NCBI RefSeq assembly: GCF_054482525.1
Contig: NZ_CM137006.1
Direction: 5' to 3' (one strand)
DNA length: 64,000 nucleotides
How positions within the stretch are numbered: the first letter of the stretch is position 1; each line of letters opens with the position of its first letter. Of the stretch, positions 1 to 64,000 are shown piece by piece. The notes beneath the pieces were generated by a model. The model did not search any database. It saw only the letters and a list, made by a program, of their open reading frames with translations, and was not told the DNA's origin. Both the position numbers and the translations under genes were made by a program.

Positions 1-1158
1 GATCTCCACCAGCGCGCGCTGCAACAGGGGCTGGCGTCACATTTTGTCTACGGCTACGGCAAAGGCGGCAAAGAGAGCGTCAGCCATCAAAACTATCCGC
101 AGGTCATCAAACATACGCCGCGGATGACCGCGATGGCGAACATTGCGTTGTTTCGTCTGTTTAATCGCGATCTGTTTGGCAATTTCAATGAGTTATATCG
201 CACTATTACCCGCACACCGGGTCCGGTGGTCCTGCATTTTCATGTGCTGCACAGCTACTGGTTGAATCTAAAGAACGTAGTGCGTTTTTGTGAAAAGGTA
301 AAAAAACATAAACCGGATATCACACTGGTCTGGACGCTGCACGACCACTGGAGCGTTACCGGACGCTGCGCCTTTACCGACGGTTGCGAAGGCTGGAAAA
401 CGGGCTGCCAGAAATGCCCGACCTTAAATAATTATCCGCCGGTGAAGATTGATCGCGCACACCAACTGGTGGCGGGTAAACGCCAGTTATTCCGCGAGAT
501 GCTGGCACTGGGCTGTCAGTTTATTTCCCCCAGCCAGCATGTGGCTGATGCTTTCAATAGTCTGTACGGTCCAGGGCGTTGCCGGATTATCAATAATGGC
601 ATTGATATGGCAACCGAAGCGATTCTGGCGGACTTGCCTCCGGTGCGCGAAACCCAGGGCAAGCCGAAAATCGCGGTGGTGGCGCATGATCTGCGTTACG
701 ACGGCAAAACTAATCAGCAACTGGTGCGTGAGATGATGGCGCTGGGCGACAAAATCGAACTGCATACCTTTGGTAAGTTCTCGCCGTTCACCGCTGGCAA
801 CGTGGTTAATCACGGCTTTGAAACTGACAAGCGCAAGTTGATGAGCGCGCTCAATCAGATGGATGCGCTGGTATTCAGTTCTCGCGTCGATAACTACCCA
901 CTGATTTTGTGTGAGGCGTTATCAATTGGCGTGCCGGTGATTGCCACCCATAGCGATGCGGCGAGGGAAGTGCTGCAAAAATCCGGCGGTAAAACCGTCA
1001 GCGAAGAAGACGTGCTGCAACTGGTGCAGTTAAGCAAACCGGAAATCGCGCAGGCGATATTTGGTACCACGCTGGCTGAGTTCAGCCAACGCAGCCGCGC
1101 CGCCTACAGTGGACAACAGATGCTGGAGGAGTATGTCAACTTCTATCAGAATCTGTAG
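1..1158 (+). CDS. wcaC: Colanic acid biosynthesis glycosyltransferase WcaC (5' end truncated by window edge)
   Basis: Frame 1 is open from base 1 with no stop before the listed ORF 124..1158; GT4-like C-terminal domain; position immediately upstream of wcaD/wcaE/wcaF in conserved order. Confidence 0.85.
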   Translation, partial: DLHQRALQQGLASHFVYGYGKGGKESVSHQNYPQVIKHTPRMTAMANIALFRLFNRDLFGNFNELYRTITRTPGPVVLHFHVLHSYWLNLKNVVRFCEKVKKHKPDITLVWTLHDHWSVTGRCAFTDGCEGWKTGCQKCPTLNNYPPVKIDRAHQLVAGKRQLFREMLALGCQFISPSQHVADAFNSLYGPGRCRIINNGIDMATEAILADLPPVRETQGKPKIAVVAHDLRYDGKTNQQLVREMMALGDKIELHTFGKFSPFTAGNVVNHGFETDKRKLMSALNQMDALVFSSRVDNYPLILCEALSIGVPVIATHSDAAREVLQKSGGKTVSEEDVLQLVQLSKPEIAQAIFGTTLAEFSQRSRAAYSGQQMLEEYVNFYQNL

Positions 1159-2350
1159 CTACCTGCTGCTGCCGCTGATCTACCTGCTGGTTAACGTCAA
1201 AATCGCCCAGCTTGGCGAAAGTTTCCCCATCACCATCGTCACTTTTTTACCTGTCTTGTTACTGCTGTTTTTAGAACGCATCAGCGTTAAAAAATTGATG
1301 ATTGCCTTAGGGATTGGCGCGGGACTCACGGCGTTTAACTACCTGTTTGGTCAGTCGTTGGATGCCAGTAAATACGTCACTTCAACCATGCTGTTTGTCT
1401 ATATTGTGATCATTATTGGCATGGTGTGGAGTATTCGCTTTAAAACGATTTCGCCCCACAACCACCGCAAGATATTACGCTTTTTTTATCTGGTGGTCGG
1501 GTTGGTGGTGGCGCTGGCGGCGGTGGAGATGGCGCAAATTATCCTCACCGGCGGCAGCAGTATTATGGAATCGATTTCGAAATATCTGATTTACAGCAAC
1601 AGCTATGTGCTGAATTTCATCAAATTCGGCGGCAAGCGCACGACAGCACTTTATTTCGAACCGGCATTTTTCGCTCTGGCATTAATCTCAATTTGGCTCA
1701 GCATCAAACAGTTTGGTATCAAAACCCCTAAAACCGATGCTATGATTCTCGCAGGGATAATATTATCCGGATCGTTTTCAGGGGTTATGACCTTTATCCT
1801 GTTTTATTTGCTGGAGTGGGCATTTCAATATCTGAATAAAGAGGCGATTAAGAAAAAGTTACCGTTAGCATTGATTTCTCTGGCTGTATTCCTGGTTGGT
1901 GTGGTAATCGCGTTTCCTTATATTTCCACCCGTCTGGGCGATTTAGGTACGGAAGGATCGTCATCATATTATCGTATTGTCGGTCCGCTGGTGATGGTCG
2001 GTTATTCTTTGACCCATATTGACGGTGTAGTCAGATTTGGCTCACTTTATGAATATGTCGCATCATTCGGAATATTTAACGGTGCGGATGTCGGAAAAAC
2101 CATAGACAATGGTTTGTATCTGCTGATTATTTATTTTTCCTGGTTCGCAGTGTTTTTATCGCTGTGGTACATGGGGAAAGTGATAAAAATGATGATCAAC
2201 GCTTTTGGTGATAACCGCAATTTTCGCGTGCAATTATATCTTTTTACTCCGGTATCGCTGTTTTTTACCGGTTCGATATTTAGCCCGGAATATGCATTTT
2301 TAATCGTCTGTCCGTTTATTTTGCGAAAAGCGTTAAATATTACGAGGTAA
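1133..2350 (+). CDS. wcaD: Colanic acid polymerase WcaD (multi-pass membrane protein)
   Basis: ORF 1061..2350; internal Met at 1133 ([10 protein letters not shown]...) gives 405 aa; highly hydrophobic; synteny between wcaC and wcaE. Confidence 0.85.
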
Positions 2351-2354
2351 GAAC

Positions 2355-3101
2355 ATGTTGCTTAGCATAATCACTGTCGCGTTTCGTAACCTCGCAGGGA
2401 TAGTCAAAACACATGCCTCGCTGGCGCATCTGGCGCAGGCGGACGATATCAGCTTCGAATGGATTGTTGTCGATGGCGGTTCCAATGACGGCACCCGTGA
2501 GTACCTGGAAAATCTCAATGGTATCTATAACCTACGCTTTGTCAGCGAACCAGATAACGGTATCTACGACGCCATGAACAAGGGCATTGCGATGGCACAA
2601 GGCAAGTTCGCGTTGTTTCTCAACTCAGGTGATATTTTTCATCAGGATGCCGCAAATTTTGTCCGTAAGTTAAAAGTACAAAAAGATAACGTGATGATCA
2701 CTGGCGATGCGCTGCTGGATTTTGGCGACGGGCATAAAATTAAACGTAGCGCCAAACCGGGCTGGTATATTTATCACAGCCTGCCCGCCAGTCATCAGGC
2801 GATATTTTTCCCGGTATCCGGCTTGAAAAAATGGCGTTATGACCTGGAATATAAAGTTTCTTCTGATTACGCGCTGGCGGCTAAAATGTATAAAGCTGGT
2901 TATGCATTTAGAAAACTCAATGGCCTGGTGTCTGAATTTTCTATGGGTGGAGTATCTACCACCAATAATATGGAATTGTGTGCTGACGCCAAAAAAGTCC
3001 AACGACAAATATTACATGTGCCTGGCTTCTGGACTGAATTATCCTGGCATTTACGCCAACGTACTACCTCAAAGACGAAAGCCTTATATAACAAAAGCTG
3101 A
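2355..3101 (+). CDS. wcaE: Colanic acid biosynthesis glycosyltransferase WcaE (GT2)
   Basis: 248 aa; GT2 motifs ([19 protein letters not shown]); synteny. Confidence 0.88.
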
Positions 3102-3116
3102 ATATAAGGGAAAACG

Positions 3117-3665
3117 ATGCAGAATTTAAGTGGTTTCTCGGTACCGAAAGGGTTCCGGGGCGGCAACGCTATTAAAGTGCAATTGTGGTGGGCAGTACAG
3201 GCAACATTATTTGCCTGGTCGCCACAAGTATTGTATCGCTGGCGGGCATTTTTATTACTTTTATTCGGGGCAAAAATAGGAAAAAACGTAGTTATTCGTC
3301 CGTCAGTAAAAATTACCTATCCGTGGAAATTAACTTTAGGTGATTACGCGTGGGTCGGCGATGAGGTCAATTTATATACCCTCGGTGAAATAACCATTGG
3401 CGCACATTCGGTGATATCGCAAAAAAGTTATTTATGCACCGGGAGCCACGACCATGCAAGTCAACATTTCACCATTAACGCCACGCCTATTGTGATTGGC
3501 GAGAAATGCTGGCTGGCGACAGATGTTTTTGTTGCCCCTGGCGTCACGATCGGCGACGGCACCGTCGTGGGTGCACGAAGCAGTGTTTTTAAATCGCTTC
3601 CGGCAAATGTGGTTTGCCGGGGGAATCCCGCAGTGGTGATACGCGAACGCGTTGAAACTGAATAA
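3117..3665 (+). CDS. wcaF: Colanic acid biosynthesis acetyltransferase WcaF (hexapeptide-repeat)
   Basis: 182 aa; left-handed beta-helix acetyltransferase-like repeats (IGDGTVVGARS); synteny. Confidence 0.88.
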   Translation: MQNLSGFSVPKGFRGGNAIKVQLWWAVQATLFAWSPQVLYRWRAFLLLLFGAKIGKNVVIRPSVKITYPWKLTLGDYAWVGDEVNLYTLGEITIGAHSVISQKSYLCTGSHDHASQHFTINATPIVIGEKCWLATDVFVAPGVTIGDGTVVGARSSVFKSLPANVVCRGNPAVVIRERVETE

Positions 3666-3690
3666 ATTCAAAAATACAGAGGAATAAGAC

Positions 3691-4812
3691 ATGTCAAAAG
3701 TCGCTCTCATCACCGGTGTAACCGGACAAGACGGTTCTTACCTGGCAGAGTTTCTGCTGGAAAAAGGTTACGAGGTGCATGGTATTAAGCGTCGTGCATC
3801 GTCATTCAACACCGAGCGCGTGGATCACATTTATCAGGATCCGCACACCTGCAACCCGAAATTCCATCTGCATTATGGCGACCTGAGTGATACCTCCAAC
3901 CTGACGCGCATTTTGCGTGAAGTACAGCCGGATGAAGTGTACAACCTGGGTGCAATGAGCCACGTTGCAGTTTCTTTTGAGTCACCGGAATATACCGCAG
4001 ACGTTGATGCGATGGGTACGCTGCGCCTGCTGGAGGCGATCCGCTTCCTCGGTCTGGAAAAGAAAACCCGTTTCTATCAGGCTTCCACCTCTGAACTGTA
4101 CGGTCTGGTGCAGGAAATTCCGCAGAAAGAAACCACGCCGTTCTATCCACGCTCTCCGTATGCGGTCGCCAAACTGTATGCCTACTGGATCACCGTTAAC
4201 TACCGCGAATCCTACGGCATGTATGCCTGTAACGGTATTCTCTTCAACCATGAATCCCCGCGCCGCGGCGAAACCTTCGTTACCCGCAAAATCACCCGCG
4301 CAATCGCCAACATCGCTCAGGGGCTGGAGTCGTGCCTGTACCTCGGCAATATGGATTCCCTGCGCGACTGGGGCCATGCCAAAGACTACGTAAAAATGCA
4401 GTGGATGATGCTGCAACAGGAACAGCCGGAAGATTTCGTTATCGCGACCGGCGTTCAGTACTCCGTGCGTCAGTTCGTGGAAATGGCGGCAGCACAGCTG
4501 GGTATCAAACTGCGCTTTGAAGGCACGGGCGTTGAAGAGAAGGGCATTGTGGTTTCCGTCACCGGGCATGACGCGCCAGGCGTTAAACCGGGCGATGTGA
4601 TTATCGCCGTTGATCCGCGCTACTTCCGTCCGGCTGAAGTTGAAACGCTGCTCGGTGACCCGACCAAAGCGCACGAAAAACTGGGCTGGAAACCGGAAAT
4701 CACCCTCAGAGAGATGGTGTCTGAAATGGTGGCTAATGACCTCGAAGCGGCGAAAAAACACTCTCTGCTGAAATCTCACGGCTACGACGTGGCGATCGCG
4801 CTGGAGTCATAA
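3691..4812 (+). CDS. gmd: GDP-mannose 4,6-dehydratase (colanic acid copy)
   Basis: 373 aa; N-terminal Rossmann motif [12 protein letters not shown]; SDR-type YxxxK; followed by fcl. Confidence 0.95.
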
Positions 4813-4814
4813 GC

Positions 4815-5780
4815 ATGAGTAAACAACGCATTTTTATTGCTGGCCATCGCGGGATGGTCGGTTCCGCCATCAGGCGGCAGCTCGAACAGCGCGGTGATGT
4901 AGAGCTGGTATTACGCACCCGCGATGAACTGAACCTGCTGGACAGCCGCGCCGTGCATGATTTCTTTGCCAGCGAACGTATTGACCAGGTCTATCTGGCG
5001 GCGGCGAAAGTGGGCGGCATTGTTGCCAACAACACCTATCCGGCGGATTTCATCTACCAGAACATGATGATTGAGAGCAACATCATTCACGCCGCGCATC
5101 AGAACGACGTGAACAAACTGCTGTTTCTCGGATCGTCCTGTATCTACCCGAAACTGGCAAAACAGCCGATGGCAGAAAGCGAGTTATTGCAGGGTACGCT
5201 GGAGCCGACCAACGAGCCTTACGCCATTGCCAAAATCGCCGGGATCAAACTGTGCGAATCTTACAACCGCCAGTACGGACGCGATTACCGCTCAGTCATG
5301 CCGACCAACCTGTATGGCCCGCATGACAACTTCCACCCGAGTAATTCGCATGTGATCCCTGCATTGCTGCGTCGCTTCCACGAGGCGACGGCACAGAATG
5401 CACCGGACGTGGTGGTATGGGGCAGCGGTACACCGATGCGTGAATTCCTGCACGTCGATGATATGGCGGCGGCGAGCATTCATGTCATGGAGCTGGCGCA
5501 TGAAGTCTGGCTGGAGAACACCCAGCCGATGCTGTCGCACATTAACGTCGGCACGGACGTTGACTGCACTATCCGCGAGCTGGCTCAAACCATCGCCAAA
5601 GTGGTGGGTTACAAAGGTCGGGTGGTTTTTGATGCCAGCAAACCGGATGGTACGCCGCGCAAACTGCTGGATGTGACGCGCCTGCATCAGCTTGGCTGGT
5701 ATCACGAAATCTCACTGGAAGCGGGGCTTGCCAGCACTTACCAGTGGTTCCTTCAGAATCAAGACCGCTTTCGGGGGTAA
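4815..5780 (+). CDS. fcl: GDP-L-fucose synthase (GDP-4-keto-6-deoxymannose epimerase/reductase)
   Basis: 321 aa; [10 protein letters not shown] Rossmann motif; immediately downstream of gmd. Confidence 0.95.
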
Positions 5781-5782
5781 TG

Positions 5783-6262
5783 ATGTTTTTACGTCAGGAA
5801 GACTTTGCCACGGTAGTGCGCTCCACACCGCTTGTCTCTCTCGACTTTATTGTCGAGAACAGTCGCGGCGAGTTTCTGCTTGGCAAAAGAACCAACCGCC
5901 CGGCGCAGGGTTACTGGTTTGTGCCGGGAGGGCGCGTGCAGAAAGACGAAACGCTGGAAGCCGCATTTGAGCGGCTGACGATGGCGGAACTGGGGCTGCG
6001 TCTGCCGATAACAGCAGGCCAGTTTTACGGTGTCTGGCAGCACTTTTATGACGATAACTTCTCCGGCACGGATTTCACCACTCACTATGTGGTGCTCGGT
6101 TTTCGCTTCAGAGTCGCGGAAGAAGAGCTGTTACTGCCGGATGAGCAGCATGACGATTACCGCTGGCTGACGCCGGACGCGTTGCTCGCCAGTGACAATG
6201 TTCACGCTAACAGCCGCGCCTATTTTCTCGCTGAGAAGCGTGCCGGAGTACCCGGATTATGA
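5783..6262 (+). CDS. gmm: GDP-mannose mannosyl hydrolase (Nudix)
   Basis: ORF 5744..6262; tandem ATGs at 5780/5783 abut the fcl stop; Nudix-like region; 159-160 aa. Confidence 0.88.
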
Positions 6263-7482
6263 AAATACTGGTCTACGGCATTAACTACTCGCCGGAGTTA
6301 ACCGGCATCGGCAAATACACCGGAGAGATGGTGGAATGGCTTGCGGCACAAGGTCATGAGGTGCGGGTCATTACCGCACCGCCTTACTACCCGCAGTGGC
6401 AGGTGGGCGAGAACTATTCCGCCTGGCGGTACAAACGAGAAGAGGGGGCCGCTACGGTGTGGCGCTGCCCGCTGTACGTGCCAAAACAGCCGAGCACCCT
6501 GAAACGCCTGTTGCATCTCGGCAGTTTTGCCGTCAGCAGTTTTTTCCCGTTGATGGCGCAACGTCGCTGGAAGCCGGATCGCATTATCGGCGTAGTGCCA
6601 ACGCTGTTTTGCACGCCGGGAATGCGCCTGCTGGCGAAACTCTCTGGCGCGCGTACCGTGCTGCATATTCAGGATTACGAAGTGGATGCCATGCTGGGGC
6701 TGGGCCTTGCCGGAAAAGGCAAAGGCGGCAAAGTGGCACAGCTGGCAACGGCGTTCGAACGTAGCGGACTGCATAACGTCGATAACGTCTCCACGATTTC
6801 GCGTTCGATGATGAATAAAGCCATCGAAAAAGGCGTGGCGGCAGAAAACGTCATTTTCTTCCCCAACTGGTCAGAAATTGCCCGTTTTCAGCATGTCGCA
6901 GACGCCGATGTTGATGCCCTTCGTAACCAGCTTGGCCTGCCGGATAACAAAAAAATCATTCTTTACTCCGGCAATATTGGTGAAAAGCAGGGGCTGGAAA
7001 ACGTTATTGAAGCAGCCGAACGTCTGCGCGATGAACCGCTGATTTTTGCCATTGTTGGGCAGGGCGGCGGCAAAGCGCGGCTTGAAAAAATGGCGCAGCA
7101 GCGTGGACTGCACAACATGCAATTTTTTCCGCTGCAATCGTATGACGCTTTACCCGCACTGCTGAAGATGGGCGATTGCCATCTGGTGGTGCAAAAACGC
7201 GGCGCGGCAGATGCCGTATTGCCGTCGAAACTGACCAATATTCTGGCGGTAGGCGGTAACGCGGTGATTACCGCAGAGGCCCACACAGAACTGGGGCAGC
7301 TTTGCGAAACCTTTCCGGGCATTGCGGTTTGCGTAGAACCGGAATCGGTCGAGGCGCTGGTGGCGGGGATCCGTCAGGCGCTCCTGCTGCCCAAACACAA
7401 CACGGTGGCACGTGAATATGCCGAACGCACGCTCGATAAAGAGAACGTGTTACGTCAATTTATAAATGATATTCGGGGATAA
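6259..7482 (+). CDS. wcaI: Colanic acid biosynthesis glycosyltransferase WcaI (GT4)
   Basis: 407 aa; GT4 fold; synteny between gmm and cpsB. Confidence 0.88.
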
Positions 7483-7484
7483 TT

Positions 7485-8921
7485 ATGGCGCAGTCGAAAC
7501 TCTATCCAGTTGTGATGGCAGGTGGCTCCGGTAGCCGCTTATGGCCGCTTTCCCGCGTACTTTACCCCAAGCAGTTTTTATGCCTGAAAGGCGATCTCAC
7601 CATGCTGCAAACCACCATCTGCCGCCTGAACGGCGTGGAGTGCGAAAGCCCGGTGGTGATTTGCAATGAGCAGCACCGCTTTATTGTCGCGGAACAGCTG
7701 CGTCAACTGAACAAACTCACCGAGAACATTATTCTCGAACCGGCAGGGCGTAACACGGCACCTGCCATTGCGCTGGCGGCGCTGGCGGCAAAACGTCATA
7801 GCCCGGAGAGCGACCCGTTAATGCTGGTCTTGGCGGCGGATCATGTGATTGCCGATGAAGATGCGTTCCGCGCCGCCGTGCGTAACGCCATGCCATATGC
7901 CGAAGCGGGCAAGCTGGTGACCTTCGGCATTGTGCCGGATCTCCCTGAAACCGGTTATGGCTATATTCGTCGCGGTGAAGTGTCTGCTGGTGAGCAGGAT
8001 ACGGTGGCCTTTGAAGTGGCGCAGTTTGTCGAAAAACCGAATCTGGAAACCGCTCAGGCCTATGTGGCAAGCGGCGAATATTACTGGAACAGCGGTATGT
8101 TCCTGTTCCGCGCCGGACGCTATCTAGAAGAACTGAAAAAGTATCGTCCGGATATTCTCGATGCCTGTGAAAAAGCGATGAGCGCCGTCGATCCGGATCT
8201 CGATTTTATTCGCGTGGATGAAGAAGCGTTTCTGGCCTGCCCGGAAGAGTCGGTGGATTACGCGGTCATGGAACGTACGGCAGATGCCGTTGTGGTGCCG
8301 ATGGATGCGGGCTGGAGCGATGTCGGCTCCTGGTCCTCTTTATGGGAGATCAGCGCCCACACCGCCGAGGGCAACGTTTGCCACGGCGATGTGATTAATC
8401 ACAAAACTGAAAACAGCTATGTGTACGCCGAATCTGGTCTGGTCACCACCGTCGGGGTGAAAGATCTGGTGGTGGTGCAGACCAAAGATGCGGTGCTGAT
8501 TGCAGACCGTAACGCGGTACAGGATGTGAAAAAAGTGGTCGAGCAGATCAAAGCCGACGGTCGCCATGAGCATCGGGTGCATCGCGAAGTGTATCGTCCG
8601 TGGGGCAAATATGACTCTATCGACGCGGGCGACCGCTACCAGGTGAAACGCATCACCGTGAAACCGGGCGAGGGCTTGTCGGTACAGATGCACCATCACC
8701 GCGCGGAACACTGGGTGGTTGTCGCGGGAACGGCAAAAGTCACTATCGACGGTGATATCAAACTGCTTGGTGAAAACGAGTCCATTTATATTCCGCTGGG
8801 GGCGACGCACTGCCTGGAAAACCCGGGGAAAATTCCGCTCGATTTAATTGAAGTGCGCTCCGGGTCTTACCTCGAAGAGGATGATGTGGTGCGCTTCGCG
8901 GATCGCTACGGGCGGGTGTAG
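7485..8921 (+). CDS. cpsB: Mannose-1-phosphate guanylyltransferase (colanic acid copy)
   Basis: 478 aa; [15 protein letters not shown] nucleotidyltransferase motif; C-terminal cupin domain. Confidence 0.93.
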
Positions 8922-9022
8922 CAGTTGAATAATCAACCGGATTAATTCTCCGGTAAATAACGACAAAAACAAAATTGGCCGTTTCGGTCAGGGCCAACTA
9001 TTGCCTGAAAAAGGGTAACGAC

Positions 9023-10393
9023 ATGAAAAAATTAACCTGCTTTAAAGTCTACGATATTCGCGGGAAATTAGGCGAAGAACTGAATGAAGATATTGCCTGG
9101 CGTATTGGTCGCGCCTATGGCGAATTTCTTAAACCGAAAACCATTGTTTTAGGCGGTGATGTCCGCCTCACCAGCGAAACCTTAAAACTGGCGCTGGCAA
9201 AAGGTTTACAGGATGCGGGCGTCGATGTGCTGGATATTGGCATGTCCGGCACCGAAGAGATCTATTTCGCCACGTTCCATCTCAGCGTGGATGGCGGCAT
9301 TGAAGTTACCGCCAGCCATAACCCGATGGATTACAACGGCATGAAGCTGGTGCGCGAAGGGGCTCGCCCGATCAGCGGCGATACCGGACTGCGCGACGTC
9401 CAGCGTCTGGCAGAAGCCAATGACTTCCCTCCTGTCGATGAAACCAAACGCGGTCGCTATCAGCAAATCAATCTGCGTGACGCTTACGTTGATCACCTGT
9501 TCGGTTATATCAACGTCAAAAACCTCACGCCGCTCAAGCTGGTGATCAACTCCGGGAACGGCGCGGCGGGGCCGGTGGTGGACGCCATTGAAGCCCGCTT
9601 TAAAGCCCTCGGCGCACCCGTGGAATTGATCAAAGTGCACAACACGCCGGACGGGAATTTCCCCAACGGTATTCCTAACCCGCTGCTGCCGGAATGTCGC
9701 GACGACACCCGCAATGCGGTCATCAAACACGGCGCGGATATGGGCATTGCCTTTGATGGCGATTTTGACCGCTGTTTCCTGTTTGACGAAAAAGGGCAGT
9801 TTATCGAGGGCTACTACATTGTTGGCCTGCTGGCAGAAGCGTTCCTCGAAAAAAATCCCGGCGCGAAGATCATCCACGATCCACGTCTCTCCTGGAACAC
9901 CGTTGATGTGGTGACTGCCGCAGGCGGCACCCCGGTAATGTCGAAAACCGGACACGCCTTTATTAAAGAACGTATGCGCAAGGAAGACGCCATCTACGGT
10001 GGCGAAATGAGCGCCCACCATTACTTCCGTGATTTCGCTTACTGCGACAGCGGCATGATCCCGTGGCTGCTGGTCGCCGAACTGGTGTGCCTGAAAGGGA
10101 AAACGCTGGGCGAACTGGTGCGCGACCGGATGGCAGCGTTTCCGGCAAGCGGTGAGATCAACAGCAAACTGGCGCACCCCGTTGAGGCGATTAATCGCGT
10201 CGAACAGCATTTTAGCCGTGAGGCGCTGGCGGTGGATCGCACCGATGGCATCAGCATGACCTTTGCCGACTGGCGCTTTAACCTGCGCTCCTCCAACACC
10301 GAACCGGTGGTGCGGTTGAATGTGGAATCGCGCGGCGATGTACCGCTGATGGAAGCGCGAACGCGAACTCTGCTGACGTTGCTGAACGAGTAA
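9023..10393 (+). CDS. cpsG: Phosphomannomutase (colanic acid copy)
   Basis: ORF 8975..10393; start taken at MKKLTCFK (456 aa); phosphohexomutase active-site TASHNP. Confidence 0.93.
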
Positions 10394-10447
10394 TGTCGGA
10401 TCTTCCCTTACCCCACTGCGGGTAAGGGGCTAATAACAGGAACAACG

Positions 10448-11842
10448 ATGACAAATCTAAAAAAGCGCGAGCGAGCGAAAACCAATGCATCGTTAATCTC
10501 TATGGTGCAACGCTTTTCAGATATCACCATCATGTTTGCCGGACTATGGCTGGTTTGCGAAGTCAGCGGACTGTCATTCCTCTACATGCACCTGTTGGTG
10601 GCGCTGATTACGCTGGTGGTGTTCCAGATGCTGGGCGGCATCACCGATTTTTATCGCTCATGGCGCGGTGTTCGGGCAGCGACAGAATTTGCTCTGTTGC
10701 TACAAAACTGGACCTTAAGCGTGATTTTCAGCGCCGGATTGGTGGCGTTCAACAATGATTTCGACACGCAACTGAAAATCTGGCTGGCGTGGTATGGGCT
10801 GACCAGCATCGGACTGGTGGTTTGCCGTTCGTGTATTCGCATTGGGGCGGGCTGGCTGCGTAATCATGGCTATAACAAGCGCATGGTCGCGGTGGCGGGG
10901 GATTTAGCCGCCGGACAAATGCTGATGGAGAGCTTCCGTAATCAGCCGTGGTTAGGGTTTGAAGTGGTGGGTGTCTATCACGATCCGAAACCGGGCGGCG
11001 TTTCTAACGACTGGGCGGGTAACCTGCAACAGCTGGTCGAGGATGCGAAAGCGGGCAAGATTCACAACGTCTATATCGCGATGCAAATGTGCGACGGCGC
11101 GCGAGTGAAAAAGCTGGTCCATCAATTGGCGGACACCACCTGTTCGGTGCTGCTGATCCCCGATGTCTTTACCTTCAACATTCTCCATTCACGTCTTGAA
11201 GAGATGAACGGCGTTCCGGTGGTGCCGCTTTACGACACGCCGCTTTCCGGGGTTAACCGCCTGCTCAAACGTGCGGAAGACATTGTGCTGGCGACGCTTA
11301 TCCTGCTGCTGATCTCCCCGGTGCTGTGTTGCATTGCGCTGGCGGTAAAACTCAGTTCACCTGGGCCGGTTATTTTCCGCCAGACTCGCTACGGCATGGA
11401 CGGCAAGCCGATCAAAGTGTGGAAGTTCCGTTCCATGAAAGTGATGGAGAACGACAAAGTGGTGACCCAGGCGACGCAGAACGATCCGCGCGTCACCAAA
11501 GTGGGGAACTTTCTGCGCCGCACCTCGCTGGACGAATTGCCGCAGTTTATCAATGTGCTGACTGGCGGGATGTCGATTGTCGGGCCACGTCCGCACGCAG
11601 TGGCGCATAACGAACAATATCGCCAGCTCATTGAAGGCTACATGCTGCGCCATAAAGTGAAACCGGGCATTACCGGCTGGGCGCAGATTAATGGCTGGCG
11701 CGGCGAAACTGACACGCTGGAGAAAATGGAAAAACGCGTCGAGTTCGACCTTGAGTACATCCGCGAATGGAGCGTCTGGTTCGATATCAAAATCGTTTTC
11801 CTGACGGTATTCAAAGGCTTCGTTAACAAAGCGGCATATTGA
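10448..11842 (+). CDS. wcaJ: Undecaprenyl-phosphate glucose-1-phosphate transferase WcaJ (initiating transferase)
   Basis: 464 aa; N-terminal TM segments plus C-terminal bacterial sugar transferase domain; synteny. Confidence 0.92.
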   Translation: MTNLKKRERAKTNASLISMVQRFSDITIMFAGLWLVCEVSGLSFLYMHLLVALITLVVFQMLGGITDFYRSWRGVRAATEFALLLQNWTLSVIFSAGLVAFNNDFDTQLKIWLAWYGLTSIGLVVCRSCIRIGAGWLRNHGYNKRMVAVAGDLAAGQMLMESFRNQPWLGFEVVGVYHDPKPGGVSNDWAGNLQQLVEDAKAGKIHNVYIAMQMCDGARVKKLVHQLADTTCSVLLIPDVFTFNILHSRLEEMNGVPVVPLYDTPLSGVNRLLKRAEDIVLATLILLLISPVLCCIALAVKLSSPGPVIFRQTRYGMDGKPIKVWKFRSMKVMENDKVVTQATQNDPRVTKVGNFLRRTSLDELPQFINVLTGGMSIVGPRPHAVAHNEQYRQLIEGYMLRHKVKPGITGWAQINGWRGETDTLEKMEKRVEFDLEYIREWSVWFDIKIVFLTVFKGFVNKAAY

Positions 11843-11843
11843 T

Positions 11844-13322
11844 ATGAGCTTACGTGAAAAAACCATCAGCGGCGCGAAGTGGTCGGCGATTGCCACGGTG
11901 ATCATCATCGGCCTCGGGCTGGTGCAGATGACCGTGCTGGCGCGGATTATCGACAACCACCAGTTCGGTTTGCTTACCGTGTCGCTGGTGATCATCGCGC
12001 TGGCAGATACGCTTTCTGACTTCGGTATCGCTAACTCGATTATTCAGCGAAAAGAAATCAGCCACCTTGAACTCACCACGCTGTACTGGCTGAACGTCGG
12101 GCTGGGGATCGTGGTGTGCGTGGCGGTGTTTTTGTTGAGTGATCTCATCGGCGACGTGCTGAATAACCCGGACCTGGCACCGTTGATTAAAACATTGTCG
12201 CTGGCGTTTGTGGTGATCCCCCACGGGCAACAGTTCCGCGCGTTGATGCAGAAGGAACTGGAGTTCAACAAAATCGGCATGATCGAAACCAGCGCGGTGC
12301 TGGCGGGCTTCACTTTTACGGTGGTTAGCGCCCATTTCTGGCCGCTGGCGATGACTGCGATCCTCGGTTATCTGGTCAATAGTGCGGTAAGAACGCTGCT
12401 GTTTGGCTACTTTGGCCGCAAAATTTATCGCCCCGGTCTGCACTTCTCGCTGGCGTCGGTAGCACCGAACTTACGTTTTGGTGCCTGGCTGACGGCGGAC
12501 AGCATTATCAACTATCTCAATACCAACCTTTCAACGCTGGTGCTGGCGCGTATTCTCGGCGCGGGCGTGGCAGGGGGATACAACCTGGCGTACAACGTGG
12601 CCGTTGTGCCGCCGATGAAACTGAACCCAATCATCACCCGCGTGTTGTTTCCGGCATTTGCCAAAATTCAGGACGACACCGAAAAGCTGCGCGTCAACTT
12701 CTACAAGCTGCTGTCGGTGGTGGGGATTATCAACTTTCCGGCGCTGCTGGGGCTGATGGTGGTGTCGAATAACTTTGTACCGCTGGTCTTTGGTGAGAAG
12801 TGGAACAGCATTATTCCGGTGCTGCAATTGCTGTGTGTGGTGGGGCTGCTGCGCTCAGTGGGGAACCCGATTGGTTCGCTGCTGATGGCGAAAGCGCGGG
12901 TCGATATCAGCTTTAAATTCAACGTATTCAAAACCTTTCTGTTTATTCCGGCGATTGTTATTGGTGGGCAGATGGCGGGCGCGATCGGCGTCACGCTCGG
13001 CTTCCTGCTGGTGCAGATTATCAACACCATTCTGAGTTACTTCGTGATGATTAAACCGGTGCTCGGTTCCAGTTATCGCCAGTACATCCTGAGTTTATGG
13101 CTGCCGTTTTATCTCTCGCTGCCGACGCTGGTGGTCAGTTATGCGCTGGGCATTGTGCTGAAAGGGCAACTGGTGCTGGGGATGCTGCTGGCGGTGCAAA
13201 TAGCCGCAGGCGTGCTGGCGTTTGTGGTGATGATTGTGCTGTCGCGCCATCCGCTTGTGGTGGAAGTGAAGCGTCAGTTTTGTCGCAGCGAAAAAATGAA
13301 AATGCTTTTACGGGCGGGGTGA
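11844..13322 (+). CDS. wzxC: Colanic acid repeat-unit flippase WzxC
   Basis: 492 aa polytopic membrane protein of the polysaccharide-biosynthesis (Wzx) family; synteny. Confidence 0.9.
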   Translation: MSLREKTISGAKWSAIATVIIIGLGLVQMTVLARIIDNHQFGLLTVSLVIIALADTLSDFGIANSIIQRKEISHLELTTLYWLNVGLGIVVCVAVFLLSDLIGDVLNNPDLAPLIKTLSLAFVVIPHGQQFRALMQKELEFNKIGMIETSAVLAGFTFTVVSAHFWPLAMTAILGYLVNSAVRTLLFGYFGRKIYRPGLHFSLASVAPNLRFGAWLTADSIINYLNTNLSTLVLARILGAGVAGGYNLAYNVAVVPPMKLNPIITRVLFPAFAKIQDDTEKLRVNFYKLLSVVGIINFPALLGLMVVSNNFVPLVFGEKWNSIIPVLQLLCVVGLLRSVGNPIGSLLMAKARVDISFKFNVFKTFLFIPAIVIGGQMAGAIGVTLGFLLVQIINTILSYFVMIKPVLGSSYRQYILSLWLPFYLSLPTLVVSYALGIVLKGQLVLGMLLAVQIAAGVLAFVVMIVLSRHPLVVEVKRQFCRSEKMKMLLRAG

Positions 13323-13393
13323 GTTGTTGTTTTAGGCACTGGCAATAAAAACAACAACATAACCTCACCTGGCATCAAATTTATGAGGAAAAA

Positions 13394-14674
13394 ATGAAAT
13401 TACTTATTCTGGGCAACCACACTTGCGGCAATCGTGGCGACAGCGCCATCCTGCGAGGCTTACTTGATGCCATCAACATCCTCAATCCACATGCCGAAGT
13501 GGACGTGATGAGCCGCTATCCGGTCAGTTCTTCCTGGCTACTCAACCGCCCGGTAATGGGCGATCCGCTGTTCCTGCAAATGAAACAACATAACAGCGCG
13601 GCGGGCGTTGTCGGGCGCGTTAAAAAAGTCCTCCGTCGCCGCTACCAGCATCAGGTATTGCTCTCACGCGTCACCGACACTGGCAAGCTGCGTAATATCG
13701 CCATCGCCCAGGGATTCACCGACTTCGTGCGCCTGCTGTCAGGTTACGACGCCATTATTCAGGTCGGCGGATCGTTTTTTGTCGATCTCTACGGCGTGCC
13801 GCAGTTTGAACATGCGCTTTGCACGTTTATGGCGAAAAAGCCGCTGTTTATGATTGGTCACAGCGTCGGCCCCTTCCAGGATGAGCAATTTAACCAACTG
13901 GCGAACTACGTTTTCGGTCACTGTGACGCGCTGATCCTGCGCGAGTCGGTTAGCCTCGATCTAATGAAACGCAGCAATATCACCACTGCAAAAGTGGAAC
14001 ATGGCGTCGATACCGCGTGGCTGGTCGATCACCACACAGAAGATTTCACCGCCAGCTATGCCGTCCAACACTGGCTGGACGTTGCCGCACAACAGAAAAC
14101 GGTGGCAATTACCCTGCGCGAACTGGCACCGTTCGACAAACGTCTCGGCACCACTCAACAAGCGTATGAAAAAGCCTTTGCCGGGTTGGTCAATCGCATT
14201 CTCGACGAAGGGTATCAGGTGATTGCGCTCTCCACCTGTACGGGCATCGACAGCTATAACAAAGACGACCGCATGGTGGCGCTCAACCTGCGCCAGCACA
14301 TCAGCGATCCTGCCCGTTATCACGTAGTGATGGATGAACTCAACGATCTGGAAATGGGCAAAATTCTCGGTGCCTGTGAACTCACCGTCGGTACGCGCCT
14401 GCACTCGGCTATTATCTCGATGAACTTTGCCACTCCGGCAATTGCCATCAACTATGAACATAAATCCGCCGGGATTATGCAGCAGCTGGGGCTGCAAGAG
14501 ATGGCGATTGATATCCGTCATTTATTAGACGGCAGCCTGCAAGCGATGGTTGCGGATACCTTAGGCCAGCTTCCGGCGCTGAATGCGCGACTTAGTGAAG
14601 CCGTCAGTCGTGAGCGTCAGACAGGAATGCAGATGGTGCAGTCAGTGCTTGAGCGCATCGGGGAGGCGAAATGA
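13394..14674 (+). CDS. wcaK: Colanic acid pyruvyl transferase WcaK
   Basis: 426 aa; polysaccharide pyruvyl transferase-like; synteny. Confidence 0.88.
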   Translation: MKLLILGNHTCGNRGDSAILRGLLDAINILNPHAEVDVMSRYPVSSSWLLNRPVMGDPLFLQMKQHNSAAGVVGRVKKVLRRRYQHQVLLSRVTDTGKLRNIAIAQGFTDFVRLLSGYDAIIQVGGSFFVDLYGVPQFEHALCTFMAKKPLFMIGHSVGPFQDEQFNQLANYVFGHCDALILRESVSLDLMKRSNITTAKVEHGVDTAWLVDHHTEDFTASYAVQHWLDVAAQQKTVAITLRELAPFDKRLGTTQQAYEKAFAGLVNRILDEGYQVIALSTCTGIDSYNKDDRMVALNLRQHISDPARYHVVMDELNDLEMGKILGACELTVGTRLHSAIISMNFATPAIAINYEHKSAGIMQQLGLQEMAIDIRHLLDGSLQAMVADTLGQLPALNARLSEAVSRERQTGMQMVQSVLERIGEAK

Positions 14675-15891
14675 AGGTCGGCTTCTTTTTACTGAAATTC
14701 CCGCTGTCGTCAGAAACCTTCGTCCTCAACCAAATCACTGCGTTTATTGATATGGGCTTTGAGGTGGAGATTGTCGCGCTGCAAAAAGGCGACACCCAGA
14801 ACACCCACGCGGCATGGACGAAATACAACCTTGCCGCCAGAACCCGCTGGTTACAGGACGAACCTACGGGCAAAGTGGCGAAGCTGCGCCACCGCGCCAG
14901 CCAGACCTTACGCGGCATTCATCGTAAAAATACCTGGCAGGCGCTCAACCTCAAACGCTATGGTGCCGAGTCGCGGAACCTGATTTTGTCTGCCATTTGC
15001 GGCCAGGTCGCAACACCGTTTCGCGCCGATGTGTTCATCGCTCATTTTGGCCCGGCGGGGGTAACCGCAGCAAAACTACGGGAACTGGGTGTCATTCGCG
15101 GCAAAATCGCTACTATCTTCCACGGCATTGATATCTCCAGTCGGGAAGTGCTCAACCACTACACCCCCGAATATCAGCAACTGTTTCGCCGTGGCGATTT
15201 GATGCTACCGATAAGCGAGCTGTGGGCCGGAAGGCTGCAAAAAATGGGCTGCCCGAGGGAAAAAATCGCCGTATCGCGCATGGGCGTGGACATGACGCGC
15301 TTTAGCCCGCGTCCGGTGAAAGCGCCCGCAACGCCGCTGGAAATCATTTCCGTCGCACGCTTAACCGAGAAAAAAGGCCTGCATGTGGCGATTGAAGCCT
15401 GCCGTCAGTTGAAAGAGCAGGGCGTGGCATTTCGCTATCGCATCCTCGGCATTGGCCCGTGGGAACGACGCCTGCGCACCCTCATCGAACAATATCAACT
15501 GGAAGATGTGGTGGAGATGCCGGGCTTTAAACCGAGCCATGAAGTGAAAGCGATGCTCGATGACGCGGATGTCTTCCTGTTGCCATCGGTAACGGGTGCG
15601 GACGGTGATATGGAAGGTATTCCGGTGGCACTAATGGAAGCGATGGCGGTCGGCATTCCAGTAGTTTCCACTCTGCATAGCGGAATACCGGAACTGGTAG
15701 AGGCCGATAAATCCGGCTGGCTGGTGCCTGAGAACGATGCTCGCGCACTGGCGCAACGACTGGCGGCGTTTAGCCAACTGGACACCGACGAACTGGCTCC
15801 GGTCGTCAAACGCGCACGCGAAAAAGTCGAACACGATTTTAACCAGCAGGTGATCAATCGAGAACTCGCCAGCTTGCTGCAGGCTTTATAG
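14671..15891 (+). CDS. wcaL: Colanic acid biosynthesis glycosyltransferase WcaL (GT4)
   Basis: 406 aa; GT4 motif region ([28 protein letters not shown]); 4-bp overlap with wcaK. Confidence 0.88.
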
Positions 15892-15901
15892 AGGAGAACG
15901 C

Positions 15902-17296
15902 ATGCCATTTAAAAAACTCTCCCGACGCACCTTCCTGACGGCAAGCTCGGCGCTTGCCTTCCTCCATACCCCTTTCGCTCGCGCACTTCCCGACCAACAG
16001 AGCGTTAACATTAACGACTACAACCCTCACGACTGGATCGCCTCATTTAAACAAGCCTTCAGCGAAGGGCAAACAGTCGTCGTGCCTGCCGGATTGGTTT
16101 GCGACAATATCAACACCGGCATCTTCATTCCTCCTGGCAAAACGTTACACATCCTTGGAAGCCTGCGCGGCAACGGCAGAGGGCGATTTGTTTTACAGGA
16201 CGGCAGCCAGGTGACAGGGGAGGAGGGCGGCAGTATGCATAACATCACCCTGGATGTGCGTGGTTCTGACTGCACCATCAAAGGGTTGGCGATGAGCGGC
16301 TTTGGCCCGGTAACGCAGATTTATATCGGCGGCAAAAACAAACGGGTCATGCGCAACCTGACCATCGATAACTTGACCGTTAGCCACGCTAATTACGCCA
16401 TTTTACGCCAGGGATTTCATAACCAGATTATCGGTGCCAACATCACCAACTGTAAGTTCAGCGACTTACAGGGCGACGCCATTGAATGGAACGTGGCAAT
16501 TAACGACAGTGATATTTTGATTTCCGACCACATCATCGAGCGCATCAACTGTACTAACGGAAAAATCAACTGGGGCATTGGCATAGGCCTTGCGGGAAGT
16601 ACCTACAATAACAATTACCCGGAAGACCAGACAGTGAAAAATTTTGTTGTGGCGAATATCACGGGATCGGATTGTCGGCAGTTGATACATGTTGAAAATG
16701 GTAAACATTTTGTTATTCGTAATATCAAAGCCCGCAATATCACACCGGATTTCAGTAAGAAAGCAGGTATTGATAACGCCACAGTTGCTATTTATGGTTG
16801 TGACAACTTTGTGATTGATAATATTGAAATGATTAATAGTGCCGGGATGTTAATCGGCTATGGGGTAATTAAAGGCAAATATCTCTCGATACCGCAGAAT
16901 TTCCGGGTGAATAATATTCAACTGGATAATACTCATCTTGCTTATAAATTGCGCGGCATTCAAATCTCCGCCGGGAATGCTGTCTCCTTTGTGGCGCTGA
17001 CTAACATTGAGATGAAGCGTGCGTCGCTGGAGTTACACAACAAACCGCAACATCTTTTTATGCGTAATATCAATGTGATGCAGGAATCCTCAGTTGGACC
17101 CGCATTGAGCATGAACTTCGACATGCGCAAAGACGTACGAGGTGTCTTTATGGCGAAAAAAGAAACACTGCTATCTCTTGCAAATGTTCATGCGGTGAAT
17201 GAAAGAGGGCAAAGCTCTGTCGATATCGACAGGATTAATCACCATATTGTTAATGTGGAAAAGATTAACTTTAGATTGCCGGAACGGAGGGAGTAG
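15902..17296 (+). CDS. wcaM: Colanic acid biosynthesis protein WcaM (secreted, beta-helix-like)
   Basis: 464 aa; N-terminal signal/Tat-like ([13 protein letters not shown]); last gene of wca cluster by synteny. Confidence 0.88.
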
Positions 17297-17453
17297 ATTT
17301 GCGACCATTCATAAACTTACTGGATATAATGTTCTAAAAGATTATAATCCTCACACTAACTGTTAAAGCTGGGGCTGGGCAGCATTGACTACTCAGGGAA
17401 GGTACTCATCTTTATCTTGTGTTTCTTACGTAACAACCAGACTAAAGTGATTT

Positions 17454-18449
17454 ATGAACGATAACGTTTTGCTCATAGGAGCTTCCGGATTCGTAGGAAC
17501 CCGACTACTTGAAACGGCAATTGCTGACTTTAATATCAAGAACCTGGACAAACAGCAGAGCCACTTTTATCCAGAAATCACACAGATTGGCGATGTTCGT
17601 GATCAACAGACACTCGACCAGGCGTTAGCCGGTTTTGACACTGTTGTACTACTGGCAGCGGAACACCGCGATGATGTCAGTCCTACTTCTCTCTATTATG
17701 ATGTCAACGTTCAGGGTACCCGCAATGTACTGGCGGCCATGGAAAAAAATGGCGTTAAAAATATCATCTTTACCAGTTCCGTTGCTGTTTATGGTTTGAA
17801 CAAACACAACCCTGACGAAAACCATCCACACGACCCTTTCAACCACTACGGCAAAAGTAAGTGGCAGGCAGAGGAGGTGCTGCGTGAATGGTATAACAAA
17901 GCACCAACAGAACGTTCATTAACCATCATCCGTCCTACCGTTATCTTCGGTGAACGCAACCGCGGTAACGTCTATAACTTGCTGAAACAGATCGCTGGCG
18001 GCAAGTTTATGATGGTGGGCGCAGGGACTAACTATAAGTCCATGGCTTATGTTGGAAACATTGTTGAGTTTATTAAGTACAAACTGAAGAATGTTGCCGC
18101 AGGTTATGAGGTTTATAACTACGTTGATAAGCCAGACCTGAACATGAACCAGTTGGTTGCTGAAGTTGAACAAAGCCTGAACAAAAAGATCCCTTCTATG
18201 CACTTGCCTTACCCACTAGGAATGCTGGGTGGATATTGCTTTGATATCCTGAGCAAAATTACGGGCAAAAAATACGCTGTCAGCTCTGTGCGCGTGAAAA
18301 AATTCTGCGCAACTACACAGTTTGACGCAACGAAAGTGCATTCTTCAGGTTTTGTGGCACCGTATACGCTGTCGCAAGGTCTGGATCGAACTCTGCAGTA
18401 TGAATTCGTCCATGCCAAAAAAGACGACATAACGTTTGTTTCTGAGTAA
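17454..18449 (+). CDS. gne: NAD-dependent sugar 4-epimerase (Gne-type; UDP-GlcNAc/GalNAc-related epimerase)
   Basis: 331 aa; N-terminal Rossmann GASGFVG; SDR-like YGKSK; located between wcaM and galF, where K-12 as I recall it has no gene but other E. coli lineages carry gne. Confidence 0.75.
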   Translation: MNDNVLLIGASGFVGTRLLETAIADFNIKNLDKQQSHFYPEITQIGDVRDQQTLDQALAGFDTVVLLAAEHRDDVSPTSLYYDVNVQGTRNVLAAMEKNGVKNIIFTSSVAVYGLNKHNPDENHPHDPFNHYGKSKWQAEEVLREWYNKAPTERSLTIIRPTVIFGERNRGNVYNLLKQIAGGKFMMVGAGTNYKSMAYVGNIVEFIKYKLKNVAAGYEVYNYVDKPDLNMNQLVAEVEQSLNKKIPSMHLPYPLGMLGGYCFDILSKITGKKYAVSSVRVKKFCATTQFDATKVHSSGFVAPYTLSQGLDRTLQYEFVHAKKDDITFVSE

Positions 18450-18691
18450 TGCAGACGAGTCAGAGAAAAAAGGACCAGGTTAGACTACGATTATTCGGAA
18501 AGAGGTACTGATTAAATTATCAGTATGTGGATTTCCGAGTAATCCGAGTAACCCAGATGCTGATGGTGTGTAGTGTTATCGTAAGGTTTAATCAAAGTTA
18601 TGCGGAGCTAAGCTTTGGTATATAGCCATAACGTTTGGCTAACCTATGGCAATAATTTACGCACTATCAGCCACTTAGAGGTAGGAAAAGA

Positions 18692-19585
18692 ATGACGAAT
18701 TTAAAAGCAGTTATACCGGTAGCAGGTCTTGGGATGCATATGTTGCCTGCCACTAAGGCGATACCCAAAGAGATGCTACCGATCGTCGACAAGCCAATGA
18801 TTCAGTACATTGTTGACGAGATTGTGGCTGCAGGGATCAAAGAAATCCTCCTGGTAACTCATGCGTCCAAGAACGCGGTCGAAAACCACTTCGACACCTC
18901 TTATGAATTAGAATCTCTCCTTGAACAGCGCGTGAAGCGTCAGCTGCTGGCGGAAGTGCAGTCGATCTGTCCACCGGGAGTGACCATTATGAACGTGCGT
19001 CAGGGCGAACCTTTAGGTTTAGGCCACTCCATTTTGTGTGCGCGACCCGCCATTGGCGACAACCCATTTGTCGTGGTACTGCCAGACGTAGTGATCGACG
19101 ACGCCAGCGCCGACCCGCTGCGCTACAACCTTGCTGCCATGATTGCGCGCTTCAATGAAACGGGCCGTAGCCAGGTGCTGGCAAAACGTATGCCGGGTGA
19201 CCTTTCTGAATACTCCGTTATTCAGACCAAAGAGCCGCTGGATCGTGAAGGCAAAGTCAGCCGCATTGTTGAATTTATCGAAAAACCGGATCAGCCGCAG
19301 ACGCTGGACTCAGACATCATGGCCGTTGGTCGCTATGTGCTTTCTGCGGATATTTGGCCGGAACTTGAACGCACTCAACCTGGTGCATGGGGGCGTATTC
19401 AGCTGACTGATGCCATTGCTGAACTGGCGAAAAAACAGTCCGTTGATGCAATGCTGATGACCGGTGACAGTTACGATTGTGGCAAGAAAATGGGCTATAT
19501 GCAGGCGTTTGTGAAGTATGGACTGCGCAACCTGAAAGAAGGGGCGAAGTTCCGTAAAGGTATTGAAAAGCTGTTAAGCGAATAA
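18692..19585 (+). CDS. galF: UTP-glucose-1-phosphate uridylyltransferase regulatory subunit GalF
   Basis: 297 aa; nucleotidyltransferase motif [23 protein letters not shown]; flanks O-antigen cluster as expected. Confidence 0.95.
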
Positions 19586-19838
19586 TGAAAATCTGACCGG
19601 ATGTAACGGTTGATAAGAAAATTATAACGGCGGTGAGGATTCGTGGGGCTAATTGTACTCATTGCCTCATTCTTTCTTTATACCGTTCTAAATATGAGTA
19701 ACAATAACTTTTCAATAGGCATTTATTGTGGGAGGCTGAGATTTTCTCCATCTCTGAAGCGATTTGGTAAAACGTTCAGAGTTAAGCTTTTCGAACTAAC
19801 CATAACGGTTAATGCTAGTTACAACTAGGACATGCATG

Positions 19839-19877
19839 CAGTACGCTGGTAGCTGTTGAGCCAGGGGCGGTAGCGTG
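19839..19877 (+). promoter_or_regulatory. JUMPstart element with ops site (GGCGGTAGCGTG) for RfaH-dependent antitermination
   Basis: Sequence cagtacgctggtagctgttgagccaggggcggtagcgtg read directly; 39-bp JUMPstart consensus ending in the 12-bp ops motif, ~80 bp upstream of the first O-antigen gene. Confidence 0.85.
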
Positions 19878-19957
19878 AATTAAATGTTTATCCCATATTA
19901 CTTAACAAATTGTAAACTATCGTGCAAAATAAGACTTGTTAAGTACGTAGGCTCGTT

Positions 19958-21193
19958 ATGTTAAAAAACATCATCTATTTATTAAGCGTTCAAGGTGGCA
20001 ATTATATATTTCCATTGGTCACACTGCCTTATCTTGTCAGGATCCTTGAACCTACAGGATACGGGATATATGGGTATAGTTTTGCTGTGGTCCAATATTT
20101 TATATTATTTATTGATTACGGATTTAACTACTCAGCGCCCAAAATCATATCAATATCAAGGGAAAATACTGATTCCATAAGTAAAGTTTTTTGGAATGTA
20201 ACGTTTATCAAAATAATTGCAGCATCTCTTGGTTTGTTAATTATTTATTTAATTTCGGAATTGAATATCATTGATTACCAAATTAAATTTATCATTCTTG
20301 CATACATATCTGTCGTAGGAAATTTAATATATCCAGTATGGTTTTTTCAAGGGCTGGAAAAAATGTTAGGAATAGCGATAAGTATGTTTTCCGCACGCTT
20401 ACTTACACTATGTTTAACATTTTTATTGGTTAAAAGTGAAAAGGATCTTGGTATAGCGATAACAATACAATCATCAATAACAGTTATTGCAGGTATAATA
20501 TCTACATATTTTTTATTTTCTCTTAAAAAAATAATATGGGTACCACCATCCTTATCCAAAATGAAAGAGTTAATTTATGATGGATGGCATTACTTCATTT
20601 CCTCTGCAGCAATAAGCCTTTATACTACTAGTTCAACAATAATATTAGGTGCATTATCAGGAACAACTGCAGTGGGATATTTTATCGCTGCAGATAAAAT
20701 TAGGCTTGCACTACAAGGCGTTATTGGTCCTATAACCCAAGCTGTTTTTCCTAGAGTAACTTATATAATGAAGGATAATCATGACGATGGACTATTATTA
20801 GCCAGGAAAGTGTTTCGATGGCAATTTTCACTGATGTTCGTACTTTCCATATTTCTTTACTTTTTTGCAGACGATATAATTTTAATCATGTATGGAAAAA
20901 CGTATCATGAATCTTTAGAAATACTCAAGGTTTTAGCTTTTACTCCAGCAATAGTTACGGTAAGTAATTATATTGCAATTTTAGTAATGATCCCTATTGG
21001 TATGAAAAAAGAATTTACAAAAATTATTACTACCAGTGGATTAATAGGCCTACTGATAATTACTTATTTGACTAATGAATACTCAGGAGTTGGTACAGCA
21101 ATAGGAGTTATTTCAACTGAGTTTATAATAATGGCGAGATTTTACTTTTTGATTAAGAAAACAAATAAATTAAATAATTTAAATTTATTGTAG
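19958..21193 (+). CDS. wzx: O-antigen flippase Wzx
   Basis: 411 aa, ~12 predicted TM segments, polysaccharide biosynthesis protein family N-terminus; AT-rich; first gene after JUMPstart. Confidence 0.75.
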   Translation: MLKNIIYLLSVQGGNYIFPLVTLPYLVRILEPTGYGIYGYSFAVVQYFILFIDYGFNYSAPKIISISRENTDSISKVFWNVTFIKIIAASLGLLIIYLISELNIIDYQIKFIILAYISVVGNLIYPVWFFQGLEKMLGIAISMFSARLLTLCLTFLLVKSEKDLGIAITIQSSITVIAGIISTYFLFSLKKIIWVPPSLSKMKELIYDGWHYFISSAAISLYTTSSTIILGALSGTTAVGYFIAADKIRLALQGVIGPITQAVFPRVTYIMKDNHDDGLLLARKVFRWQFSLMFVLSIFLYFFADDIILIMYGKTYHESLEILKVLAFTPAIVTVSNYIAILVMIPIGMKKEFTKIITTSGLIGLLIITYLTNEYSGVGTAIGVISTEFIIMARFYFLIKKTNKLNNLNLL

Positions 21194-21201
21194 GGCTAAC
21201 A

Positions 21202-21927
21202 ATGAATAAACCAACTTTAACAATAGTTACCGTTGTGTACAATGGCGAAATGTATATCGAAGATACTATAAAAAGTGTCTTATCACAAAACTGCAATGAT
21301 GACATTGAATATATTATAATTGATGGTGCATCAACGGATAATACTCTAAATATTGTTAATTCTTACAAAAATGAAATTTCATATATCATTTCTGAAAATG
21401 ATAATGGTATATATGATGCAATGAATAAAGGTGTGTTAAAAGCATCTGGAAATTATATAGGATTTATAAACGCTGATGATTTTTATAATAAAGATGTATT
21501 ATGTCAAGTAATAAAAGTAATGAAAGAAAATAAATATGATGTTATTTATGGAAATATGTCTTTGGTAGAGGCTGATAGCTTGGATGTTATTCAGGTCCGG
21601 AGGCCTAAAGACTGGAAACTACATATAGATATGAATTTAAGCCATCCGGCCACATTTATTAGAAAAGATATCCACAGAGAAAATTTATTTAATACTAGCT
21701 ATAAAATTGCTTCTGATTATGATCTTTTGCTAAAATTGAAGAAACAAGGTTATATCTTTCATTATATTGATAAAAATATCTCTTCGATGAGAAATGCCGG
21801 CCTTAGCGCTAAAAATGTAAAATTAGCATTGGAGGAAGCGAGACAAATCCGAAAGAAAAGAAACGGGAAATTATATGCGGCGTTAGCAGATATTTACCTA
21901 TTTATGAGAAAAGTTATAAAAAGATGA
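21202..21927 (+). CDS. Glycosyltransferase family 2 (WcaE-like)
   Basis: 241 aa; motifs IIDGASTDNT and [11 protein letters not shown] shared with WcaE (2355..3101). Confidence 0.8.
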   Translation: MNKPTLTIVTVVYNGEMYIEDTIKSVLSQNCNDDIEYIIIDGASTDNTLNIVNSYKNEISYIISENDNGIYDAMNKGVLKASGNYIGFINADDFYNKDVLCQVIKVMKENKYDVIYGNMSLVEADSLDVIQVRRPKDWKLHIDMNLSHPATFIRKDIHRENLFNTSYKIASDYDLLLKLKKQGYIFHYIDKNISSMRNAGLSAKNVKLALEEARQIRKKRNGKLYAALADIYLFMRKVIKR

Positions 21928-23159
21928 TTAATAGAAACATAAAAATTAGTGCTTCATTTATTTCAATAATTTATTTGCCTTTTGCTTTATTATTAGCAAT
22001 GATTGAAATGATTAATGGGGCCAGATGGAGTGTTTATGTATGTTCATTTATGCTAGGGGTACTAGCATTTTTGTTAATACCTTATGAAAATTGGGATTTG
22101 ACTAGGCATTATGAAACATATTTATATGTTAGTCAAACATCACTAAACAAAGTTTTTGAAAATAGTGACAATAGATATATTACAATAAATACTGTTATTT
22201 ATTTATTTAAATCTTTAGGAATAAAAAAAGAATTTTTACCTTTTTTTTCAACATTTTTATCATATATTTTTTATTTTAATATATATGTTAATCACATTAA
22301 AAAATACAATCCGGAATTATCTCATAGATGTATATATTTATATATTCTAATAAGCGTAATCCCATTTTTTGCTATAGCTAGTTCATTGCGGCAATATCTT
22401 GCATTTAGTATTATGCTTTATATGATCATACAGTATTTCACCAGTGAAAATAATAGGTATAAGTCACAAAAAATTATATTCTCTGCAATTATTTCATGTT
22501 GTATTCATCCCAGCGCAATACTATTGCTAGGTGTTTTTTTTGTTAGCAAATTAATAAGACTTAACAAAACAATATTGTATTTAATAATATTAGTTCTAAT
22601 CCTTAACCATGATGGATTAATATCTTCTTTGCTATTTCAATTGATTAGGCCATTATTGGAAAGCTTAGGTTTTTACTTTCCCGAATATATGGACTCTGTA
22701 ACCATAGGCATAAGCAATAGCTTGCTGAGCACTAATGAATATATCTTGAATAAGATCATATTACCGTCAGTGTTTTTTATTTTTACTTTTATCTATTTAA
22801 TTTTATTTAATAAAAAAATGACGAGGCAAGAGTCACAAATCAAAAATTTTTGCAGTTTACTTCTTTTGCTGATATGCCTTTTATCGTTATCGCCTGATTT
22901 ATTTTATCGATTTTCCATTTTCTGGGTGTTATTATATAGTTATATATTTTTCTCCTACGATATTAATAAAATTAGCAAACTATGTAAGCATCTGATCTTC
23001 TTAATACTCATTACCGCATGTTCAATCATAAATTTGGCACAGGCAAATATGGGTAAAGATATTATTTATGTGTCTTGGTGCGATATATTGTATAAGCCCT
23101 CATTATTCCTATTCAATAAAGAAGTTAAATCAGCAGAATATATAAGAGTGAGTCAATAA
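21924..23159 (+). CDS. wzy: O-antigen polymerase Wzy (putative)
   Basis: 411 aa, very hydrophobic, multiple TM helices, no soluble-enzyme motifs, very AT-rich; typical of Wzy in O-antigen clusters. Confidence 0.6.
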   Translation: MINRNIKISASFISIIYLPFALLLAMIEMINGARWSVYVCSFMLGVLAFLLIPYENWDLTRHYETYLYVSQTSLNKVFENSDNRYITINTVIYLFKSLGIKKEFLPFFSTFLSYIFYFNIYVNHIKKYNPELSHRCIYLYILISVIPFFAIASSLRQYLAFSIMLYMIIQYFTSENNRYKSQKIIFSAIISCCIHPSAILLLGVFFVSKLIRLNKTILYLIILVLILNHDGLISSLLFQLIRPLLESLGFYFPEYMDSVTIGISNSLLSTNEYILNKIILPSVFFIFTFIYLILFNKKMTRQESQIKNFCSLLLLLICLLSLSPDLFYRFSIFWVLLYSYIFFSYDINKISKLCKHLIFLILITACSIINLAQANMGKDIIYVSWCDILYKPSLFLFNKEVKSAEYIRVSQ

Positions 23160-23160
23160 A

Positions 23161-24228
23161 ATGTCCATTGGAGTCTTTAAGCTGTATGAAAATAAAATAG
23201 GTGGCACTGAGAAAGCAGTTGAAAATCTAATTGATATATTAACTAAAAACAGCCTACAAGTGAGATGTTTTTCAGCAATAAACGCACAAGAGATACAAGT
23301 TAGAGAAGATAATCGGAAAACCTACTTATTCCAAGACAATACTGCATATGAAGAAAGCAAATTAAGGTTTTACATTAAATATTTGTTTTTTTTGAGTGCC
23401 AAAAGTAAAGACCTTGAATTAATAATTTCCACGGATATAGCTACATCATCATTATTGTTATTGATTGGTTTTTTTCGGTGTAATAAGAATAAAATTATTT
23501 GCTGGGAACATTATCCATTTGACAAGAATAGTATTTTTTGGAGAAAAGTATTTAAATTTCTTTTGTCTCTTAATAAAAAAGCTGTAGTAGTTTGTAATTC
23601 TCACAAGGAAAAAGATAAGTTTACTTTTTGTAAAAGGGTTGTAATTATACCAAATTCAATCAAAACGCAAAAATATAAGCGCATACATCAAGGAAAAGAA
23701 ACTCTTGATTTGATTTATATTGGTCGGATTGTTAAAGATAAAGGAGTTGAAAGGTTAATTAATGCAGTAATAAATCACCCGTCTACAAAAAAGTATGTTT
23801 TACACATTGTAGGAGGTGGTCAAGAGCTGGAGTATCTCAAATCTAAATATAAGAATAACAACCAAATACACTTTCATGGACCGAGTTTAAACACAGATGT
23901 TTTTTTGGCAAAAAGTGATGTTTTTGTATCCGGTTCATACTTTGAATGTTTTCCTGTTACAATACTTGAAGCTATGTCCTACGGATTACCTGTAATTTCA
24001 ATGGATATATCTGGAGGGACAAGTAGCGTGATTTCTTCATCGGGTGGCGGATTTGTGTGTCAATCTCAAATTGAATTTCAGGAAAAACTAACTTACTTTG
24101 AAGATAATGTTAAACGAACCGAACACGGAAATGCAGGATTCCTATTCGTGAATAGACATTATACAGAAGAAATAGTTAGTGCTCAGTGGATGAGTTTGAT
24201 CAATCGAGCCAATAGTCAAGAAAATTAA
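23161..24228 (+). CDS. Glycosyltransferase family 4 (GT1 fold)
   Basis: 355 aa; C-terminal motif FPVTILEAMSYGLPVIS typical of retaining GT4 enzymes. Confidence 0.75.
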   Translation: MSIGVFKLYENKIGGTEKAVENLIDILTKNSLQVRCFSAINAQEIQVREDNRKTYLFQDNTAYEESKLRFYIKYLFFLSAKSKDLELIISTDIATSSLLLLIGFFRCNKNKIICWEHYPFDKNSIFWRKVFKFLLSLNKKAVVVCNSHKEKDKFTFCKRVVIIPNSIKTQKYKRIHQGKETLDLIYIGRIVKDKGVERLINAVINHPSTKKYVLHIVGGGQELEYLKSKYKNNNQIHFHGPSLNTDVFLAKSDVFVSGSYFECFPVTILEAMSYGLPVISMDISGGTSSVISSSGGGFVCQSQIEFQEKLTYFEDNVKRTEHGNAGFLFVNRHYTEEIVSAQWMSLINRANSQEN

Positions 24229-24248
24229 GGTATTGGAGCTATTAAAGT

Positions 24249-25265
24249 ATGAGCATACTTGTGACTGGTGGGGCTGGCTATATTGGCTCACATGCTATAT
24301 TAACTTTATTGCAAAATGGATATGATGTTATATCGCTAGATAATTATTGCAATTCCTCTCCAAAATCTCTAGAACGAGTAGAGGAAATTTGCTTATCTAA
24401 GATAAAAAAATTACGTGGTGATATTAGAGATAGACATATATTAAAAAATATCTTTTCAAAATATAATGTTTCTACTGTAATGCATTTTGCGGGTTTAAAA
24501 TCTGTTAACGAGTCCATTAAAAAACCATTAGAATATTACGACACAAATCTTTTGGGGACTCTAATATTACTTGATGAAATGCAGAAAGCGAATATTTCTA
24601 ATCTAATTTTTAGTTCGTCTGCTACTGTCTATGGCAATCCTCATTATGTTCCAATATCTGAAAAACACCCTGTCGGTGAGGTGATCAATCCGTACGGTCG
24701 TTCAAAGTTTATGGTGGAACATATATTGCGTGATTTTTGTAACGCGAATAGCGACGCAAATATCACAATACTAAGATATTTTAATCCTGTAGGTGCTCAT
24801 AAGACTGGATTAATTGGAGAAGATCCTTTAGGAACTCCTAATAACCTGTTTCCCTATGTTGCGCAAGTCGCAATTGGAAAATTACCCTATCTAAATGTTT
24901 TTGGTAATAAATATATGACAAAAGATGGAACAGGTGTAAGAGATTATATCCATGTAGTCGATTTAGTTGAGGGGCATCTTGCCGCTTTAAAAAATCTCAA
25001 TAGAAACCGGGGGCTTAAAGTTTTTAATTTAGGCACTGGTCAAGGTTATAGTGTGTTAGATATCATCGACGCTTTTAAACTGGAAACAGGACGCGATATA
25101 CCTTTCCGTATCGTTTCTGAGCGAAATGGAGATGTGGCTGAATGTTGGTCCGATCCTTCCTTAGCAAACGAGCAGCTAAGTTGGGTTGCTAAAAGGACTC
25201 TTAATAATATGGTGGAAGATGCATGGAGATGGCAAACAATGAATCCAAATGGATATAAAGAGTAA
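24249..25265 (+). CDS. UDP-glucose/UDP-galactose 4-epimerase (GalE family) encoded inside the O-antigen cluster
   Basis: 338 aa; TGGAGYIGSH Rossmann motif, SSSATVYG and YGRSK catalytic motifs of GalE-type epimerases. Confidence 0.85.
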   Translation: MSILVTGGAGYIGSHAILTLLQNGYDVISLDNYCNSSPKSLERVEEICLSKIKKLRGDIRDRHILKNIFSKYNVSTVMHFAGLKSVNESIKKPLEYYDTNLLGTLILLDEMQKANISNLIFSSSATVYGNPHYVPISEKHPVGEVINPYGRSKFMVEHILRDFCNANSDANITILRYFNPVGAHKTGLIGEDPLGTPNNLFPYVAQVAIGKLPYLNVFGNKYMTKDGTGVRDYIHVVDLVEGHLAALKNLNRNRGLKVFNLGTGQGYSVLDIIDAFKLETGRDIPFRIVSERNGDVAECWSDPSLANEQLSWVAKRTLNNMVEDAWRWQTMNPNGYKE

Positions 25266-25333
25266 ATTGAAACAATTATAATCATCCATTTCATTGCTTA
25301 CTGTATTGTTATCTATATATATGAAAACAAAAA

Positions 25334-26341
25334 ATGAAAATATTATATGATGGGATTGTGAAAAGTTTACAATCATATGGTGGTATCACTGTATACTTTG
25401 AAGAAATCATTAAGAGATTAAAAAATGACGAATACAAATTCATTCAATTTAATGATAAAAATGAAAATCACAATGATGATCTCCATCGGCCATGCCGGTT
25501 TTTAGAACGATATAGATGTTTTGAAGCATTAAAAAGTGATTCAGATTACAGTATATTTCATTCTACATATTATCGGGTTCCGAAAGATGGGGAATATGCG
25601 GTTGTGACCACGGTCCACGATTTCACATATGAATTGTATATGAAAGGACTTCGGCGCAATGTTCATAGCTTACAAAAAAGATGGGCTGTGAAACATAGCG
25701 ATGCAATCATTTGTGTCTCTAATAATACAGCCAAGGATTTAATTAATTTCTTTAAGGTTGATGAAAAAAAGATACATGTTATTCATAATGGTGTATCGGA
25801 AGATTATAGACACTTAAATCTAGAAAAAGAAAATTTTGTGCTTTTTGTCGGTGCTCGTTCAGGATATAAAAATTTTGAGCTTGCAGTTAAAGCCGTTTCT
25901 AAACTTTTTGATACTAATCTTAAAATAGTCGGCGGAGGTGGTTTAAATAAAGCAGAAATGAAGTTACTATCTGAATATCTTCCAGAAAGATTCCAGTACT
26001 TAGGGAAGGTATCAAATGAAAAACTAAATATATTATATAATTCGGCTTATTGCTTAATCTATCCTTCAGAATATGAAGGGTTTGGAATTCCCTTGCTTGA
26101 GGCTATGCGAACTGGCTGTCCTGTGATAGCCGTAAATAGATCATCAATACCCGAGGTTGTGGGGGATAGTGCGATTTTAGTCGAAGAAGTATCAATTGAA
26201 AGTTTATTCTCAGCTTTATTAAGTGTAGAAGCTAACGCTAATGAATTAAAAAATAAAGGATTAGCGCAATCTAATAAATTTTCATGGGGGAAGTGTTTCT
26301 CCGAAACATATAATCTATATAAATCACTATCTAAGTTTTGA
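25334..26341 (+). CDS. Glycosyltransferase family 4
   Basis: 335 aa; [21 protein letters not shown] motif (E-x7-E). Confidence 0.78.
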
Positions 26342-26351
26342 GAGGTTATTT

Positions 26352-27473
26352 ATGTGTAAGAAAGCTTTAATTACAGGAATTACCGGGCAAGATGGTTCCT
26401 ACTTGGCAGAATTTCTGCTTAAAAAAGGCTATGAGGTTCATGGAATAAAACGTCGATCTTCCTTGTTTAATACTGACCGTATTGATCATATATATCAAGA
26501 CCCACACCATCGTAATTTAAAATTACAACTTCATTATGGTGATTTAACAGATACTTCTAATTTGACTCGGATATTATCTGAAGTTCAACCTGATGAAGTT
26601 TATAATCTTGGCGCAATGAGTCACGTAGCTGTTTCCTTCGAATCCCCAGAATATACAGCTGATGTTGATGCTATAGGTACTTTACGATTATTGGAAGCTA
26701 TTCGTTTTTTGGGATTAGAAAAAAAAACCCGATTTTATCAGGCGTCAACCTCTGAATTGTATGGATTAGTTCAGGAAGTTCCACAAAAAGAGACAACGCC
26801 GTTCTATCCTCGTTCACCTTATGCCGTAGCTAAACTGTATGCATATTGGATCACTGTAAACTATCGTGAGTCTTATGGAATGTATGCATGTAACGGTATT
26901 TTGTTCAATCATGAATCCCCACGTCGTGGGGAAACGTTTGTAACACGTAAAATCACACGTGCTATAGCTAATATATCGCAGGGAATAGAAAAATGCTTAT
27001 ATCTTGGCAACATGGATTCTTTACGCGATTGGGGGCATGCGAAAGATTATGTTCGTATGCAATGGATGATGCTTCAACAAGACCAGCCAGAAGACTTTGT
27101 TATTGCCACCGGCAAACAAATATCTGTACGTGAATTTGTCCGTATGTCTGCTAAAGAAGTTGGACTTGAACTTGAGTTTTCCGGTACTGGTGTTGATGAG
27201 ATTGCATTTGTTGTAAATAAAACATCAGATTGCGCCGTTGGTGTTAATATTGGTGATGTTATTGTTCGCGTTGACCCTCGTTATTTTCGACCAGCAGAAG
27301 TTGAAACTCTTCTTGGTGATCCAACAAAAGCAAAAAATGTCTTGGGTTGGGAGCCAGAGATTACAGTTGAAGAAATGTGTGCAGAAATGGTGGCTAGTGA
27401 TTTAGAAAAAGCTAAACAGCATGCACTTCTTAAAAGCCATGGTTTTGACGTGGCAGTCTCTTTGGAGCGTTAA
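26352..27473 (+). CDS. gmd: GDP-mannose 4,6-dehydratase (O-antigen copy, low GC)
   Basis: 373 aa; protein highly similar to colanic acid Gmd (3691..4812) but with divergent, AT-richer codon usage. Confidence 0.93.
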
Positions 27474-27476
27474 AGT

Positions 27477-28442
27477 ATGACCAAGAAGCGAATTTTTGTG
27501 GCTGGACATCGTGGGATGGTTGGTTCTGCTATTTGTCGTCAATTATTAGCACGTAATGATGTTGAGTTAATTGTCAAAACTCACAAAGAACTCGATTTGA
27601 CAGTTCAAAAGGATGTTGAATGTTTTTTTGAGCAAGAGAGAATAGATCAGGTTTACCTTGCAGCAGCAAAAGTAGGAGGAATTCATGCTAATAACACTTT
27701 TCCAGCTGAATTTATTTATCAGAACCTTCTTATTGAAAGCAATATTATTCACTCATCTTACAAAGCGGGCATAAAGAAACTATTATTCTTAGGGTCAAGT
27801 TGTATCTATCCAAAGTTTGCAGAACAGCCAATGAAAGAATCTGCACTTTTGACGGGAACTCTTGAGCCTACTAATGAGCCTTATGCTATTTCCAAAATAG
27901 CAGGTATAAAGCTATGTGAATCTTATAATCGCCAATATGGATGTGATTATCGCAGTGTAATGCCTACTAACTTATATGGTATGAATGATAATTTTCATCC
28001 CAATAACTCACATGTAATTCCAGCGCTTATGCGGCGTTTTCATGAAGCAAAGGAACTTGGTTTAAATGAAGTGGTTGTCTGGGGAACGGGAACTCCAAAA
28101 CGCGAGTTTTTATATGTTGATGATATGGCCGCTGCATCAGTATATGTGATGGAGCTTGATGATGAAATTTATAAAAAAAATACTCAACCAATGTTATCTC
28201 ATATTAACGTAGGTACTGGTGTTGATTGTTCCATACGTGAAATGGCAGAAACAATGGCTTTAGTTGTTGGCTATGATGGAAAAATTGTTTTTGATATAAC
28301 AAAACCAGATGGTTCGCCTCGTAAACTTATGGATGTTACACGCCTTGAGAATTTGGGTTGGAAATATCGTTATAATTTAAAACAAGGACTAGAATTAACA
28401 TATAAATGGTTTATAAATAATCTTGACTCATTTAGGAGTTAA
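27477..28442 (+). CDS. fcl: GDP-L-fucose synthase (O-antigen copy)
   Basis: 321 aa; paralogue of 4815..5780 with the same motifs. Confidence 0.93.
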
Positions 28443-28444
28443 TA

Positions 28445-28900
28445 TTGAACAAGAGATTAGAAACAGAGTTATTTAAATCAATAGTTGAACATACTCCACT
28501 AATCTCGATAGACCTTATTATAAGAAACGAAGATGGTAAGGCGCTGCTTGGTCAGCGCCTTAATCGTCCAGCACAAAATTATTGGTTTGTGCCGGGGGGA
28601 CGGATTCTTAAAGATGAGTCTTTCGAGAACGCATTCAAAAGAGTTACTTTAGAAGAATTGGGTGTTCAAATTAGCATTAATGAAGCAAAATTTCTTGGGA
28701 TTTATGAACATTTCTACAGCGACAATTTTTCTGGGACTTGTTTTTCAACTCATTATGTCGTACACGGATATGAGATTAGTTTGATGCCACATCAAATTAA
28801 CTATCCAACACTACAACATAGTACTTACAATTGGTTCGATATAGCCGAATTGTTAGCTAATTCCTCAGTTCATCAGTACACAAAAAATTATTTTAAGTGA
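28445..28900 (+). CDS. gmm: GDP-mannose mannosyl hydrolase (O-antigen copy; apparent TTG start)
   Basis: 151 aa; aligns with colanic acid Gmm (NRPAQ.YWFVPGG); no in-frame ATG near the start, TTG at 28445 just after the fcl stop. Confidence 0.8.
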   Translation: MNKRLETELFKSIVEHTPLISIDLIIRNEDGKALLGQRLNRPAQNYWFVPGGRILKDESFENAFKRVTLEELGVQISINEAKFLGIYEHFYSDNFSGTCFSTHYVVHGYEISLMPHQINYPTLQHSTYNWFDIAELLANSSVHQYTKNYFK

Positions 28901-28911
28901 AGGTTATTTAT

Positions 28912-30297
28912 ATGCTACTTCCTGTTGTAATGGCCGGTGGTTCTGGAACTAGATTGTGGCCACTTTCTCGAACACTATATCCGAAGCAATTCCTATCGTT
29001 AACTAGTCGTTTGACTATGCTACAAGAGACCTTAAGAAGGCTTGAAGGGGTTGAACATCGTCCTGCTCTGGTTATTTGTAATGAAGTTCATCGTTTTATC
29101 GTTGCAGAACAGATGCGTAATGTAAATTTAGCGAATAGTGGCATTTTACTAGAGCCGATAGGTCGTAATACAGCCCCCGCAGTTGCGCTTGCTGCTCTTA
29201 AAGCGATTTCATCAGGTGAGGATCCAATACTGCTTGTACTAGCAGCCGATCATGAAATACAAGACCAAAAGCGCTTTATATCGTCAATATTGGCTGCAAA
29301 AGAATTTGCAGAGGAAGGTAAGCTGGTAACTTTTGGTATTGTGCCAACCAAACCCGAAACTGGATATGGCTACATAAAAACCGGAGAAAATTTAAATGAA
29401 TATGGTTTTAAAGTTTCTGCTTTTGTTGAAAAGCCTGAGCTAGATGTGGCCAAAAAATATCTTGAAGATGGAGATTATCTTTGGAATAGTGGAATATTCA
29501 TGTTTAGGGCTTCTGTGTTTATTGATGAGTTGAATAAATTTAGACCAGACATACTAAAAATATGCCAACAAGCATTGAAGTCCTCTACACAAGATCTTGA
29601 TTTTATCCGTATAGATAATGACTCATTTAGTTGTTGCCCTGAAGAATCCATTGATTACGCTGTTATGGAGAAAACAACAGAGGCTGTGGTAGTTCCATTA
29701 AATGCCCACTGGAGCGATGTTGGTTCTTGGTCTGCATTATGGGAAATTAGCAGAAAAGATAAAAGTGGAAATGCAATTAGAGGAGATGTATTAATTCATG
29801 ATTCTTCTGACAGTTATCTTTACTCACAACATAGATTAATTGGTGTAGTAGGAGTTAAAGATTTAGTAGTTGTTGAAACTAAAGATGCTATTCTCGTTGC
29901 GCATAAAGATAAAGTTCAACAGGTAAAAAATATTGTAGAAAAACTTAAAGTTAATAACCGTACGGAATATCTGCAGCATCGTGAAATATTTAGGCCATGG
30001 GGCAGTCATGACTCTATAGCGGAAGGATCTCGATTTGAGGTTAAACATGTCGTTATTCATCCTGGACATAAAACTGCTAAACAGATTCATTACCATCGTA
30101 CTGAGCATTGGATTGTTGTTTCTGGAACAGCAAAAGTCCATTATGAAGATGAAATATTTCTTGTTTCTGAAAATGAATCAACTTATATACCAATAGGTGT
30201 ACCTCATTTTATTGAGAATCCAGGAAAGATCCCTTTGGAGATTATTGAGGTACGTTCAGGTGTCTACTTGGATGAAGATGATGTTGTTAGAATCTAA
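28912..30297 (+). CDS. manC: Mannose-1-phosphate guanylyltransferase (O-antigen copy)
   Basis: ORF 28897..30297; start chosen at [16 protein letters not shown] (ATG 28912) by alignment with CpsB; low-GC paralogue. Confidence 0.9.
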   Translation: MLLPVVMAGGSGTRLWPLSRTLYPKQFLSLTSRLTMLQETLRRLEGVEHRPALVICNEVHRFIVAEQMRNVNLANSGILLEPIGRNTAPAVALAALKAISSGEDPILLVLAADHEIQDQKRFISSILAAKEFAEEGKLVTFGIVPTKPETGYGYIKTGENLNEYGFKVSAFVEKPELDVAKKYLEDGDYLWNSGIFMFRASVFIDELNKFRPDILKICQQALKSSTQDLDFIRIDNDSFSCCPEESIDYAVMEKTTEAVVVPLNAHWSDVGSWSALWEISRKDKSGNAIRGDVLIHDSSDSYLYSQHRLIGVVGVKDLVVVETKDAILVAHKDKVQQVKNIVEKLKVNNRTEYLQHREIFRPWGSHDSIAEGSRFEVKHVVIHPGHKTAKQIHYHRTEHWIVVSGTAKVHYEDEIFLVSENESTYIPIGVPHFIENPGKIPLEIIEVRSGVYLDEDDVVRI

Positions 30298-30368
30298 AAT
30301 GATGCTGGATACTAATGCAACATTATTATTCGTAATGCTGTACTGACGTTATTTAATTATGATTATTA

Positions 30369-31127
30369 TTGGATGTTAAAATGAAAGTCAGTATTATTAC
30401 AGTGACTTATAATAGTGAAAAGACTTTAAGGGATACTTTAGAGTCAATAGAGTTGCAAACCTATAAAGATATAGAGTATATAATTATTGATGGTGGTTCT
30501 ACAGATAATACGTTAAAACTAATTAACGAAGTATCAACAAGAGTAACCAAATGTCTATCAGAAAGCGATAACGGTATCTATGATGCTTTAAATAAAGGTA
30601 TAAATTTATCTACGGGAGATATTATTGGATTCGTTCATTCTGATGACCTTTTAGCAAGACCTGATATTATTGAAACTATTGTAAGCCGTTTCCATGAGAC
30701 AAAAGCGGATGTTGTATACGGTGATTTGGTTTTTTTCGAAAAAAACCAAACTGATATAATCAAACGATACTGGCGTAGTGGTCCTTTTAAACGTTCTAAG
30801 CTATCATTAGGCTGGGCACCACCGCATCCATCTTTCTATATGAGGAGGGAATTATATAAAGACGATGGATATTTTGATTTATCCTATAGGATTGCTGCAG
30901 ACTATGATCAGATGGTCAGGATTTTGAAACGTGATGATATTAAAGTTATTTATGTTCCTCAAGTATTTGTAAAGATGAGATTGGGTGGGGAAAGTACCAG
31001 AATTGATAACGCGATATCAAGTACAAAGGAAATTGTAGAAGTTATGAAAAACCATAATGTAAATTGGAAAATTGCTATCATTATCAGAAAAATCTCAAAA
31101 CTAATGCAATTGTTTGCGCATAAATAA
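30369..31127 (+). CDS. Glycosyltransferase family 2 (WcaE-like), inserted between manC and manB
   Basis: 252 aa; IIDGGSTDNT and DNGIYDALNKG motifs; start may be the internal Met at 30381. Confidence 0.8.
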   Translation: MDVKMKVSIITVTYNSEKTLRDTLESIELQTYKDIEYIIIDGGSTDNTLKLINEVSTRVTKCLSESDNGIYDALNKGINLSTGDIIGFVHSDDLLARPDIIETIVSRFHETKADVVYGDLVFFEKNQTDIIKRYWRSGPFKRSKLSLGWAPPHPSFYMRRELYKDDGYFDLSYRIAADYDQMVRILKRDDIKVIYVPQVFVKMRLGGESTRIDNAISSTKEIVEVMKNHNVNWKIAIIIRKISKLMQLFAHK

Positions 31128-31151
31128 TTTTATTATTGGTAAGGTTTTTAT

Positions 31152-32522
31152 ATGAAAAAATTAACCTGCTTTAAAGCCTATGATATTCGCGGGAAATTAG
31201 GCGAAGAACTGAATGAAGATATTGCGTGGCGCATTGGTCGCGCCTATGGCGAATTTCTCAAACCGAAAACCATTGTGTTAGGCGGTGACGTCCGCCTCAC
31301 CAGCGAAACCTTAAAACTGGCGCTGGCGAGAGGTTTACAGGATGCGGGCGTCGATGTGCTGGATATCGGCATGTCCGGCACCGAAGAGATCTATTTCGCC
31401 ACGTTCCATCTCGGCGTGGATGGCGGCATTGAAGTTACCGCCAGCCATAATCCGATGGATTATAACGGCATGAAGCTGGTTCGCGAGGGGGCTCGCCCGA
31501 TCAGCGGAGATACCGGACTGCGCGACGTCCAGCGTCTGGCTGAAGCCAACGACTTTCCTCCCGTCGATGAAACCAAACGCGGTCGCTATCAGCAAATCAA
31601 CCTGCGTGACGCTTACGTTGATCACCTGTTCGGTTATATCAATGTCAAAAACCTCACGCCGCTCAAGCTGGTGATCAACTCCGGGAACGGCGCAGCGGGT
31701 CCGGTGGTGGACGCTATCGAAGCCCGCTTTAAAGCCCTCGGCGCACCTGTGGAATTGATCAAAGTGCACAACACGCCGGACGGCAATTTCCCCAACGGTA
31801 TTCCTAACCCGCTGCTGCCGGAATGTCGCGACGACACCCGCAATGCGGTCATTAAACACGGCGCGGATATGGGCATTGCCTTTGATGGCGATTTTGACCG
31901 CTGTTTCCTGTTTGACGAAAAAGGGCAGTTTATCGAGGGCTACTACATTGTCGGCCTGCTGGCAGAAGCGTTCCTCGAAAAAAATCCCGGCGCGAAGATC
32001 ATCCACGATCCACGTCTCTCCTGGAATACCGTTGATGTGGTGACCGCCGCGGGCGGCACACCGGTGATGTCGAAAACCGGACACGCCTTTATTAAAGAAC
32101 GTATGCGCAAGGAAGACGCCATCTACGGTGGCGAAATGAGCGCCCACCACTATTTCCGTGATTTCGCTTACTGCGACAGCGGCATGATCCCGTGGCTGCT
32201 GGTCGCCGAACTGGTGTGTCTGAAAGGAAAAACGCTGGGCGAACTGGTGCGCGACCGGATGGCAGCGTTTCCGGCAAGCGGTGAGATCAACAGCAAACTG
32301 GCGCAACCCGCTGAGGCGATTAATCGCGTCGAACAGCATTTTAGCCGTGAGGCGCTGGCGGTGGATCGCACCGATGGCATCAGCATGACCTTTGCCGACT
32401 GGCGCTTTAACCTGCGCTCCTCCAACACCGAACCGGTGGTGCGCCTGAATGTGGAATCGCGCGGTGATGTGCCGCTGATGGAAGAAAAGACAAAACTTAT
32501 CCTTGCGTTATTGAACAAGTAA
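31152..32522 (+). CDS. manB: Phosphomannomutase (O-antigen copy; mosaic, near-identical to cpsG over most of its length)
   Basis: 456 aa; spot comparisons of 60-bp blocks against 9023..10393 show 0-3 mismatches each; only the last ~40-50 bp diverge. Confidence 0.93.
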
Positions 32523-32685
32523 TTCAGTAATTTCATATAAATAAGTTTTAAAAGACGGAAAAGATGAGATATTCAGTGTGGTATAGCAAAGGTACTGCTA
32601 TTCACCATCTCTATGAGTGAGTTAACATCTATACCACATTTAAGCCGCACACTCGGCGGTGAACACCCCCTGACAGGAGTATACA

Positions 32686-34092
32686 ATGTCAAAGCAACAG
32701 ATCGGCGTCGTCGGTATGGCAGTGATGGGGCGCAACCTTGCGCTCAACATCGAAAGCCGTGGTTATACCGTCTCTATTTTCAACCGTTCCCGTGAAAAGA
32801 CGGAAGAAGTGATTGCCGAAAATCCAGGCAAGAAACTGGTTCCTTACTATACAGTGAAAGAGTTTGTTGAATCTCTGGAAACGCCTCGTCGCATCCTGTT
32901 AATGGTGAAAGCAGGTGCTGGCACGGATGCTGCTATTGATTCCCTCAAACCATACCTCGATAAAGGTGACATCATCATTGATGGTGGTAATACCTTCTTC
33001 CAGGACACCATTCGTCGTAACCGTGAGCTTTCTGCCGAAGGCTTTAACTTCATTGGTACCGGTGTTTCCGGTGGTGAAGAAGGCGCGCTGAAAGGTCCTT
33101 CCATTATGCCTGGTGGGCAGAAAGAAGCCTATGAACTGGTTGCACCGATCCTGACCAAAATCGCCGCAGTGGCTGAAGACGGTGAGCCATGCGTTACCTA
33201 TATCGGTGCCGATGGTGCAGGCCATTATGTGAAGATGGTTCACAACGGTATTGAATACGGCGATATGCAACTGATTGCTGAAGCCTATTCTCTGCTTAAA
33301 GGTGGCCTGAACCTCACCAACGAAGAACTGGCGCAGACCTTTACCGAGTGGAATAACGGTGAACTGAGCAGCTACCTGATCGACATCACCAAAGACATCT
33401 TCACTAAAAAAGATGAAGACGGTAACTACCTGGTTGATGTGATCCTGGATGAAGCGGCTAACAAAGGTACCGGTAAATGGACCAGCCAGAGCGCGCTGGA
33501 TCTCGGAGAACCGCTGTCGCTGATTACCGAGTCTGTGTTTGCACGTTATATCTCTTCTCTGAAAGATCAGCGCGTTGCCGCATCTAAAGTTCTCTCTGGT
33601 CCGCAAGCTCAGTCAGCAGGCGACAAGGCTGAGTTCATCGAAAAAGTTCGCCGTGCGCTGTATCTGGGCAAAATCGTTTCTTACGCTCAGGGCTTCTCTC
33701 AGCTGCGTGCTGCGTCTGAAGAATACAACTGGGATCTGAACTACGGCGAAATCGCGAAGATTTTCCGTGCTGGCTGCATCATCCGTGCGCAGTTCCTGCA
33801 GAAAATCACCGATGCATATGCCGAAAATCCGCAGATCGCTAACCTGCTGCTGGCTCCGTACTTCAAGCAAATTGCCGATGACTACCAGCAGGCGCTGCGT
33901 GATGTCGTTGCTTATGCAGTACAGAACGGTATCCCGGTTCCGACCTTCGCCGCTGCGGTTGCCTATTACGATAGCTACCGTGCCGCTGTTCTGCCTGCGA
34001 ACCTGATCCAGGCACAGCGTGACTATTTCGGTGCACATACTTATAAGCGCATTGATAAAGAAGGTGTGTTCCATACTGAATGGCTGGATTAA
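32686..34092 (+). CDS. gnd: 6-phosphogluconate dehydrogenase, decarboxylating
   Basis: 468 aa; N-terminal [19 protein letters not shown]-binding motif; canonical position after the O-antigen cluster. Confidence 0.96.
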
Positions 34093-34119
34093 TCTGATTT
34101 AACCAACAATAAAATTGAG

Positions 34120-34150
34120 GCCCGGCGTATATTGCACCGGGCTTTTTTTT
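34120..34150 (+). terminator. Rho-independent terminator downstream of gnd
   Basis: Stem gcccgg/ccgggc with 11-nt loop followed by T8 run, read directly. Confidence 0.7.
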
Positions 34151-34331
34151 GCCATTTATCTTATAGACTAAATTTCACTGCTTAATATTAACTTAATAAA
34201 TATCAGCTATTCTTATAAAGAAAATCTGAATTGTTTTTCGTTGCGTTGACCATCTTACAACGTAGCGTTAAAACTTTTAACTCTTATCAGGATGCTAAAA
34301 ACATCATGATTCACAGTTAAGTTAATTCTGA

Positions 34332-35507
<1,176 letters not shown>

Positions 35508-35649
35508 CATCTTGTTATCAGGGCTATTTACGCCCTGATTGTCTTTTGTTACTTCCTCAACAATTCATTATTTTTATCATTTATCCTATAGCATTCACGA
35601 GGATTATCGCTAAACTATGCGGACTTGGAAATTTCCGTCAGTTAGGGTA

Positions 35650-36630
35650 ATGATGAGAGTAGAAAATAATAATGTTTCTGGGCAAAACCATGACCCGGAA
35701 CAGATTGATTTGATTGATTTACTAATGCAGTTGTGGCGTGGCAAGATGACAATCATCATCTCTGTCATTGTTGCTATTGCCCTGGCTATAGGGTATCTGG
35801 CCGTTGCCAAAGAAAAGTGGACTTCCACAGCTATCGTTACTCAACCTGATGTGGGGCAAATCGCTGGCTATAACAATGCCATGAATGTTATCTATGGTCA
35901 GGCTGCACCGAAAGTGTCAGATTTGCAGGAGACGTTGATTGGTCGCTTCAGTTCTGCCTTCTCTGCATTAGCAGAAACGCTGGATAATCAGGAAGAACCA
36001 GAAAAACTTACCATCGAACCTTCTGTTAAGAACCAGCAATTACCATTGACTGTTTCTTATGTTGGGCAAACTGCAGAGGGCGCACAAATGAAGTTGGCCC
36101 AATACATTCAGCAAGTTGACGATAAAGTGAATCAAGAGCTAGAAAAGGATCTCAAAGACAACATTGCTCTGGGACGGAAAAACTTGCAGGACTCTTTAAG
36201 AACCCAGGAAGTGGTTGCGCAGGAGCAGAAAGATCTGCGCATCCGTCAGATTCAGGAAGCGTTGCAGTATGCGAATCAGGCGCAGGTGACAAAACCACAG
36301 GTTCAGCAGACTGAAGATGTGACGCAAGATACGTTGTTCCTTTTGGGGAGCGAAGCGCTGGAGTCGATGATTAAGCATGAGGCGACCCGTCCGTTGGTGT
36401 TCTCACCAAACTACTATCAGACTCGTCAAAACCTGCTGGATATCGAAAACTTAAAGGTTGATGATCTTGATATTCATGCTTACCGCTATGTGATGAAACC
36501 GACGTTACCTATTCGTCGCGATAGCCCGAAAAAGGCAATTACATTGATTCTGGCGGTGCTGCTGGGCGGCATGGTTGGCGCGGGGATTGTGTTGGGGCGT
36601 AACGCTCTGCGTAATTACAACGCGAAGTAA
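35650..36630 (+). CDS. wzzB: O-antigen chain-length determinant WzzB (polysaccharide co-polymerase)
   Basis: ORF 35617..36630; start taken at MRVENNNVSGQ (326 aa); N- and C-terminal TM segments with coiled-coil periplasmic domain. Confidence 0.9.
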   Translation: MMRVENNNVSGQNHDPEQIDLIDLLMQLWRGKMTIIISVIVAIALAIGYLAVAKEKWTSTAIVTQPDVGQIAGYNNAMNVIYGQAAPKVSDLQETLIGRFSSAFSALAETLDNQEEPEKLTIEPSVKNQQLPLTVSYVGQTAEGAQMKLAQYIQQVDDKVNQELEKDLKDNIALGRKNLQDSLRTQEVVAQEQKDLRIRQIQEALQYANQAQVTKPQVQQTEDVTQDTLFLLGSEALESMIKHEATRPLVFSPNYYQTRQNLLDIENLKVDDLDIHAYRYVMKPTLPIRRDSPKKAITLILAVLLGGMVGAGIVLGRNALRNYNAK

Positions 36631-36652
36631 TCTTTTCGGTTTTAAAGAAAAT

Positions 36653-36686
36653 GGGCAGGGTGGTGACACCTTGCCCGTTTTTTTTT
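36653..36686. terminator. Bidirectional Rho-independent terminator between convergent wzzB and hisI
   Basis: Hairpin gggcagggtg...caccttgccc followed by T9 on the plus strand and preceded by an A-rich run (T-run for the minus-strand transcript). Confidence 0.7.
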
Positions 36687-36814
36687 GCCGGCATGCGATG
36701 CTGGCGCATCTTATTCAGCCAAAATGTGCAGAGCGAATAGTAGGCCCGATAAGCTTGCGCATCGGGCAATGGCTCCGGAAGCGACAACAATATCGCATCC
36801 GCTTACCCCGCAAC

Positions 36815-37419
36815 TCACTGATGCCGTTTGCGCAGGTTCTCAATCACCGTCGTTAAATCCAGATCCTGATCCTGCAACAATACCAACAGGTGATACATCA
36901 AATCAGATGCCTCGTTGGTCAGCTCAAAGCGGTCATGTACCGTTGCTGCCAGCGCAGTTTCCACGCCTTCTTCGCCCACTTTCTGCGCAATGCGCTTGGT
37001 GCCGCTGGCATACAGTTTGGCGGTGTAGGAGGTTTCCGGGGCGGCAGATTTACGTTCGGCGAGCAGTTGTTCCAGTTGATAGAGGAACAGCCACTGGTGA
37101 GCGGTGTCACCGAAGCAGCTGCTGGTGCCTTTGTGGCAGGTCGGGCCGATGGGATTAGCCAGCACTAATAACGTGTCGTTGTCGCAGTCCGGGGCAATAC
37201 TCACTACGTTGAGGAAATTGCCCGACGTTTCGCCTTTGGTCCACAGTCGCTGTTTAGTGCGCGAGAAGAAGGTGACTTTGCCGCTTTCGATGGTTTTGTC
37301 TAAGGCTTCCGGGTTCATGTAGCCCAGCATTAACACTTCGCCGGATACCGCGTGTTGCACAATCACCGGCATCAGTCCGTCGGTTTTTTCCCAGTCCAGT
37401 TCGCGACGTTGTTGTTCTG

Positions 37420-37426
<7 letters not shown>
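36815..37426 (-). CDS. hisI: Bifunctional phosphoribosyl-AMP cyclohydrolase / phosphoribosyl-ATP pyrophosphatase
   Basis: 203 aa; last gene of the his operon by order. Confidence 0.95.
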
Positions 37427-39504
<2,078 letters not shown>

Positions 39505-39505
<1 letters not shown>

Positions 39506-40571
39506 TACAGCACTCCTTTCGACGAGGGCAGGGTGTCGCCTTCCACGCGGATGGCCTGGCGCAGGGTGCGACCAAAGGCTTTGAACAGGCTCTCTACACG
39601 GTGGTGATCGTTTTTACCTTTGGTTTTCAGGTGTAGCGTCACACCCATGGTGTAAGAGAGCGAACGGAAGAAGTGCTCGATCATTTCAGTGCTGAGATCG
39701 CCCACGCGCTGGTAGGTAAATTCAGCTTTATATTCCAGGTGCGGGCGACCAGAGATATCCAGTGCACAGCGGGCAAGGCATTCGTCCATCGGCAGCACAA
39801 AACCAAAGCGGCAAATACCGCGTTTGTCGCCAAGAGCAATTTTTAATGCTTCGCCCAGCGCCAGGCCGGTATCTTCGACGGTGTGGTGATCGTCGATATA
39901 GAGGTCGCCTTTAACGTTGATTTCCATCCGGAAACCGCCGTGGGTGGCGATCTGATCCAGCATGTGATCAAAGAATCCAACGCCGGTATTAATCTTGCTG
40001 CCACCTTCACGATCCAGCCACACCTGGACGTCAATTTGCGTCTCTTTGGTGTTGCGCACTACATGGGCGTAACGGTCTCGTTTAGTGAGTTGCTCGCCAA
40101 TCATTGGCCAGTTCAGGGTTTCGCGGTCGTAGCGTAAACCATTAATACCCATGTTTTCAGCCAGTTGAATATCGGTCGCGCGATCGCCAATCACATAACT
40201 GTTGGCGCGATCCATCGCTTGCTCAGCGAGATAACGCTCCACCAGTTTTACTTTCGGCTTACGGCAGTCGCACTCATCGGCGGGCAGGTGCGGACAAATC
40301 AGCACTTCATCAAACTGCACGCCTTGTGAGGTGAAGATCTGCATCATCAGGTTGTGCGGGCCATCGAAATCCGCCTGCGGGAAACTTTGTGTTCCCAGAC
40401 CATCCTGATTAGTGATCATCACCAGCTTGTAGCCCGCTTTTTGCAGCTTCAGCAGCTCCGGGATCACGCCAGGTTCAAAGGCGAGTTTGTCAAAACGGTC
40501 CACCTGAAAATCACTCGGCGGTTCGCTGATCAGGGTTCCATCGCGATCGATAAAAAGATACTTCTGACTCA

Positions 40572-40572
<1 letters not shown>
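39505..40572 (-). CDS. hisB: Bifunctional histidinol-phosphatase / imidazoleglycerol-phosphate dehydratase
   Basis: ORF 39505..40575; start at [14 protein letters not shown] (HAD motif), 355 aa. Confidence 0.95.
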
Positions 40573-42943
<2,371 letters not shown>

Positions 42944-42948
42944 GGCGA

Positions 42949-43848
42949 TCACTCCATCATCTTCTCAATCGGCAGGACCAGGATTGAACTGGCACCCAGC
43001 GCTTTCAGTTTTTCCATCGTTTCCCAGAACAGGGTTTCGCTACTGACCATGTGCATCGCTACGCGTTGTTGGTCACCCGCCAGCGGCAGAATGGTTGGGC
43101 GTTCGGCACCTGGCAGCAGGGCGATGACTTCATCCAGGCGTTCGGTCGGTGCGTGCATCATGATGTATTTTGATTCGCGCGCCTGGATAACACCCTGAAT
43201 ACGGGTCAGCAGTTTGTCGATCAGTTGCTGTTTGGATACTTCCATTTCGCCATCGCGCTGGATCAGGCAGGCTTTCGAGCGGTAGATAACTTCGACTTCG
43301 CGCAGGCCGTTAGCTTCCAGCGTGGCACCGGTGGAAACCAGATCACAAATCGCATCTGCCAGTCCGGCACGCGGGGCGACTTCGACAGAACCGTTCAGTA
43401 AGCAGGATTTAAAAGAGATGCCTTTCTGGTCGAGATAACGCTTGAGCAGGTGAGGATAAGAGGTGGCGATACGTTTACCGTTTAAGGAGAGTGGGCCATC
43501 CCAGGCTTCATCAACCGGCGTTGCCAGCGAAAGACGGCAACCGCCGAAATCCAGACGACGCAGGGTAAAGTAGCGCGGATCTTCACCCTGGGCGCGGCGG
43601 TTAAGCAGCTCTTCTTCCAGCACGTTTTCGCCGATAATCCCGAGGTCAACCACGCCGTCCATTACCAGACCGGGAATGTCGTCATCACGTACGCGCAGAA
43701 TATCAATCGGCATGTTTTCTGCCATCGCGATCAGGCGCTGGGTGTGAAGATTGATTTTAATGCCACAGCGCGCCAGCAATTCGCGTGAGTCATCACTTAA
43801 ACGGCCTGATTTCTGCATAGCTATGCGTAAACGAGTGTTGTCTGTCAT
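42949..43848 (-). CDS. hisG: ATP phosphoribosyltransferase
   Basis: ORF 42949..43887; start at [17 protein letters not shown], 299 aa. Confidence 0.95.
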
Positions 43849-43895
43849 TTTCTTATTCCTCTTTAAACCTGTCTGAACCGTTATCAACCGCGCAA

Positions 43896-43930
43896 TAAAA
43901 AAGCCCCCGGAAGATGATCTTCCGGGGGCT
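43896..43930 (-). terminator. his operon attenuator (leader terminator hairpin)
   Basis: Minus-strand reading gives gcccccggaag-loop-cttccgggggc followed by a U-run, between hisL and hisG. Confidence 0.8.
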
Positions 43931-43993
43931 TACTCATGCGTTCATGCACCACTGGAAGATCTGAATGTCTTCCAGCACACATCGCCTGAAAGA

Positions 43994-44044
43994 CTAGTCA
44001 GGATGATGGTGATGATGGTGGTGTTTAAATTGAACGCGTGTCAT
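43994..44044 (-). CDS. hisL: his operon leader peptide (MTRVQFKHHHHHHHPD)
   Basis: Reverse complement read directly: atg aca cgc gtt caa ttt aaa then 7 consecutive His codons, cct gac tag. Confidence 0.95.
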   Translation of the reverse strand: MTRVQFKHHHHHHHPD

Positions 44045-44294
44045 AAAAGTCTCTGTGAATGTTTATTCAACTGATGTCTTTTAACCTAAACCACTTTCAC
44101 GTTAGAAAGCAAGGGCTTTTTTATATATTTTATGGCGATGGATTTGTTTAATGAATGAGCGGGGAAAGGAGGGGGCTAAGAGGACTGACCTCTAAGCTGA
44201 CGGCACCAAAAATAGCGAAGCCTGGATTTTTCGACTCACTGACAATATCTTGATCTACAAACTAATTAATAAATAGTTAATTAACGCCCATCAT

Positions 44295-44312
44295 TGTACA
44301 ATGAAATGTACA
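44295..44312 (+). promoter_or_regulatory. yefM-yoeB operator: tandem TGTACA palindromes overlapping the promoter
   Basis: tgtacaatgaaatgtaca immediately upstream of the RBS gaggag and the yefM ATG. Confidence 0.65.
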
Positions 44313-44327
44313 AAAGAGGAGATTAAC

Positions 44328-44579
44328 ATGCGTACAATTAGCTACAGCGAAGCGCGTCAGAATTTGTCGGCAACAATGATGAAAGCCGTTGATGATCATG
44401 CCCCGATCCTTATTACTCGTCAGAATGGAGAGGCTTGTGTTCTGATGTCACTCGAAGAATACAACTCCCTGGAGGAGACGGCTTATCTACTGCGTTCCCC
44501 CGCTAACGCCCGGAGATTGATGGACTCAATCGATAGCCTGAAATCTGGCAAAGGAACGGAAAAGGACATCATTGAGTGA
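44328..44579 (+). CDS. yefM: Type II antitoxin YefM
   Basis: ORF 44301..44579; start at [17 protein letters not shown] gives 83 aa; 4-bp overlap with yoeB. Confidence 0.93.
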
Positions 44580-44830
44580 AACTAATCTGGTCTGAGGAAT
44601 CATGGGATGATTATCTGTACTGGCAGGAAACAGATAAGCGAATTGTTAAAAAGATCAATGAACTTATCAAAGATACCCGCAGAACGCCATTTGAAGGTAA
44701 GGGGAAGCCAGAACCCCTGAAACATAATTTGTCAGGTTTCTGGTCCCGACGCATTACAGAGGAGCACCGTCTGGTATACGCGGTTACCGACGATTCACTG
44801 CTCATTGCAGCATGTCGTTATCATTATTGA
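44576..44830 (+). CDS. yoeB: Type II toxin YoeB (ribosome-dependent mRNA interferase)
   Basis: 84 aa; RelE/YoeB fold C-terminal ...RYHY. Confidence 0.93.
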
Positions 44831-44912
44831 ACAGATTCATTCATAGAATGAATTGTCAGTTTTGATACGCTAGCGTAGCCTTATAGATCTAAGGTGTATC
44901 AGGAGATAACGG

Positions 44913-45737
44913 ATGAAAAAGGTCGCAATTGTCGGGTTAGGGTGGTTAGGCATGCCGCTGGCGATGTCACTTTCAGCGCGAGGCTGGCAAGTCACCGGGA
45001 GTAAAACCACACAAGATGGTGTCGAAGCGGCCCGAATGAGTGGCATTGATAGCTATCTGCTTCGCATGGAGCCTGAGTTAGTTTGCGATTCTGACGATCT
45101 GGATGCCCTGATGGATGCCGATGCGCTGGTCATTACGCTTCCGGCACGTCGTAGCGGCCCCGGCGATGAGTTCTATTTACAAGCGGTACAAGAGTTAGTG
45201 GATAGCGCGCTGGCCCATCGTATTCCCCGCATTATTTTTACCAGCTCAACATCTGTCTATGGCGACGCGCAAGGCACGGTGAAAGAAACCACCCCGCGTA
45301 ATCCGGTAACCAACAGTGGACGAGTATTAGAAGAACTCGAAGACTGGCTGCACAATTTACCCGGTACTTCGGTCGATATTCTGCGTCTTGCGGGCCTGGT
45401 CGGACCGGGGCGTCATCCCGGACGCTTCTTTGCCGGAAAAACCGCGCCTGATGGTGAACATGGTGTTAATTTAGTCCATTTAGAAGATGTTATTGGCGCT
45501 ATCACCCTGTTGTTACAGGCACCTAAAGGCGGACACATCTATAATATATGTGCGCCAGCTCACCCTGCGCGTAATGTTTTCTATCCGCAGATGGCCCGTT
45601 TACTGGGGCTGGAACCTCCGCAGTTCACAAATAGTCTGGACAGCGGCAAAGGTAAGATTATTGATGGCAGTCGGATTTGTAATGAACTGGGATTTGAATA
45701 CCAGTATCCCGATCCGCTGGTAATGCCGCTGGAGTAA
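44913..45737 (+). CDS. yeeZ: NAD(P)-binding Rossmann-fold protein YeeZ
   Basis: 274 aa; N-terminal VAIVGLGWLG; synteny. Confidence 0.85.
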   Translation: MKKVAIVGLGWLGMPLAMSLSARGWQVTGSKTTQDGVEAARMSGIDSYLLRMEPELVCDSDDLDALMDADALVITLPARRSGPGDEFYLQAVQELVDSALAHRIPRIIFTSSTSVYGDAQGTVKETTPRNPVTNSGRVLEELEDWLHNLPGTSVDILRLAGLVGPGRHPGRFFAGKTAPDGEHGVNLVHLEDVIGAITLLLQAPKGGHIYNICAPAHPARNVFYPQMARLLGLEPPQFTNSLDSGKGKIIDGSRICNELGFEYQYPDPLVMPLE

Positions 45738-45782
45738 ACGATCACGCCAGCAGGACGCCGCATACACTGCAAGGGGGCGTGT

Positions 45783-46712
45783 ATGAAACCACTGCTGGAT
45801 GTGTTGATGATCCTCGATGCCTTAGAAAAAGAAGGCAGTTTTGCGGCGGCGTCGGCCAAACTCTACAAGACGCCGTCCGCTCTGAGTTACACCGTTCACA
45901 AGCTGGAAAGCGACCTTAATATTCAATTGCTTGATCGTAGCGGACACCGCGCTAAATTCACCCGCACCGGGAAAATGTTATTAGAGAAAGGGCGGGAAGT
46001 TCTGCATACCGTGCGAGAACTGGAAAAGCAGGCGATCAAACTGCATGAAGGCTGGGAAAACGAGCTGGTGATTGGTGTGGACGACACCTTCCCTTTTTCT
46101 CTGCTTGCGCCACTCATTGAAGCTTTTTATCAACATCATAGTGTGACGCGCCTGAAGTTTATCAATGGTGTACTCGGTGGCTCCTGGGATGCCCTGACTC
46201 AGGGGCGAGCGGATATTATTGTTGGCGCGATGCATGAGCCACCATCTTCCAGTGAGTTTGGTTTCTCGCGGTTAGGCGATCTGGAACAAGTCTTTGCGGT
46301 CGCGCCACATCATCCGTTAGCCCTGGAAGAAGAACCGTTAAACCGTCGTATCATTAAACGATATCGGGCGATTGTGGTGGGGGATACTGCGCAGGCAGGC
46401 GCTTCTACGGCCTCACAACTTCTCGACGAACAAGAAGCCATTACCGTTTTCGATTTTAAAACCAAGCTGGAGCTGCAAATTAGCGGCCTTGGCTGCGGCT
46501 ATTTACCCCGTTATCTGGCGCAACGTTTTCTCGATAGTGGCGCGTTAATCGAGAAGAAAGTGGTCGCCCAAACTCTCTTTGAACCCGTCTGGATTGGCTG
46601 GAACGAACAGACCGCAGGGCTTGCCAGCGGCTGGTGGCGTGATGAAATTTTAGCAAATAGTGCGATCGCCGGTGTTTATGCAAAATCTGATGACGGAAAA
46701 TCAGCCATTTAA
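45783..46712 (+). CDS. yeeY: LysR-family transcriptional regulator YeeY
   Basis: 309 aa; N-terminal wHTH of LysR type; synteny. Confidence 0.85.
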   Translation: MKPLLDVLMILDALEKEGSFAAASAKLYKTPSALSYTVHKLESDLNIQLLDRSGHRAKFTRTGKMLLEKGREVLHTVRELEKQAIKLHEGWENELVIGVDDTFPFSLLAPLIEAFYQHHSVTRLKFINGVLGGSWDALTQGRADIIVGAMHEPPSSSEFGFSRLGDLEQVFAVAPHHPLALEEEPLNRRIIKRYRAIVVGDTAQAGASTASQLLDEQEAITVFDFKTKLELQISGLGCGYLPRYLAQRFLDSGALIEKKVVAQTLFEPVWIGWNEQTAGLASGWWRDEILANSAIAGVYAKSDDGKSAI

Positions 46713-46798
46713 AGAAAAATTATTATGACAAGCCTCTCATTCTCTTGTCATTTCCCCCCCATTTAGGCACAATGCGCCGCTGTCAAAAAATGACTAAA

Positions 46799-46830
46799 AA
46801 CCGACGTTTAATTAGCGTCGGTTATTTTTT
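46799..46830 (+). terminator. Rho-independent terminator downstream of yeeY
   Basis: Hairpin aaccgacg...cgtcggtt followed by T6. Confidence 0.6.
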
Positions 46831-46978
46831 GCTTCAAACCAATCATTCATACCAAGAGGCCGGGCTTCGTACCGGATAGATATTTACTAAAAATCGACAG
46901 TTGTTGTCGCTGAGGAATCCAAAAAAATGGGGCAATTTTTTGCTTACGCGACGGTTATCACCGTAAAGGAGAATGACC

Positions 46979-48337
46979 ATGTCGCATAACGTTACTCCAA
47001 ACACCTCTCGCGTGGAATTGCGTAAAACGCTTACGTTAGTTCCGGTTGTAATGATGGGTCTTGCCTATATGCAGCCGATGACGCTGTTTGATACATTTGG
47101 TATCGTTTCAGGCCTCACGGATGGTCATGTGCCGACAGCCTATGCGTTCGCATTGATTGCGATCCTGTTTACGGCTCTGAGCTACGGGAAGCTGGTTCGC
47201 CGCTATCCTTCTGCTGGCTCTGCATACACTTACGCCCAGAAATCCATTAGCCCGACTGTCGGCTTTATGGTGGGTTGGTCTTCTCTGCTCGACTATCTGT
47301 TCGCGCCGATGATCAACATTCTACTGGCGAAAATCTATTTTGAAGCTCTGGTGCCTTCCATTCCATCGTGGATGTTTGTGGTGGCGCTGGTGGCCTTTAT
47401 GACCGCCTTTAACCTGCGTAGTCTGAAATCCGTAGCGAACTTCAACACTGTAATCGTCGTGTTGCAGGTAGTGCTGATCGCGGTGATTCTGGGCATGGTT
47501 GTTTATGGCGTATTTGAAGGCGAAGGCGCGGGTACGCTGGCGAGCACTCGTCCGTTCTGGTCTGGCGATGCGCATGTTATCCCGATGATTACCGGGGCGA
47601 CAATCCTGTGCTTCTCCTTTACCGGCTTTGACGGCATCAGCAACCTGTCGGAAGAAACCAAAGATGCAGAGCGCGTGATCCCGCGTGCGATTTTCCTGAC
47701 CGCGCTGATCGGCGGCATGATCTTCATCTTTGCAACTTACTTCCTGCAGCTGTACTTCCCGGATATCTCTCGCTTTAAAGATCCGGATGCGTCACAGCCT
47801 GAAATCATGCTGTATGTTGCGGGTAAAGCGTTCCAGGTTGGCGCGCTGATCTTCTCCACCATTACCGTACTGGCGTCCGGTATGGCGGCGCACGCAGGCG
47901 TAGCGCGTCTGATGTACGTAATGGGTCGTGACGGCGTATTCCCGAAAAGCTTCTTCGGTTATGTACACCCGAAATGGCGTACTCCGGCGATGAACATCAT
48001 CCTGGTTGGCGCGATTGCCTTGCTGGCAATCAACTTCGACCTGGTAATGGCTACGGCGCTGATTAACTTTGGTGCGCTGGTGGCGTTCACCTTTGTTAAC
48101 CTGTCGGTTATCTCGCAGTTCTGGATCCGTGAGAAGCGTAATAAGACGCTGAAAGATCACTTCCAGTATCTGTTCCTGCCGATGTGTGGTGCGCTGACTG
48201 TAGGTGCGCTGTGGGTTAATCTGGAAGAAAGCTCAATGGTTCTGGGTCTGATCTGGGCTGCTATTGGTCTGATTTACCTGGCTTGCGTCACCAAGAGCTT
48301 CCGTAACCCGGTTCCGCAGTACGAAGACGTTGCATAA
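46979..48337 (+). CDS. plaP: Putrescine importer PlaP (APC-family amino acid/polyamine permease)
   Basis: ORF 46973..48337; start at MSHNVTPN, 452 aa; 12-TM permease. Confidence 0.9.
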
Positions 48338-48380
48338 TCTTACAAGCCGGATGACATAATCATCCGGTAAATCTCAAAAA

Positions 48381-48407
48381 GCCGGAGTTTGTCGCTCCGG
48401 TTTTTTT
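48381..48407. terminator. Bidirectional terminator between convergent plaP and sbcB
   Basis: Hairpin gccggag...ctccgg flanked by A5 upstream and T7 downstream; a second inverted repeat ccggatga/tcatccgg lies just before it. Confidence 0.7.
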
Positions 48408-48410
48408 GTT

Positions 48411-49838
48411 TCAGACGATCTCTTCCGCGTACTGCCAAAGTGCTTTTAACAGCGCCACTTTCTCTTTGTCATCGGCATATTGTTGTGCCAGCATCTGCAA
48501 TTCATCTGCATAGCCCTGCAAAAACTCTGGCGTGAAGACCTGGCGGCGGTGCTCCAGCCAGCGTTGCTGCTCGGCATAATCCAGCGTCCCCGGGAAGTTG
48601 CGCGCCCGATAATTGAACAACAGCTTTTCAATCCGTTTATCAACAAAAGTGATATCCAGTGCCGGTAAATTACGCGGCTCGGTTTCCAGCACAATTTTCA
48701 TTGCTGCACGATCGGCGTCACTGAAAAAGCCATTATAAAGCTGTGCATCCACGTTATCTGAAGGCGTAAACGGTTCGGCTTCCGCGAATATCGCCACCAC
48801 TTTTTCACGCACTTGCGGATTTTCACGCAGAATTTTCAGGTTATCGAGGCAATGCTGACGATTAATTCCCAGTCGGTCGGCATCTTCCGGGCGTAGCGTA
48901 TTCGCCTGGGCCAGCACCGGACATTTATTGATATGCACCAGTTTAACCGGAACGGCGGCGTTATCGCCAAGATCGGCTTTTGCGGTATATAGACGCTCGC
49001 GCAATGTGTCGCTATCCAGTTCCAGTAATGGCGAAATGTCTCCTGCCAAATCCACCATAATTACGGCATTGCGATTTTCAGGATGCCACGCCAGCGGTGC
49101 CACCCAGCTTGTATTGCCGCGCCATGCCCCAAACATTCCGGAAACGTGAACCAGGGGTTTCATCTGCGGAACATCAATCAACGCCATCAGTTTGTGTTTA
49201 TTACGATGGGTAAAGAGATAATCAAACAGGCGTGGCTGACGCGTTTTTACCAGTTTTGCCATCGCAATAGTGGCGTACACATCAGCCATCGCATCGTGGG
49301 CGTTGCTATGTTCAATACCATTCGCTTTGGTTAAATGCTCAAGGCGAAAGCTCGGTAGACCGTCATCATTTTCAGGCCAGTTTATTCCTTCCGGGCGCAG
49401 GGCATAGCAGGCACGCATAACATCCAGTAAATCCCAGCGCGAGTTATCATGCTGCCAGCTCCAGGCGTAAGGATCGTAGAAATTACGATAAAAAACGTTG
49501 CGTGTGACTTCGTCGTCGAAACGCACATTGTTGTAGCCCAGAATACAGGTCTTCGGTACGGTAAAAAGCGAGTGAATACGGGCGGCAAATGCGGCTTCGT
49601 TTTCTCCTTTCGCCCGAGCTTCCTGCGGGGTAATACCGGTAATTAATACTGCTCCAGGCTGGGGTAAATAGTCATCCGCGGGCTTGCAGTAAAAGACTTC
49701 GGGTTCGCCGATGACATTGAATTCGTCATCGGTGCGAATGGCTGCGAACTGTGCAGGGCGATCTAACGCGGGGTGCGTGCCAAAGGTTTCGTAATCGTGA
49801 AACAAAAAGGTAGATTGTTGCTTACCGTCATTCATCAT
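48411..49838 (-). CDS. sbcB: Exodeoxyribonuclease I
   Basis: ORF 48411..49886; start at MMNDGKQQSTFLFHDYETFG (DEDDh exonuclease motif), 475 aa. Confidence 0.94.
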   Translation of the reverse strand: MMNDGKQQSTFLFHDYETFGTHPALDRPAQFAAIRTDDEFNVIGEPEVFYCKPADDYLPQPGAVLITGITPQEARAKGENEAAFAARIHSLFTVPKTCILGYNNVRFDDEVTRNVFYRNFYDPYAWSWQHDNSRWDLLDVMRACYALRPEGINWPENDDGLPSFRLEHLTKANGIEHSNAHDAMADVYATIAMAKLVKTRQPRLFDYLFTHRNKHKLMALIDVPQMKPLVHVSGMFGAWRGNTSWVAPLAWHPENRNAVIMVDLAGDISPLLELDSDTLRERLYTAKADLGDNAAVPVKLVHINKCPVLAQANTLRPEDADRLGINRQHCLDNLKILRENPQVREKVVAIFAEAEPFTPSDNVDAQLYNGFFSDADRAAMKIVLETEPRNLPALDITFVDKRIEKLLFNYRARNFPGTLDYAEQQRWLEHRRQVFTPEFLQGYADELQMLAQQYADDKEKVALLKALWQYAEEIV

Positions 49839-50046
49839 TAGGTTAAATCCGTTATTTCTGCTATCTGCCAGAGTATCAAATATCACCGTGCTAATCAGCT
49901 TTAGCGCGACAATTTGACAGCGAGTGGCAACAAATCATGTCAGATAAAAATGAGAGGGTAGTCACATTTTCTTGCACTTTATTCCAGCCAGTTCATAAGT
50001 ATTTCCGTAAAAAGAACAGCTATTTGAAACTCCTGAGGGTTTGCTG

Positions 50047-51213
50047 TTGAAACGCCGTCTTATTATTGCTGCTTCTTTGTTCGTTTTTAACTTATCGTCT
50101 GGTTTTGCGGCGGAAAACATTCCTTTTTCACCTCAGCCTCCAGAGATTCATGCCGGGTCCTGGGTATTGATGGATTACACCACCGGACAGATCCTCACCG
50201 CGGGTAATGAGCATCAACAGCGCAATCCCGCCAGCCTGACAAAGCTGATGACGGGCTATGTCGTGGATCGCGCTATCGATAGTCATCGCATTACGCCAGA
50301 CGATATTGTCACCGTGGGGCGCGATGCGTGGGCGAAAGATAATCCAGTGTTTGTCGGTTCTTCACTGATGTTTTTGAAAGAGGGCGATCGCGTATCGGTA
50401 CGTGATTTAAGCCGTGGTTTAATTGTGGATTCCGGAAATGACGCTTGTGTTGCTCTGGCTGACTATATTGCCGGTGGGCAACGGCAGTTTGTTGAAATGA
50501 TGAACAACTATGCCGAGAAGCTGCATCTCAAGGATACGCATTTTGAAACAGTGCATGGTCTGGATGCACCTGGCCAGCATAGCTCGGCTTATGATTTAGC
50601 CGTGCTTTCTCGCGCTATCATCCACGGCGAGCCCGAGTTTTATCATATGTACAGTGAGAAAAGCCTCACCTGGAACGGTATCACCCAGCAAAACCGTAAC
50701 GGGTTATTGTGGGATAAGACCATGAATGTTGACGGCCTGAAAACGGGTCATACTTCTGGTGCCGGGTTTAATCTTATTGCTTCGGCTGTAGACGGGCAGC
50801 GTCGCCTCATTGCAGTGGTAATGGGTGCTGACAGCGCAAAAGGTCGTGAGGAAGAGGCAAGAAAATTACTGCGTTGGGGGCAACAAAACTTTACTACGGT
50901 GCAAATTTTGCACCGTGGGAAAAAGGTCGGAACGGAACGCATCTGGTATGGCGATAAAGAAAATATCGACCTGGGAACGGAACAAGAGTTCTGGATGGTG
51001 CTACCGAAAGCCGAAATTCCACATATCAAAGCCAAATATACCCTTGATGGTAAAGAACTCACCGCGCCAATTAGCGCCCATCAGCGGGTAGGGGAAATTG
51101 AACTTTACGACCGTGATAAACAGGTGGCGCACTGGCCGCTGGTTACCCTGGAATCTGTCGGGGAAGGCAGCATGTTTTCCCGCCTGAGTGATTATTTCCA
51201 CCATAAGGCCTGA
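50047..51213 (+). CDS. dacD: D-alanyl-D-alanine carboxypeptidase DacD (PBP6b)
   Basis: ORF 50041..51213 with TTG starts; SxxK (ASLTK), SGN and KTG motifs; signal peptide. Confidence 0.9.
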   Translation: MKRRLIIAASLFVFNLSSGFAAENIPFSPQPPEIHAGSWVLMDYTTGQILTAGNEHQQRNPASLTKLMTGYVVDRAIDSHRITPDDIVTVGRDAWAKDNPVFVGSSLMFLKEGDRVSVRDLSRGLIVDSGNDACVALADYIAGGQRQFVEMMNNYAEKLHLKDTHFETVHGLDAPGQHSSAYDLAVLSRAIIHGEPEFYHMYSEKSLTWNGITQQNRNGLLWDKTMNVDGLKTGHTSGAGFNLIASAVDGQRRLIAVVMGADSAKGREEEARKLLRWGQQNFTTVQILHRGKKVGTERIWYGDKENIDLGTEQEFWMVLPKAEIPHIKAKYTLDGKELTAPISAHQRVGEIELYDRDKQVAHWPLVTLESVGEGSMFSRLSDYFHHKA

Positions 51214-51299
51214 CCTTTCTTTTGCAGCAGACTGGCAGGAGTGCGAGTCTGCTCGCATAATCAACACTCATTCCTTGTGGTTTTAATATTGCAACTATA

Positions 51300-51315
51300 C
51301 TGTATATAAAAACAG
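51300..51315 (+). promoter_or_regulatory. LexA (SOS) box CTGTATATAAAAACAG upstream of sbmC
   Basis: Perfect CTGT-N8-ACAG palindrome 17 bp upstream of the sbmC ATG. Confidence 0.85.
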
Positions 51316-51331
51316 TATTAATGGAGGCGTC

Positions 51332-51802
51332 ATGAACTACGAGATTAAGCAGGAAGATAAACGTACCGTTGCAGGTTTCCATCTCGTTGGCCCGTGGGAA
51401 CAGACGGTAAAGAAAGGCTTTGAGCAGTTGATGATGTGGGTAGATAGCAAAAATATTGTGCCGAAGGAGTGGGTTGCTGTCTATTACGACAATCCAGATG
51501 AAACACCCGCCGAAAAATTACGCTGCGACACCGTCGTGACGGTACCGAATAACTTTACACTCCCCGAAAGTGAGGGCGTCATTCTGACAGAAATTTCAGG
51601 TGGTCAGTATGCGGTGGCGGTGGCTCGTGTAGTCGGTGATGATTTTGCTAAACCCTGGTATCAGTTCTTTAATAGCCTCTTGCAGGACAGTGCTTATGAA
51701 ATGTTGCCAAAGCCCTGCTTCGAGGTTTACTTGAACAATGGCGCAGAAGAGGGGTACTGGGATATCGAAATGTATGTTGCGGTGCAGCCAAAACATCACT
51801 AA
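51332..51802 (+). CDS. sbmC: DNA gyrase inhibitor SbmC (GyrI)
   Basis: 156 aa; GyrI-like small-molecule-binding domain; preceded by LexA box. Confidence 0.93.
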
Positions 51803-52001
51803 TTCATCTCAGGGCGGTGTGTTAACGCGATGACCACTCTTTTTTTTGAAAGCGAAAAGAGTAAGATGCGCCTTTCAATTTTTTCGCTCCTGCCGGGAAA
51901 TTACACTGTTCCCGGTTTGTCCGTCGGATAATTCAGAGGCGCGCCTTCTGGCCGACAGATGTGTTATGAGCGCTTTTAATCTTCATTAACGGAGTTTCTG
52001 C

Positions 52002-53060
52002 GTGCGTGCCGATAAGTCATTAAGCCCGTTTGAAATCCGGGTATACCGCCATTACCGCATTGTGCATGGTACTCGGGTCGCGCTGGCATTCCTGCTCACT
52101 TTTCTCATTATCCGCCTGTTTACTATCCCGGAAAGCACCTGGCCGCTGGTCACCATGGTGGTGATTATGGGGCCAATCTCGTTCTGGGGGAACGTTGTCC
52201 CTCGTGCCTTCGAACGTATTGGCGGTACGGTGTTGGGGTCGATTTTAGGTCTTATCGCTCTGCAACTGGAGTTAATCTCGTTACCGCTGATGTTAGTCTG
52301 GTGCGCGGCGGCCATGTTCCTTTGCGGTTGGCTGGCGCTGGGCAAGAAACCGTATCAAGGTTTATTGATTGGGGTGACGCTGGCAATTGTTGTGGGTTCC
52401 CCGACAGGTGAAATTGATACGGCGTTATGGCGAAGCGGCGATGTGATCCTCGGCTCTTTACTGGCAATGTTGTTTACCGGTATCTGGCCACAACGGGCGT
52501 TCATCCACTGGCGCATTCAACTGGCAAAAAGTCTGACCGAGTATAATCGGGTCTATCAATCTGCATTCTCACCGAACTTGCTCGAACGCCCGCGTCTGGA
52601 AAGCCATCTACAAAAACTCCTGACCGATGCCGTGAAAATGCGTGGGCTGATTGCGCCCGCCAGCAAAGAAACTCGTATTCCAAAATCGATATATGAAGGT
52701 ATCCAGACCATTAACCGCAATCTGGTTTGTATGCTGGAGTTGCAAATCAATGCATACTGGGCCACGCGCCCCAGCCATTTCGTGTTATTGAACGCGCAAA
52801 AACTTCGTGATACCCAGCACATGATGCAGCAAATACTGCTGAGCCTTGTTCATGCGCTGTACGAAGGTAATCCGCAGCCGGTTTTTGCCAATACGGAAAA
52901 ATTGAACGATGCTGTGGAAGAGCTGCGTCAGTTGCTGAATAACCACCATGACCTGAAGGTTGTGGAAACACCAATCTATGGTTATGTGTGGCTGAACATG
53001 GAAACGGCACATCAGCTTGAGTTGCTATCGAGTCTGATTTGCCGGGCCTTGCGCAAATAA
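52002..53060 (+). CDS. yeeA: Inner membrane protein YeeA (FUSC-like)
   Basis: 352 aa; several TM segments; apparent GTG start; synteny. Confidence 0.85.
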   Translation: MRADKSLSPFEIRVYRHYRIVHGTRVALAFLLTFLIIRLFTIPESTWPLVTMVVIMGPISFWGNVVPRAFERIGGTVLGSILGLIALQLELISLPLMLVWCAAAMFLCGWLALGKKPYQGLLIGVTLAIVVGSPTGEIDTALWRSGDVILGSLLAMLFTGIWPQRAFIHWRIQLAKSLTEYNRVYQSAFSPNLLERPRLESHLQKLLTDAVKMRGLIAPASKETRIPKSIYEGIQTINRNLVCMLELQINAYWATRPSHFVLLNAQKLRDTQHMMQQILLSLVHALYEGNPQPVFANTEKLNDAVEELRQLLNNHHDLKVVETPIYGYVWLNMETAHQLELLSSLICRALRK

Positions 53061-53231
53061 TTCCTGAACTTCAGAATCATCTTGCTGCTGCTTCGATTCA
53101 GCAAGGATAAAGGGTATGATAGTGATAAGGGATAAAAGCATTGTCATCTGCGGCAGCTATGAGTAATGTTGGCCCTAACGAATAGCGGTTGCTTAAACGA
53201 ATCCGACTCTCACATTATCAGGGGTATAAAA

Positions 53232-53561
53232 ATGGAAACTACCAAGCCTTCATTCCAGGACGTACTGGAATTTGTTCGTCTGTTCCGTCGTAAGAACAAA
53301 CTGCAACGTGAAATTCAGGACGTTGAGAAAAAGATCCGTGACAACCAGAAGCGCGTCCTGCTGCTGGACAACCTGAGCGATTACATCAAGCCGGGGATGA
53401 GCGTTGAAGCAATCCAGGGCATCATCGCCAGCATGAAAGGTGACTATGAAGATCGTGTTGACGATTACATCATCAAAAATGCCGAGCTCTCCAAAGAACG
53501 CCGCGATATCTCCAAAAAGCTGAAAGCTATGGGCGAAATGAAAAACGGCGAAGCGAAGTAA
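53232..53561 (+). CDS. yeeX: DUF496 protein YeeX
   Basis: ORF 53166..53561; start at [11 protein letters not shown], 109 aa. Confidence 0.85.
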
Positions 53562-53661
53562 TTCCTGTTTTATTCAATGAGGGTTGCCCGGCAACCCTCA
53601 TTGCTCATTGATTCTTTTCTGTGTATCACCGTCATCATTCCCATCTGATAACCTATTGAAA

Positions 53662-53934
53662 TTAGCGACAGCCTTCTTCTGTATGCAGCAAGGCAAAAAG
53701 TTCTGCAACTCCATTGTTATTAACCGCACTGGTTACTAACACATTGTGCGCTCCAGCTTCCCGTAACCAACTTTTCACCAAAGATATTTGTTCCATGCTG
53801 GCTAAATCTGCTTTGGTGACTACTCCAATAACAGGGCGATTCATTGACGAGGTAAAGCCTGGCGAAAAAGGGGACCACGGTGTGTCCGCATTAAGCACCA
53901 GGGCGATAATGTCTGCTTCGCAGGCGCTGACCAA
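53662..53934 (-). pseudogene. Fragment of an EutP/PduV-family GTPase (C-terminal part only)
   Basis: 90 aa ORF with G4-like TKADL and [13 protein letters not shown] segments but no P-loop; flanked by short ORFs without recognisable domains. Confidence 0.45.
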
Positions 53935-54429
53935 CAGAGCACTGTAGAGGCTGCGGTTTTATCTGTGAGGACTGGCAGCAAGATTTCCAGCCTCTTGACG
54001 GTGGGCCTGTGCAATCGTTATCAGATGCGTATAGCGATTATTCAGTGCTGCTATTGATAGCAGCTGAAAGCGAGATATCCGTACCAGAATGGCTCCCTCA
54101 TTCTGAGGGAACGACGGTAATTGTGATTGCAGAACACAATGCCCGTTTGCTGACTGGTCCGGCTGGTGGGGCTGTGGCATTGATCCATTATCTGAATGAA
54201 ATCTGTCATTCCAGAGAAACCGCTGTCAATGACGCATTTTGTCGGACGTTAACACGAGGAAGTCTGGCTATTCCGCAATGCCATCTTCTTTCGTAATGGA
54301 TTGAGAATGCTGGATTTTTAATTATATTACGCGCAGTATTAATCGCGTAAATGTTTTGCGGTCAGCAACGGTGGGGGATCCATTGTTCTGTTCAATGAAT
54401 ACCATCATACAATTGAATCAGGAGTCGGT

Positions 54430-54975
54430 ATGATGATTTTGGTGACGGGGGGCGCACGGAGCGGGAAAAGTCGCCACGCAGAGGCGCTTATTGGGGACTC
54501 TTCACAGGTTCTGTATATCGCCACCTCGCAAATCCTTGATGATGAGATGGCTGCACGGATAGAACATCATCGGCAAGGCCGCCCGGCGCACTGGCGCACG
54601 GTGGAGCGCTGGCAACATCTTGATGAATTAATTCATGCAGACATTAACCCGAATGAGGCTGTGTTGCTGGAATGCGTTACCACAATGGTGACTAATCTGT
54701 TGTTTGATTATGGCGGCGATAAAGACCCTGATGAATGGGATTATCAGGCGATGGAACAGGCGATTAATGCTGAGATTCAGTCGTTGATTGCTGCCTGCCA
54801 ACGTTGCCCCGCAAAGGTTGTATTAGTGACTAACGAAGTGGGAATGGGGATTGTGCCGGAGAGTCGTCTGGCACGACATTTTCGTGATATTGCCGGGCGG
54901 GTAAATCAGCAGTTGGCCGCTGCGGCAAATGAAGTATGGCTGGTGGTTTCGGGTATTGGAGTAAAAATCAAATGA
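54430..54975 (+). CDS. cobU: Adenosylcobinamide kinase / adenosylcobinamide-phosphate guanylyltransferase
   Basis: 181 aa; P-loop [12 protein letters not shown]. Confidence 0.94.
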
Positions 54976-55715
54976 GTAAATTATTTTGGGCGATGCTCTC
55001 ATTTATTACGCGTCTGCCTGTACCGCGTCGCTGGTCCCAGGGACTGGATTTCGAGCATTATTCTCGCGGTATTATTACTTTTCCTTTGATTGGATTATTG
55101 CTTGGCGCGATTAGCGGGCTGGTCTTCATGGTGCTGCAGGCATGGTGTGGCGTACCACTGGCGGCACTGTTTAGCGTACTTGTGCTGGCGCTGATGACCG
55201 GGGGATTCCATCTGGACGGCCTCGCTGATACCTGTGATGGCGTATTTTCTGCACGTAGCCGCGATCGCATGTTGGAAATCATGCGTGATAGCCGTTTAGG
55301 CACCCACGGCGGTCTGGCATTGATTTTTGTGGTACTGGCAAAGATTCTGGTGTTAAGCGAGTTGGCTCTGCGTGGCGAACCGATCCTTGCATCGCTGGCG
55401 GCAGCATGTGCGGTCAGCCGCGGGACTGCCGCATTATTGATGTATCGTCATCGTTATGCGCGGGAAGAAGGGCTTGGCAATGTGTTCATTGGCAAAATTG
55501 ATGGGCGACAAACCTGCGTCACACTCGGCTTAGCCGCTATTTTTGCTGCCGTATTATTGCCGGGTATGCATGGTGTGGCTGCTATGGTGGTGACGATGGT
55601 GGTGATTTTCATCCTCGGTCAGCTTCTCAAACGTACGCTGGGCGGGCAAACGGGCGATACGCTGGGTGCAGCCATAGAGCTTGGTGAACTGGTCTTCCTG
55701 CTGGCACTGCTATAA
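54972..55715 (+). CDS. cobS: Cobalamin (5'-phosphate) synthase
   Basis: ORF 54936..55715; start at MSKLFWAML overlapping the cobU stop (ATGA), 247 aa, membrane protein. Confidence 0.93.
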
Positions 55716-55726
55716 AGAGACGTGAC

Positions 55727-56806
55727 ATGCAAATACTTGCCGATTTACTGAATACGATCCCAGCCATCGATCCTGCCGCTATGTCGCGTGCACAACGGCA
55801 TATTGACGGGTTACTCAAACCTGTTGGTAGCCTGGGAAAGCTGGAGGCGCTTGCCATACAACTGGCAGGAATGCCGGGGTTGAATGGCATACCGCATGTG
55901 GGCAAAAAAGCGATACTGGTTATGTGTGCCGATCACGGCGTCTGGGAGGAAGGGGTCGCTATTTCTCCAAAAGAAGTGACAGCCATACAGGCTGAAAATA
56001 TGACCCGCGGAACAACCGGCGTGTGTGTGCTGGCAGCACAAGCGGGCGCTAACGTCCACGTAATTGATGTTGGTATTGATACTGCTGAGCCTATCCCCGG
56101 GCTTATCAACATGCGTGTCGCACGAGGTAGCAGCAATATTGCTTCAGCTCCGGCAATGAGTCGCCGTCAGGCTGAAAAGTTGCTTTTGGACGTCATATGT
56201 TATACGCGGGAGCTGGCAAAAAACGGTGTCACGCTGTTTGGTGTAGGTGAACTGGGGATGGCAAACACGACACCGGCAGCGGCAATAGTCAGCACAATCA
56301 CTGGCCGGGATCCTGAAGAAGTGGTTGGGATTGGCGCAAACCTGCCGACAGATAAACTGGCTAATAAAATTGATGTTGTGCGTCGGGCGATTACGTTGAA
56401 TCAACCAAATCCTCGGGATGGTGTTGATGTCCTGGCAAAAGTGGGTGGATTTGATTTGGTCGGAATAGCTGGAGTGATGTTAGGTGCTGCTTCCTGCGGT
56501 TTACCCGTGTTGCTGGATGGATTTCTTTCTTATGCTGCTGCGCTCGCAGCCTGCCAGATGTCTCCTGCAATCAAACCGTATCTCATTCCTTCTCACTTGT
56601 CGGCAGAAAAAGGCGCGCGTATAGCGCTGTCGCATTTGGGGCTGGAGCCTTATCTCAATATGGATATGCGTTTAGGTGAGGGGAGTGGTGCAGCTCTGGC
56701 GATGCCCATCATCGAAGCTGCTTGTGCGATATACAACAATATGGGCGAACTTGCTGCCAGTAATATTGTTCTACCGGGGAATACGACTTCTGATTTGAAC
56801 AGCTAA
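55727..56806 (+). CDS. cobT: Nicotinate-nucleotide--dimethylbenzimidazole phosphoribosyltransferase
   Basis: 359 aa; synteny cobU-cobS-cobT. Confidence 0.94.
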
Positions 56807-56870
56807 AAACGAAAAGTCTGATAAAAGCTATACTTATCGGATAGTATTCGCGACTTAGGAAAGGGACATG

Positions 56871-57803
56871 ATGCGTCGTGTAAATATTCTTTGCTCATTT
56901 GCTCTACTTTTTGCCAGCCATAATAGCCTGGCGGTAACTTATCCATTACCTCCAGAGGGTAGCCGTTTAGTGGGACAGTCGCTTACTGTAACTGTTCCTG
57001 ATCACAATACCCAGCCGCTGGAGACTTTTGCCGCACAATACGGGCAAGGGTTAAGTAACATGCTGGAAGCGAATCCGGGCGCTGATGTTTTCTTGCCGAA
57101 GTCAGGCTCGCAACTCACCATTCCGCAGCAACTGATTTTGCCCGCCACTGTTCGTAAAGGGATTGTGGTTAACGTCGCTGAGATGCGTCTTTATTACTAC
57201 CCACCAGACAGTAATACTGTGGAAGTCTTTCCTATTGGTATCGGCCAGGCTGGGCGAGAAACCCCGCGTAACTGGGTGACTACCGTTGAACGTAAACAAG
57301 AAGCACCAACCTGGACGCCAACGCCGAACACCCGGCGCGAATATGAGAAACGAGGGGAGAGTTTGCCCGCATTTGTTCCTGCGGGGCCTGATAATCCCAT
57401 GGGGCTGTATGCGATTTATATTGGCAGGCTATATGCCATCCACGGTACCAATGCCAATTTTGGTATTGGGCTCCGGGTAAGTCAGGGCTGTATTCGTCTG
57501 CGCAATGACGATATCAAATATCTGTTTGATAATGTTCCTGTAGGTACTCGTGTACAAATTATTGATCAGCCAGTGAAATACACAACGGAACCGGATGGAT
57601 CAAAGTGGCTGGAAGTTCATGAGCCGCTGTCGCGCAATCGTGCTGAATATGAGTCTGACCGAAAAGTGCCATTGCCGGTAACCCCATCTTTGCGGGCGTT
57701 TATCAACGGGCAAGAAGTTGATGTGAATCGCGCAAATGCTGCGTTGCAACGTCGATCGGGAATGCCTGTGCAAATTAGTTCTGGTTCAAGACAGATGTTT
57801 TAA
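56871..57803 (+). CDS. ldtA: L,D-transpeptidase LdtA (ErfK)
   Basis: ORF 56868..57803; signal peptide; YkuD domain with catalytic HGT...SQGCIRL. Confidence 0.92.
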
Positions 57804-57825
57804 GAGCGTTGGTAATTAGAAAGCA

Positions 57826-57853
57826 AAAAGCCTGCTTGAAAGCAGGCTTTTTT
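57826..57853. terminator. Bidirectional terminator between ldtA and asnV
   Basis: Hairpin aagcctgctt-gaa-agcaggctt with T6 downstream and A5 upstream. Confidence 0.7.
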
Positions 57854-57858
57854 GAATT

Positions 57859-57934
57859 TGGCTCCTCTGACTGGACTCGAACCAGTGACATACGGATTAA
57901 CAGTCCGCCGTTCTACCGACTGAACTACAGAGGA
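57859..57934 (-). tRNA. asnV: tRNA-Asn (GUU)
   Basis: 76-nt sequence whose reverse complement is TCCTCTGTAGTTCAGTCGGTAGAACGGCGGACTGTTAATCCGTATGTCACTGGTTCGAGTCCAGTCAGAGGAGCCA; cloverleaf with GTT anticodon and CCA end. Confidence 0.95.
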
Positions 57935-58055
57935 ATCGTGTGAACGGGGCGCATATTAATGGCAGTGCATGGTGATGTCAAAGGGTGAAATGCATTTTTT
58001 TGTTTGTTTGCTGTCAATTTCAACAAAGTGGTGAGCTTTCAATCTTATTGGGTAA

Positions 58056-58072
58056 TGAACCATCGTGGTGCA
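58056..58072 (+). promoter_or_regulatory. Putative NtrC enhancer site upstream of nac
   Basis: tgaaccatcgtggtgca resembles the TGCACC-N5-GGTGCA NtrC consensus, ~120 bp upstream of the sigma-54 promoter. Confidence 0.45.
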
Positions 58073-58189
58073 TACCCTCCTTTTATAGGGCAGGGGAACG
58101 CGACAGCTGATAAAAAGAGCCAATGACGAATCTATCATAATCTCTTATTTGACAGTTGGTTAGCTTGTACATCAACGCCAAAATAAAAC

Positions 58190-58205
58190 TGGCAAGCATC
58201 TTGCA
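58190..58205 (+). promoter_or_regulatory. Sigma-54 (-24/-12) promoter of nac
   Basis: TGGCAAGCATCTTGCA matches the TGGCAC-N5-TTGCA consensus; ~55 bp upstream of the nac ATG. Confidence 0.85.
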
Positions 58206-58260
58206 ATCTGGTTGTAAGTAATGGCGGCACTTGGGCCGATTCTTATAAACCGGAGGCAAC

Positions 58261-59178
58261 ATGAACTTCAGACGCCTGAAATACTTCGTAAAAATTGTAG
58301 ATATTGGTAGCCTGACCCAGGCTGCTGAAGTATTGCATATCGCACAACCAGCGCTCAGTCAGCAGGTTGCCACACTGGAAGGTGAGTTAAATCAACAACT
58401 TTTGATTCGCACAAAACGGGGCGTTACGCCAACTGACGCCGGAAAAATTCTCTATACCCATGCGCGGGCCATTTTACGTCAGTGTGAGCAGGCCCAACTG
58501 GCGGTGCATAACGTTGGTCAGGCATTATCGGGGCAAGTCTCGATTGGCTTTGCACCAGGAACCGCTGCGTCATCCATCACCATGCCCTTATTACAGGCGG
58601 TTCGCGCTGAATTTCCGGAGGTCGTTATCTATCTTCATGAAAATAGCGGTGCAGTGCTTAACGAAAAACTGATAAATCACCAACTCGATATGGCGGTGAT
58701 TTATGAGCATTCCCCTGTGGCTGGTGTATCCAGTCAGGCTTTACTGAAAGAAGATCTTTTTCTGGTAGGAACTCAAGATTGCCCGGGGCAAAGCGTTGAT
58801 GTTAATGCTATCGCGCAAATGAACCTCTTTCTCCCCAGTGATTACAGTGCTGTTAGACTTCGTGTTGATGAGGCTTTTTCCCTACGGCGACTCACGGCAA
58901 AAGTCATTGGTGAAATTGAGTCTATTGCCACGCTTACCGCAGCGATTGCCAGCGGCATGGGCGTTGCAGTATTACCCGAATCGGCCGCGCGTTCGTTATG
59001 TGGCGCAGTAAACGGATGGATGTCACGCATTACCACACCTTCCATGAGTCTCTCTTTGTCATTAAATTTACCCGCCAGAGCGAACTTATCACCACAGGCG
59101 CAAGCAGTGAAAGAGTTGTTAATGTCAGTGATGAGTTCTCCAGTGATGGAAAAAAGGCAGTGGCAATTGGTGAGCTAA
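58261..59178 (+). CDS. nac: Nitrogen assimilation control protein Nac (LysR family)
   Basis: 305 aa; LysR wHTH; sigma-54 promoter upstream; synteny with cbl. Confidence 0.92.
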   Translation: MNFRRLKYFVKIVDIGSLTQAAEVLHIAQPALSQQVATLEGELNQQLLIRTKRGVTPTDAGKILYTHARAILRQCEQAQLAVHNVGQALSGQVSIGFAPGTAASSITMPLLQAVRAEFPEVVIYLHENSGAVLNEKLINHQLDMAVIYEHSPVAGVSSQALLKEDLFLVGTQDCPGQSVDVNAIAQMNLFLPSDYSAVRLRVDEAFSLRRLTAKVIGEIESIATLTAAIASGMGVAVLPESAARSLCGAVNGWMSRITTPSMSLSLSLNLPARANLSPQAQAVKELLMSVMSSPVMEKRQWQLVS

Positions 59179-59279
59179 GCATTATATCGGGATGGAATAA
59201 GATGCGGGTTTTTATTATTTGTTATGCCGGGCATTAGACTTTAACAATAACGGGAAATCTGAACTGCCCGGAGTTTACC

Positions 59280-60230
59280 GTGAATTTCCAACAACTAAAG
59301 ATAATCCGCGAGGCTGCACGTCAGGATTACAACCTGACAGAGGTTGCGAATATGCTTTTTACCTCACAGTCCGGCGTCAGCCGTCATATTCGGGAACTGG
59401 AGGATGAACTTGGCATCGAAATATTTGTTCGACGAGGTAAGCGACTGCTGGGCATGACTGAACCGGGCAAAGCATTACTGGTCATTGCAGAACGTATTCT
59501 GAATGAAGCCAGTAATGTTCGTCGGCTTGCAGACCTGTTTACCAACGATACGTCTGGCGTTCTCACTATTGCAACGACGCATACTCAGGCACGTTATAGC
59601 TTGCCTGAGGTCATTAAAGCTTTTCGCGAACTTTTCCCGGAGGTTCGGCTGGAGCTAATCCAGGGTACACCACAGGAAATTGCGACGTTGTTGCAAAATG
59701 GCGAAGCTGATATTGGTATCGCCAGCGAGCGTTTAAGTAATGACCCGCAGCTCGTCGCCTTCCCGTGGTTTCGTTGGCACCATAGTTTGCTTGTTCCACT
59801 CGATCATCCCTTGACGCAAATTACACCGTTGACGCTGGAATCAATAGCGAAGTGGCCGTTAATTACTTACCGACAGGGAATTACGGGGCGCTCACGTATT
59901 GATGACGCATTTGTCCGCAAAGGTTTGCTGGCAGATATTGTATTAAGTGCGCAGGATTCTGATGTCATTAAAACCTATGTTGCTCTTGGGCTGGGGATTG
60001 GATTAGTTGCCGAACAATCCAGCGGCGAACAAGAGGAAGAGAATTTAATCCGTCTGGATACGCGGCATCTTTTCGATGCCAATACTGTATGGTTGGGACT
60101 GAAGCGAGGGCAACTTCAACGTAACTATGTCTGGCGCTTTCTGGAACTTTGTAATGCAGGACTGTCAGTTGAGGATATCAAGCGCCAGGTGATGGAGAAC
60201 AGTGAAGAGGAAATTGATTATCAGATATAG
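59280..60230 (+). CDS. cbl: CysB-like transcriptional activator Cbl (LysR family)
   Basis: 316 aa; LysR family; immediately downstream of nac. Confidence 0.92.
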   Translation: MNFQQLKIIREAARQDYNLTEVANMLFTSQSGVSRHIRELEDELGIEIFVRRGKRLLGMTEPGKALLVIAERILNEASNVRRLADLFTNDTSGVLTIATTHTQARYSLPEVIKAFRELFPEVRLELIQGTPQEIATLLQNGEADIGIASERLSNDPQLVAFPWFRWHHSLLVPLDHPLTQITPLTLESIAKWPLITYRQGITGRSRIDDAFVRKGLLADIVLSAQDSDVIKTYVALGLGIGLVAEQSSGEQEEENLIRLDTRHLFDANTVWLGLKRGQLQRNYVWRFLELCNAGLSVEDIKRQVMENSEEEIDYQI

Positions 60231-60267
60231 CAAAAAGCCCGCTATAAAAGCGGGCTTTTCAGAAATT

Positions 60268-60343
60268 TGGCTCCTCTGACTGGACTCGAACCAGTGACAT
60301 ACGGATTAACAGTCCGCCGTTCTACCGACTGAACTACAGAGGA
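60268..60343 (-). tRNA. asnU: tRNA-Asn (GUU)
   Basis: Identical 76-nt sequence to 57859..57934. Confidence 0.95.
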
Positions 60344-60503
60344 ATCGCTGTTGAGGCACATCTTAACGGCGAAAAATCTTTTGTCAAACCCGATTTTTAA
60401 ATTTCCCAACTGTTTGCCGTTTCTATCAACAGTTTGTTGCATTTGCAGACAATTTGTTGGCGAAAATCTTTGCAGCTTTGCTGATTCTCCCTCATTATTT
60501 GAA

Positions 60504-61991
60504 ATGTGGTTTCACTTTCTGCAATTAAGGTCGGCTTTGAATATCTCCTCTGCTTTACGCCAGGTTGTTCACGGCACTCGCTGGCACGCTAAACGCAAGA
60601 GCTACAAAGTGTTGTTCTGGCGCGAGATAACCCCGCTTGCTGTTCCTATCTTCATGGAGAATGCCTGTGTCCTGTTGATGGGGGTTCTGAGCACTTTTCT
60701 GGTCAGCTGGCTGGGAAAAGATGCGATGGCCGGCGTGGGATTGGCGGACAGCTTCAATATGGTCATTATGGCTTTTTTTGCAGCTATCGATCTTGGTACT
60801 ACTGTCGTTGTGGCATTTAGTCTCGGTAAGCGGGATCGACGACGAGCGAGGGTGGCGACGCGGCAGTCATTGGTGATCATGACGTTGTTTGCCGTACTGT
60901 TGGCAACGCTTATTCATCATTTTGGCGAACAAATTATTGATTTCGTCGCGGGTGATGCCACGACAGAAGTTAAAGCACTGGCGTTGACTTATCTGGAGCT
61001 GACGGTACTCAGTTATCCAGCAGCTGCCATCACTTTGATTGGTAGCGGGGCACTTCGTGGTGCAGGGAATACGAAAATACCGCTACTGATTAACGGTAGC
61101 CTGAATATTCTTAATATTATTATTAGCGGCATATTGATTTACGGCCTTTTCTCCTGGCCGGGACTGGGATTTGTCGGGGCTGGGTTGGGGTTAACCATTT
61201 CTCGTTATATTGGCGCAGTGGCAATTTTGTGGGTGCTGGCGATTGGTTTTAATCCTGCGCTAAGGATTTCGTTAAAGAGCTATTTTAAACCGCTGAATTT
61301 TAGCATTATCTGGGAAGTCATGGGGATTGGTATTCCAGCGAGTGTCGAATCAGTATTATTTACCAGTGGTCGGTTATTAACCCAAATGTTCGTTGCCGGG
61401 ATGGGGACCAGTGTTATTGCCGGGAATTTTATCGCGTTTTCAATTGCGGCTCTTATCAACTTACCCGGAAGTGCGCTCGGCTCTGCTTCTACGATCATTA
61501 CAGGCCGAAGGTTGGGGGTAGGGCAGATAGCGCAAGCAGAGATTCAGTTGCGGCATGTGTTCTGGCTGTCCACTCTTGGATTAACGGCCATCGCCTGGCT
61601 AACGGCTCCCTTTGCCGGGGTTATGGCATCGTTTTACACCCAGGATCCACAGGTTAAACATGTCGTTGTAATTCTGATTTGGCTAAATGCTTTATTTATG
61701 CCTATTTGGTCTGCCTCATGGGTGCTACCCGCTGGATTTAAGGGTGCTCGCGATGCCCGTTACGCCATGTGGGTTTCTATGTTGAGCATGTGGGGTTGCC
61801 GGGTTGTAGTCGGTTATGTGCTGGGAATCATGCTTGGTTGGGGTGTGGTTGGTGTCTGGTTGGGAATGTTTGCCGACTGGGCTGTGCGGGCCGTGCTGTT
61901 TTACTGGCGAATGGTTACTGGACGTTGGCTATGGAAATACCCTCGACCCGAGCCGCAAAAGTGTGAAAAAAAGCCAGTTGTGTCGGAATAA
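60504..61991 (+). CDS. yeeO: MATE-family efflux transporter YeeO
   Basis: ORF 60351..61991; start taken at MWFHFLQLRS (495 aa) because the longer ORF begins 8 bp after the tRNA; 12-TM MATE topology. Confidence 0.88.
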   Translation: MWFHFLQLRSALNISSALRQVVHGTRWHAKRKSYKVLFWREITPLAVPIFMENACVLLMGVLSTFLVSWLGKDAMAGVGLADSFNMVIMAFFAAIDLGTTVVVAFSLGKRDRRRARVATRQSLVIMTLFAVLLATLIHHFGEQIIDFVAGDATTEVKALALTYLELTVLSYPAAAITLIGSGALRGAGNTKIPLLINGSLNILNIIISGILIYGLFSWPGLGFVGAGLGLTISRYIGAVAILWVLAIGFNPALRISLKSYFKPLNFSIIWEVMGIGIPASVESVLFTSGRLLTQMFVAGMGTSVIAGNFIAFSIAALINLPGSALGSASTIITGRRLGVGQIAQAEIQLRHVFWLSTLGLTAIAWLTAPFAGVMASFYTQDPQVKHVVVILIWLNALFMPIWSASWVLPAGFKGARDARYAMWVSMLSMWGCRVVVGYVLGIMLGWGVVGVWLGMFADWAVRAVLFYWRMVTGRWLWKYPRPEPQKCEKKPVVSE

Positions 61992-62044
61992 ACGACAAAA
62001 TGCAGATTATTTCAGCAAACGATTTCAAATTTAAAAAACAGGCT

Positions 62045-62073
62045 TTGACATTGTGGATGGGCATCGCTAATAT
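62045..62073 (+). promoter_or_regulatory. Sigma-70 promoter of asnW (TTGACA-17 bp-TAATAT, GC-rich discriminator)
   Basis: ctttgacattgtggatgggcatcgctaatattcgcctcg read directly ~20 bp upstream of the tRNA. Confidence 0.7.
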
Positions 62074-62091
62074 TCGCCTCGTTCTCACGAT

Positions 62092-62167
62092 TCCTCTGTA
62101 GTTCAGTCGGTAGAACGGCGGACTGTTAATCCGTATGTCACTGGTTCGAGTCCAGTCAGAGGAGCCA
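62092..62167 (+). tRNA. asnW: tRNA-Asn (GUU)
   Basis: Third identical copy, opposite orientation to the other two. Confidence 0.95.
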
Positions 62168-62328
62168 AATTCAAGTTTTCATGCTTATCTGTACGTCTCT
62201 ATTTGTTTACGATTCAGTAAGTTAGCGTGAAAATCCTTCCCAGTGCGTATCTGGTTTTCTCTCTGCATCGGGATAATTTGGTGGTCAGATCTGGGGTCAG
62301 TTTGGTTCGATTCTGGAGTGACCCCCAA

Positions 62329-63591
62329 ATGTCTTTAAACGATTCTAAAATCCGCAAGTTAAAACCCTCTTCCCGTCCGGTAAAACTCTCCGACTCTCAC
62401 GGTCTGTATCTGCTCGTCAATCCGGGCGGTTCACGCATCTGGTATCTCAAATATCGTTTCAACGGAAAAGAATCCAGAGTCAGTCTTGGCGCATACCCGC
62501 TTGTCTCACTGGCAGAAGCCAGGCAACAGCGCGACGGTATCCGTAAGTTACTGGCGCAGAATATCAACCCGGCGCAGCAGCGCATGGCGGAGGAAGCGGC
62601 CTGCTCCCCTGAAAAGTGCTTTAAGGCAGTGGCGCTGGCCTGGCACAAAACCAACAAAAAATGGTCGGCTGATTATGCCGCCCGTATTCTCGCCAGTATG
62701 GAAAACCATATCTTCCCGGCGATTGGTCATCTGCCCGTTGCCACTCTTAAAACGCAGGATTTCACTGCTTTGTTGCGGGTTATCGAGGATAAAGGCTTTC
62801 TGGAAGTCGCGTCCCGAACCCGGCAGCAACTCAGCAACATCATGCGCTATGCCGTTCAGCAGGGGCTTACCGAAAGCAATCCGGCGCAGCATCTGGATGG
62901 CGTTGTCGCCTCACCCGTAAAGAACCACTACCCCGCGTTACTGCTGGAGCGGTTGCCCGAACTGCTTGGCCGCATCGGTGACTATCAGCAGGGCCGGGAG
63001 TTAACACGGCTGGCGGTGGTGCTGACGTTGCACCTGTTTATCCGTTCCAGCGAACTGCGTTTCGCCCGCTGGAGCGAGATCGATTTCAGGCACAAAATCT
63101 GGACCATCCCCGCCACCCGCGAGGCAATCGACAAAGTACGGTTTTCGGGGCGTGGCGCAAAAATACGTACCCCGCATATCGTGCCGCTCTCCCGCCAGGC
63201 GATTGCCATTCTGAAACAGATACAGGAGCTTTCCGGCCATCTGGATCTGGTGTTTCCCGGTGATCATAACTCGTACAAGCCAATGAGTGAAAACACCACC
63301 AACCGGGCGCTACGCCTGATGGGGTATGATACGAAAACTGAAATCTGCGGGCATGGACTCAGGGCGATGGCCTGTAGCGCCCTGGTGGAATCGGAGCTGT
63401 GGTCACGCGATACGGTGGAGCGGCAAATGAGCCACCAGGAGCGTAACAGCGTGCGGGCAGCCTATGTGCATAAAGCGGAGCATCTGGAGGCCAGAAAGGC
63501 CATGATGCAGTGGTGGTCGGATTATCTGGATGTGTGCCGCGAGGGGTATGTTGCGCCGTACATTTATGCCCGGCAGCATAAGGCAGCCTGA
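62329..63591 (+). CDS. P4-type tyrosine integrase (phage integrase family) adjacent to tRNA-Asn
   Basis: ORF 62227..63591; start at MSLNDSKIRKLKP (420 aa); N-terminal P4-integrase-like domain; C-terminal catalytic region with R...HxxR...Y context (HGLRAMACS..., RAAYVH). Confidence 0.9.
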   Translation: MSLNDSKIRKLKPSSRPVKLSDSHGLYLLVNPGGSRIWYLKYRFNGKESRVSLGAYPLVSLAEARQQRDGIRKLLAQNINPAQQRMAEEAACSPEKCFKAVALAWHKTNKKWSADYAARILASMENHIFPAIGHLPVATLKTQDFTALLRVIEDKGFLEVASRTRQQLSNIMRYAVQQGLTESNPAQHLDGVVASPVKNHYPALLLERLPELLGRIGDYQQGRELTRLAVVLTLHLFIRSSELRFARWSEIDFRHKIWTIPATREAIDKVRFSGRGAKIRTPHIVPLSRQAIAILKQIQELSGHLDLVFPGDHNSYKPMSENTTNRALRLMGYDTKTEICGHGLRAMACSALVESELWSRDTVERQMSHQERNSVRAAYVHKAEHLEARKAMMQWWSDYLDVCREGYVAPYIYARQHKAA

Positions 63592-64000
63592 ATCAGAAAT
63601 AGCGGAAATCATTAAAAATGTAAAAGCAGATCCTGATTGACCGGGATCTGCTTATTGTATTGAGAAGTATTACCATTTTTCTGTTATTATCAATCGGAAA
63701 GTATCTAAAAATATTTGTCCCCAAATAATTTTGGTGAAAACCAATCAATAAACCATTTATCAATAGGTAAGTACCGGAAATTATTCCAGTAGAATATTTT
63801 CAGGCGATTGCCTATTAATAAATACATTATTGATAGATAAGTGCCTTCTGTGATTTGCCCGCAAATCACAGAAGATGAAAACCTATCAATACGGGATATT
63901 TTCACGGAAATACCAATTAATACTCCAGAATATCTCCTGACCATATACTCTGAAACCTGTAAGAACTGCATCAGATATTGAGAGACCATATAGATATAAG

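Follow-up and report, generated by a model that had tools for sequence, protein, structure and literature searches.

We have identified a 64,000-nt stretch of contig NZ_CM137006.1 (RefSeq assembly GCF_054482525.1; hereafter, the window) as carrying the his operon leader of Escherichia coli, i.e. the leader peptide gene hisL with its ribosome-mediated transcription attenuator; we put the probability of this identification at about 97%. The whole element lies on the minus strand and is read 5′ to 3′ on that strand. It comprises the leader ORF with its His codons, five helices in mutually exclusive combinations, an intrinsic terminator and the sequence of a transcriptional pause site; the his operon follows downstream, and the leader is nearly identical to that of E. 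coli K-12. This is an ordinary, intact textbook element that is already known, and it makes no new finding. The first-pass annotation of this DNA had offered the leader as an internal control for strand and coordinate accuracy. The coordinates proved accurate to the base; no strand had been given, and the element turned out to be on the minus strand.

The hisL ORF occupies 44044..43994 (minus strand; start ATG at 44044-44042), and its 16 codons translate to MTRVQFKHHHHHHHPD, followed by a UAG stop; the ORF is named hisL in the annotations of E. coli PCN033 and K-12. A 16-aa HisL peptide with seven histidines, as claimed from the letters, was thus found. The seven His codons are consecutive and form the regulatory run, codons 8-14 (44023..44003, minus strand): CAC CAC CAU CAU CAC CAU CAU. 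The 64-kb window has a single run of seven CAY codons, and no such run arose in 100 dinucleotide-preserving shuffles. The Rfam family His_leader (RF00514) matches 43895..44018 (minus strand) with a score of 130.4 bits, above the gathering score of 49 bits, and E = 3e-22; the match spans model positions 1-126 of 126, is not truncated, and its alignment flags no non-canonical pair. The minimum free energy (MFE) of the 186-nt leader is −67.3 kcal/mol, compared with −41.6 ± 4.2 kcal/mol for shuffled sequences (z = −6.1; none of 200 shuffles folds as well). Short ORFs are common, as are hairpins, and one could suppose that a chance ORF happens to stand beside an ordinary terminator with no regulatory coupling between the two; nothing beyond this commonness speaks for such a coincidence. 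It is opposed by the absence of the CAY run from the shuffles, by the E-value of the Rfam match, by the conservation of the alternative pairings in 52 leaders (see below) and by the invariable location of the leader upstream of hisG, and we regard it as excluded.

The first regulated gene, hisG (ATP phosphoribosyltransferase; 42949..43848, minus strand), was recognised by the models TIGR00070 (193 bits) and TIGR03455 (112 bits) and is annotated in PCN033. The remaining ORFs of the operon extend over 36815..42952 (minus strand), each scoring above the curated cut-off of the matching NCBIfam his model and each in agreement with the PCN033 annotation. All eight genes, hisG, D, C, B, H, A, F and IE, are therefore intact, directly downstream of the leader and on the same strand, and all exceed the NCBIfam cut-offs. 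Synteny with PCN033 and K-12 likewise places the attenuator directly upstream of the histidine biosynthesis genes, and in every genome inspected the leader is found directly upstream of hisG. On its other side stands yefM, an arrangement shared with E. coli K-12 and Salmonella. The yefM-yoeB toxin-antitoxin pair (44328-44579 and 44576-44830, plus strand) is divergent from hisL across a 283-bp intergenic region. Just upstream of yefM there are two TGTACA hexamers (44295-44300 and 44307-44312), 12 bp apart, which we take to resemble the operator palindromes of YefM-YoeB.

Over its 64 kb, the window differs by 8 substitutions and no indels from the reverse complement of positions 2177377-2241376 of E. 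coli PCN033. The 496 nt from yefM to hisG are 100% identical to PCN033, where the RefSeq annotation of these very bases names yefM, hisL, a "His leader region" and hisG. Compared with K-12 MG1655, the leader from 44075 to 43890 matches at 184 of 186 nt. The PCN033 annotation and the K-12 match, taken with the Rfam score and the hisGDCBHAFI genes downstream, support the first-pass reading of this region as a his leader with attenuator.

The window and the K-12/Salmonella enterica leader have in common the HisL peptide, the pattern of His codons, segments A-D, both arms of the terminator stem, and the pause hairpin and pause site; it was on the K-12 and Salmonella leaders that the experimental work was done (PMC4046918, PMC9291695, PMC5842316). 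Both differences from K-12 are in or beside the terminator. At 43932, immediately 5′ of the terminator stem, K-12 has A and the window U, so that the window lacks one outer A-U pair; at 43914, a position of the terminator loop, K-12 has C and the window U, which gives the window a 3-nt loop and one extra apical A-U pair; the U at 43914 agrees with the RF00514 consensus. The core hairpin of the terminator is −26.7 kcal/mol in the window and −26.0 kcal/mol in K-12, while D:E is unchanged. Judged by sequence, the two substitutions appear neutral, and we have no reason to expect a functional difference.

Among 5426 complete E. coli genomes the leader was matched in 5423, and three had no match. 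The allele of the window is in the minority: 127 of the 5423 genomes are at least 99% identical to it over the 186 nt. In 51 complete E. coli genomes the leader is 90-95% identical to that of the window. One member of this group that we inspected, LZYWN_4 (NZ_CP046416.1, 1890097-1890384), has a hisL of the MNRVQFKHHHHHHHPD type (MNRVQF type), an N-terminus also seen in several other species of the comparative set described below; every substitution in its leader falls in a loop or a spacer and none in a paired segment. The start of hisG diverges in LZYWN_4 as well, which suggests that its his/O-antigen region may be imported. In the complete E. coli genomes we also noted one copy of the his leader on a plasmid, and at least one genome with two copies.

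The pairing segments of the classical six-segment model are all present on the minus strand. Segment A, CACCAUCAUCCUGA (43998..44011), pairs with segment B, GUCUUUCAGGCGAUGUGUG (43976..43994), through 12 pairs that are 100% paired in 52 leaders; B can pair with A or with segment C, CUGGAAGAC (43967..43975), C with B or with segment D, GAUCUUCCAG (43952..43961), and D with C or with segment E, AAGCCCCCGGAAGA (43918..43931). Segment E forms the terminator stem with segment F, UCUUCCGGGGGCUU (43901..43914), E being its 5′ arm and F its 3′ arm; in the antiterminator, E is paired with D instead. Every helix of the model was recovered (5 of 5), A:B, C:D and E:F for termination and B:C and D:E for antitermination, with isolated energies of −11.8 (A:B), −11.9 (C:D), −29.7 (E:F), −10.6 (B:C) and −16.7 (D:E) kcal/mol. 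By computation, D:E takes up the 5′ terminator arm, and B:C is in competition with both A:B and C:D.

A terminator scan reports a 14-bp stem with nine G-C pairs and a 3-nt loop at 43931..43901 (minus strand), followed by TTTTATTGCG. The U tract of this intrinsic terminator, defined from the sequence and the scan, is UUUUUUAUU (43894..43902, minus strand); it contains a run of six Ts at 43902..43897, directly after which base 43896, the end coordinate given in the first-pass annotation, is an A. The start codon of hisG is at 43848 (minus strand), 47 nt beyond the terminator. Thus an intrinsic terminator, a 14-bp stem with U6, separates hisL from hisG on the same strand, which is the GC-rich hairpin and U-run ahead of hisG that had been described.

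The apical part of A:B is the his pause hairpin (43985..44002, minus strand), with arms CCUGA and UCAGG enclosing an 8-nt loop. The pause site, GAUGUGUGCU followed by G (43973..43974, minus strand), places the 3′-terminal U of the paused RNA (−1) at 43974, the following G (+1) at 43973 and G(−10) at 43983, and the hairpin followed by GCGAUGUGUGCU and G is the well-studied his pause sequence. This pause is characterised by a hairpin at −30 to −11, a G−10 Y−1 G+1 consensus and enhancement by NusA; in the cryo-EM work the template of the hisPEC scaffold contains the complement of the pause sequence, CCAGCACACATC, the pause RNA ends at U29 and escape requires GTP (PMC9291695, PMC5842316). Having the same sequence as the characterised his pause, a hairpin-dependent pause element that would synchronise transcription with translation appears to be present here.

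Folding of the alternative antiterminator and terminator structures, which had been proposed as a check on the first-pass reading, came out as the classical model predicts. The ribosome was mimicked by masking a footprint of 29 nt centred on the A site. At equilibrium the full-length leader always folds into the terminator, wherever the mask is put; E:F is too stable for masked folding of the full-length leader to show antitermination, and nascent transcripts ending before F were therefore folded. A terminator-only result for the complete leader, whatever is masked, is expected of a kinetic switch. With the A site on His codons 9-13, the MFE structure of the nascent RNA ending before F is B:C plus D:E, in which the 5′ arm of the terminator is sequestered. 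For the same RNA with no ribosome, A:B and C:D form and E is left unpaired, free for F.

A ribosome placed on the stop codon covers B, and C:D forms once D has been made; at a later stage, still before F, the equilibrium prefers D:E by ∼6 kcal/mol. It follows from this preference that termination with excess histidine depends on the order and the kinetics of folding. Barriers along direct paths were estimated at 8.7 kcal/mol for C:D to D:E, 11.7 kcal/mol for B:C to C:D and 14.9 kcal/mol for D:E to E:F; modelled barriers of 8.7-14.9 kcal/mol would fit kinetic trapping. As far as the sequence and the predicted folds can tell, attenuation control therefore seems fully intact, as the first-pass annotation had it.

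For comparison across species, one genome per species was scanned for seven His codons followed by Pro-Asp codons, which gave 120 loci. From these we took 51 distinct full-length leaders, all from Enterobacteriaceae, and an alignment of 52 rows was made; since the scan required the H7-Pro-Asp codons, the set is confined to close relatives. In this alignment 98.0% of the cells are paired in the terminator conformation and 97.7% in the antiterminator conformation, compared with 37-54% in slid controls, where the partners were moved by 1-3 columns. Compensatory change is nearly absent from the 52 leaders (2 of 39 pairs and 0 of 27 pairs). Both conformations are thus backed by conservation in the form of near-invariance, and covariation is uninformative in 52 leaders so closely related. 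Variation is found in the C:D loop, the E:F loop, the spacer between D and E, and hisL codons 2-4, and the paired segments are essentially invariant. The sole polymorphic base of segment C (A/G) is paired both ways, as A-U or G-U in C:D and as U-A or U-G in B:C, which is the behaviour that a double pairing constraint predicts. In one species (L121:1196-1319, minus strand) the his leader found by the scan has a run of ten His codons, MSVQFKHHHHHHHHHHPD, in place of seven, and scores 131.2 bits against the Rfam His_leader model. Several H7-P-D matches outside Enterobacteriaceae were considered as distant his leaders and rejected: L025 (Tolumonas), L045 and L062 (Bacteroidia), L056 (Aeromonadales) and L068 (Ignatzschineria). 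None of the five has an Rfam match, and none has a terminator or a his gene downstream; by eye they look like antisense or in-frame pieces of repetitive coding sequence.

The strictness of this conservation bears on another proposal, that a product of the leader acts in trans, either the ∼180-nt RNA left by termination as a small RNA or the 16-aa HisL as a small protein, whether beside cis attenuation or in place of it. When the operon is repressed, large amounts of a stable, highly structured leader RNA of ∼180 nt are made (the fold z-score of −6.1 given above), and the leader sequence is kept more strictly than pairing alone seems to need. The near-invariance is, however, explained by the fact that each paired segment must serve two partners. 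Moreover, residues 2-4 of HisL vary freely between genera (MTRV, MNRV, MSRV, MKSV, MISV, MCV), as expected if just the His run and the reading frame matter, and nothing found in the analysis indicates a trans target. We consider a trans function very improbable, and an attenuator acting in cis remains our reading of the leader.

The start of the leader RNA was placed at 44075 (minus strand) from the numbering of Yao et al. 2023 (PMC10989985). Their leader positions are U49, G127, U128 and G129, with boxes at 46-56, 126-134 and 187-195 (PMC10989985), and 44075 was chosen as +1 since no other numbering puts these positions on the stated bases. A 180-nt leader RNA started there would finish at 43896, the end of the U-run. 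With respect to this inferred start, a putative −10 hexamer, TAGGTT, is located at 44083..44088 (minus strand; −13 to −8), and 18 nt upstream of it a putative −35 hexamer, TTGCTT, at 44107..44112 (minus strand). We take TAGGTT and TTGCTT upstream of hisL as candidate, and weak, hexamers of the his promoter. The TAGGTT hexamer is identical in K-12, and an A+T-rich tract lies upstream of the two. Each hexamer agrees with the consensus at 3 of 6 positions, and a simple scan for the sigma-70 consensus reported no promoter upstream of hisL; TTGCTT was missed by it because of its mere three matches.

The numbering of Yao et al. (mLife) comes with a proposal of theirs, that DnaA binds DnaA-box-like "rDnaA boxes" in the his leader RNA (PMC10989985) and so strengthens attenuation, a DnaA-dependent switch being added to the ribosome-mediated one. 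The four proposed boxes are unchanged in the window and identical to K-12: AUUUAAACA and UUAAACACC at 44030-44020, the third as the complement of TCATGCACC at 43942-43950, and the fourth as the complement of TTATCAACC at 43881-43889. Enrichment by RNA immunoprecipitation was reported, as was a 3- to 5-fold derepression on deletion of boxes 1/2 or of box 3 (PMC10989985). These deletions are open to another explanation, however: boxes 1/2 overlap the start of the His-codon run, so their deletion also disturbs the classical mechanism, and deletion of box 3 also altered the predicted A:B and C:D stems (PMC10989985). DnaA-RNA binding in vitro was not found by the authors (PMC10989985). Each box, moreover, has two mismatches to the consensus, and 9-mers of this quality occur at 19 per kb in the window; the 195-nt leader has seven of them against 3.7 expected, an excess that is not significant (Poisson P = 0.085; 11% of stretches of the same size reach seven). 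We regard a DnaA-dependent switch as unlikely. Equally, it seems to us quite unlikely that the two-base terminator allele measurably shifts basal his read-through relative to K-12 or that DnaA-RNA binding adds a cell-cycle input to histidine biosynthesis.

The ribosome-mediated attenuator, our preferred reading, which no result of the analysis contradicts, would operate as described for the K-12 and Salmonella leader; the literature on that leader is our source for the sequence of steps, for the pausing and for the way in which the element would respond to His-tRNA. RNA polymerase would start near 44075, transcribe hisL and halt at 43974 once the pause hairpin (44002-43985) has formed, and the pause would give a ribosome time to load and to catch up with the polymerase. 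If His-tRNA(His) is plentiful, the ribosome should cross the seven His codons to the UAG and cover both A and B; C:D would then pair and leave E for F, and E:F with the U tract would end transcription ∼47 nt before hisG. When His-tRNA(His) runs short, the ribosome would stall at codons 8-14 and cover A alone, so that B:C and D:E could form; with D:E formed, F would have no partner, no terminator would arise and the polymerase would continue into hisGDCBHAFI. With no translation whatever, A:B, C:D and E:F would form and transcription would be expected to terminate. This three-state model (termination on fast translation, read-through on stalling, termination without translation) was described and genetically tested in Salmonella (PMC4046918), and the rise of read-through with limiting His-tRNA(His), as well as the requirement for translation of the leader, was shown experimentally for the near-identical Salmonella/E. 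coli leader (PMC4046918).

The his leader follows the logic of trpL, pheL, leuL, thrL and ilvL, in which a short ORF in the leader includes codons for the amino acid under control. As in those attenuators, a pause hairpin is present, the antiterminator and terminator hairpins exclude each other, and the first structural gene is preceded by an intrinsic terminator. The his leader differs from trpL in having six segments (A-F) rather than four, and seven consecutive regulatory codons rather than two. To our knowledge, the his operon has no dedicated repressor protein, and attenuation is its main specific control.

Several other features of the window were recorded. The Rfam family STnc240, an enterobacterial sRNA, matches 46758-46832 (plus strand; 69.3 bits, cut-off 55) between yeeY and yoeI and upstream of plaP; the tiny yoeI CDS is at 46927-46989 (plus strand), and a second match to the STnc240 family is found at L121:3367-3444. 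An algC RNA motif (8969-9018, plus strand; 78.2 bits) is situated upstream of the colanic-acid gene cpsG, and a JUMPstart element (19839-19877, plus strand; 57 bits) upstream of the O-antigen gene cluster. The cluster itself (19958-32522, plus strand) is low in G+C (28-42%), its wzx/wzy genes are annotated as O11 family in the near-identical PCN033, and it has its own gmd-fcl-gmm-manC-manB genes besides the colanic-acid copies at 3691-10393. Three tRNA-Asn genes are present (57862-57934 and 60271-60343, minus strand; 62092-62164, plus strand), and a tyrosine-type integrase gene (62329-63591, plus strand) directly follows the last of them; the region 57862-63591 looks like the edge of an island integrated at tRNA-Asn. 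Between tmaR and cobU, the PCN033 counterpart of 53662-53958 is an N-terminally truncated pseudogene of the EutP/PduV family beside a hypothetical gene, and this looks like the remnant of a microcompartment locus.

The his leader found here is useful only as a control: it shows that the window is the E. coli chromosome around the his operon, given as the strand opposite to the operon. The element itself, which raises the expression of the histidine biosynthesis genes when charged histidine tRNA runs low, is among the best-characterised regulatory elements of bacteria, and the presence of an intact leader would imply that histidine biosynthesis is regulated in this strain in the usual way.

Follow-up and report, generated by a model that had tools for sequence, protein, structure and literature searches.

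Does the 64-kb window analysed here (64,000 nucleotides, the whole stretch of DNA) carry at positions 44295-44830 an intact and self-regulating yefM-yoeB toxin-antitoxin (TA) operon, and is this the only TA or defence-like locus that the window holds? An earlier note, made from the sequence alone, had proposed both. Based on the evidence below, the locus is almost certainly the canonical chromosomal E. coli yefM-yoeB type II TA operon, in the allele of the PCN033 lineage. Annotated gene names (PGAP), protein families (Pfam) and identity to solved structures (PDB) all agree that it is a known chromosomal TA system, and no sequence feature contrary to this reading was found.

Genomic context of the locus

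The window is a segment of an E. coli chromosome that is collinear with PCN033 throughout and 99.98% identical to it, with eight differing positions in 64 kb (3123, 4448, 14483, 22293, 23480, 39401, 45305 and 60398), none within the module. Gene names were transferred from the annotation of this near-identical genome. The 701 bases around the locus were 100% identical to PCN033, where PGAP annotates yefM and yoeB, and had matches in 5416 of 5426 complete E. coli genomes. The change at 60398 is a stop codon in a small DUF5951 ORF that overlaps a tRNA-Asn gene; with its non-standard start codon, this ORF seems a questionable gene call in any case.

The window starts with the colanic acid genes from wcaD to wcaM, an O11-type O-antigen cluster and the genes gnd, ugd and wzzB, followed by the his operon on the minus strand, hisL (43994-44044) and yefM-yoeB. 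Next come yeeZ, yeeY, yoeI, plaP, sbcB, dacD, sbmC, yeeA and tmaR, then a eutP-like pseudogene, a hypothetical gene, cobUST, ldtA, nac, cbl and yeeO, and the window ends with three tRNA-Asn genes and a tyrosine integrase gene (62329-63591). According to the annotations, the arrangement of hisL, yefM-yoeB and yeeZ is common to the window, PCN033 and K-12 MC4100. The genes yeeD and yeeE, which lie between plaP and sbcB on the K-12 map, seem to be absent here (48337-48411).

Several other features of the window were recorded along the way. Genes of the GDP-mannose/GDP-fucose pathway occur twice, once in the colanic acid cluster and once in the O11-type O-antigen cluster: copies of gmd and fcl lie at 3691-5780 and 26352-28442, and the two phosphomannomutase copies (9023-10355 and 31152-32484) are 96.6% identical over 1333 bp. 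At the other end, the three tRNA-Asn genes (57862-57934 and 60271-60343 on the minus strand, 62092-62164 on the plus strand) fall within 4.3 kb, have near-identical flanks of ~100 bp and are interleaved with nac, cbl and yeeO. The integrase, which adjoins the third of them, is of the P4 type with Arm-DNA-bind_3, Phage_int_M and Phage_integrase domains. It forms the edge of a genomic island that in PCN033 includes, past the window, an RHS core protein and a TPR protein.

Two intact, overlapping genes

The locus consists of two small, adjacent and co-oriented genes, with the antitoxin gene first. On the plus strand, yefM (44328-44579) begins with ATG and encodes an antitoxin and autorepressor of 83 aa (ORF listing, PF02604, 2A6Q_A and PGAP), while yoeB (44576-44830, plus strand) begins with GTG and encodes a ribosome-dependent mRNA endonuclease toxin and corepressor of 84 aa (ORF listing, PF06769 and 2A6Q_E). 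Direct reading of 43900-45200 placed the TGA stop codons at 44577-44579 and 44828-44830, and the tetranucleotide GTGA is common to the yefM stop and the yoeB start codon (GTG, 44576-44578), so the proposed 4-bp overlap is real. A frameshift or premature stop in yoeB had been named as the result that would overturn the claim of two full-length genes; re-translation revealed neither frameshifts nor premature or internal stops in either gene, and both frames are open throughout.

Two further signals at the genes were examined. Terminator-like matches on the minus strand inside yefM and yoeB were judged to be chance, because they are antisense and lie within coding sequence. Directly after the yoeB stop, at 44826-44863, there is an AT-rich inverted repeat, ATTCATTC-ATA-GAATGAAT (outer pairs), followed by TTTT, which the terminator scan skipped because it has too few G-C pairs. 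Genomes that carry the yefM-yoeB cassette and genomes that lack it both retain this repeat, which may be a weak terminator or a regulatory site of yeeZ.

Near-identity of both proteins to the crystallised complex

YefM matched the Phd/YefM antitoxin family (PF02604) with 97 bits (E = 5.5e-28; cut-off, 29.8 bits) and YoeB matched the YoeB toxin family (PF06769) with 146 bits (E = 2.8e-43; cut-off, 27 bits), with a weak secondary match of YoeB to ParE_toxin. Compared with the crystallised proteins, YefM was identical at 82 of 83 residues (2A6Q_A), the lone difference being the conservative change E22D, and YoeB was identical at all 84 residues (2A6Q_E, the crystallised E. coli toxin). Entries with the same YoeB sequence are 2A6Q, 2A6R and 2A6S and, for the toxin bound to the ribosome, 4V8X, 6NY6, 6OTR, 6OXA and 6OXI.

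Residues with assigned functions were retained in both proteins. In the translated YoeB, E46, R59, E63, R65, H83 and Y84 are all in place, which settles the check on catalytic residues that the earlier note had called for. In the YoeB-70S structure, Glu46 acts as general base, Arg65 stabilises the transition state and His83 acts as general acid; Tyr84 is a further catalytic residue, and Arg59 and Glu63 contact the mRNA (PMC3814384). The translated YefM keeps R10 and R31, the basic-patch arginines described as essential for operator binding (Bailey and Hayes 2009, as summarised in PMC4803016).

Promoter and operator

Upstream of yefM, the elements of the promoter (pyy) could be read directly and assigned from published mapping. 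The -35 hexamer TAGTTA (44274-44279, plus strand) is identical to that of a K-12 fragment and was assigned following PMC7730913, and the -10 hexamer TACAAT (44297-44302, plus strand; PMC7730913) falls entirely within a perfect 14-bp palindrome, TCATTGTACAATGA (44291-44304). This long (L) palindrome, identical to that of K-12, is the primary binding site of YefM and YefM-YoeB, as located for YefM by DNase I footprinting (PMC1802561). A first TGTACA (44295-44300) forms its centre, and a second (44307-44312), the core of the short (S) repeat, follows at 12 bp centre to centre. Primer extension in vivo mapped the first base of the yefM ATG to +21 (Kedzierska et al. 2007, PMC1802561), and therefore +1 is G 44308, within the second TGTACA. 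The Shine-Dalgarno sequence GAGGAG (44316-44321, plus strand) ends 6 nt 5' of the ATG, in agreement with the 6-bp distance reported for the yefM ribosome binding site (PMC1802561).

The suggestion that tandem TGTACA repeats overlap the promoter is thus confirmed, with the L palindrome over the -10 box and the S repeat over the start site as in the published mapping. The boundaries proposed for the locus hold in part: its end, 44830, coincides with the end of the yoeB stop codon, but its start, 44295, where the first TGTACA begins, is preceded by the beginnings of the palindrome (44291) and of the -35 hexamer (44274). Across the whole 64-kb window, TGTACA was observed nine times compared with ~17 expected from base composition, and the pair is not a chance feature, because it is the sole instance of two such sites at 12-bp spacing.

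A generic sigma-70 scan, which demanded at least 4 of 6 consensus matches per hexamer, reported no plus-strand promoter upstream of yefM. The promoter was missed because its -35 hexamer, TAGTTA, matches the consensus at just 3 of 6 positions. This is a limit of the scan, as the promoter itself is experimentally established (PMC1802561, PMC7730913), and its hexamers, 17-bp spacer and weak -35 have been described (PMC7730913).

In K-12, a 99-bp fragment has full promoter activity, which YefM represses ~5.5-fold and YefM-YoeB reduces to background, with the S repeat required for full repression by the complex (PMC1802561). Over the 77 genomic bases of this fragment, the window differs by three substitutions: T to C at 44288, C to A at 44306 (position -2) in the spacer between the TGTACA cores, and G to A at 44325, past the ribosome binding site but before the ATG. 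The hexamers, the L palindrome, the S core and the ribosome binding site are free of substitutions, and the spacing is as in K-12. Gapped alignment revealed a 1-bp indel further upstream of this promoter-leader segment; an ungapped comparison with K-12 is valid from 44248 on, the ~240 differences that it gives upstream of 44234 being a spurious effect of the indel. Among seven further E. coli alleles drawn from across the identity range, neither the TGTACA cores nor the -10 box varied (7 of 7), while the flanks did, in some strains at one -35 position too. With all published operator and promoter elements identical here, the sequence supports the proposed autoregulation by the YefM-YoeB complex.

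Comparison with known systems

The closest relative is K-12 yefM-yoeB (b2017/b4539, PDB 2A6Q), and the alignment to it proposed as a check agreed at every level. The operon occupies the same site between hisL and yeeZ, and its genes follow each other in the same order and overlap by the same 4 bp; YoeB is identical (84 of 84 residues) and YefM differs only by E22D (82 of 83 identical); and the -35 and -10 hexamers, the start site, the L palindrome, the S core, their 12-bp spacing and the ribosome binding site are identical. The two copies differ in five synonymous codon changes, the substitutions at 44288, 44306 and 44325 and the 1-bp upstream indel. Five of the six coding differences are therefore synonymous, a pattern consistent with purifying selection.

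More distantly, the axe-txe system of the Enterococcus faecium plasmid pRUM combines a homologous Phd/YefM-type antitoxin with a YoeB/Txe-type toxin, and its operator likewise contains paired TGTACA repeats (L and S) and a -10 TACAAT (PMC7730913). The layout differs: in axe-txe, the spacer that separates -35 from -10 contains L, and S partly covers the -10, whereas here L covers the -10 and S covers the start. The placement of L in the spacer and the partial overlap of S with the -10 explain the weaker repression of axe-txe. YoeB also has in common with toxins of the RelE/ParE superfamily (RelBE, YafQ-DinJ and HigBA) the microbial RNase fold and ribosome-dependent cleavage of mRNA in the A site. 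Compared with these toxins, the Glu46/His83 acid-base pair is YoeB's own, and its partner is an antitoxin of the Phd/YefM fold as opposed to the ribbon-helix-helix antitoxins RelB and DinJ.

Proposed mode of action

All sequence elements of the reference system were identified and are intact in the window. We infer binding, repression, toxicity and Lon dependence from the near-identical K-12 system, which suggests the following sequence of events. A single sigma-70 promoter (TAGTTA, 17-bp spacer, TACAAT) would drive transcription from G 44308, and the 20-nt leader with its GAGGAG ribosome binding site would cause yefM to be translated first, with translation of yoeB probably coupled to it via the GTGA overlap. 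By analogy with 2A6Q, a YefM dimer should bind one YoeB through one of its C-terminal tails, yielding a YefM2-YoeB heterotrimer in which the toxin is inactive. At the operator, the YefM dimer would occupy first the L palindrome at the -10 box and next the S TGTACA at the start site. YoeB is expected to act as corepressor and to raise affinity ~100-fold, as in the systems studied (PMC1802561, PMC7730913, PMC4803016), and hence the YefM-YoeB complex would shut off its own promoter by sterically excluding RNA polymerase.

Release of the toxin would depend on degradation of YefM, which is Lon dependent in K-12 (PMC7167474, PMC4803016). Free YoeB would then enter the ribosomal A site and probably cut mRNA after the second codon position (PMC3814384), with Glu46 as the likely general base and His83 as the likely general acid. 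Activation of yefM-yoeB in K-12 at 42 °C had no measurable effect on fitness (PMC7167474), and the physiological role of the chromosomal operon is contested in the literature.

Distribution and cassette boundaries

The 551-bp module was present in 4216 of 5426 complete E. coli genomes (78%), while its flanks were found in nearly all. It was absent from the remaining ~22%, including O157:H7 and BL21(DE3), and alignment to the empty sites of these two strains defined a presence/absence cassette with the promoter and both genes (~44183-44835). Homology to the empty sites ends after 44182 and restarts at ~44832-44836, so that the cassette is ~650 bp long and sharply bounded; it takes in ~145 bp ahead of yefM and 5 bp after the yoeB stop. 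In its place, BL21(DE3) and O157:H7 carry ~210 bp of unrelated sequence that appears to contain a REP-like element (GCCGGATGCGGCGTGAATGCCTTATC...), as judged from the REP consensus. Uneven distribution and horizontal transfer have been described for chromosomal TA modules of E. coli (Fiedoruk et al. 2015 and Ramisetty and Santhosh 2016, as cited in PMC7167474).

Only 34 of the 4216 modules were at least 99% identical to the allele in the window. In the genome of an enterotoxigenic strain, ETEC L6_E562 (L012, 1549-3330), an IS2 element splits yoeB and leaves yefM intact, an example of toxin-first decay of the module. Because such a disrupted copy exists, the intactness of the module in the window is worth recording.

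Search for other toxin-antitoxin or defence loci

The claim that yefM-yoeB is the sole TA or defence-like locus in the window held as far as it was tested, using the PCN033 annotation, PADLOC on 20 proteins and Rfam. The PCN033 annotation gives a name to every gene of the window and includes no other toxin, antitoxin or defence component. PADLOC identified no defence system among the 20 proteins from yefM to the window end; for the colanic acid, O-antigen and his genes that precede yefM, the unambiguous annotation was relied on. At Rfam gathering thresholds, no type I or type III antitoxin RNA was detected in the window, and matches were limited to the His leader, the three tRNAs, an algC RNA motif upstream of cpsG (8969-9018), a JUMPstart element upstream of the O-antigen genes (19839-19877) and the STnc240 sRNA upstream of yoeI/plaP (46758-46832). 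None of the intergenic gaps in the window is long enough for a hidden type II pair, and neither the hypothetical gene at 53961-54296 nor the ORF at 63705-63989 had a Pfam or PADLOC match.

Three PADLOC matches were considered and rejected as defence systems. Exonuclease I, encoded by sbcB (48411-49838, minus strand), matched RTasSbcB, a model of an accessory protein of defence reverse transcriptases (E = 2e-53), and DEDDh, but sbcB is a housekeeping gene, and as there is no reverse transcriptase nearby, the match to RTasSbcB reflects shared ancestry and not defence. The matches of plaP to a generic amino-acid transporter model and of cbl, weakly, to helix-turn-helix and CARF3 models likewise concern conserved housekeeping genes that lack defence partners in their neighbourhood. 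The product of sbmC (51332-51802) is a GyrI-like gyrase inhibitor and only loosely adjoins the TA or defence category; the same is true of sbcB and of the tRNA-Asn integrase, and none of the three is more than a loose neighbour. The cargo of the P4-type integrase island sits beyond position 64000, outside the window.

Between tmaR and cobU (53561-54430), the window retains just the eutP-like pseudogene and a hypothetical ORF of 111 aa. The CP4-44 prophage, which occupies this interval in K-12 with the cbtA-cbeA toxin-antitoxin pair, is absent here. The corresponding stretch of K-12 would thus presumably include a second TA locus.

Alternative readings of the locus

Abortive infection by phage is among the roles proposed for chromosomal TA systems (reviewed in PMC4803016), and the module, as an accessory cassette missing from ~22% of E. 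coli genomes, would suit such a role. It is nonetheless unlikely that anti-phage defence, as opposed to stress response or selfish addiction, is its main role. YefM and YoeB did not match any PADLOC defence model at E ≤ 0.01, the cassette is outside any defence island, with the his operon and yeeZ/yeeY as neighbours, and the literature on E. coli yefM-yoeB cited here reports no phage phenotype.

The differences from K-12 raise the possibility, equally improbable in our estimate, that the PCN033-lineage allele is regulated unlike its K-12 counterpart, in that the C-to-A change at -2, the G-to-A change at 44325 and E22D together alter the balance of antitoxin to toxin or how strongly the operon represses itself. 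A stronger version, that these same changes weaken repression, translation or neutralisation so far as to leave a module that is present but functionally altered or silent, is less probable still. Both A 44306 and A 44325, as well as D22 of YefM, are unique to the window among the eight alleles compared, and the low number of genomes with at least 99% identity over the module would also fit such an alteration. Nevertheless, the exchange of E for D is conservative, and it does not touch the arginines (R10 and R31) that the summary in PMC4803016 gives as essential for DNA binding. The sequence between the cores is diverse in functional homologues, in which the 6-bp spacing is conserved (PMC1802561), and that spacing is kept here. 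Furthermore, the frames of both genes are intact, the toxin is unchanged and an unneutralised toxin would not be tolerated. Most likely, E22D and the two single-base changes near the operator and the ribosome binding site are neutral in an otherwise canonical operon.

Finally, there is practically no chance that YefM is a longer, 92-aa product, even though a mechanical ORF listing gives 44301-44579 as the longest yefM ORF, because its ATG at 44301, inside the operator, precedes the transcription start at 44308 mapped by primer extension (PMC1802561); moreover, overexpressed yefM with the upstream ATG still yielded a product beginning at +21 (PMC1802561), the GAGGAG 6 nt ahead of ATG 44328 fits the 83-aa form, and that form is used by PGAP and by the crystallised protein.

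Significance

This copy of yefM-yoeB is already known in every respect tested and is essentially the reference sequence of one of the best-characterised type II TA systems, whose promoter has been mapped and operator footprinted and for which both crystal and ribosome-bound structures are available. The value of the analysis is chiefly correct annotation, and its useful outcome is a negative one, namely that the rest of the window is without a hidden TA or defence system. The boundaries of the cassette and its absence from ~22% of genomes are mildly useful for comparative work. If its regulation did differ from that of K-12, the PCN033-lineage allele would be a natural variant for studying how the set-point of yefM-yoeB is tuned.

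Follow-up and report, generated by a model that had tools for sequence, protein, structure and literature searches.

In the window analysed here, a 64-kb stretch of Escherichia coli DNA, the convergent genes plaP and sbcB are separated by only 73 bp, and the tsuAB pair (yeeE and yeeD) that lies between them in K-12 is missing. This tsuAB-less junction is an ordinary, common and inherited E. coli haplotype, which has been in the literature since 2011. As judged from sequence comparison, the absence of tsuAB is best read as the outcome of an old and repeatedly occurring loss rather than of the genes never having been acquired.

The window matches E. coli strain 1190 (NZ_CP023386.1, a canine strain from Edinburgh) at 100% identity. 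The RefSeq annotation of that record gives the order yefM-yoeB, yeeZ, yeeY, yoeI and plaP; sbcB comes next, in opposite orientation, with dacD, sbmC and yeeA beyond it. NCBIfam matches for SbcB, DacD and SbmC were obtained in the window itself, and its PlaP protein equals K-12 PlaP at 100% identity (tblastn); an exact look-up of the PlaP protein returned K-12-type, tsuAB-carrying contexts only. The elements of the junction are located as follows.

46979–48337, + strand: plaP (yeeF), putrescine/proton symporter (annotation of the identical RefSeq record; tblastn)
48338–48410, no strand assigned: convergent plaP–sbcB spacer, 73 bp, tsuAB-less haplotype (sequence)
48346–48368, + strand: hairpin 1, GCCGGATGA/CATAA/TCATCCGGT, 9-bp stem and 5-nt loop (sequence, fold)
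48376–48407, no strand assigned: T1, predicted intrinsic terminator, A5-GCCGGAG-loop-CTCCGG-T7 (terminator scan, fold, K-12 homology)
48411–49838, − strand: sbcB, exodeoxyribonuclease I (NCBIfam NF008746, E = 4e-245; RefSeq annotation)

The plaP frame closes with TAA at 48335–48337 and that of sbcB with TGA at 48411–48413 (tca on the + strand); the interval between them is free of genes in the annotation of NZ_CP023386.1. A tblastn search with TsuA and TsuB over the 64-kb window gave no match (best E = 0.37). Likewise, a YeeE-family membrane gene (PF04143) and a TusA-like gene (PF01206) are both present in K-12-type contigs, and neither was found in the window. The preliminary description had reported the apparent absence of yeeE and yeeD as well as two hairpins within about 70 bp, and both observations are confirmed. 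It had also placed the two genes between plaP and sbcB in K-12 and proposed a comparison with that strain as a check. This gene order is correct: a K-12 derivative reads plaP → tsuA (yeeE) → tsuB (yeeD) → ← sbcB.

Aligned with the K-12 region b2014–b2011, the flanking genes of the window are 97.5–99.4% identical, and a T1 stem CCGGAG/CTCCGG with T7 is present in both. Conversely, K-12 carries about 1.46 kb of extra DNA, lacks hairpin 1, which is haplotype-specific, and ends sbcB with TAA. Its T1, positioned after plaP, reads AAA-CCGGAG-(16-nt loop)-CTCCGG-T7, i.e. a 16-nt loop and A3 before the stem, as compared to a 7-nt loop and A5G in the window. Past T1, K-12 continues with about 120 bp upstream of tsuA, the genes tsuA and tsuB, and a 42-bp spacer; this spacer contains a further hairpin, T2 (CCTCCGCCG...CGGCGGAGG), immediately ahead of the sbcB stop. 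The block missing relative to K-12 comprises the tsuA promoter region, tsuA (YeeE, thiosulfate channel), tsuB (YeeD, TusA-like sulfurtransferase) and T2. Among the loci listed, T2 (CCTCCGCC...GGCGGAGG) was found only where tsuAB is present. The difference in stop codons extends beyond this pair, as sbcB ends with TGA in all tsuAB-less Escherichia examined and with TAA in the tsuAB-carrying K-12 and PapM-36-2; the last four sbcB codons encode the same residues in both types.

The spacer is strongly structured. Folding of the 73 bp gave −31.6 kcal/mol for the + strand (z = −6.8) and −26.0 kcal/mol for the − strand (z = −4.5), and none of 200 shuffled spacers folded equally well on either strand. 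Hairpin 1 contributes a fold of −13.7 kcal/mol (z = −5.6). Hairpin 2, GCCGGAG/TTTGTCG/CTCCGG at 48381–48400, is preceded by A5 at 48376–48380 and followed by T7 at 48401–48407. The terminator scan called a terminator-like site on the − strand (48400–48382). T1 was not called on the + strand, where the fold extends the stem to 13 bp; it probably escaped the scan due to A–T pairs that lengthen the stem into the T-run. The GC-rich stem is followed by a T-run on both strands (GCCGGAG...CTCCGG and T7 on the + strand, CCGGAG...CTCCGG and CTTTTT on the − strand), and T1 lies downstream of both stops, with the A-run beginning 38 nt past the plaP stop and the T-run 3 nt from the sbcB stop. T1 is homologous to the K-12 plaP terminator, and in almost every one of 65 listed loci, with or without tsuAB, plaP is followed by the CCGGAG/CTCCGG motif and its T-run. 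On these sequence criteria, hairpin 2 is assigned as the conserved, predicted terminator of plaP itself and not as a deletion scar. As an A-run precedes the stem and a T-run follows it, T1 most likely ends the transcripts of both plaP (+) and sbcB (−), acting as a bidirectional intrinsic terminator. Bidirectional intrinsic terminators of convergent genes likewise feature a GC-rich stem with A-run and T-run between the two stops; here, the assignment is a prediction.

The length of the A-run before T1 differs with the state of the locus. Its median is 6 in 44 tsuAB-less and 3 in 21 tsuAB-carrying loci (Mann–Whitney p = 3e-5, treating loci as independent and without correction for phylogeny). 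The regular expression used for the count misread five loci; correction by eye widens the gap for four of them and narrows it slightly for one (L070). The window itself has a run of 5 nt followed by G, whereas most other tsuAB-less species show longer runs (median 6, maximum 9). The comparison across the family represents a natural experiment on terminator design, with a longer A-run where the hairpin must also stop the convergent gene.

Hairpin 1 is conserved in Nissle 1917, S21, AVS0193 and E. whittamii, as seen in an alignment by eye. No further copy was found in the window when up to 3 mismatches were allowed, and a 101-bp junction query hit about one place per genome (1216 in 1214 genomes); an assignment as REP/BIME element was rejected on these grounds. 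Rfam 15 covariance models gave no match in 48200–48560 at E ≤ 1, and assignment as a known RNA was rejected as well. The weakest of our assignments is that hairpin 1 is perhaps a stem-loop in the plaP 3′ UTR that stabilises the 3′ end of the mRNA.

The distribution of the junction within the species was determined across 5426 complete E. coli genomes, with the following counts.

Direct plaP/sbcB junction: 1213 of 5426 genomes
plaP and sbcB apart: 4204 of 5426 genomes
Full-length tsuAB DNA: 4204 of 5426 genomes
Any tsuAB DNA: 4209 of 5426 genomes
101-bp junction sequence at ≥90% identity: 1214 of 5426 genomes
IS200C at the junction: 432 of 5426 genomes

The 1214 genomes matched by the 101-bp query show 90–100% identity, and no tsuAB-carrying genome was hit at E ≤ 1e-3. 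The 4209 genomes with tsuAB DNA are a nearly exact complement of the junction genomes, and the tsuAB-less share of complete E. coli genomes amounts to about 22%. Carriers of the junction include Nissle 1917, ST131 strains and some small-genome animal isolates. Nissle 1917 and the ST131 strains EC958 and JJ1886, which belong to phylogroup B2, have the gene order of the window, a 73-bp spacer with both hairpins, and TGA as the sbcB stop. The Nissle spacer differs from that of the window at 2 positions, and the flanking genes of the phylogroup-B2 type differ by 1–3%. In EC958 (O25b:H4-ST131) and JJ1886, IS200C separates T1 from the sbcB stop (L084, about 3613–4320); the window is devoid of this element, the equivalent insertion point being 48410/48411. 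In O157:non-H7 E. coli, including H16 strains placed in phylogroup A, yeeD and yeeE have been reported to be missing beside yeeF, and in one strain an IS200-like element separated sbcB from yeeF (Iguchi et al. 2011, PLoS One 6:e23250, PMC3158064). The variant is therefore already known, albeit described there as part of work on the transfer of O-antigen clusters and likened to the present case by gene content. The tsuAB-less variant is probably carried along when the his/O-antigen region recombines.

Outside E. coli, the same spacer occurs in E. whittamii with 5 differences in 73 nt relative to the window (93% identity), while the flanking genes are 89–96.5% identical. Hairpin 1, T1 and the GTTTC before the sbcB stop are the markers common to members of this haplotype, and the window has all three. 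As E. whittamii shares the spacer, the tsuAB-less haplotype must be old, at least as old as the contact between both species. The spacers of the two haplotypes are also far more diverged than the flanking genes, with hairpin 1 present or absent and a T1 loop of 7 or 16 nt, which argues for an old age of both. This would be consistent with an ancestral or long-standing polymorphism, possibly with exchange by homologous recombination. It should be noted that E. whittamii is the sole source of evidence on the direction of change inside Escherichia.

These data bear directly on two simple explanations of the gap. That the deletion is recent and confined to this strain, or that the gap reflects an assembly error, would be suggested by nothing but the bare absence of the genes, and is refuted: 1214 independent complete genomes, as well as another species, share the identical junction, and the spacer has had time to gain polymorphisms and an IS200C insertion of its own. 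We regard this explanation as practically untenable. Relocation of tsuAB to another part of the genome has in its favour that 64 kb is the part directly examined, but full-length tsuAB and a separated plaP/sbcB pair are found in equal numbers of genomes (4204), the whole collection holds only 7 extra tsuAB places, one of them on a plasmid, and the window contains no TsuA or TsuB match. Relocation is thus very improbable, and from the population counts and the 64-kb window, genomes of this type appear to have no tsuAB at another site.

The state of the slot was further compared across the family by an SbcB scan with one genome per species, in which states were scored by tblastn. The 80 Enterobacteriaceae loci listed include no E. 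coli, and E. albertii, E. fergusonii, E. marmotae, E. ruysiae and Salmonella are likewise not among them.

plaP directly adjoining sbcB: 44 of 80 loci listed
tsuAB in the plaP–sbcB interval: 22 of 80 loci listed
Other cassette in the interval: 8 of 80 loci listed
Interval not scorable: 6 of 80 loci listed

One of the 22 tsuAB loci listed (L071) holds about 5.8 kb of extra DNA between sbcB and tsuB. The literature yielded nothing useful on the plaP–sbcB state of Salmonella; in S. Typhimurium LT2, sbcB may adjoin yeeF. Among the loci listed the states are structured by clade on the SbcB tree, and many transitions are needed to explain them. In the tsuAB-less loci listed, the spacer after T1 measures 5 to about 45 nt, the length varying by clade, which fits several independent events. 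Local alignment showed the first 10–20 nt after T1 to be homologous in both states. Alignment of the tsuAB-less loci to the tsuA-upstream and tsuB–sbcB spacers revealed no convincing cassette remnant after T1. The E. coli junction itself retains no legible deletion footprint or microhomology, as GTTTC (5 nt) is all that is left between the T1 T-run and the sbcB stop.

Other cassettes also occur in the slot. In Raoultella (L031, 8468–11129), an ArsR-family regulator and a 700-aa EF-G paralogue are located between plaP and sbcB. By annotation the same ArsR/EF-G pair is present in E. coli LZYWN_4 from swine (L097, 7720–10373), whose his-to-sbcB segment is of Klebsiella type and was presumably acquired by recombination; homologous exchange, therefore, does happen in this region. 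PlaP itself falls into two classes in the listed Enterobacteriaceae loci (L004–L082), with 96–100% or 86–90% amino-acid identity to the E. coli protein. Both classes occur inside single genera, e.g. Citrobacter and Enterobacter, and PlaP distances are unrelated to SbcB distances (r = 0.13). In Escherichia sp. MOD1-EC7003 (L003, 8426–8709) a different hairpin and then the end of a transposase gene follow downstream of sbcB, where the contig ends; no complete counterpart was found in E. coli genomes (best match 96.3%).

The preliminary description had left open whether the lineage never acquired tsuAB or lost it by a clean deletion. Our data favour loss, and to that extent its interpretation is supported: tsuAB occupies the exact site in 22 other Enterobacteriaceae species listed, and TsuA divergence follows SbcB divergence. 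Across the 20 listed tsuAB-carrying loci, the distances of the two proteins correlate with a Pearson r of 0.755, the Spearman coefficient being only 0.32. Among the loci listed, K-12 TsuA is closest to that of Citrobacter (0.08–0.10), as is SbcB (0.07), and the distance of E. coli TsuA to the remaining listed genera is 0.12–0.17. As TsuA divergence tracks that of SbcB, tsuAB would have occupied this position for roughly the lifetime of the genera. No recent donor of the E. coli genes is visible among the loci listed. A second, recent route to loss of TsuAB is seen in E. coli HH45 (L098, 5001–5853), where an independent internal deletion has removed all but 111 nt of tsuA and has truncated tsuB. 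Repeated loss is the favoured reading because of this deletion, the variable spacer lengths, the 22 species with tsuAB and the tracking of TsuA with SbcB.

The opposite polarity, in which the Escherichia ancestor had plaP against sbcB and other E. coli gained tsuAB by recombination through conserved flanks, is considered unlikely, albeit with several observations in its favour. Direct adjacency is the majority state among the species listed, the spacer is shared between E. whittamii and B2-type E. coli, LZYWN_4 attests to intergeneric replacement, and the PlaP classes are at odds with taxonomy. Parsimony barely discriminates, as the Citrobacter/Escherichia clade requires about three gains or about four losses on the SbcB tree. 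Still, E. coli TsuA is as distant from the other listed genera as SbcB is, with no recent donor in sight, and wherever it occurs in the listed genera, tsuAB sits at the identical site and shows the same T1/T2 arrangement, which is most simply understood if it was inherited. A further reading, which we hold to be rather improbable, is that both states, TsuAB present and TsuAB absent, have long been kept by selection across species. The polymorphism may span B2-type E. coli and E. whittamii, with several states also in Citrobacter and Kosakonia; loss may be adaptive and not neutral in some niches, host-associated extraintestinal lineages for example, with the A-run re-tuned when sbcB comes to abut T1.

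We consider it likely that loss, inheritance and recombination together account for the junction. The strain inherited its tsuAB-less allele, which did not arise in it. Most likely, a deletion far back in the Escherichia lineage, common to E. whittamii and phylogroup-B2-type E. coli, removed the block between T1 and the sbcB stop, and the allele would then have moved among lineages by homologous recombination at the his/O-antigen hot spot. With T2 gone, T1 would be left as the sole terminator-like element between the convergent genes, acting in both directions, as suggested by its sequence and the comparison among loci. The physiology agrees with a tolerated loss. In E. coli, thiosulfate-only growth is lost only if cysPUWA and yeeE are both deleted, and YeeE function requires YeeD (PMC11073785). 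Given this redundancy, a tsuAB-less strain with intact CysPUWA should show no obvious defect, which fits a loss that has been tolerated repeatedly. A strain without the TsuAB route would depend on CysPUWA for thiosulfate and sulfate, and the backup by CysPUWA would explain why loss of tsuAB recurs. For the strain at hand the finding matters little, the absence being standard in a large part of E. coli and visible in RefSeq annotation. With roughly 22% of complete genomes lacking it, tsuAB is an accessory trait of the species, and conclusions on thiosulfate drawn from K-12 are therefore not automatically valid for B2-type strains such as Nissle 1917 and ST131.

Differences between strains are not confined to the plaP–sbcB slot. 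Between dacD and sbmC, Nissle 1917 carries a ClbS/DfsB-family gene and an ISEc53 transposase (L083, 9087–10844), and the corresponding spacer of the window is plain. The tmaR–cobU interval of K-12 (L002, 11251–12538) holds CP4-44 prophage remnants (yeeW, cbtA and others); that of the window (53662–54430; L001, 11863–12631) contains only an EutP/PduV pseudogene and one hypothetical gene.

Follow-up and report, generated by a model that had tools for sequence, protein, structure and literature searches.

The gyrase inhibitor gene sbmC (gyrI) of Escherichia coli is said to have been first described by Baquero in 1995, and physical binding of the LexA repressor at its site in strain K-12 has reportedly been found in the work of Fernandez de Henestrosa in 2000 and of Wade in 2005. 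The gene is included among the LexA-regulated genes in a review (PMC6590174), it belongs to the UV-induced genes in two studies (PMC3009722; PMC5999292), and its induction has been followed over a time course (PMC11002266). In K-12 AZT causes a 5.7-fold induction, and in the non-cleavable lexA3 background the expression of sbmC after AZT is reduced 9.5-fold; the heterology index of its box is given as 2.8 (PMC11228462 Table 1). This means that the experiment on LexA dependence that an initial annotation of the locus studied here had proposed is already published for K-12. The orthologue of Salmonella is 3.55-fold induced and has one SOS box with an index of 6.32.

Here, we describe the corresponding site in another E. 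coli chromosome. The segment 51298-51317 is considered to be the LexA operator (SOS box) of the sbmC(-yeeA) transcription unit, with a probability of about 0.95. The initial annotation, which had read the palindrome at this position as a LexA box and deduced SOS induction of sbmC, was correct but ordinary: the palindrome is the long-known LexA operator of a classical SOS gene, its 20 bases are the same as those of the K-12 box and the dependence on cleavable LexA is supported by the lexA3 data mentioned above.

The sbmC locus

The window (the whole stretch of 64,000 nucleotides that was analysed) is E. coli chromosome, and its local gene order is sbcB (minus strand), dacD, sbmC, yeeA and tmaR. 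The operator and its immediate surroundings comprise the following features.

50047-51213, plus strand: dacD, the upstream gene (profile match, transcript data)
51298-51317, no strand given: LexA operator (SOS box), 20-mer TACTGTATATAAAAACAGTA, with the core CTGT-N8-ACAG at 51300-51315
51323-51327, plus strand: Shine-Dalgarno sequence GGAGG, 4 nt before the ATG and nearly invariant in the orthologue alignment
51332-51802, plus strand: sbmC (gyrI) coding sequence, DNA gyrase inhibitor of 156 aa (NCBIfam match, RefSeq annotation)
52002-53060, plus strand: yeeA, membrane protein of the FUSC family (list of open reading frames, annotation, K-12 transcripts)

The 16-mer CTGTATATAAAAACAG is found at exactly 51300-51315, as the initial annotation had claimed, and its context in the window reads caactatactgtatataaaaacagtattaatggaggcgtcATG. 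This 16-bp core CTGT-N8-ACAG sits within the 20-bp consensus TACTG(TA)5CAGTA that is typical of gammaproteobacterial LexA operators, and the 20-mer TACTGTATATAAAAACAGTA agrees with the LexA consensus TACTGTATATATATACAGTA in 18 of 20 positions, leaving two mismatches. Symmetry is perfect in the CTGT and ACAG arms together with the flanking TA only and does not extend to the 8-bp spacer.

The 3' edge of the box is separated from the ATG of sbmC by 14 nt. That the downstream gene codes for the gyrase inhibitor, as had been proposed, is borne out by the NCBIfam equivalog model NF007451, to which the open reading frame aligns with residues 1-156 on profile positions 1-157 (292.4 bits, cutoff 179), and by the RefSeq annotation. 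In K-12 both known start sites give transcripts that include yeeA together with sbmC, which makes control of yeeA by the same operator probable.

Around the box, 751 bases match E. coli strain 1190 at 100% identity and the majority of 5418 complete genomes at 97-98%, with dacD and sbmC annotated by RefSeq. Comparison with strain 1190 was restricted to the part from sbcB to yeeA, as the two chromosomes are not collinear over the whole window. The interval from wcaM to sbcB in the window (about 17300-48400) exceeds that of strain 1190 by 5130 bp, which means that the window belongs to another strain, in which the O-antigen region or its neighbourhood is different and longer. The lexA gene lies outside the window; of 5426 complete E. 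coli genomes, 5425 have it.

Promoters and transcription start sites

SMRT-Cappable-seq of K-12 revealed reverse-strand starts at 2081286 (transcript sbmC-yeeA) and 2081326 (sbmC-yeeA-yeeX) as well as a dacD-sbmC read-through transcript (PMC6131387 supplementary file 4); the Cappable-seq supplement of PMC4782308 has no entry near sbmC. Both positions were carried to the window via the indel-free alignment with K-12, in which the ATG of sbmC is at 2081262. The start sites thus rest on one high-throughput K-12 data set and are placed in the window strain by inference, giving the following promoter elements.

51232-51261, plus strand: distal promoter with -35 CTGGCA (51232-51237), 18-bp spacer and -10 CATAAT (51256-51261), from a promoter scan
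51268, plus strand: distal transcription start, equivalent to K-12 2081326, placed by alignment
51295-51301, plus strand: proximal -10 element CTATACT, its hexamer TATACT at 51296-51301, i.e. -12 to -7 of the start; no -35 element assigned
51308, plus strand: proximal transcription start (A), equivalent to K-12 2081286, placed by alignment

With the starts positioned in this way, the LexA box extends from -10 to +10 at the proximal promoter and from +31 to +50 at the distal one and is thus located in or next to the promoters of the gene that it regulates. The proximal -10 element overlaps the left arm of the box, the shared bases being TACT. The initial annotation had put the palindrome between the -10 region and the start codon; this holds for the distal promoter but has to be revised for the proximal one, where the box overlaps both the -10 element and the +1 position. 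The distal -10 hexamer ends 7 nt upstream of the mapped start at 51268, and both distal hexamers are kept in the loci of Escherichia, Citrobacter, Lelliottia and Kluyvera.

The extended -10 sequence CTATACT of the proximal promoter resembles the sigma-S type. Such a reading is consistent with the induction of sbmC in stationary phase and with the remark that no sigma-70 promoter is predicted for this gene (PMC5999292).

From this arrangement the following mode of action can be proposed. In undamaged cells a LexA dimer would occupy the two half-sites CTGT and ACAG. Since the operator covers -10 to +10 and shares TACT with the -10 element, the bound repressor would be expected either to keep RNA polymerase off the proximal promoter or to block formation of the open complex, and the same dimer may act as a roadblock to transcripts arriving from the distal promoter and by read-through from dacD. 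Upon DNA damage RecA filaments would stimulate the self-cleavage of LexA, so that the operator is vacated and sbmC transcribed, and the level of the gyrase inhibitor SbmC/GyrI would then rise.

The same overlap invites another interpretation, namely that the sequence is core promoter DNA only (a sigma-S or sigma-70 -10 element plus start) and resembles a LexA box incidentally. CTATACT at 51295-51301 is indeed a good -10 element, the mapped start at 51308 lies inside the box and the stationary-phase induction fits as well. A promoter, however, needs just the left end of the sequence, whereas the best-conserved part is the right arm ATACAGTA, which is found downstream of +1 and has no role in a promoter. 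Moreover, the dependence on lexA3 requires an operator. As promoter and operator roles coexist here and do not compete, we regard an exclusive promoter function as very improbable.

Conservation in Enterobacteriaceae

A scan with one genome per species gave 39 loci that encode SbmC relatives, of which 38 are enterobacterial. For 35 of the latter the best match to the LexA matrix (described below) within the locus of about 3.4 kb falls 14-22 nt before the ATG of sbmC. These boxes score 13-27 bits, the second-best matches of the same loci at most 10.7. Alignment of 36 upstream regions revealed a series of conserved blocks, starting with a CRP-like site followed by CATAAT or CATACT, then TTG, the LexA box, the Shine-Dalgarno sequence and the ATG. 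Within the box hardly any change is seen in the right arm ACAGT, in contrast to the diverging sequence around it. Some genera have a less strict left arm (TAGTG, TATGT), with the hexamer TAnnnT always retained, which fits a double duty of this arm as -10 element.

This pattern also bears on the proposal that the palindrome acts as RNA, either as a hairpin in the 5' leader controlling translation or stability or as the terminator of dacD, and not as a DNA operator. Transcripts that originate at the distal start or come from dacD could form a stem of 7 bp (-6.0 kcal/mol, z = -2.6, equalled by 6 of 200 shuffled sequences), and some changes at the outer positions are symmetric (TA..TA to CA..TG), but the latter are equally expected for the site of a dimeric protein. 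The stem is weak and lacks a T-run, and it cannot form in proximal-start transcripts because these begin within the loop. Furthermore, the degenerate left arms TAGTG and TATGT break the stem although the bases of the right arm are kept, so that conservation is specific for bases and shows no covariation. An RNA function in place of the LexA operator therefore appears highly unlikely.

Two loci deserve separate description. In Intestinirhabdus alba (L033 1315-1334) the best LexA-like site is TACTGTACAGGAATACAGTG, with 17 bits and located 166 nt upstream of sbmC; the proximal upstream region is GC-rich and unrelated, i.e. the promoter architecture differs in this genus. In Escherichia sp. MOD1-EC7003 (L038, about 1440-1500) a deletion of approximately 17 bp has taken out most of the LexA box (CAAACATACTGATTGGAGG), and the match to SbmC covers residues 1-80 only. 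Taken together this suggests a decaying sbmC gene with its operator lost.

Statistical evaluation of the box

The bare pattern CTGT-N8-ACAG occurs twice in the 64-kb window, compared to a mean of 0.56 in shuffled sequences, and 15 of 100 shuffles contained at least two copies. As it is not rarer than chance, it was dropped as a test of significance and the 20-mer together with a position weight matrix was used instead. The second copy, CTGTCGATATCGACAG at 17217-17232, was rejected as a LexA site: it lies within an open reading frame of 464 aa (15902-17296) corresponding to wcaM, has GC in its spacer, is absent from the best 12 matrix scores of the window (less than 6.5 bits) and is regarded as a chance match.

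The 20-mer TACTGTATATAAAAACAGTA is the sole site of the window with three or fewer mismatches from the consensus, and none of 100 shuffles yielded one. A symmetric weight matrix was built from 17 other E. coli LexA sites (PMC3009722 Table 4) with sbmC excluded. On this matrix the sbmC box reaches 27.0 bits, or 26.3 bits if the identical umuD site is excluded too, and it would rank second among the 17 training sites, which range from 13.4 to 27.6 bits. The runner-up in the window has 12.8-13.2 bits, and the top score over 200 first-order Markov simulations was 20.5-20.7 bits. The matrix scan suggested by the initial annotation thus singles out the predicted site (27.0 bits versus 12.8 for the next best). 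Second-tier sites at 34978, 63772 and 13337 (11-13 bits) are no better than random sequence and were discarded.

That the palindrome arose by chance in an AT-rich promoter region and lacks any binding function, as the frequency of the bare pattern might suggest, has a negligible probability, since the window holds the full 20-mer only once and no shuffle attained it, its position and specific bases are kept in 35 of 38 orthologous loci with diverging flanks, and the K-12 sequence, which is identical, has been published to confer LexA-dependent induction. For the annotation of the window the value of assigning the LexA operator is small, as it marks a classical SOS operator; it demonstrates that the scan recovers a true regulatory site at base resolution.

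CRP-S site and the hairpin behind dacD

Upstream of the box the sequence contains a further symmetric element that belongs to the conserved blocks of the alignment.

51242-51257, no strand given: CRP-S-like site TGCGA-N6-TCGCA

A CRP-S motif as well as CRP- and Sxy-dependent induction were described for sbmC, and a class I mechanism, with an expected centre at -61.5, was stated for CRP at this gene (PMC1635313). The equation of the published motif with TGCGA-N6-TCGCA at 51242-51257 is our own assignment from the sequence and should be taken as putative. The site is centred at -58.5 relative to the proximal and at -18.5 relative to the distal start. Class I activation from -61.5 therefore has no exact fit at the proximal promoter; at the distal promoter, bound CRP would overlap the core elements. 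Because sbmC responds to stationary phase and to CRP-Sxy, LexA is not its sole regulator.

Directly 3' of the dacD stop codon a stable inverted repeat, GCAGCAGACT...AGTCTGCTCGC, is found at 51223-51257 (-22.9 kcal/mol, z = -3.4). It has no T-run, overlaps the CRP-S-like site and the spacer of the distal promoter and is kept in Escherichia and Citrobacter. This hairpin could be a transcript end, a stabiliser or the mere symmetry of the CRP site.

Mobile elements at the box

The LexA box is intact in the window, and in some other strains it is occupied by the insertion sequence ISKox3, a 1316-bp element of the ISL3 family. E. coli Sanji (L042 2522-3845) and fS149a (L043 1177-2500) carry it in the centre of the sbmC LexA box, in opposite orientations and with the same 8-bp duplication, ATATAAAA; a duplication of 8 bp is also what has been reported for ISKox3. 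In coordinates of the window the target is 51304-51311 and the point of insertion lies between 51311 and 51312. The two LexA half-sites are thereby split, and the proximal promoter is separated from sbmC. Among 5426 complete E. coli genomes, queries with the junctions detected one orientation in 148 and the other in 86, which gives approximately 234 genomes or about 4%.

In Klebsiella michiganensis DSM 25444 (L037 10-1500) a matrix scan of the locus revealed no LexA box upstream of sbmC. Its homology with K. oxytoca, K. grimontii and K. spallanzanii breaks off precisely at the 3' border of the box. Upstream of sbmC and in the same orientation there is an open reading frame of 469 aa with a YADD motif (recognized by eye), which looks like a putative reverse transcriptase/maturase of a group II intron. 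Such an intron would be a second kind of mobile element at the position of the sbmC box.

A more far-reaching model, in which the single box controls three transcript classes by occlusion and roadblock and its AT-rich centre is a recurrent landing site of mobile elements, is tentative and in our view rather doubtful. If it were true, insertions in the box would uncouple a gyrase protector from SOS control in natural lineages. Disruption of the operator, for instance by ISKox3, could alter the tolerance to gyrase-targeting agents, and the disruption by ISKox3 is the only part of the result that might merit follow-up.

Comparison with known LexA operators

The closest relative of the box is that of K-12 (PMC3009722 Table 4). 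Both 20-mers are identical, and the K-12 locus has the same 14 nt between box and ATG and is likewise flanked by dacD and yeeA. The intergenic regions of 121 bp are 98% identical, without indels and with two substitutions, A for T at 51288 and T for C at 51319, both outside the box. The SbmC protein of the window (156 aa, model match 1-157) is slightly divergent from that of K-12. Judged from these sequences no functional difference between the two sbmC boxes would be expected, and by analogy the K-12 results should carry over to the window strain.

The operator of umuDC of E. coli has the same 20-mer TACTGTATATAAAAACAGTA (PMC3009722 Table 4) but differs in the promoter context and in the regulated product, which is a translesion polymerase instead of a gyrase inhibitor. 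Despite the identical 20-mers in PMC3009722, heterology indices of 2.1 for umuD and 2.8 for sbmC are listed elsewhere (PMC11228462 Table 1); these must stem from different calculations or site definitions.

A functional parallel is found in the quinolone-resistance genes qnrB, where a LexA box likewise controls a protein that protects or modulates gyrase (PMC10886550). Compared with sbmC, Qnr belongs to an unrelated family (pentapeptide repeat versus GyrI-like), is plasmid-borne and has a different promoter.

Follow-up and report, generated by a model that had tools for sequence, protein, structure and literature searches.

The cob-pdu supra-operon of Salmonella, Citrobacter and Klebsiella is described in PMC2394748, which cites Lawrence and Roth 1995/1996, as composed of cbiA-cbiP, cobUST, pocR, pduF and pduA-X, and the same source gives the long-standing view that only cobUST was retained in E. 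coli. Intact cob operons have cbiG, which starts with MNTVKPESIALFCL, 8.1 kb upstream of cobU, and cbiP ends at an ATGA overlap with cobU. Regarding E. coli, the variable presence of pdu is documented in PMC9997745, where it is described as repeatedly gained and lost, and literature on adherent-invasive and dog-associated strains (PMC9997745 included) links propanediol utilisation to gut and inflammation niches. A pdu-positive E. coli locus (NZ_CP082827.1, here L007) served as our reference for layout and junction. It has tmaR, then pduV, pduU and the remaining genes to pduA on the minus strand, pduF and pocR, a cobalamin riboswitch (RF00174, 110 bits), a 145-aa ORF termed CbiG', and cobUST. 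Gene order and orientation are the same as in the supra-operon of Salmonella, Citrobacter and Klebsiella, and pduV and tmaR are direct neighbours, pduW and pduX being absent. Rfam also gave hits to two enterobacterial sRNAs in this locus: STnc230 (24024-24107, minus strand) between pduF and pocR, inside the block that is deleted in the DNA studied here, and STnc240 (1206-1280, plus strand) upstream of yoeI/plaP.

The DNA analysed is a stretch of 64,000 nucleotides from contig NZ_CM137006.1 of RefSeq assembly GCF_054482525.1, hereafter the window. Its positions 53400-54600 match the E. coli PCN033 chromosome with 100% identity, and the RefSeq gene order there is tmaR (yeeX), an EutP/PduV family pseudogene, a 111-aa hypothetical protein, cobU, cobS, cobT and ldtA. 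The gap between tmaR and cobU measures 868 bp (53562-54429) and, as the first-pass annotation had stated, contains only short ORFs over its whole length. The features of the locus are the following:

53232-53561, plus strand: tmaR (yeeX), the intact left flank (Pfam DUF496, E 3e-45; RefSeq tmaR, WP_000450409.1)
53575-53603: perfect 13-bp hairpin between the convergent ends of tmaR and pduV' (self inverted repeat by blastn)
53662-53960, minus strand: pduV' remnant, in which codons 50-147 and the stop codon of PduV, an EutP/PduV-family GTPase, are left (PF10662; PGAP pseudogene 'missing N-terminus')
53953-53964: deletion junction, a 7/8-nt microhomology GC[G/T]GTTTT (53953-53960) and then ATCT, located by the overlap of homology blocks
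53965-54252, plus strand: cbiG' remnant, CbiG codons ~34-120, with the native first ~33 codons deleted (NF004463 and nucleotide profile; aligned part 53955-54198, envelope to 54252)
54009-54296, plus strand: 95-codon ORF, the in-frame remainder of the 145-codon CbiG' ORF with the same stop (PGAP start 53961, hypothetical protein of 111 aa)
54290-54432, plus strand: cbiP' remnant, the last ~145 nt of the cobyric acid synthase gene, with internal stops (cbiP-only nucleotide profile)
54301-54328, plus strand: sigma-70-like site TTGAGA-16-TATATT, 10/12, ~100 nt upstream of cobU (consensus match only)
54430-54975, plus strand: cobU, the intact right flank (Pfam CobU PF02283, E 2e-64; RefSeq annotation)

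Comparison of these sequences makes it very probable that the 868-bp interval is a non-functional scar of a single ~17-kb deletion, made of three gene remnants (pduV', cbiG' and cbiP'). The first-pass annotation had described a decayed propanediol/cobinamide region beside a retained cobUST, and that description holds: remnants of pduV, cbiG and cbiP were identified, and the flanks are collinear with the pdu-positive layout. Similarity to Pdu and Cbi proteins was indeed found (PduV, CbiG and CbiP), so the reading is not overturned, and there is no intact small gene of another family, the fragments being broken PduV and CbiG. Ten other short ORFs of 53562-54429 have no Pfam match at E<=1, and Rfam, at E<=1 across 52000-56000, gives no riboswitch and no other RNA family. 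The hairpin at 53575-53603 folds as RNA with -22.3 kcal/mol (z -5.5 on the plus strand and -4.8 on the minus strand). It was missed by a consensus terminator scan because of a weak U-tract, and it is probably the tmaR terminator. Only 100 bp, hairpin included, separate the pduV stop from the tmaR stop, alike in the window and in pdu-positive E. coli. Upstream of tmaR there is a 16-codon ORF at 53117-53167 (plus strand); K-12 annotates the small protein YoeJ between yeeA and tmaR.

The minus-strand ORF at 53662-53934 matches Pfam PduV-EutP (PF10662) with an E-value of 2e-24. Extended to 53958, it covers profile positions 50-142 of 143 (E 6e-28; 97.8 bits against a gathering score of 21). Owing to the truncation, its score against NCBIfam TIGR02528, 96.3 bits, stays below the 138.35-bit cut-off. 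The fragment shares 96% identity with residues 50-147 of an intact 147-aa PduV (L007, 8116-8556), and in pdu-positive strains the pdu operon ends with this orthologue; the window locus holds no other pdu genes. Intact E. coli PduV has its G1 motif, GPSQCGKT, at residues 8-15 and its G3 motif, DTPG, at residues 42-45. In the remnant the 5' 49 codons are deleted, and both the G1 P-loop (GxxxxGK[ST]) and G3 (DxxG) are gone, and G4 (TKAD, pattern [NT]KxD) and G5 (SAV, pattern SAx) are kept. The proposal that this ORF is the C-terminal part of an EutP/PduV GTPase without its P-loop is therefore borne out. Directly upstream, in frame, there is a stop codon and then cbiG' sequence. Sequence searches gave no solved structure for PduV.

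The plus-strand ORF at 54009-54296 was thought to have no recognisable domain. This is correct for Pfam, where it has no match (CbiG_N none at E<=10), and does not hold for NCBIfam, where it is recognisable as an N-terminal fragment of cobalt-precorrin 5A hydrolase, CbiG (NF004463, positions 41-125 of 351, E 6e-5; 22 bits against a cut-off of 546). It also shares 90-97% identity with Escherichia ORFs of 145 aa, whose matches to CbiG positions 1-126 have E-values of 1e-21 to 1e-24. These relatives are found in E. coli, E. albertii and E. marmotae as 144-145-aa 'cobalamin biosynthesis protein', beginning MKTIKPESIALFCL. Word-indexed protein searches reached the short Escherichia forms only, and the full-length CbiG relatives came from an exhaustive HMMER search and a CobU-seeded genome scan. 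We derived a nucleotide profile from 35 intact cbiF-cbiG junctions (Citrobacter, Salmonella, Klebsiella and others). It matches 53955-54198 of the window with E 9e-12 and the full copy in L007 with E 2e-28, the latter match extending over 19 nt at the 3' end of cbiF. Descent of cbiG' from cbiG is supported at the nucleotide level and by position, and the plus-strand ORF is accordingly assigned here as a fragment of the CbiG N-terminal region. Assignment of the same ORF to CbiP was ruled out, as the ORF matches CbiG and CbiP similarity occurs only at 54290-54432, in another frame.

The cbiP tail was identified with a profile of the last 600 nt of cbiP, cobU excluded. It matches 54290-54432 with 19.5 bits (E 5e-8), and 500 segment shuffles reached at most 0.9 bits. 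In the cbiP frame the C-terminus is the conserved ESV*, comparable to ...YTIMQQHRESV* in Citrobacter, and its TGA overlaps the cobU ATG, as in intact operons. An intact CbiP/CobQ of ~500 aa, with CbiA-type ATPase and GATase_3 domains, is not found: only the last ~145 nt are present, and ORFs in 54322-54433 have no Pfam match. The cbiG' ORF is read in another frame than cbiP' and simply continues to 54296, and the cbiG|cbiP deletion junction lies somewhere in 54198-54290.

The larger junction is located by two collinear blocks. Positions 53400-53960 of the window align to L007 7851-8411 (98.0%) and positions 53953-54599 to L007 25661-26306 (97.8%), with no foreign DNA between them beyond 4 nt. 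These 4 nt, ATCT, match neither parent exactly, and the breakpoint is uncertain by a few bases. The interval removed measures ~17.26 kb in L007 and runs from the 5' part of pduV through pduA, pduF, pocR and the riboswitch to about codon 33 of cbiG'. More generally, compared with the pdu-positive Escherichia locus (NZ_CP082827.1, E. albertii, E. marmotae and E. whittamii), the window has flanks collinear at 98% and shares the cbiG', cbiP' and cobUST parts, but lacks the 17.26 kb from pduV codon 49 to cbiG' codon ~34, riboswitch included. The junction, GGTTTT|ATC[T/C/G]|GTGAGG, is common to four strains of the junction type whose sequences of the interval diverge by 3-5%, which points to one origin.

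We propose that the ancestral Escherichia site would have had tmaR, pduV to pduA on the minus strand, pduF and pocR, the riboswitch, a cbiG' of 145 codons, a cbiP' of ~145 nt and cobUST, and would by then have already lost cbiA-cbiF and the 3' part of cbiG through most of cbiP. This earlier loss by Escherichia follows from the 8.1 kb that separate cbiG from cobU in intact operons, and it agrees with the view of an E. coli left with cobUST alone. The loss is a separate and older event than the pdu deletion, preceding the divergence of the Escherichia species, because the same riboswitch-cbiG'-cobU layout is also present in four other lineages: E. albertii, E. marmotae, E. whittamii and a divergent 'E. 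coli' lineage (E69). An illegitimate, microhomology-mediated deletion of ~17.26 kb then joined pduV codon 50 to about codon 34 of cbiG', and with it went the remainder of the pdu operon together with pduF, pocR, the riboswitch and the 5' end of cbiG'. The surviving sequence has neither a P-loop nor a native start codon, and it lacks an upstream promoter and the riboswitch.

In order to place the junction within the species, we used 5,426 complete E. coli genomes. A blastn search with a 200-nt junction-spanning query at a minimum coverage of 80% found it in 201 of them, and the whole 1.2 kb is present in one piece in 198, consistent with that count; megablast with a 100-nt junction query undercounted, giving 72 genomes. 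About 647 of the 5,426 keep pduV-pduU-pduT. The view that E. coli lost the propanediol/cobinamide region thus stands for this lineage, by one 17.26-kb deletion, and fails for the species, since these ~647 genomes keep pdu at the site. The remaining ~84% of the complete genomes, K-12 included, have CP4-44-like islands flanked by transposase fragments, or further deletions, and show no match to 53861-54060 of the window. In E. coli strain 48 (deer, 5.94 Mb; NZ_CP166879.1, 5258658-5258757), the annotated pduV is 74% identical to the pduV' of the window and is the only pduV match in that genome; its pdu operon appears, from this identity, to be divergent and of different origin.

The relics that flank the junction, pduV' and cbiG', drift several times faster than the flanking genes. 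Between the window and strain MB30 they diverge by 5.7% and 4.5%, respectively, compared with 0.6% for tmaR, 1.5% for cobU and 1.6% for cobS. Other junction-type alleles show further damage: the cbiG' fragment has an internal stop in MFDS1022581 and an in-frame deletion in Shigella dysenteriae (P0020), and strain 88-3493 has lost window positions 53830-54241, a deletion of 412 bp. Among junction-type alleles (window 53662-54194 compared with L002, L093 and L094) the variation in pduV' and cbiG' is nonetheless synonymous-biased, with pN/pS of 0.08-0.64. Such a bias is unexpected for free drift, and its most likely source would be recombination importing polymorphism from functional pdu-positive alleles, not selection on the relics.

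The same observations bear on whether the plus-strand ORF (53961 or 54009 to 54296) could be a live small gene for a shortened CbiG-N-like protein, which we judge improbable. The frame is open in the window (95-111 codons), in MB30 and in UCPROB-001, an ATG in the latter two strains gives an ORF of 118-119 aa across the junction, and PGAP annotates the ORF as a protein; furthermore, the full-length 145-aa parent ORF has dN/dS of 0.3-0.6 across Escherichia species. However, the copy in the window lacks the native first ~33 codons, the ATG start, the riboswitch and the upstream promoter region, sister junction-type alleles carry the internal stop, in-frame deletion and 412-bp deletion given above, and ~84% of complete E. 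coli genomes entirely lack 53861-54060. The core motifs of CbiG_N are destroyed even in the full-length form. The core IGATGIAVRVLAPL...DPAVVVIDE...LLSGHxGGAN is replaced in Escherichia by IAAESEISV----PEWLA-HSEGTTVILI---AEHNARLLxGPAGGAV, with two in-frame deletions. A real CbiG (P0060) has CbiG_N at 54-134, CbiG_mid at 140-224 and CbiG_C at 238-354 (PF11760, PF11761 and PF01890; ~350 aa), a three-domain arrangement that cbiG' does not have.

The parent ORF deserves separate consideration. In every pdu-positive Escherichia examined (L007 25567-26004, L008 10001-10435, L010 10001-10435, L013 9443-9877 and L015 9432-9866), the interval from the cobalamin riboswitch to cobU contains an ORF of 144-145 codons, which stays open up to the same stop in all five lineages. 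Its pairwise dN/dS is 0.30-0.61 (0.25-0.63 over codons 1-119, with Fisher p down to 1e-6), compared with 0.00-0.12 for neighbouring genes, and over codons 1-119 the variable sites at codon positions 1, 2 and 3 number 38:25:56 (p = 0.002). Against a retained CbiG function stand the destroyed core motifs, the two in-frame deletions and an identity to real CbiG (residues 1-118) of only 43-48%, compared with 81-85% for CobU. Even at full length the protein is undetected by Pfam CbiG_N. AlphaFold2 predicts an alpha/beta fold of moderate confidence (pLDDT 74.9, pTM 0.70), and a Foldseek search of this model against the PDB returned nothing at E<=1e-3, the CbiG homolog 3eeq_B having a TMq of 0.50. 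Weak selection may act on the ORF, either as a leader ORF or as a repurposed protein, or it may be in slow decay. The stronger proposal, that the parent ORF (CbiG residues 1 to ~120 and a tail of ~25 aa) is selected and translated, as a repurposed small protein or as a leader ORF coupling the riboswitch to cobUST, is a tentative one that we consider rather doubtful. Under either reading of the parent ORF, the decapitated copy in the window would be inactive.

Two further observations concern the distribution of these genes. In the E. albertii loci L008 and L009 (10436-10957) no cobU is called between CbiG' and cobS, and no cobT between cobS and ldtA, so that these loci seem to be losing cobinamide salvage while they keep pdu. 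In another locus (L095 8001-8471; GCA_023277125.1, P0049) a relative of CbiG' with 156 aa and 49% identity was found between pocR and ldtA, with no cobUST. This locus is ~74-80% identical to E. coli at the nucleotide level and probably belongs to another genus; judged from this copy, the truncation of cbiG may predate Escherichia or travel beyond it.

Most E. coli have an island at this site, with IS/transposase fragments flanking it, and the interval could in principle be the excision scar of a CP4-44-like island such as the one in K-12. In that strain, yoeF (b4538) and a 'cobalamin biosynthesis protein, missing N-terminus' pseudogene beside cobU flank CP4-44, and both the relics and the locus are those found in the window. 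YoeF ends in 60 residues that correspond to PduV 88-147, its N-terminal part coming from the CP4-44 edge, so the yoeF comparison proposed in the first-pass annotation gives the same PduV relic, cut shorter. The cobU-proximal remnant of the K-12 type is 94% identical to 54125-54599 of the window. Overall, K-12 aligns to 53400-53844 and 54125-54599, and the 12.7-kb CP4-44 (with IS5 and IS2) replaces 53845-54124; its remnants are shorter than those of the window and it lacks the pduV'|cbiG' junction. The window, in contrast, contains none of the CP4-44 genes (yeeP, flu, yeeR, yeeS, yeeT, cbeA, cbtA, yeeW and IS elements) between tmaR and cobU, and the reported absence of a CP4-44-type prophage is confirmed by the 868-bp gap, compared with the 12.7-kb island of K-12. 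The window still has 280 bp (53845-54124) that are missing from K-12-type genomes, so excision from such a genome cannot have produced it; in addition, on either side of the junction the sequence is collinear with the pdu-positive arrangement and contains no island or IS sequence. We therefore give excision very little credence. A later insertion of the pdu operon by horizontal transfer into an ancestral junction-type arrangement, which the patchy, repeatedly gained and lost pdu of E. coli (PMC9997745) might suggest, is equally hard to credit and is contradicted by the junction itself, which cuts pduV at codon 50 and cbiG' at about codon 34, both of them complete and in register in pdu-positive E. 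coli and four other Escherichia lineages; two genes that each lack a half cannot be completed by an insertion. A deletion origin is still compatible with patchy regain of the whole block through homologous recombination.

The scar is already flagged in genome annotations, as PGAP has the PduV pseudogene. Our analysis adds the CbiG identity of the plus-strand ORF, the separate CbiP tail, the exact 17.26-kb junction and the frequency in the species, and the PGAP hypothetical protein WP_032159232.1 should carry the label 'cbiG remnant'. In itself the scar has little significance beyond annotation hygiene. The tmaR-cobU locus is nevertheless a clean three-state marker (pdu-positive, 17-kb deletion junction and island-replaced) that is useful for tracing the loss of propanediol utilisation. 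In strains of this kind, the region upstream of cobUST has lost the cobalamin riboswitch and PocR, and cobinamide salvage would therefore be expressed from a different, cbiP-derived upstream region. Between the window and MB30, both of the junction type, the 158 bp derived from cbiP' (54272-54429) diverge by 0.6%, against 4.5-5.7% in the adjacent relics, and this low divergence suggested a cobU promoter or leader there. The interval has one sigma-70-like site, compared with 1.9 in shuffles, a count no better than chance. Judged from its conservation, the cbiP'-derived ~150 bp upstream of cobU is probably now the cobU promoter or leader, from which cobUST would be transcribed.

Follow-up and report, generated by a model that had tools for sequence, protein, structure and literature searches.

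Three identical tRNA-Asn genes around nac-cbl and yeeO in Escherichia coli and the rearrangements found at them

The window, i.e. the whole 64-kb stretch of DNA that was analysed, is from E. coli. It is 100% identical to strain SCU-102, in which the order ldtA-asnV-nac-cbl-asnU-yeeO-asnW is annotated. ARAGORN detected three tRNA-Asn genes (anticodon GTT) in the window and no more. Each scored 72.6 bits against the tRNA model of Rfam (RF00005; gathering score 29) and matched the full model. From asnV to asnW the cluster spans 4309 bp (57859-62167). The features of the locus are:

57825..57852, minus strand: asnV terminator hairpin, directly 3' of the gene, located between the stop of ldtA and asnV; stem of 12 pairs with a T run behind it (terminator scan)
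57852-57958 with 62068-62174: asnV/asnW inverted repeat, 107 nt, 97% (repeat search)
57855..57938: asnV repeat block, 84 nt exact, direct with the asnU block 60264-60347 (repeat search)
57859..57934, minus strand: asnV, tRNA-Asn(GTT), between ldtA and nac as in SCU-102 (ARAGORN, Rfam RF00005)
57953..57981, minus strand: asnV promoter-like site TTGACA-N17-TAATAT (consensus scan, 10/12 matches)
58261..59178, plus strand: nac, LysR-type nitrogen assimilation regulator, first gene of the asnV-asnU interval (ORF list, RefSeq annotation of SCU-102)
59280..60230, plus strand: cbl, LysR-type regulator, second gene of the asnV-asnU interval (ORF list, SCU-102 annotation)
60264..60347: asnU repeat block, 84 nt exact, direct with asnV, inverted with the asnW block 62088-62171 (repeat search)
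60268..60343, minus strand: asnU, tRNA-Asn(GTT) (ARAGORN, Rfam, SCU-102 annotation)
60360..60387, minus strand: asnU promoter-like site TTGACA-N16-TAAGAT (consensus scan)
60504..61991, plus strand: yeeO, MATE efflux transporter, sole gene of the asnU-asnW interval (SCU-102 annotated start)
62045..62073, plus strand: asnW promoter-like site TTGACA-N17-TAATAT (consensus scan)
62092..62167, plus strand: asnW, tRNA-Asn(GTT), here the attL end of an integrated island (ARAGORN, Rfam, SCU-102 annotation)
62152..62171, plus strand: 20-bp attachment core CCAGTCAGAGGAGCCAAATT, the last 16 nt of asnW plus AATT (direct repeat at the far end of the island)
62168..64000, plus strand: left 1.8 kb of the island, cut by the window end (SCU-102 annotation, att repeats)
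62329..63591, plus strand: island tyrosine integrase, 420 aa, WP_000055679.1 (Pfam Arm-DNA-bind_3, Phage_int_M, Phage_integrase; RefSeq)

A longer yeeO reading frame with a TTG start (from 60351) overlaps asnU and was discarded as a mechanical artefact of ORF listing. A first-pass annotation, made from the letters alone, had placed nac-cbl between asnV and asnU and yeeO between asnU and asnW, and this agrees with the RefSeq annotation of SCU-102. It had also described two copies as inverted relative to the third; indeed, asnV and asnU are on the minus and asnW is on the plus strand. The 76-nt sequences which it had called identical were re-aligned without a single difference (76/76 in each pair). 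Exact identity continues for 4-7 bp on both sides, resulting in exact repeats of 84-89 bp; asnU and asnW form an inverted repeat of 84 nt (100%). A chance origin of three identical 76-mers is impossible; these are paralogous genes. The fourth copy, asnT, is not part of the window; in three other strains checked it was likewise 76/76 identical. E. coli has four redundant genes for tRNA-Asn(GUU), and three of them make up the asnV-asnU-asnW cluster seen here. Since the sole Asn isoacceptor is encoded by these copies, their sequences are kept identical.

The promoter-like elements are conserved upstream of asnV, asnU, asnW and asnT in an alignment. The hairpin downstream of asnU was visible only in the alignment of the copies, and the terminator scan found that of asnV. 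Each copy would be transcribed as a separate unit from a sigma-70 promoter of its own, and asnV and asnU would also carry a terminator just downstream.

In the window asnW is occupied. An island of about 10.65 kb with a P4-type integrase is inserted between the tRNA gene and yeeN; its cargo, an RHS core protein and a TPR protein, is located outside the window (SCU-102 annotation). The second copy of the 20-bp core is also outside, 10.65 kb downstream in SCU-102 (L001, 36002-36021). Right after it the native asnW 3' flank resumes and matches that of strains with an empty site. Integrases of one family (96-99.5% amino acid identity) reside at asnW in the window, at asnU in strain 2015C-3107 and at asnV in TC24. 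On the integrase-proximal side they share the flank AATTCAAGTTTT, and at the opposite end of the islands a remnant of 16 nt is found. The earlier proposal of multiple alternative attachment sites for islands that target tRNA-Asn is supported by these near-identical enzymes. Altogether, at least four integrase families target these tRNA genes. The last 16-24 nt of each asn copy would be the attachment site for islands with P4-type tyrosine integrases, and because each copy has the same 3'-end attachment sequence, any of them could be occupied.

This is the behavior of known asn-targeting elements: the High Pathogenicity Island (HPI) of Yersinia and E. coli (asnT, also asnV), the pks island (asnW, asnU, asnV) and ICEKp of Klebsiella. 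As in the window, a P4-type integrase comes directly after the tRNA gene on its 3' side, a direct repeat of the tRNA 3' end marks the far end of the island and a single island family is able to use several identical asn copies. The island examined here differs from both the HPI and the pks island. Its enzyme shares 70% amino acid identity with the pks integrase, and the island carries an RHS core protein and a TPR protein. E. coli K-12 (yeeN-asnW-yeeO-asnU-cbl-nac-asnV-ldtA) shares order, orientation and intervening genes with the window, and K-12 strains are colinear over the block (97.8%). In K-12, however, the asnW site is empty, whereas in the window the island of about 10.6 kb, led by its integrase, separates asnW from yeeN. 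Passages of Auvray et al. 2021 (PMC8209727) and Wami et al. 2021 (PMC8461471) describe that a 4309-bp region is inverted and that islands use asnW, asnU and asnV. The published segment is the one in the window and has the same length, and there too the three asn genes are stated to be 100% identical. Unlike the published inverted pks strains, the window lacks a pks island and is oriented as in K-12, i.e. non-inverted.

The first-pass annotation had suggested that the arrangement be compared across E. coli. This was done with native and synthetic junction queries in 5426 complete E. coli genomes, drawn from deposited assemblies. The nac-cbl-asnU-yeeO block was colinear in 5155 of 5426. The native junctions ldtA-asnV-nac, cbl-asnU-yeeO and yeeO-asnW-yeeN were present in 4664, 5177 and 4981 genomes, respectively. 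All predicted copy-by-copy crossover junctions were found in natural genomes, each as a single end-to-end alignment. Inversion of the entire 4309-bp segment between asnV and asnW, recognized by yeeN-tRNA-nac, was present in 265/5426 genomes. The pks (colibactin) island was at that tRNA in 267, which is nearly the number of whole-segment inversions. Inversion between asnU and asnW, which flips yeeO alone (cbl-tRNA-yeeO3'), occurred in 32/5426 (0.6%), and the ldtA-tRNA-yeeO3' junction in a single genome of the 5426. Thus, the orientation is not conserved in all strains, and the repeats behave as the inversion substrates that had been anticipated. The yeeO-only flips fell into six sequence classes, one of them with 20 genomes, i.e. 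into clusters of near-identical strains; the nac-cbl haplotypes of flipped strains were 1-2% different. Classes and haplotypes, used here in place of a phylogeny, point to probably several independent events.

The same repeats had been considered a substrate for deletion. The corresponding asnV x asnU junction, ldtA-tRNA-yeeO5', does exist (35/5426 genomes), but mostly it does not indicate loss. Deletion of nac-cbl was rejected as a reading of these 35 genomes because nac-cbl was found in 5418/5426 and is absent from at most 8, and because in EC17GD31 it is relocated. That nac-cbl loss is almost never seen suggests that these regulators are retained by selection. Per-site occupancy by islands was estimated by subtracting junction counts among the 5426 genomes rather than by direct counts: the asnV 3' end is followed by something other than ldtA in roughly 460 genomes, and the corresponding estimates are about 170 at asnU and about 80 at asnW beyond the classes already named.

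Individual rearranged strains were inspected. In LD27-1, LR-06 and TC24 both reciprocal junctions of the yeeO flip were present. In the flipped loci the tRNA was complete at both reciprocal junctions. For the clean flips of LD27-1 and LR-06, where the copies were 76/76 identical and the native 3' flanks were kept, no integrase was annotated in the 11-kb loci examined, a local inspection. In EC17GD31, the one relocated strain mapped, nac-cbl is about 45 kb away and adjoins a tRNA-Asn on the asnT side. Here, two segments between three direct tRNA copies exchanged places. The moved nac-cbl was accompanied by an adjacent integrase-bearing T6SS/RHS island, now at the asnT position. Two further strains were more complicated. 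KL53 has the order yeeN-tRNA-nac-cbl-tRNA-yeeO(-)-tRNA-integrase. This annotated order amounts to a double event that requires two crossovers, so that a simple yeeO flip was rejected for this strain. In SE15 a simple asnV x asnW inversion was rejected: local BLAST identified an extra 1.1-kb partial yeeO copy (91% identical) at the right end plus about 150 bp without a match, which is not a clean tRNA-by-tRNA product. Both KL53 and SE15 have an inverted nac-cbl part, yet no pks island at the locus.

These data are best explained, and we hold this with high confidence, by identical tRNA copies which double as island attachment sites and as substrates of homologous recombination. What was observed directly is that the copies are identical, that islands occupy them, and that each recombinant junction exists and how often. 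The identical blocks of 84-107 bp would supply the homology. A crossover at inverted pairs (asnU/asnW, asnV/asnW) would flip the intervening DNA, and a crossover among direct copies (asnV, asnU, asnT) would excise or relocate segments. Every rearrangement leaves a complete tRNA copy at both junctions. In inversions between asnU and asnW or between asnV and asnW, the promoter of every tRNA gene should move along with the 5' part of that gene. With complete tRNAs and promoters that travel with the gene 5' part these inversions would break no gene, and therefore the events look near-neutral as well as rare.

The exchanges were probably made by RecA-type homologous recombination and not by an integrase; the flips without an integrase in the 11-kb loci lend this indirect support. 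The products of both routes are alike because identical copies hide the crossover point. That island integrases made the rearrangements, by site-specific recombination at the att cores in the tRNA 3' ends, appears rather unlikely to us, even though several observations speak for it. At least four integrase families use these tRNAs, the count of the commonest inversion nearly equals that of the pks island with its integrase (265 vs 267 genomes), and in EC17GD31 the nac-cbl segment moved together with an integrase-bearing island. In addition, the inversion is tied to pks acquisition or stabilisation in passages of Auvray et al. (PMC8209727) and Wami et al. (PMC8461471). For the commonest inversion an integrase may have been involved. 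On the other hand, LD27-1 and LR-06 carry a clean yeeO flip with neither integrase nor island at the three sites within the 11-kb loci examined. Tyrosine integrases of the P4-type island kind require arm sites on one partner, so an exchange of attB with attB, both in bare tRNA genes, would be unexpected.

Inverted repeats that bracket the single gene yeeO, with both orientations occurring naturally, might also be taken for a programmed switch of yeeO or nac-cbl expression, i.e. phase variation. This is hardly credible. Neither a dedicated invertase nor a promoter or coding change, as in switches of the fimS or Hin type, was found: no invertase is annotated in or beside the segment, and the segment includes the 5' region of yeeO as well as the two tRNA promoters, which move with it, so no promoter is connected or disconnected. 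A flip in 0.6% of the genomes with clustered inheritance (20 in one class) fits rare fixed events better than rapid switching. Assemblers can be misled by repeats and the census rests on deposited assemblies; nevertheless, that the rearranged genomes are artefacts of assembly is very improbable. The repeats of 84-107 bp are below ordinary read length, the same rearrangement recurs in many strains sequenced independently in different laboratories, and the whole-segment inversion was found independently in two studies.

The finding is real and was read correctly, and it is already known: identical copies, landing sites for islands and occasional flips or moves are published. The locus is the E. 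coli entry point for the pks island, the HPI (yersiniabactin) and several T6SS/RHS islands. It has been put forward that the pks island is locked in place by the way the 4.3-kb segment is oriented, and according to the passages concerned in Auvray et al. (PMC8209727) the inverted orientation was found only in pks-positive B2 strains. McDonald et al. 2015 (PMC4539685) name the four asn genes only to illustrate a paralogue cluster and do not mention rearrangements. Added here is a species-wide census, which leaves current understanding unchanged. In about 95% of genomes the arrangement has remained stable, and all rearrangements predicted by the repeat geometry occur, at 0.02-5%. Solely the yeeO-only flips and the relocation of nac-cbl seem unreported. 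Neither is mentioned in the passages available from Auvray et al. (PMC8209727) and Wami et al. (PMC8461471), and a literature search on yeeO inversion and tRNA recombination brought up no paper on the yeeO-only flips. Both appear to be ordinary products of recombination.

One might go further and consider the four asn genes an interchangeable junction array that reshuffles nac-cbl and yeeO, sometimes as passengers of an integrase-bearing island, an extension which we regard as doubtful. If an integrase paired the attL of its island not with the attR belonging to it but with the next tRNA copy, islands would have a route by which core regulators beside them are captured and moved.

Homologous recombination between repeated housekeeping genes also underlies the rrn-operon inversions in Salmonella Typhi. 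There, as in the asn cluster, identical housekeeping genes are portable homology and no gene is broken. The asn repeats are about 50 times shorter than rrn (84-107 bp vs about 5 kb), and the segments moved measure only 1.7-4.3 kb.

The window holds exactly three tRNA genes (ARAGORN), all tRNA-Asn with anticodon GTT, and each scored 72.6 bits against the Rfam tRNA model:

57859-57934, minus strand: asnV, tRNA-Asn(GTT)
60268-60343, minus strand: asnU, tRNA-Asn(GTT)
62092-62167, plus strand: asnW, tRNA-Asn(GTT)

The first-pass annotation had called three identical copies here, and alignment over the full 76 nt bore this out. The identity reaches a few bases into the flanks. Thus, asnV and asnU form an exact direct repeat of 84 nt, asnU and asnW an exact inverted repeat of 84 nt, and asnV and asnW, which span 4309 bp, an inverted repeat of 107 nt with 97% identity. 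A fourth copy, asnT, lies past the window end; it likewise matched 76/76 in each of three strains examined. The window is E. coli and matched strain SCU-102 with 100% identity across 7.2 kb. The annotated order of SCU-102, cobU-cobS-cobT-ldtA-asnV(-)-nac-cbl-asnU(-)-yeeO-asnW(+), corresponds to the K-12 arrangement as seen from the other strand; therefore, the gene names assigned from sequence were right. A promoter-like site (TTGACA-N16-17-TAATAT or TAAGAT) lies about 20 bp upstream of each tRNA gene, and a G+C-rich hairpin with a T run directly follows asnV and asnU. They thus form three separate one-gene transcription units. The longest ORF of yeeO (60351-61991) has a TTG start at 60351, 8 bp from asnU and within its promoter region. 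This start was rejected as an artefact of mechanical ORF listing; the RefSeq start is 60504.

Such repeats had been proposed as substrates for inversion or deletion. We searched 5426 complete E. coli genomes with 976-nt queries (450 nt + tRNA + 450 nt) representing the native junctions and each predicted crossing-over product. A genome was counted if a single place covered at least 80% of the query.

Genomes with native and recombinant tRNA-Asn junctions
ldtA-asnV-nac, native: 4664
cbl-asnU-yeeO 5' end, native: 5177
yeeO 3' end-asnW-yeeN, native, empty site: 4981
whole block, ldtA end to asnW, colinear: 5155
cbl-tRNA-yeeO 3' end, asnU x asnW inversion: 32
ldtA-tRNA-yeeO 3' end, asnV x asnW inversion: 1
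yeeN-tRNA-nac, other end of the asnV x asnW inversion: 265
ldtA-tRNA-yeeO 5' end, asnV x asnU exchange: 35

About 95% of genomes retain this arrangement, and each predicted rearrangement is present at 0.02-5%. Inverted orientations exist, as anticipated. This species-wide census is what the analysis adds; the behavior of the locus is already known. Auvray et al. 2021 (PMC8209727) and Wami et al. 2021 (PMC8461471) describe inversion of the 4309-bp region and use of asnW, asnU and asnV by islands. The former report 100% identity among the three asn sequences and show pks, the colibactin island, at asnW, asnU or asnV. The observation was confirmed and its interpretation supported. Neither the yeeO-only flip (asnU x asnW) nor nac-cbl relocation turned up in the literature searched; each is an ordinary product of these tRNA repeats.

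Clean asnU x asnW products were seen in LD27-1, LR-06 and TC24, which read ldtA-tRNA-nac-cbl-tRNA-yeeO(reversed)-tRNA-yeeN. In each strain the three tRNA genes remain whole and retain their native 3' flanks, which places the crossover inside the identical block. The 32 yeeO-flipped genomes fall into six sequence classes (1, 3, 1, 2, 5 and 20 genomes), and nac-cbl of four flipped strains diverges by 1-2%, as between unrelated lineages. Therefore, the flip probably arose several times. In C 237-04 the whole segment is inverted, and pks (integrase, clbS, clbQ etc.) lies behind a tRNA with the yeeO-side flank. SE15 (L003, its fetched locus, 12665-13913) also has the whole asnV-asnW segment inverted, and at the right end of the inversion the junction does not run through a tRNA. 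There, the nac upstream region breaks off 18 bp short of the expected tRNA start and is followed by about 150 bp without match, a partial second yeeO 3' copy only 91% identical to the window, asnW and yeeN.

The copies are most likely identical because they encode the only Asn isoacceptor of the cell. Identity makes them interchangeable landing sites for integrases recognizing the tRNA 3' end and also provides short homology for general recombination. In inversions of asnU or asnV with asnW the promoter, located 5' of the gene, travels along with it and the terminator stays on the 3' flank side. Since the two tRNA genes are whole at either junction and protein genes remain unbroken, such inversions should be close to neutral. 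We infer that the exchanges were RecA-type from the flips in LD27-1 and LR-06, where no integrase is annotated within the 11-kb loci examined. An integrase may have had a part in the pks-linked inversion: the pks junction as in C 237-04 occurs in 267 genomes, nearly equal to the 265 with yeeN-tRNA-nac, and Auvray et al. 2021 (PMC8209727) suggest that the inversion accompanied pks acquisition at asnW.

The ldtA-tRNA-yeeO junction was mostly refuted as a nac-cbl deletion: nac-cbl is present in 5418/5426 genomes, so no more than 8 of the 35 with this junction can lack it. One of the 35, EC17GD31, was mapped in full. It reads mtfA-asnT-integrase-(T6SS/RHS island)-att remnant-cbl-nac-tRNA-integrase-(RHS island)-yeeJ...yeeN and continues att remnant-island-integrase-asnW-yeeO-tRNA-ldtA. 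In this map, two segments lying between three tRNA copies in direct orientation have swapped places. This needs two crossovers, e.g. excision of an asnV-asnU circle and its re-insertion at asnT; the product is the same under homologous recombination or integrase action. In this region (L008, L010, L011, L018; ~2.90-3.00 Mb) nac-cbl has moved by about 45 kb to the asnT side, where it lies between two islands with similar integrase and RelE/ParE heads; one of the islands carries an entire T6SS cluster. The region also holds three IS3 copies, which may have contributed to the rearrangement. The integrase-proximal island end 3' of asnT (L018 22019-22080) starts with a sequence much like the native asnW 3' flank, AATTTTAGTCTTGAGACATCTCTAT...; the asnT island appears to carry a copy of a tRNA-downstream flank, possibly acquired at an earlier asnW-type site. 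Outright nac-cbl loss is almost never seen. The complete genomes of WS4202 (O157:H7, L016) and FHI_NMBU_03 (L017) are without asnV, asnU, asnW, nac, cbl and yeeO, the whole region being gone. Since both keep asnT as sole copy, a single tRNA-Asn gene is evidently enough for viability. In WS4202 a truncated yeeJ adjoins an IS1203 copy.

An island occupies asnW in the window and extends beyond it:

62329-63591, plus strand: tyrosine integrase, 420 aa, with arm-binding, central and catalytic domains
62168-64000 and onward outside (L001, the locus continuing past the window end, 25369-36021): island at asnW, ~10.65 kb, bounded by a 20-bp direct repeat

The integrase starts 161 bp past asnW and has the domain set typical of P4-type integrases. 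The 20-bp repeat comprises the 3'-terminal 16 nt of asnW followed by AATT, with a second copy 10.65 kb downstream in the source strain, beyond which the native asnW 3' flank of empty-site strains resumes. Only the first 1.8 kb lie within the window. According to the SCU-102 annotation the cargo is a 4.2-kb RHS core protein gene and a TPR protein, then yeeN; a frameshifted second integrase-like gene and an HTH gene are also present. The asnW-integrase junction was matched in only 68/5426 genomes. Related islands occupy asnU or asnV in other strains. The window integrase has 96.2% aa identity to those at asnU (2015C-3107) and asnV (TC24), which share 99.5% with each other, and the integrase-proximal junction sequence AATTCAAGTTTT is common to all three; as expected, 2015C-3107 has a 16-nt remnant towards cbl. 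Thus, one island family uses all three genes, which supports the predicted multiple alternative attachment sites. The loci fetched contain at least three further integrase types next to asn tRNA genes: that of pks shares 70% identity with the window integrase, those of KL53 and EC17GD31 about 52%. In E12 a different island sits at asnU and has left a 24-nt remnant. A review (PMC7545054) gives asnT or asnV as the site of HPI, the yersiniabactin island, and asnW as that of pks.

Elsewhere in the window, gmd, fcl and GDP-mannose mannosyl hydrolase (GDP-fucose/GDP-mannose genes) occur twice on the same strand (~3691-6780 and ~26352-29420), one set in the colanic acid cluster, the other in an O11-family O-antigen cluster. 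The two sets are long direct paralogue blocks that have diverged, with about 22 kb between them. As in K-12, yefM-yoeB, an ordinary type II toxin-antitoxin pair, sits between the his leader and yeeZ (44328-44830). Between tmaR and cobU, where K-12 has the CP4-44 prophage, 53662-54296 holds in the source strain a pseudogene fragment of the EutP/PduV family and one small hypothetical gene. This stretch appears to be what is left of the pdu/cob region; in other strains the position is taken by pduF-pocR and a cobalamin riboswitch.

Follow-up and report, generated by a model that had tools for sequence, protein, structure and literature searches.

The window, by which we mean the whole 64,000-nucleotide stretch of DNA that was analysed (contig NZ_CM137006.1 of assembly GCF_054482525.1), is a piece of the E. 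coli chromosome, and the region of interest in it is the ldtA / tRNA-Asn / nac / cbl locus of this species. Over positions 57800-58300 the window matches strain PCN033 with 100% identity, and the sequence of this interval is present in 5,424 of 5,426 complete E. coli genomes. The features of the locus are collected in Table 1. Both a sigma-54 motif and an NtrC site lie inside the 326-bp spacer that separates the minus-strand asnV gene from nac. The reading frame of nac is intact and its product shares 302 of 305 residues with K-12 Nac (99%). An Rfam scan of 57500-60500 matched two tRNAs and no leader RNA element. The three tRNA-Asn(GUU) genes listed in Table 1 carry the same anticodon, fall within 4.3 kb and flank nac-cbl and yeeO. 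A megablast search with a 501-bp query that included one tRNA-Asn copy hit a median of four places in each genome, a number that would fit a genome with four copies of tRNA-Asn.

Table 1. Genes, regulatory elements and candidate elements around the nac promoter (positions in the window)
Feature	Position	Strand	Remarks
cobU-cobS-cobT	54430-56806	+	
ldtA	56868-57803	+	
tRNA-Asn (asnV)	57859-57934	-	
asnV sigma-70 promoter	TTGACA 57981-57976; TAATAT 57958-57953	-	17-bp spacer between the hexamers, then a GC-rich discriminator
Putative high-affinity NtrC (NRI) site, TGAACCATCGTGGTGCA	58056-58072	+	centre 58064, about -152 from the predicted start
Candidate second, low-affinity NtrC site, ACCCTCCTTTTATAGGGCA	58074-58092	+	among the most conserved blocks of the spacer in 80 loci
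Candidate NAC autorepression site, ATC-N9-TAT, ATCATAATCTCTTAT	58134-58148	+	centred about -75 from the predicted start
Sigma-54 (-24/-12) promoter, CTGGCAAGCATCTTGCA (= cTGGCAAGCATCTTGCA)	58189-58205	+	GG 58191-58192, GC 58203-58204
Predicted transcription start	58216	+	19 bp downstream of the motif centre (rule of PMC4591121); 45-nt leader
Shine-Dalgarno GGAGG	58252-58256	+	read from the sequence; 4 nt 5' of the nac ATG; conserved across genera
nac CDS	58261-59178	+	305 aa, LysR-type regulator; open reading frame list, named nac in the PCN033 and K-12 annotation
cbl CDS	59280-60230	+	open reading frame list and annotation
tRNA-Asn	60268-60343	-	
yeeO	to 61991	+	
tRNA-Asn	62092-62167	+	

The initial annotation had placed a near-consensus -24/-12 element in front of nac, and such an element is present. 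The 17-mer cTGGCAAGCATCTTGCA ends 56 nt before the nac ATG, and within it TGGCAAGCATCTTGCA (58190-58205, plus strand) departs from TGGCAC-N5-TTGCA by one mismatch and has exactly 10 bp between its GG and GC doublets. This is the sole match in the window with at most one mismatch to that consensus; 1.84 are expected by chance, and the consensus match, taken alone, is not significant. For the weight-matrix scan for RpoN sites that had been asked for at the same time, the matrix was trained on 41 ChIP-seq-defined K-12 intergenic sites (table in PMC4591121) with nac excluded. The nac site obtained the best score in the 64-kb window on both strands (17.66 bits) and outscored 30 of the 41 training sites, whose scores range from 8.8 to 21.4 bits with a median of 16.1. 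A score at least as high arises in 12% of Markov-simulated 64-kb sequences. The runner-up in the window, CTGGCACGGATGCTGCT (32918-32934, plus strand, 17.33 bits), is a sense-oriented match within gnd; since gnd is absent from the main text and tables of the K-12 sigma-54 ChIP-seq paper (PMC4591121), this match is probably due to chance or specific to the strain.

The NtrC site provides stronger evidence than the sigma-54 motif. TGAACCATCGTGGTGCA has one mismatch to the 17-bp dyad TGCACCA-N3-TGGTGCA and is the only site of this quality in the window; the expectation is 0.02 per window, and the dyad is significant on its own. It begins 134 bp before the promoter motif, and the gap of 117 bp between the two agrees with the distance of about 120 bp at which an NtrC site had been proposed. 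From the centre of the dyad to the promoter GG the distance is 127.5 bp, or 12.1 turns, which puts both elements on the same helical face. It could be argued that the two motifs co-occur by chance and that nac is driven by another promoter, such as a sigma-70 promoter. The consensus and matrix frequencies of the sigma-54 motif given above would be compatible with this idea, but the expectation for the dyad is not, and no sigma-70-like promoter is predicted on the plus strand upstream of nac.

Published binding data bear on the same question. CTGGCAAGCATCTTGCA is letter-for-letter the motif under the K-12 sigma-54 ChIP-seq peak OS19 upstream of nac, an entry with a PSSM score of 11.669, a signal 24-fold above threshold and a mark for experimental confirmation in EcoCyc (PMC4591121). 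The predicted start of OS19 is 45 nt before nac in K-12, and the start rule of that study, when applied to the window, reproduces this distance (PMC4591121). NtrC ChIP-seq of nitrogen-starved K-12 gave a 59.6-fold peak at nac-cbl (PMC4066584), gSELEX placed both RpoN and NtrC peaks in the K-12 nac/asnV spacer (PMC8743547), and a combined ChIP-exo and expression study counted nac and cbl among the NtrC-activated genes (PMC9853098). Occupancy by sigma-54 and NtrC and induction under nitrogen limitation are thus taken from the literature; the present analysis adds the presence, significance, exact K-12 identity, deep conservation and helical phasing of the two main elements.

Conservation was assessed at two depths. 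Within E. coli, the spacer was aligned across six diverse lineages (K-12, ST131, O26, an O157-type strain, a urinary isolate and the window); the sigma-54 motif and the NtrC dyad are both invariant and the substitutions cluster between them. Relative to K-12, the window carries four substitutions within 58056-58205 (at 58112, 58116, 58121 and 58176) and one in the leader (58246), all five outside the recognised elements. For the comparison across genera, one genome was scanned for each species; this gave 80 nac loci, which represent roughly 25 named genera of enterobacteria, among them Escherichia, Citrobacter, Enterobacter, Lelliottia, Kluyvera, Kosakonia, Klebsiella, Raoultella, Leclercia and Siccibacter. 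A sigma-54 motif with at most one mismatch is found 62-75 nt before the nac ATG in 80/80 related loci, and an NtrC-like dyad occupies the equivalent position in 81/81 nac upstream regions (18 with one mismatch, 37 with two, 21 with three and 5 with four). The divergent tRNA-Asn/nac arrangement is kept in 72 of the 80 loci. When column conservation was computed over 80 distinct spacers, five blocks stood out: 58006-58026, the NtrC dyad, 58074-58092, 58134-58148, and the promoter together with the Shine-Dalgarno sequence.

The distance between enhancer and promoter falls into three classes. In 72 of 81 regions the dyad and the promoter motif start 132-135 bp apart, a class that includes one Raoultella locus counted at 133 bp from a promoter at -72, for which 102 bp is tied through a second sigma-54-like match; the spacing is 122-123 bp in two regions (Pseudocitrobacter) and 112-113 bp in seven (Kluyvera group). 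Measured from the dyad centre to the GG, these three classes correspond to 12.0-12.2, 11.0-11.1 and 10.05-10.1 turns of 10.5 bp. As the classes differ by whole turns, the enhancer stays on one helical face relative to the promoter, as is expected for activation by looping. The shortening, by about 22 bp in the Kluyvera group (loci L046, L052-L054, L063, L067 and L068) and by about 12 bp in Pseudocitrobacter (L059-L060), results from deletions between the region of the candidate NAC site and the promoter. Conserved position and phasing in these 80 loci, together with the binding of sigma-54 and NtrC to the identical K-12 sequence (PMC4591121, PMC8743547, PMC4066584), confirm that the pairing, orientation and placement of the motifs in front of nac are far beyond chance. 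Chance co-occurrence with another promoter driving nac is effectively refuted, and we give it next to no credence.

An exception to this constancy was met within the species. E. coli 2017.02.04CC carries an IS3-family insertion of about 1.33 kb (L003, 1171-2500) right after the strong NtrC site, at the equivalent of window position ~58072/58073. The insertion puts the NtrC site 1.3 kb from the nac promoter and splits it from the adjacent conserved block, so that the enhancer arrangement is not intact in every E. coli.

How would these elements act together? We are highly confident that the feature is the native nitrogen-regulated promoter of E. coli nac, with likely activation by sigma-54 and NtrC through looping, probable autorepression by Nac and probable read-through into cbl. 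In the proposed sequence of events, the sigma-54 polymerase would sit on CTGGCAAGCATCTTGCA as a closed complex that is unable to open alone. Upon nitrogen limitation, phosphorylated NtrC would bind the dyad TGAACCATCGTGGTGCA, probably aided by the block at 58074-58092, oligomerise at the enhancer and touch the polymerase through a DNA loop of about 12 helical turns. Promoter opening, driven by ATP hydrolysis, would follow, and transcription would begin near 58216. Nac would then probably bind at 58134-58148, between enhancer and promoter, and damp its own synthesis, while cbl, 101 bp downstream, would probably be carried on the nac transcript. The individual parts of this scheme differ in strength, and the more tentative ones are considered in turn.

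The block at 58074-58092 is a plausible second, weak NtrC site. The centres of this block and of the strong dyad lie about 20 bp, or two turns, apart, and TGGGGCA, the right half of the block, is similar to TGGTGCA. A search near 58056-58072 returned no second dyad with at most three mismatches to the NtrC consensus. The enhancer of K. aerogenes nac reportedly consists of one strong and one adjacent weak NtrC site. Taken together, the two-turn spacing, the likeness of the right half and this reported architecture lead us to infer a weak NtrC site here. A different reading, in which the block is the operator of another regulator, possibly Nac, that would modulate enhancer function, draws on several features of the sequence. 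The majority form in other genera is a 16-bp palindrome, TACCCCTTATGGGGCA, and not a 17-bp NtrC dyad; the form in the window is ACCCTCCTTTTATAGGGCA. Only the right half has a likeness to TGGTGCA. The block is at least as conserved as the strong NtrC site, and an exact ATA-N9-TAT stands at 58072-58086 in the window. This last pattern, however, contains too little information to be significant alone (15 exact occurrences in the window against 16 expected), and its N9 spacing is not kept in other genera, so that we rejected 58072-58086 as a NAC site. Moreover, at two turns from the strong site the block is well placed for NtrC to bind cooperatively. We judge another regulator's operator to be very unlikely and retain the weak NtrC site as the preferred reading.

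A better candidate for autorepression is the ATC-N9-TAT element at 58134-58148. Across genera its CTTAT(T) half is strongly conserved and AT(C/T)A upstream is conserved. In K. aerogenes nac, the NAC repression site is reported to lie between enhancer and promoter, as cited in PMC4740811. A motif of this kind carries too little information to reach significance by itself; its conservation, and a position that matches the arrangement cited for K. aerogenes, single out 58134-58148 as a candidate, from which Nac would probably repress its own promoter near -75.

The initial annotation had further stated that cbl is under nitrogen control indirectly. Nitrogen control of cbl agrees with its up-regulation by NtrC (PMC9853098), while the word 'indirectly' is less well chosen, read-through from the nac promoter being the likelier route. 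The stretch between nac and cbl (59178-59280) showed no terminator-like site, and nac-cbl appears as a single unit in the NtrC ChIP-seq study (PMC4066584). On these two grounds cbl is probably co-transcribed with nac. The competing view is that nitrogen acts on cbl solely via the Nac protein at a separate cbl promoter, without read-through. A 101-bp gap does separate the two genes (59178 to 59280), and cbl is described as having a CysB-dependent promoter of its own, which we counted for this route. Against it stand the points just made, namely the lack of a terminator-like structure in the gap, the handling of nac-cbl as a single unit and the place of cbl in the list of NtrC-up-regulated genes. 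A Nac-only route is in our estimate unlikely, although it deserves some weight, and read-through remains the reading that we prefer.

The palindromic nature of the promoter core produced one incidental signal. GCAAGCATCTTGC (58192-58204) has a 5-bp stem with an A-run upstream, and a terminator-like match reported on the minus strand (58204-58192) is this same core; we set it aside as probably incidental.

How does the window compare with known systems? The feature is no mere relative of the known nac promoter but that promoter itself. Its K-12 counterpart (nacp; Muse and Bender 1998; OS19, PMC4591121) occupies the same asnV-nac-cbl locus and has the identical 17-bp sigma-54 motif, NtrC dyad and distance to the ATG; it differs from the window in the four substitutions between enhancer and promoter and in the one in the leader. 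The nac promoter of Klebsiella aerogenes and K. pneumoniae (Feng et al. 1995, two J. Bacteriol. papers, as cited in PMC4740811) resembles the window in having its enhancer about 134 bp before the -24/-12 element. Two further common features are a divergent tRNA-Asn gene (K. pneumoniae, L083) and, between enhancer and promoter, a conserved element where the NAC repression site is placed. Like nac, glnAp2 of E. coli, the archetypal NtrC/sigma-54 promoter, combines a -24/-12 element with NtrC dyads more than 100 bp upstream and DNA looping. The glnAp2 promoter is said to have two strong adjacent NtrC sites and to respond to low NtrC~P, and nac to have one good site and one poor one. We know of no IHF requirement for either promoter.

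The promoter and enhancer of nac were already known; the finding, though correct, is an ordinary one. As far as its cis elements and its Nac protein are concerned, the strain keeps the standard NtrC -> Nac (-> Cbl) branch of the response to nitrogen starvation. The initial annotation had called nitrogen control intact in this strain, and this holds for the cis elements and for Nac with its open frame; glnG/ntrC, glnL and rpoN lie outside the 64-kb window, and the word covers the cis elements and the nac frame. The comparative result illustrates the face-of-helix constraint on bacterial enhancers across roughly 25 enterobacterial genera and goes little beyond annotation.

One aspect of the enhancer sets Escherichia apart from the other genera. 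In the left half of the dyad (58058-58059) the window reads GAAC, departing from an otherwise near-invariant GCAC core: GAAC or GTTC is found in the Escherichia loci (the window and L008-L011), and GCAC in 66 of 71 sites of other genera. The palindrome at 58074-58092 is likewise more degenerate in Escherichia than elsewhere. In Klebsiella the two sites read TGCACCG...GTGCG and TGGCAAGCAAATTGCA, unlike their counterparts in Escherichia. Because of the GAAC half and the degenerate second block, the nac enhancer may be weaker than its consensus match suggests. Both features would fit an activation of nac late in starvation, at high NtrC~P only, as reported by Atkinson et al. 2002 and summarised in PMC3870243. 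Whether the Escherichia enhancer has been deliberately weakened, or the TACCCCTTATGGGGCA palindrome serves as operator for some regulator that has yet to be linked with nac, is a more speculative matter, and we consider such a possibility quite improbable. If true, a weakened Escherichia enhancer would mean that the level of NtrC~P needed to induce Nac is higher than in Klebsiella, Enterobacter or Citrobacter.

The remaining conserved block of the spacer, 58006-58026, belongs to the divergent tRNA gene. It reads GTTTGCTGTCAATTTCAACAA in the window and takes the form of the palindrome TTGCTGACAATTTCAGCAA in most genera. An NtrC site candidate picked out by eye at 58019-58035 (TTCAACAAAGTGGTGAG, four mismatches) overlaps this block and was discarded. 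The centre of the block lies about 71 bp upstream of the expected asnV start, and related GCAAAC...TG..GA elements are found at an equal distance upstream of the other two tRNA-Asn genes of the window, which assigns the block to the tRNA promoters. Judging by its position and its recurrence, it looks like a FIS-type upstream activating site common to these paralogous tRNA promoters.
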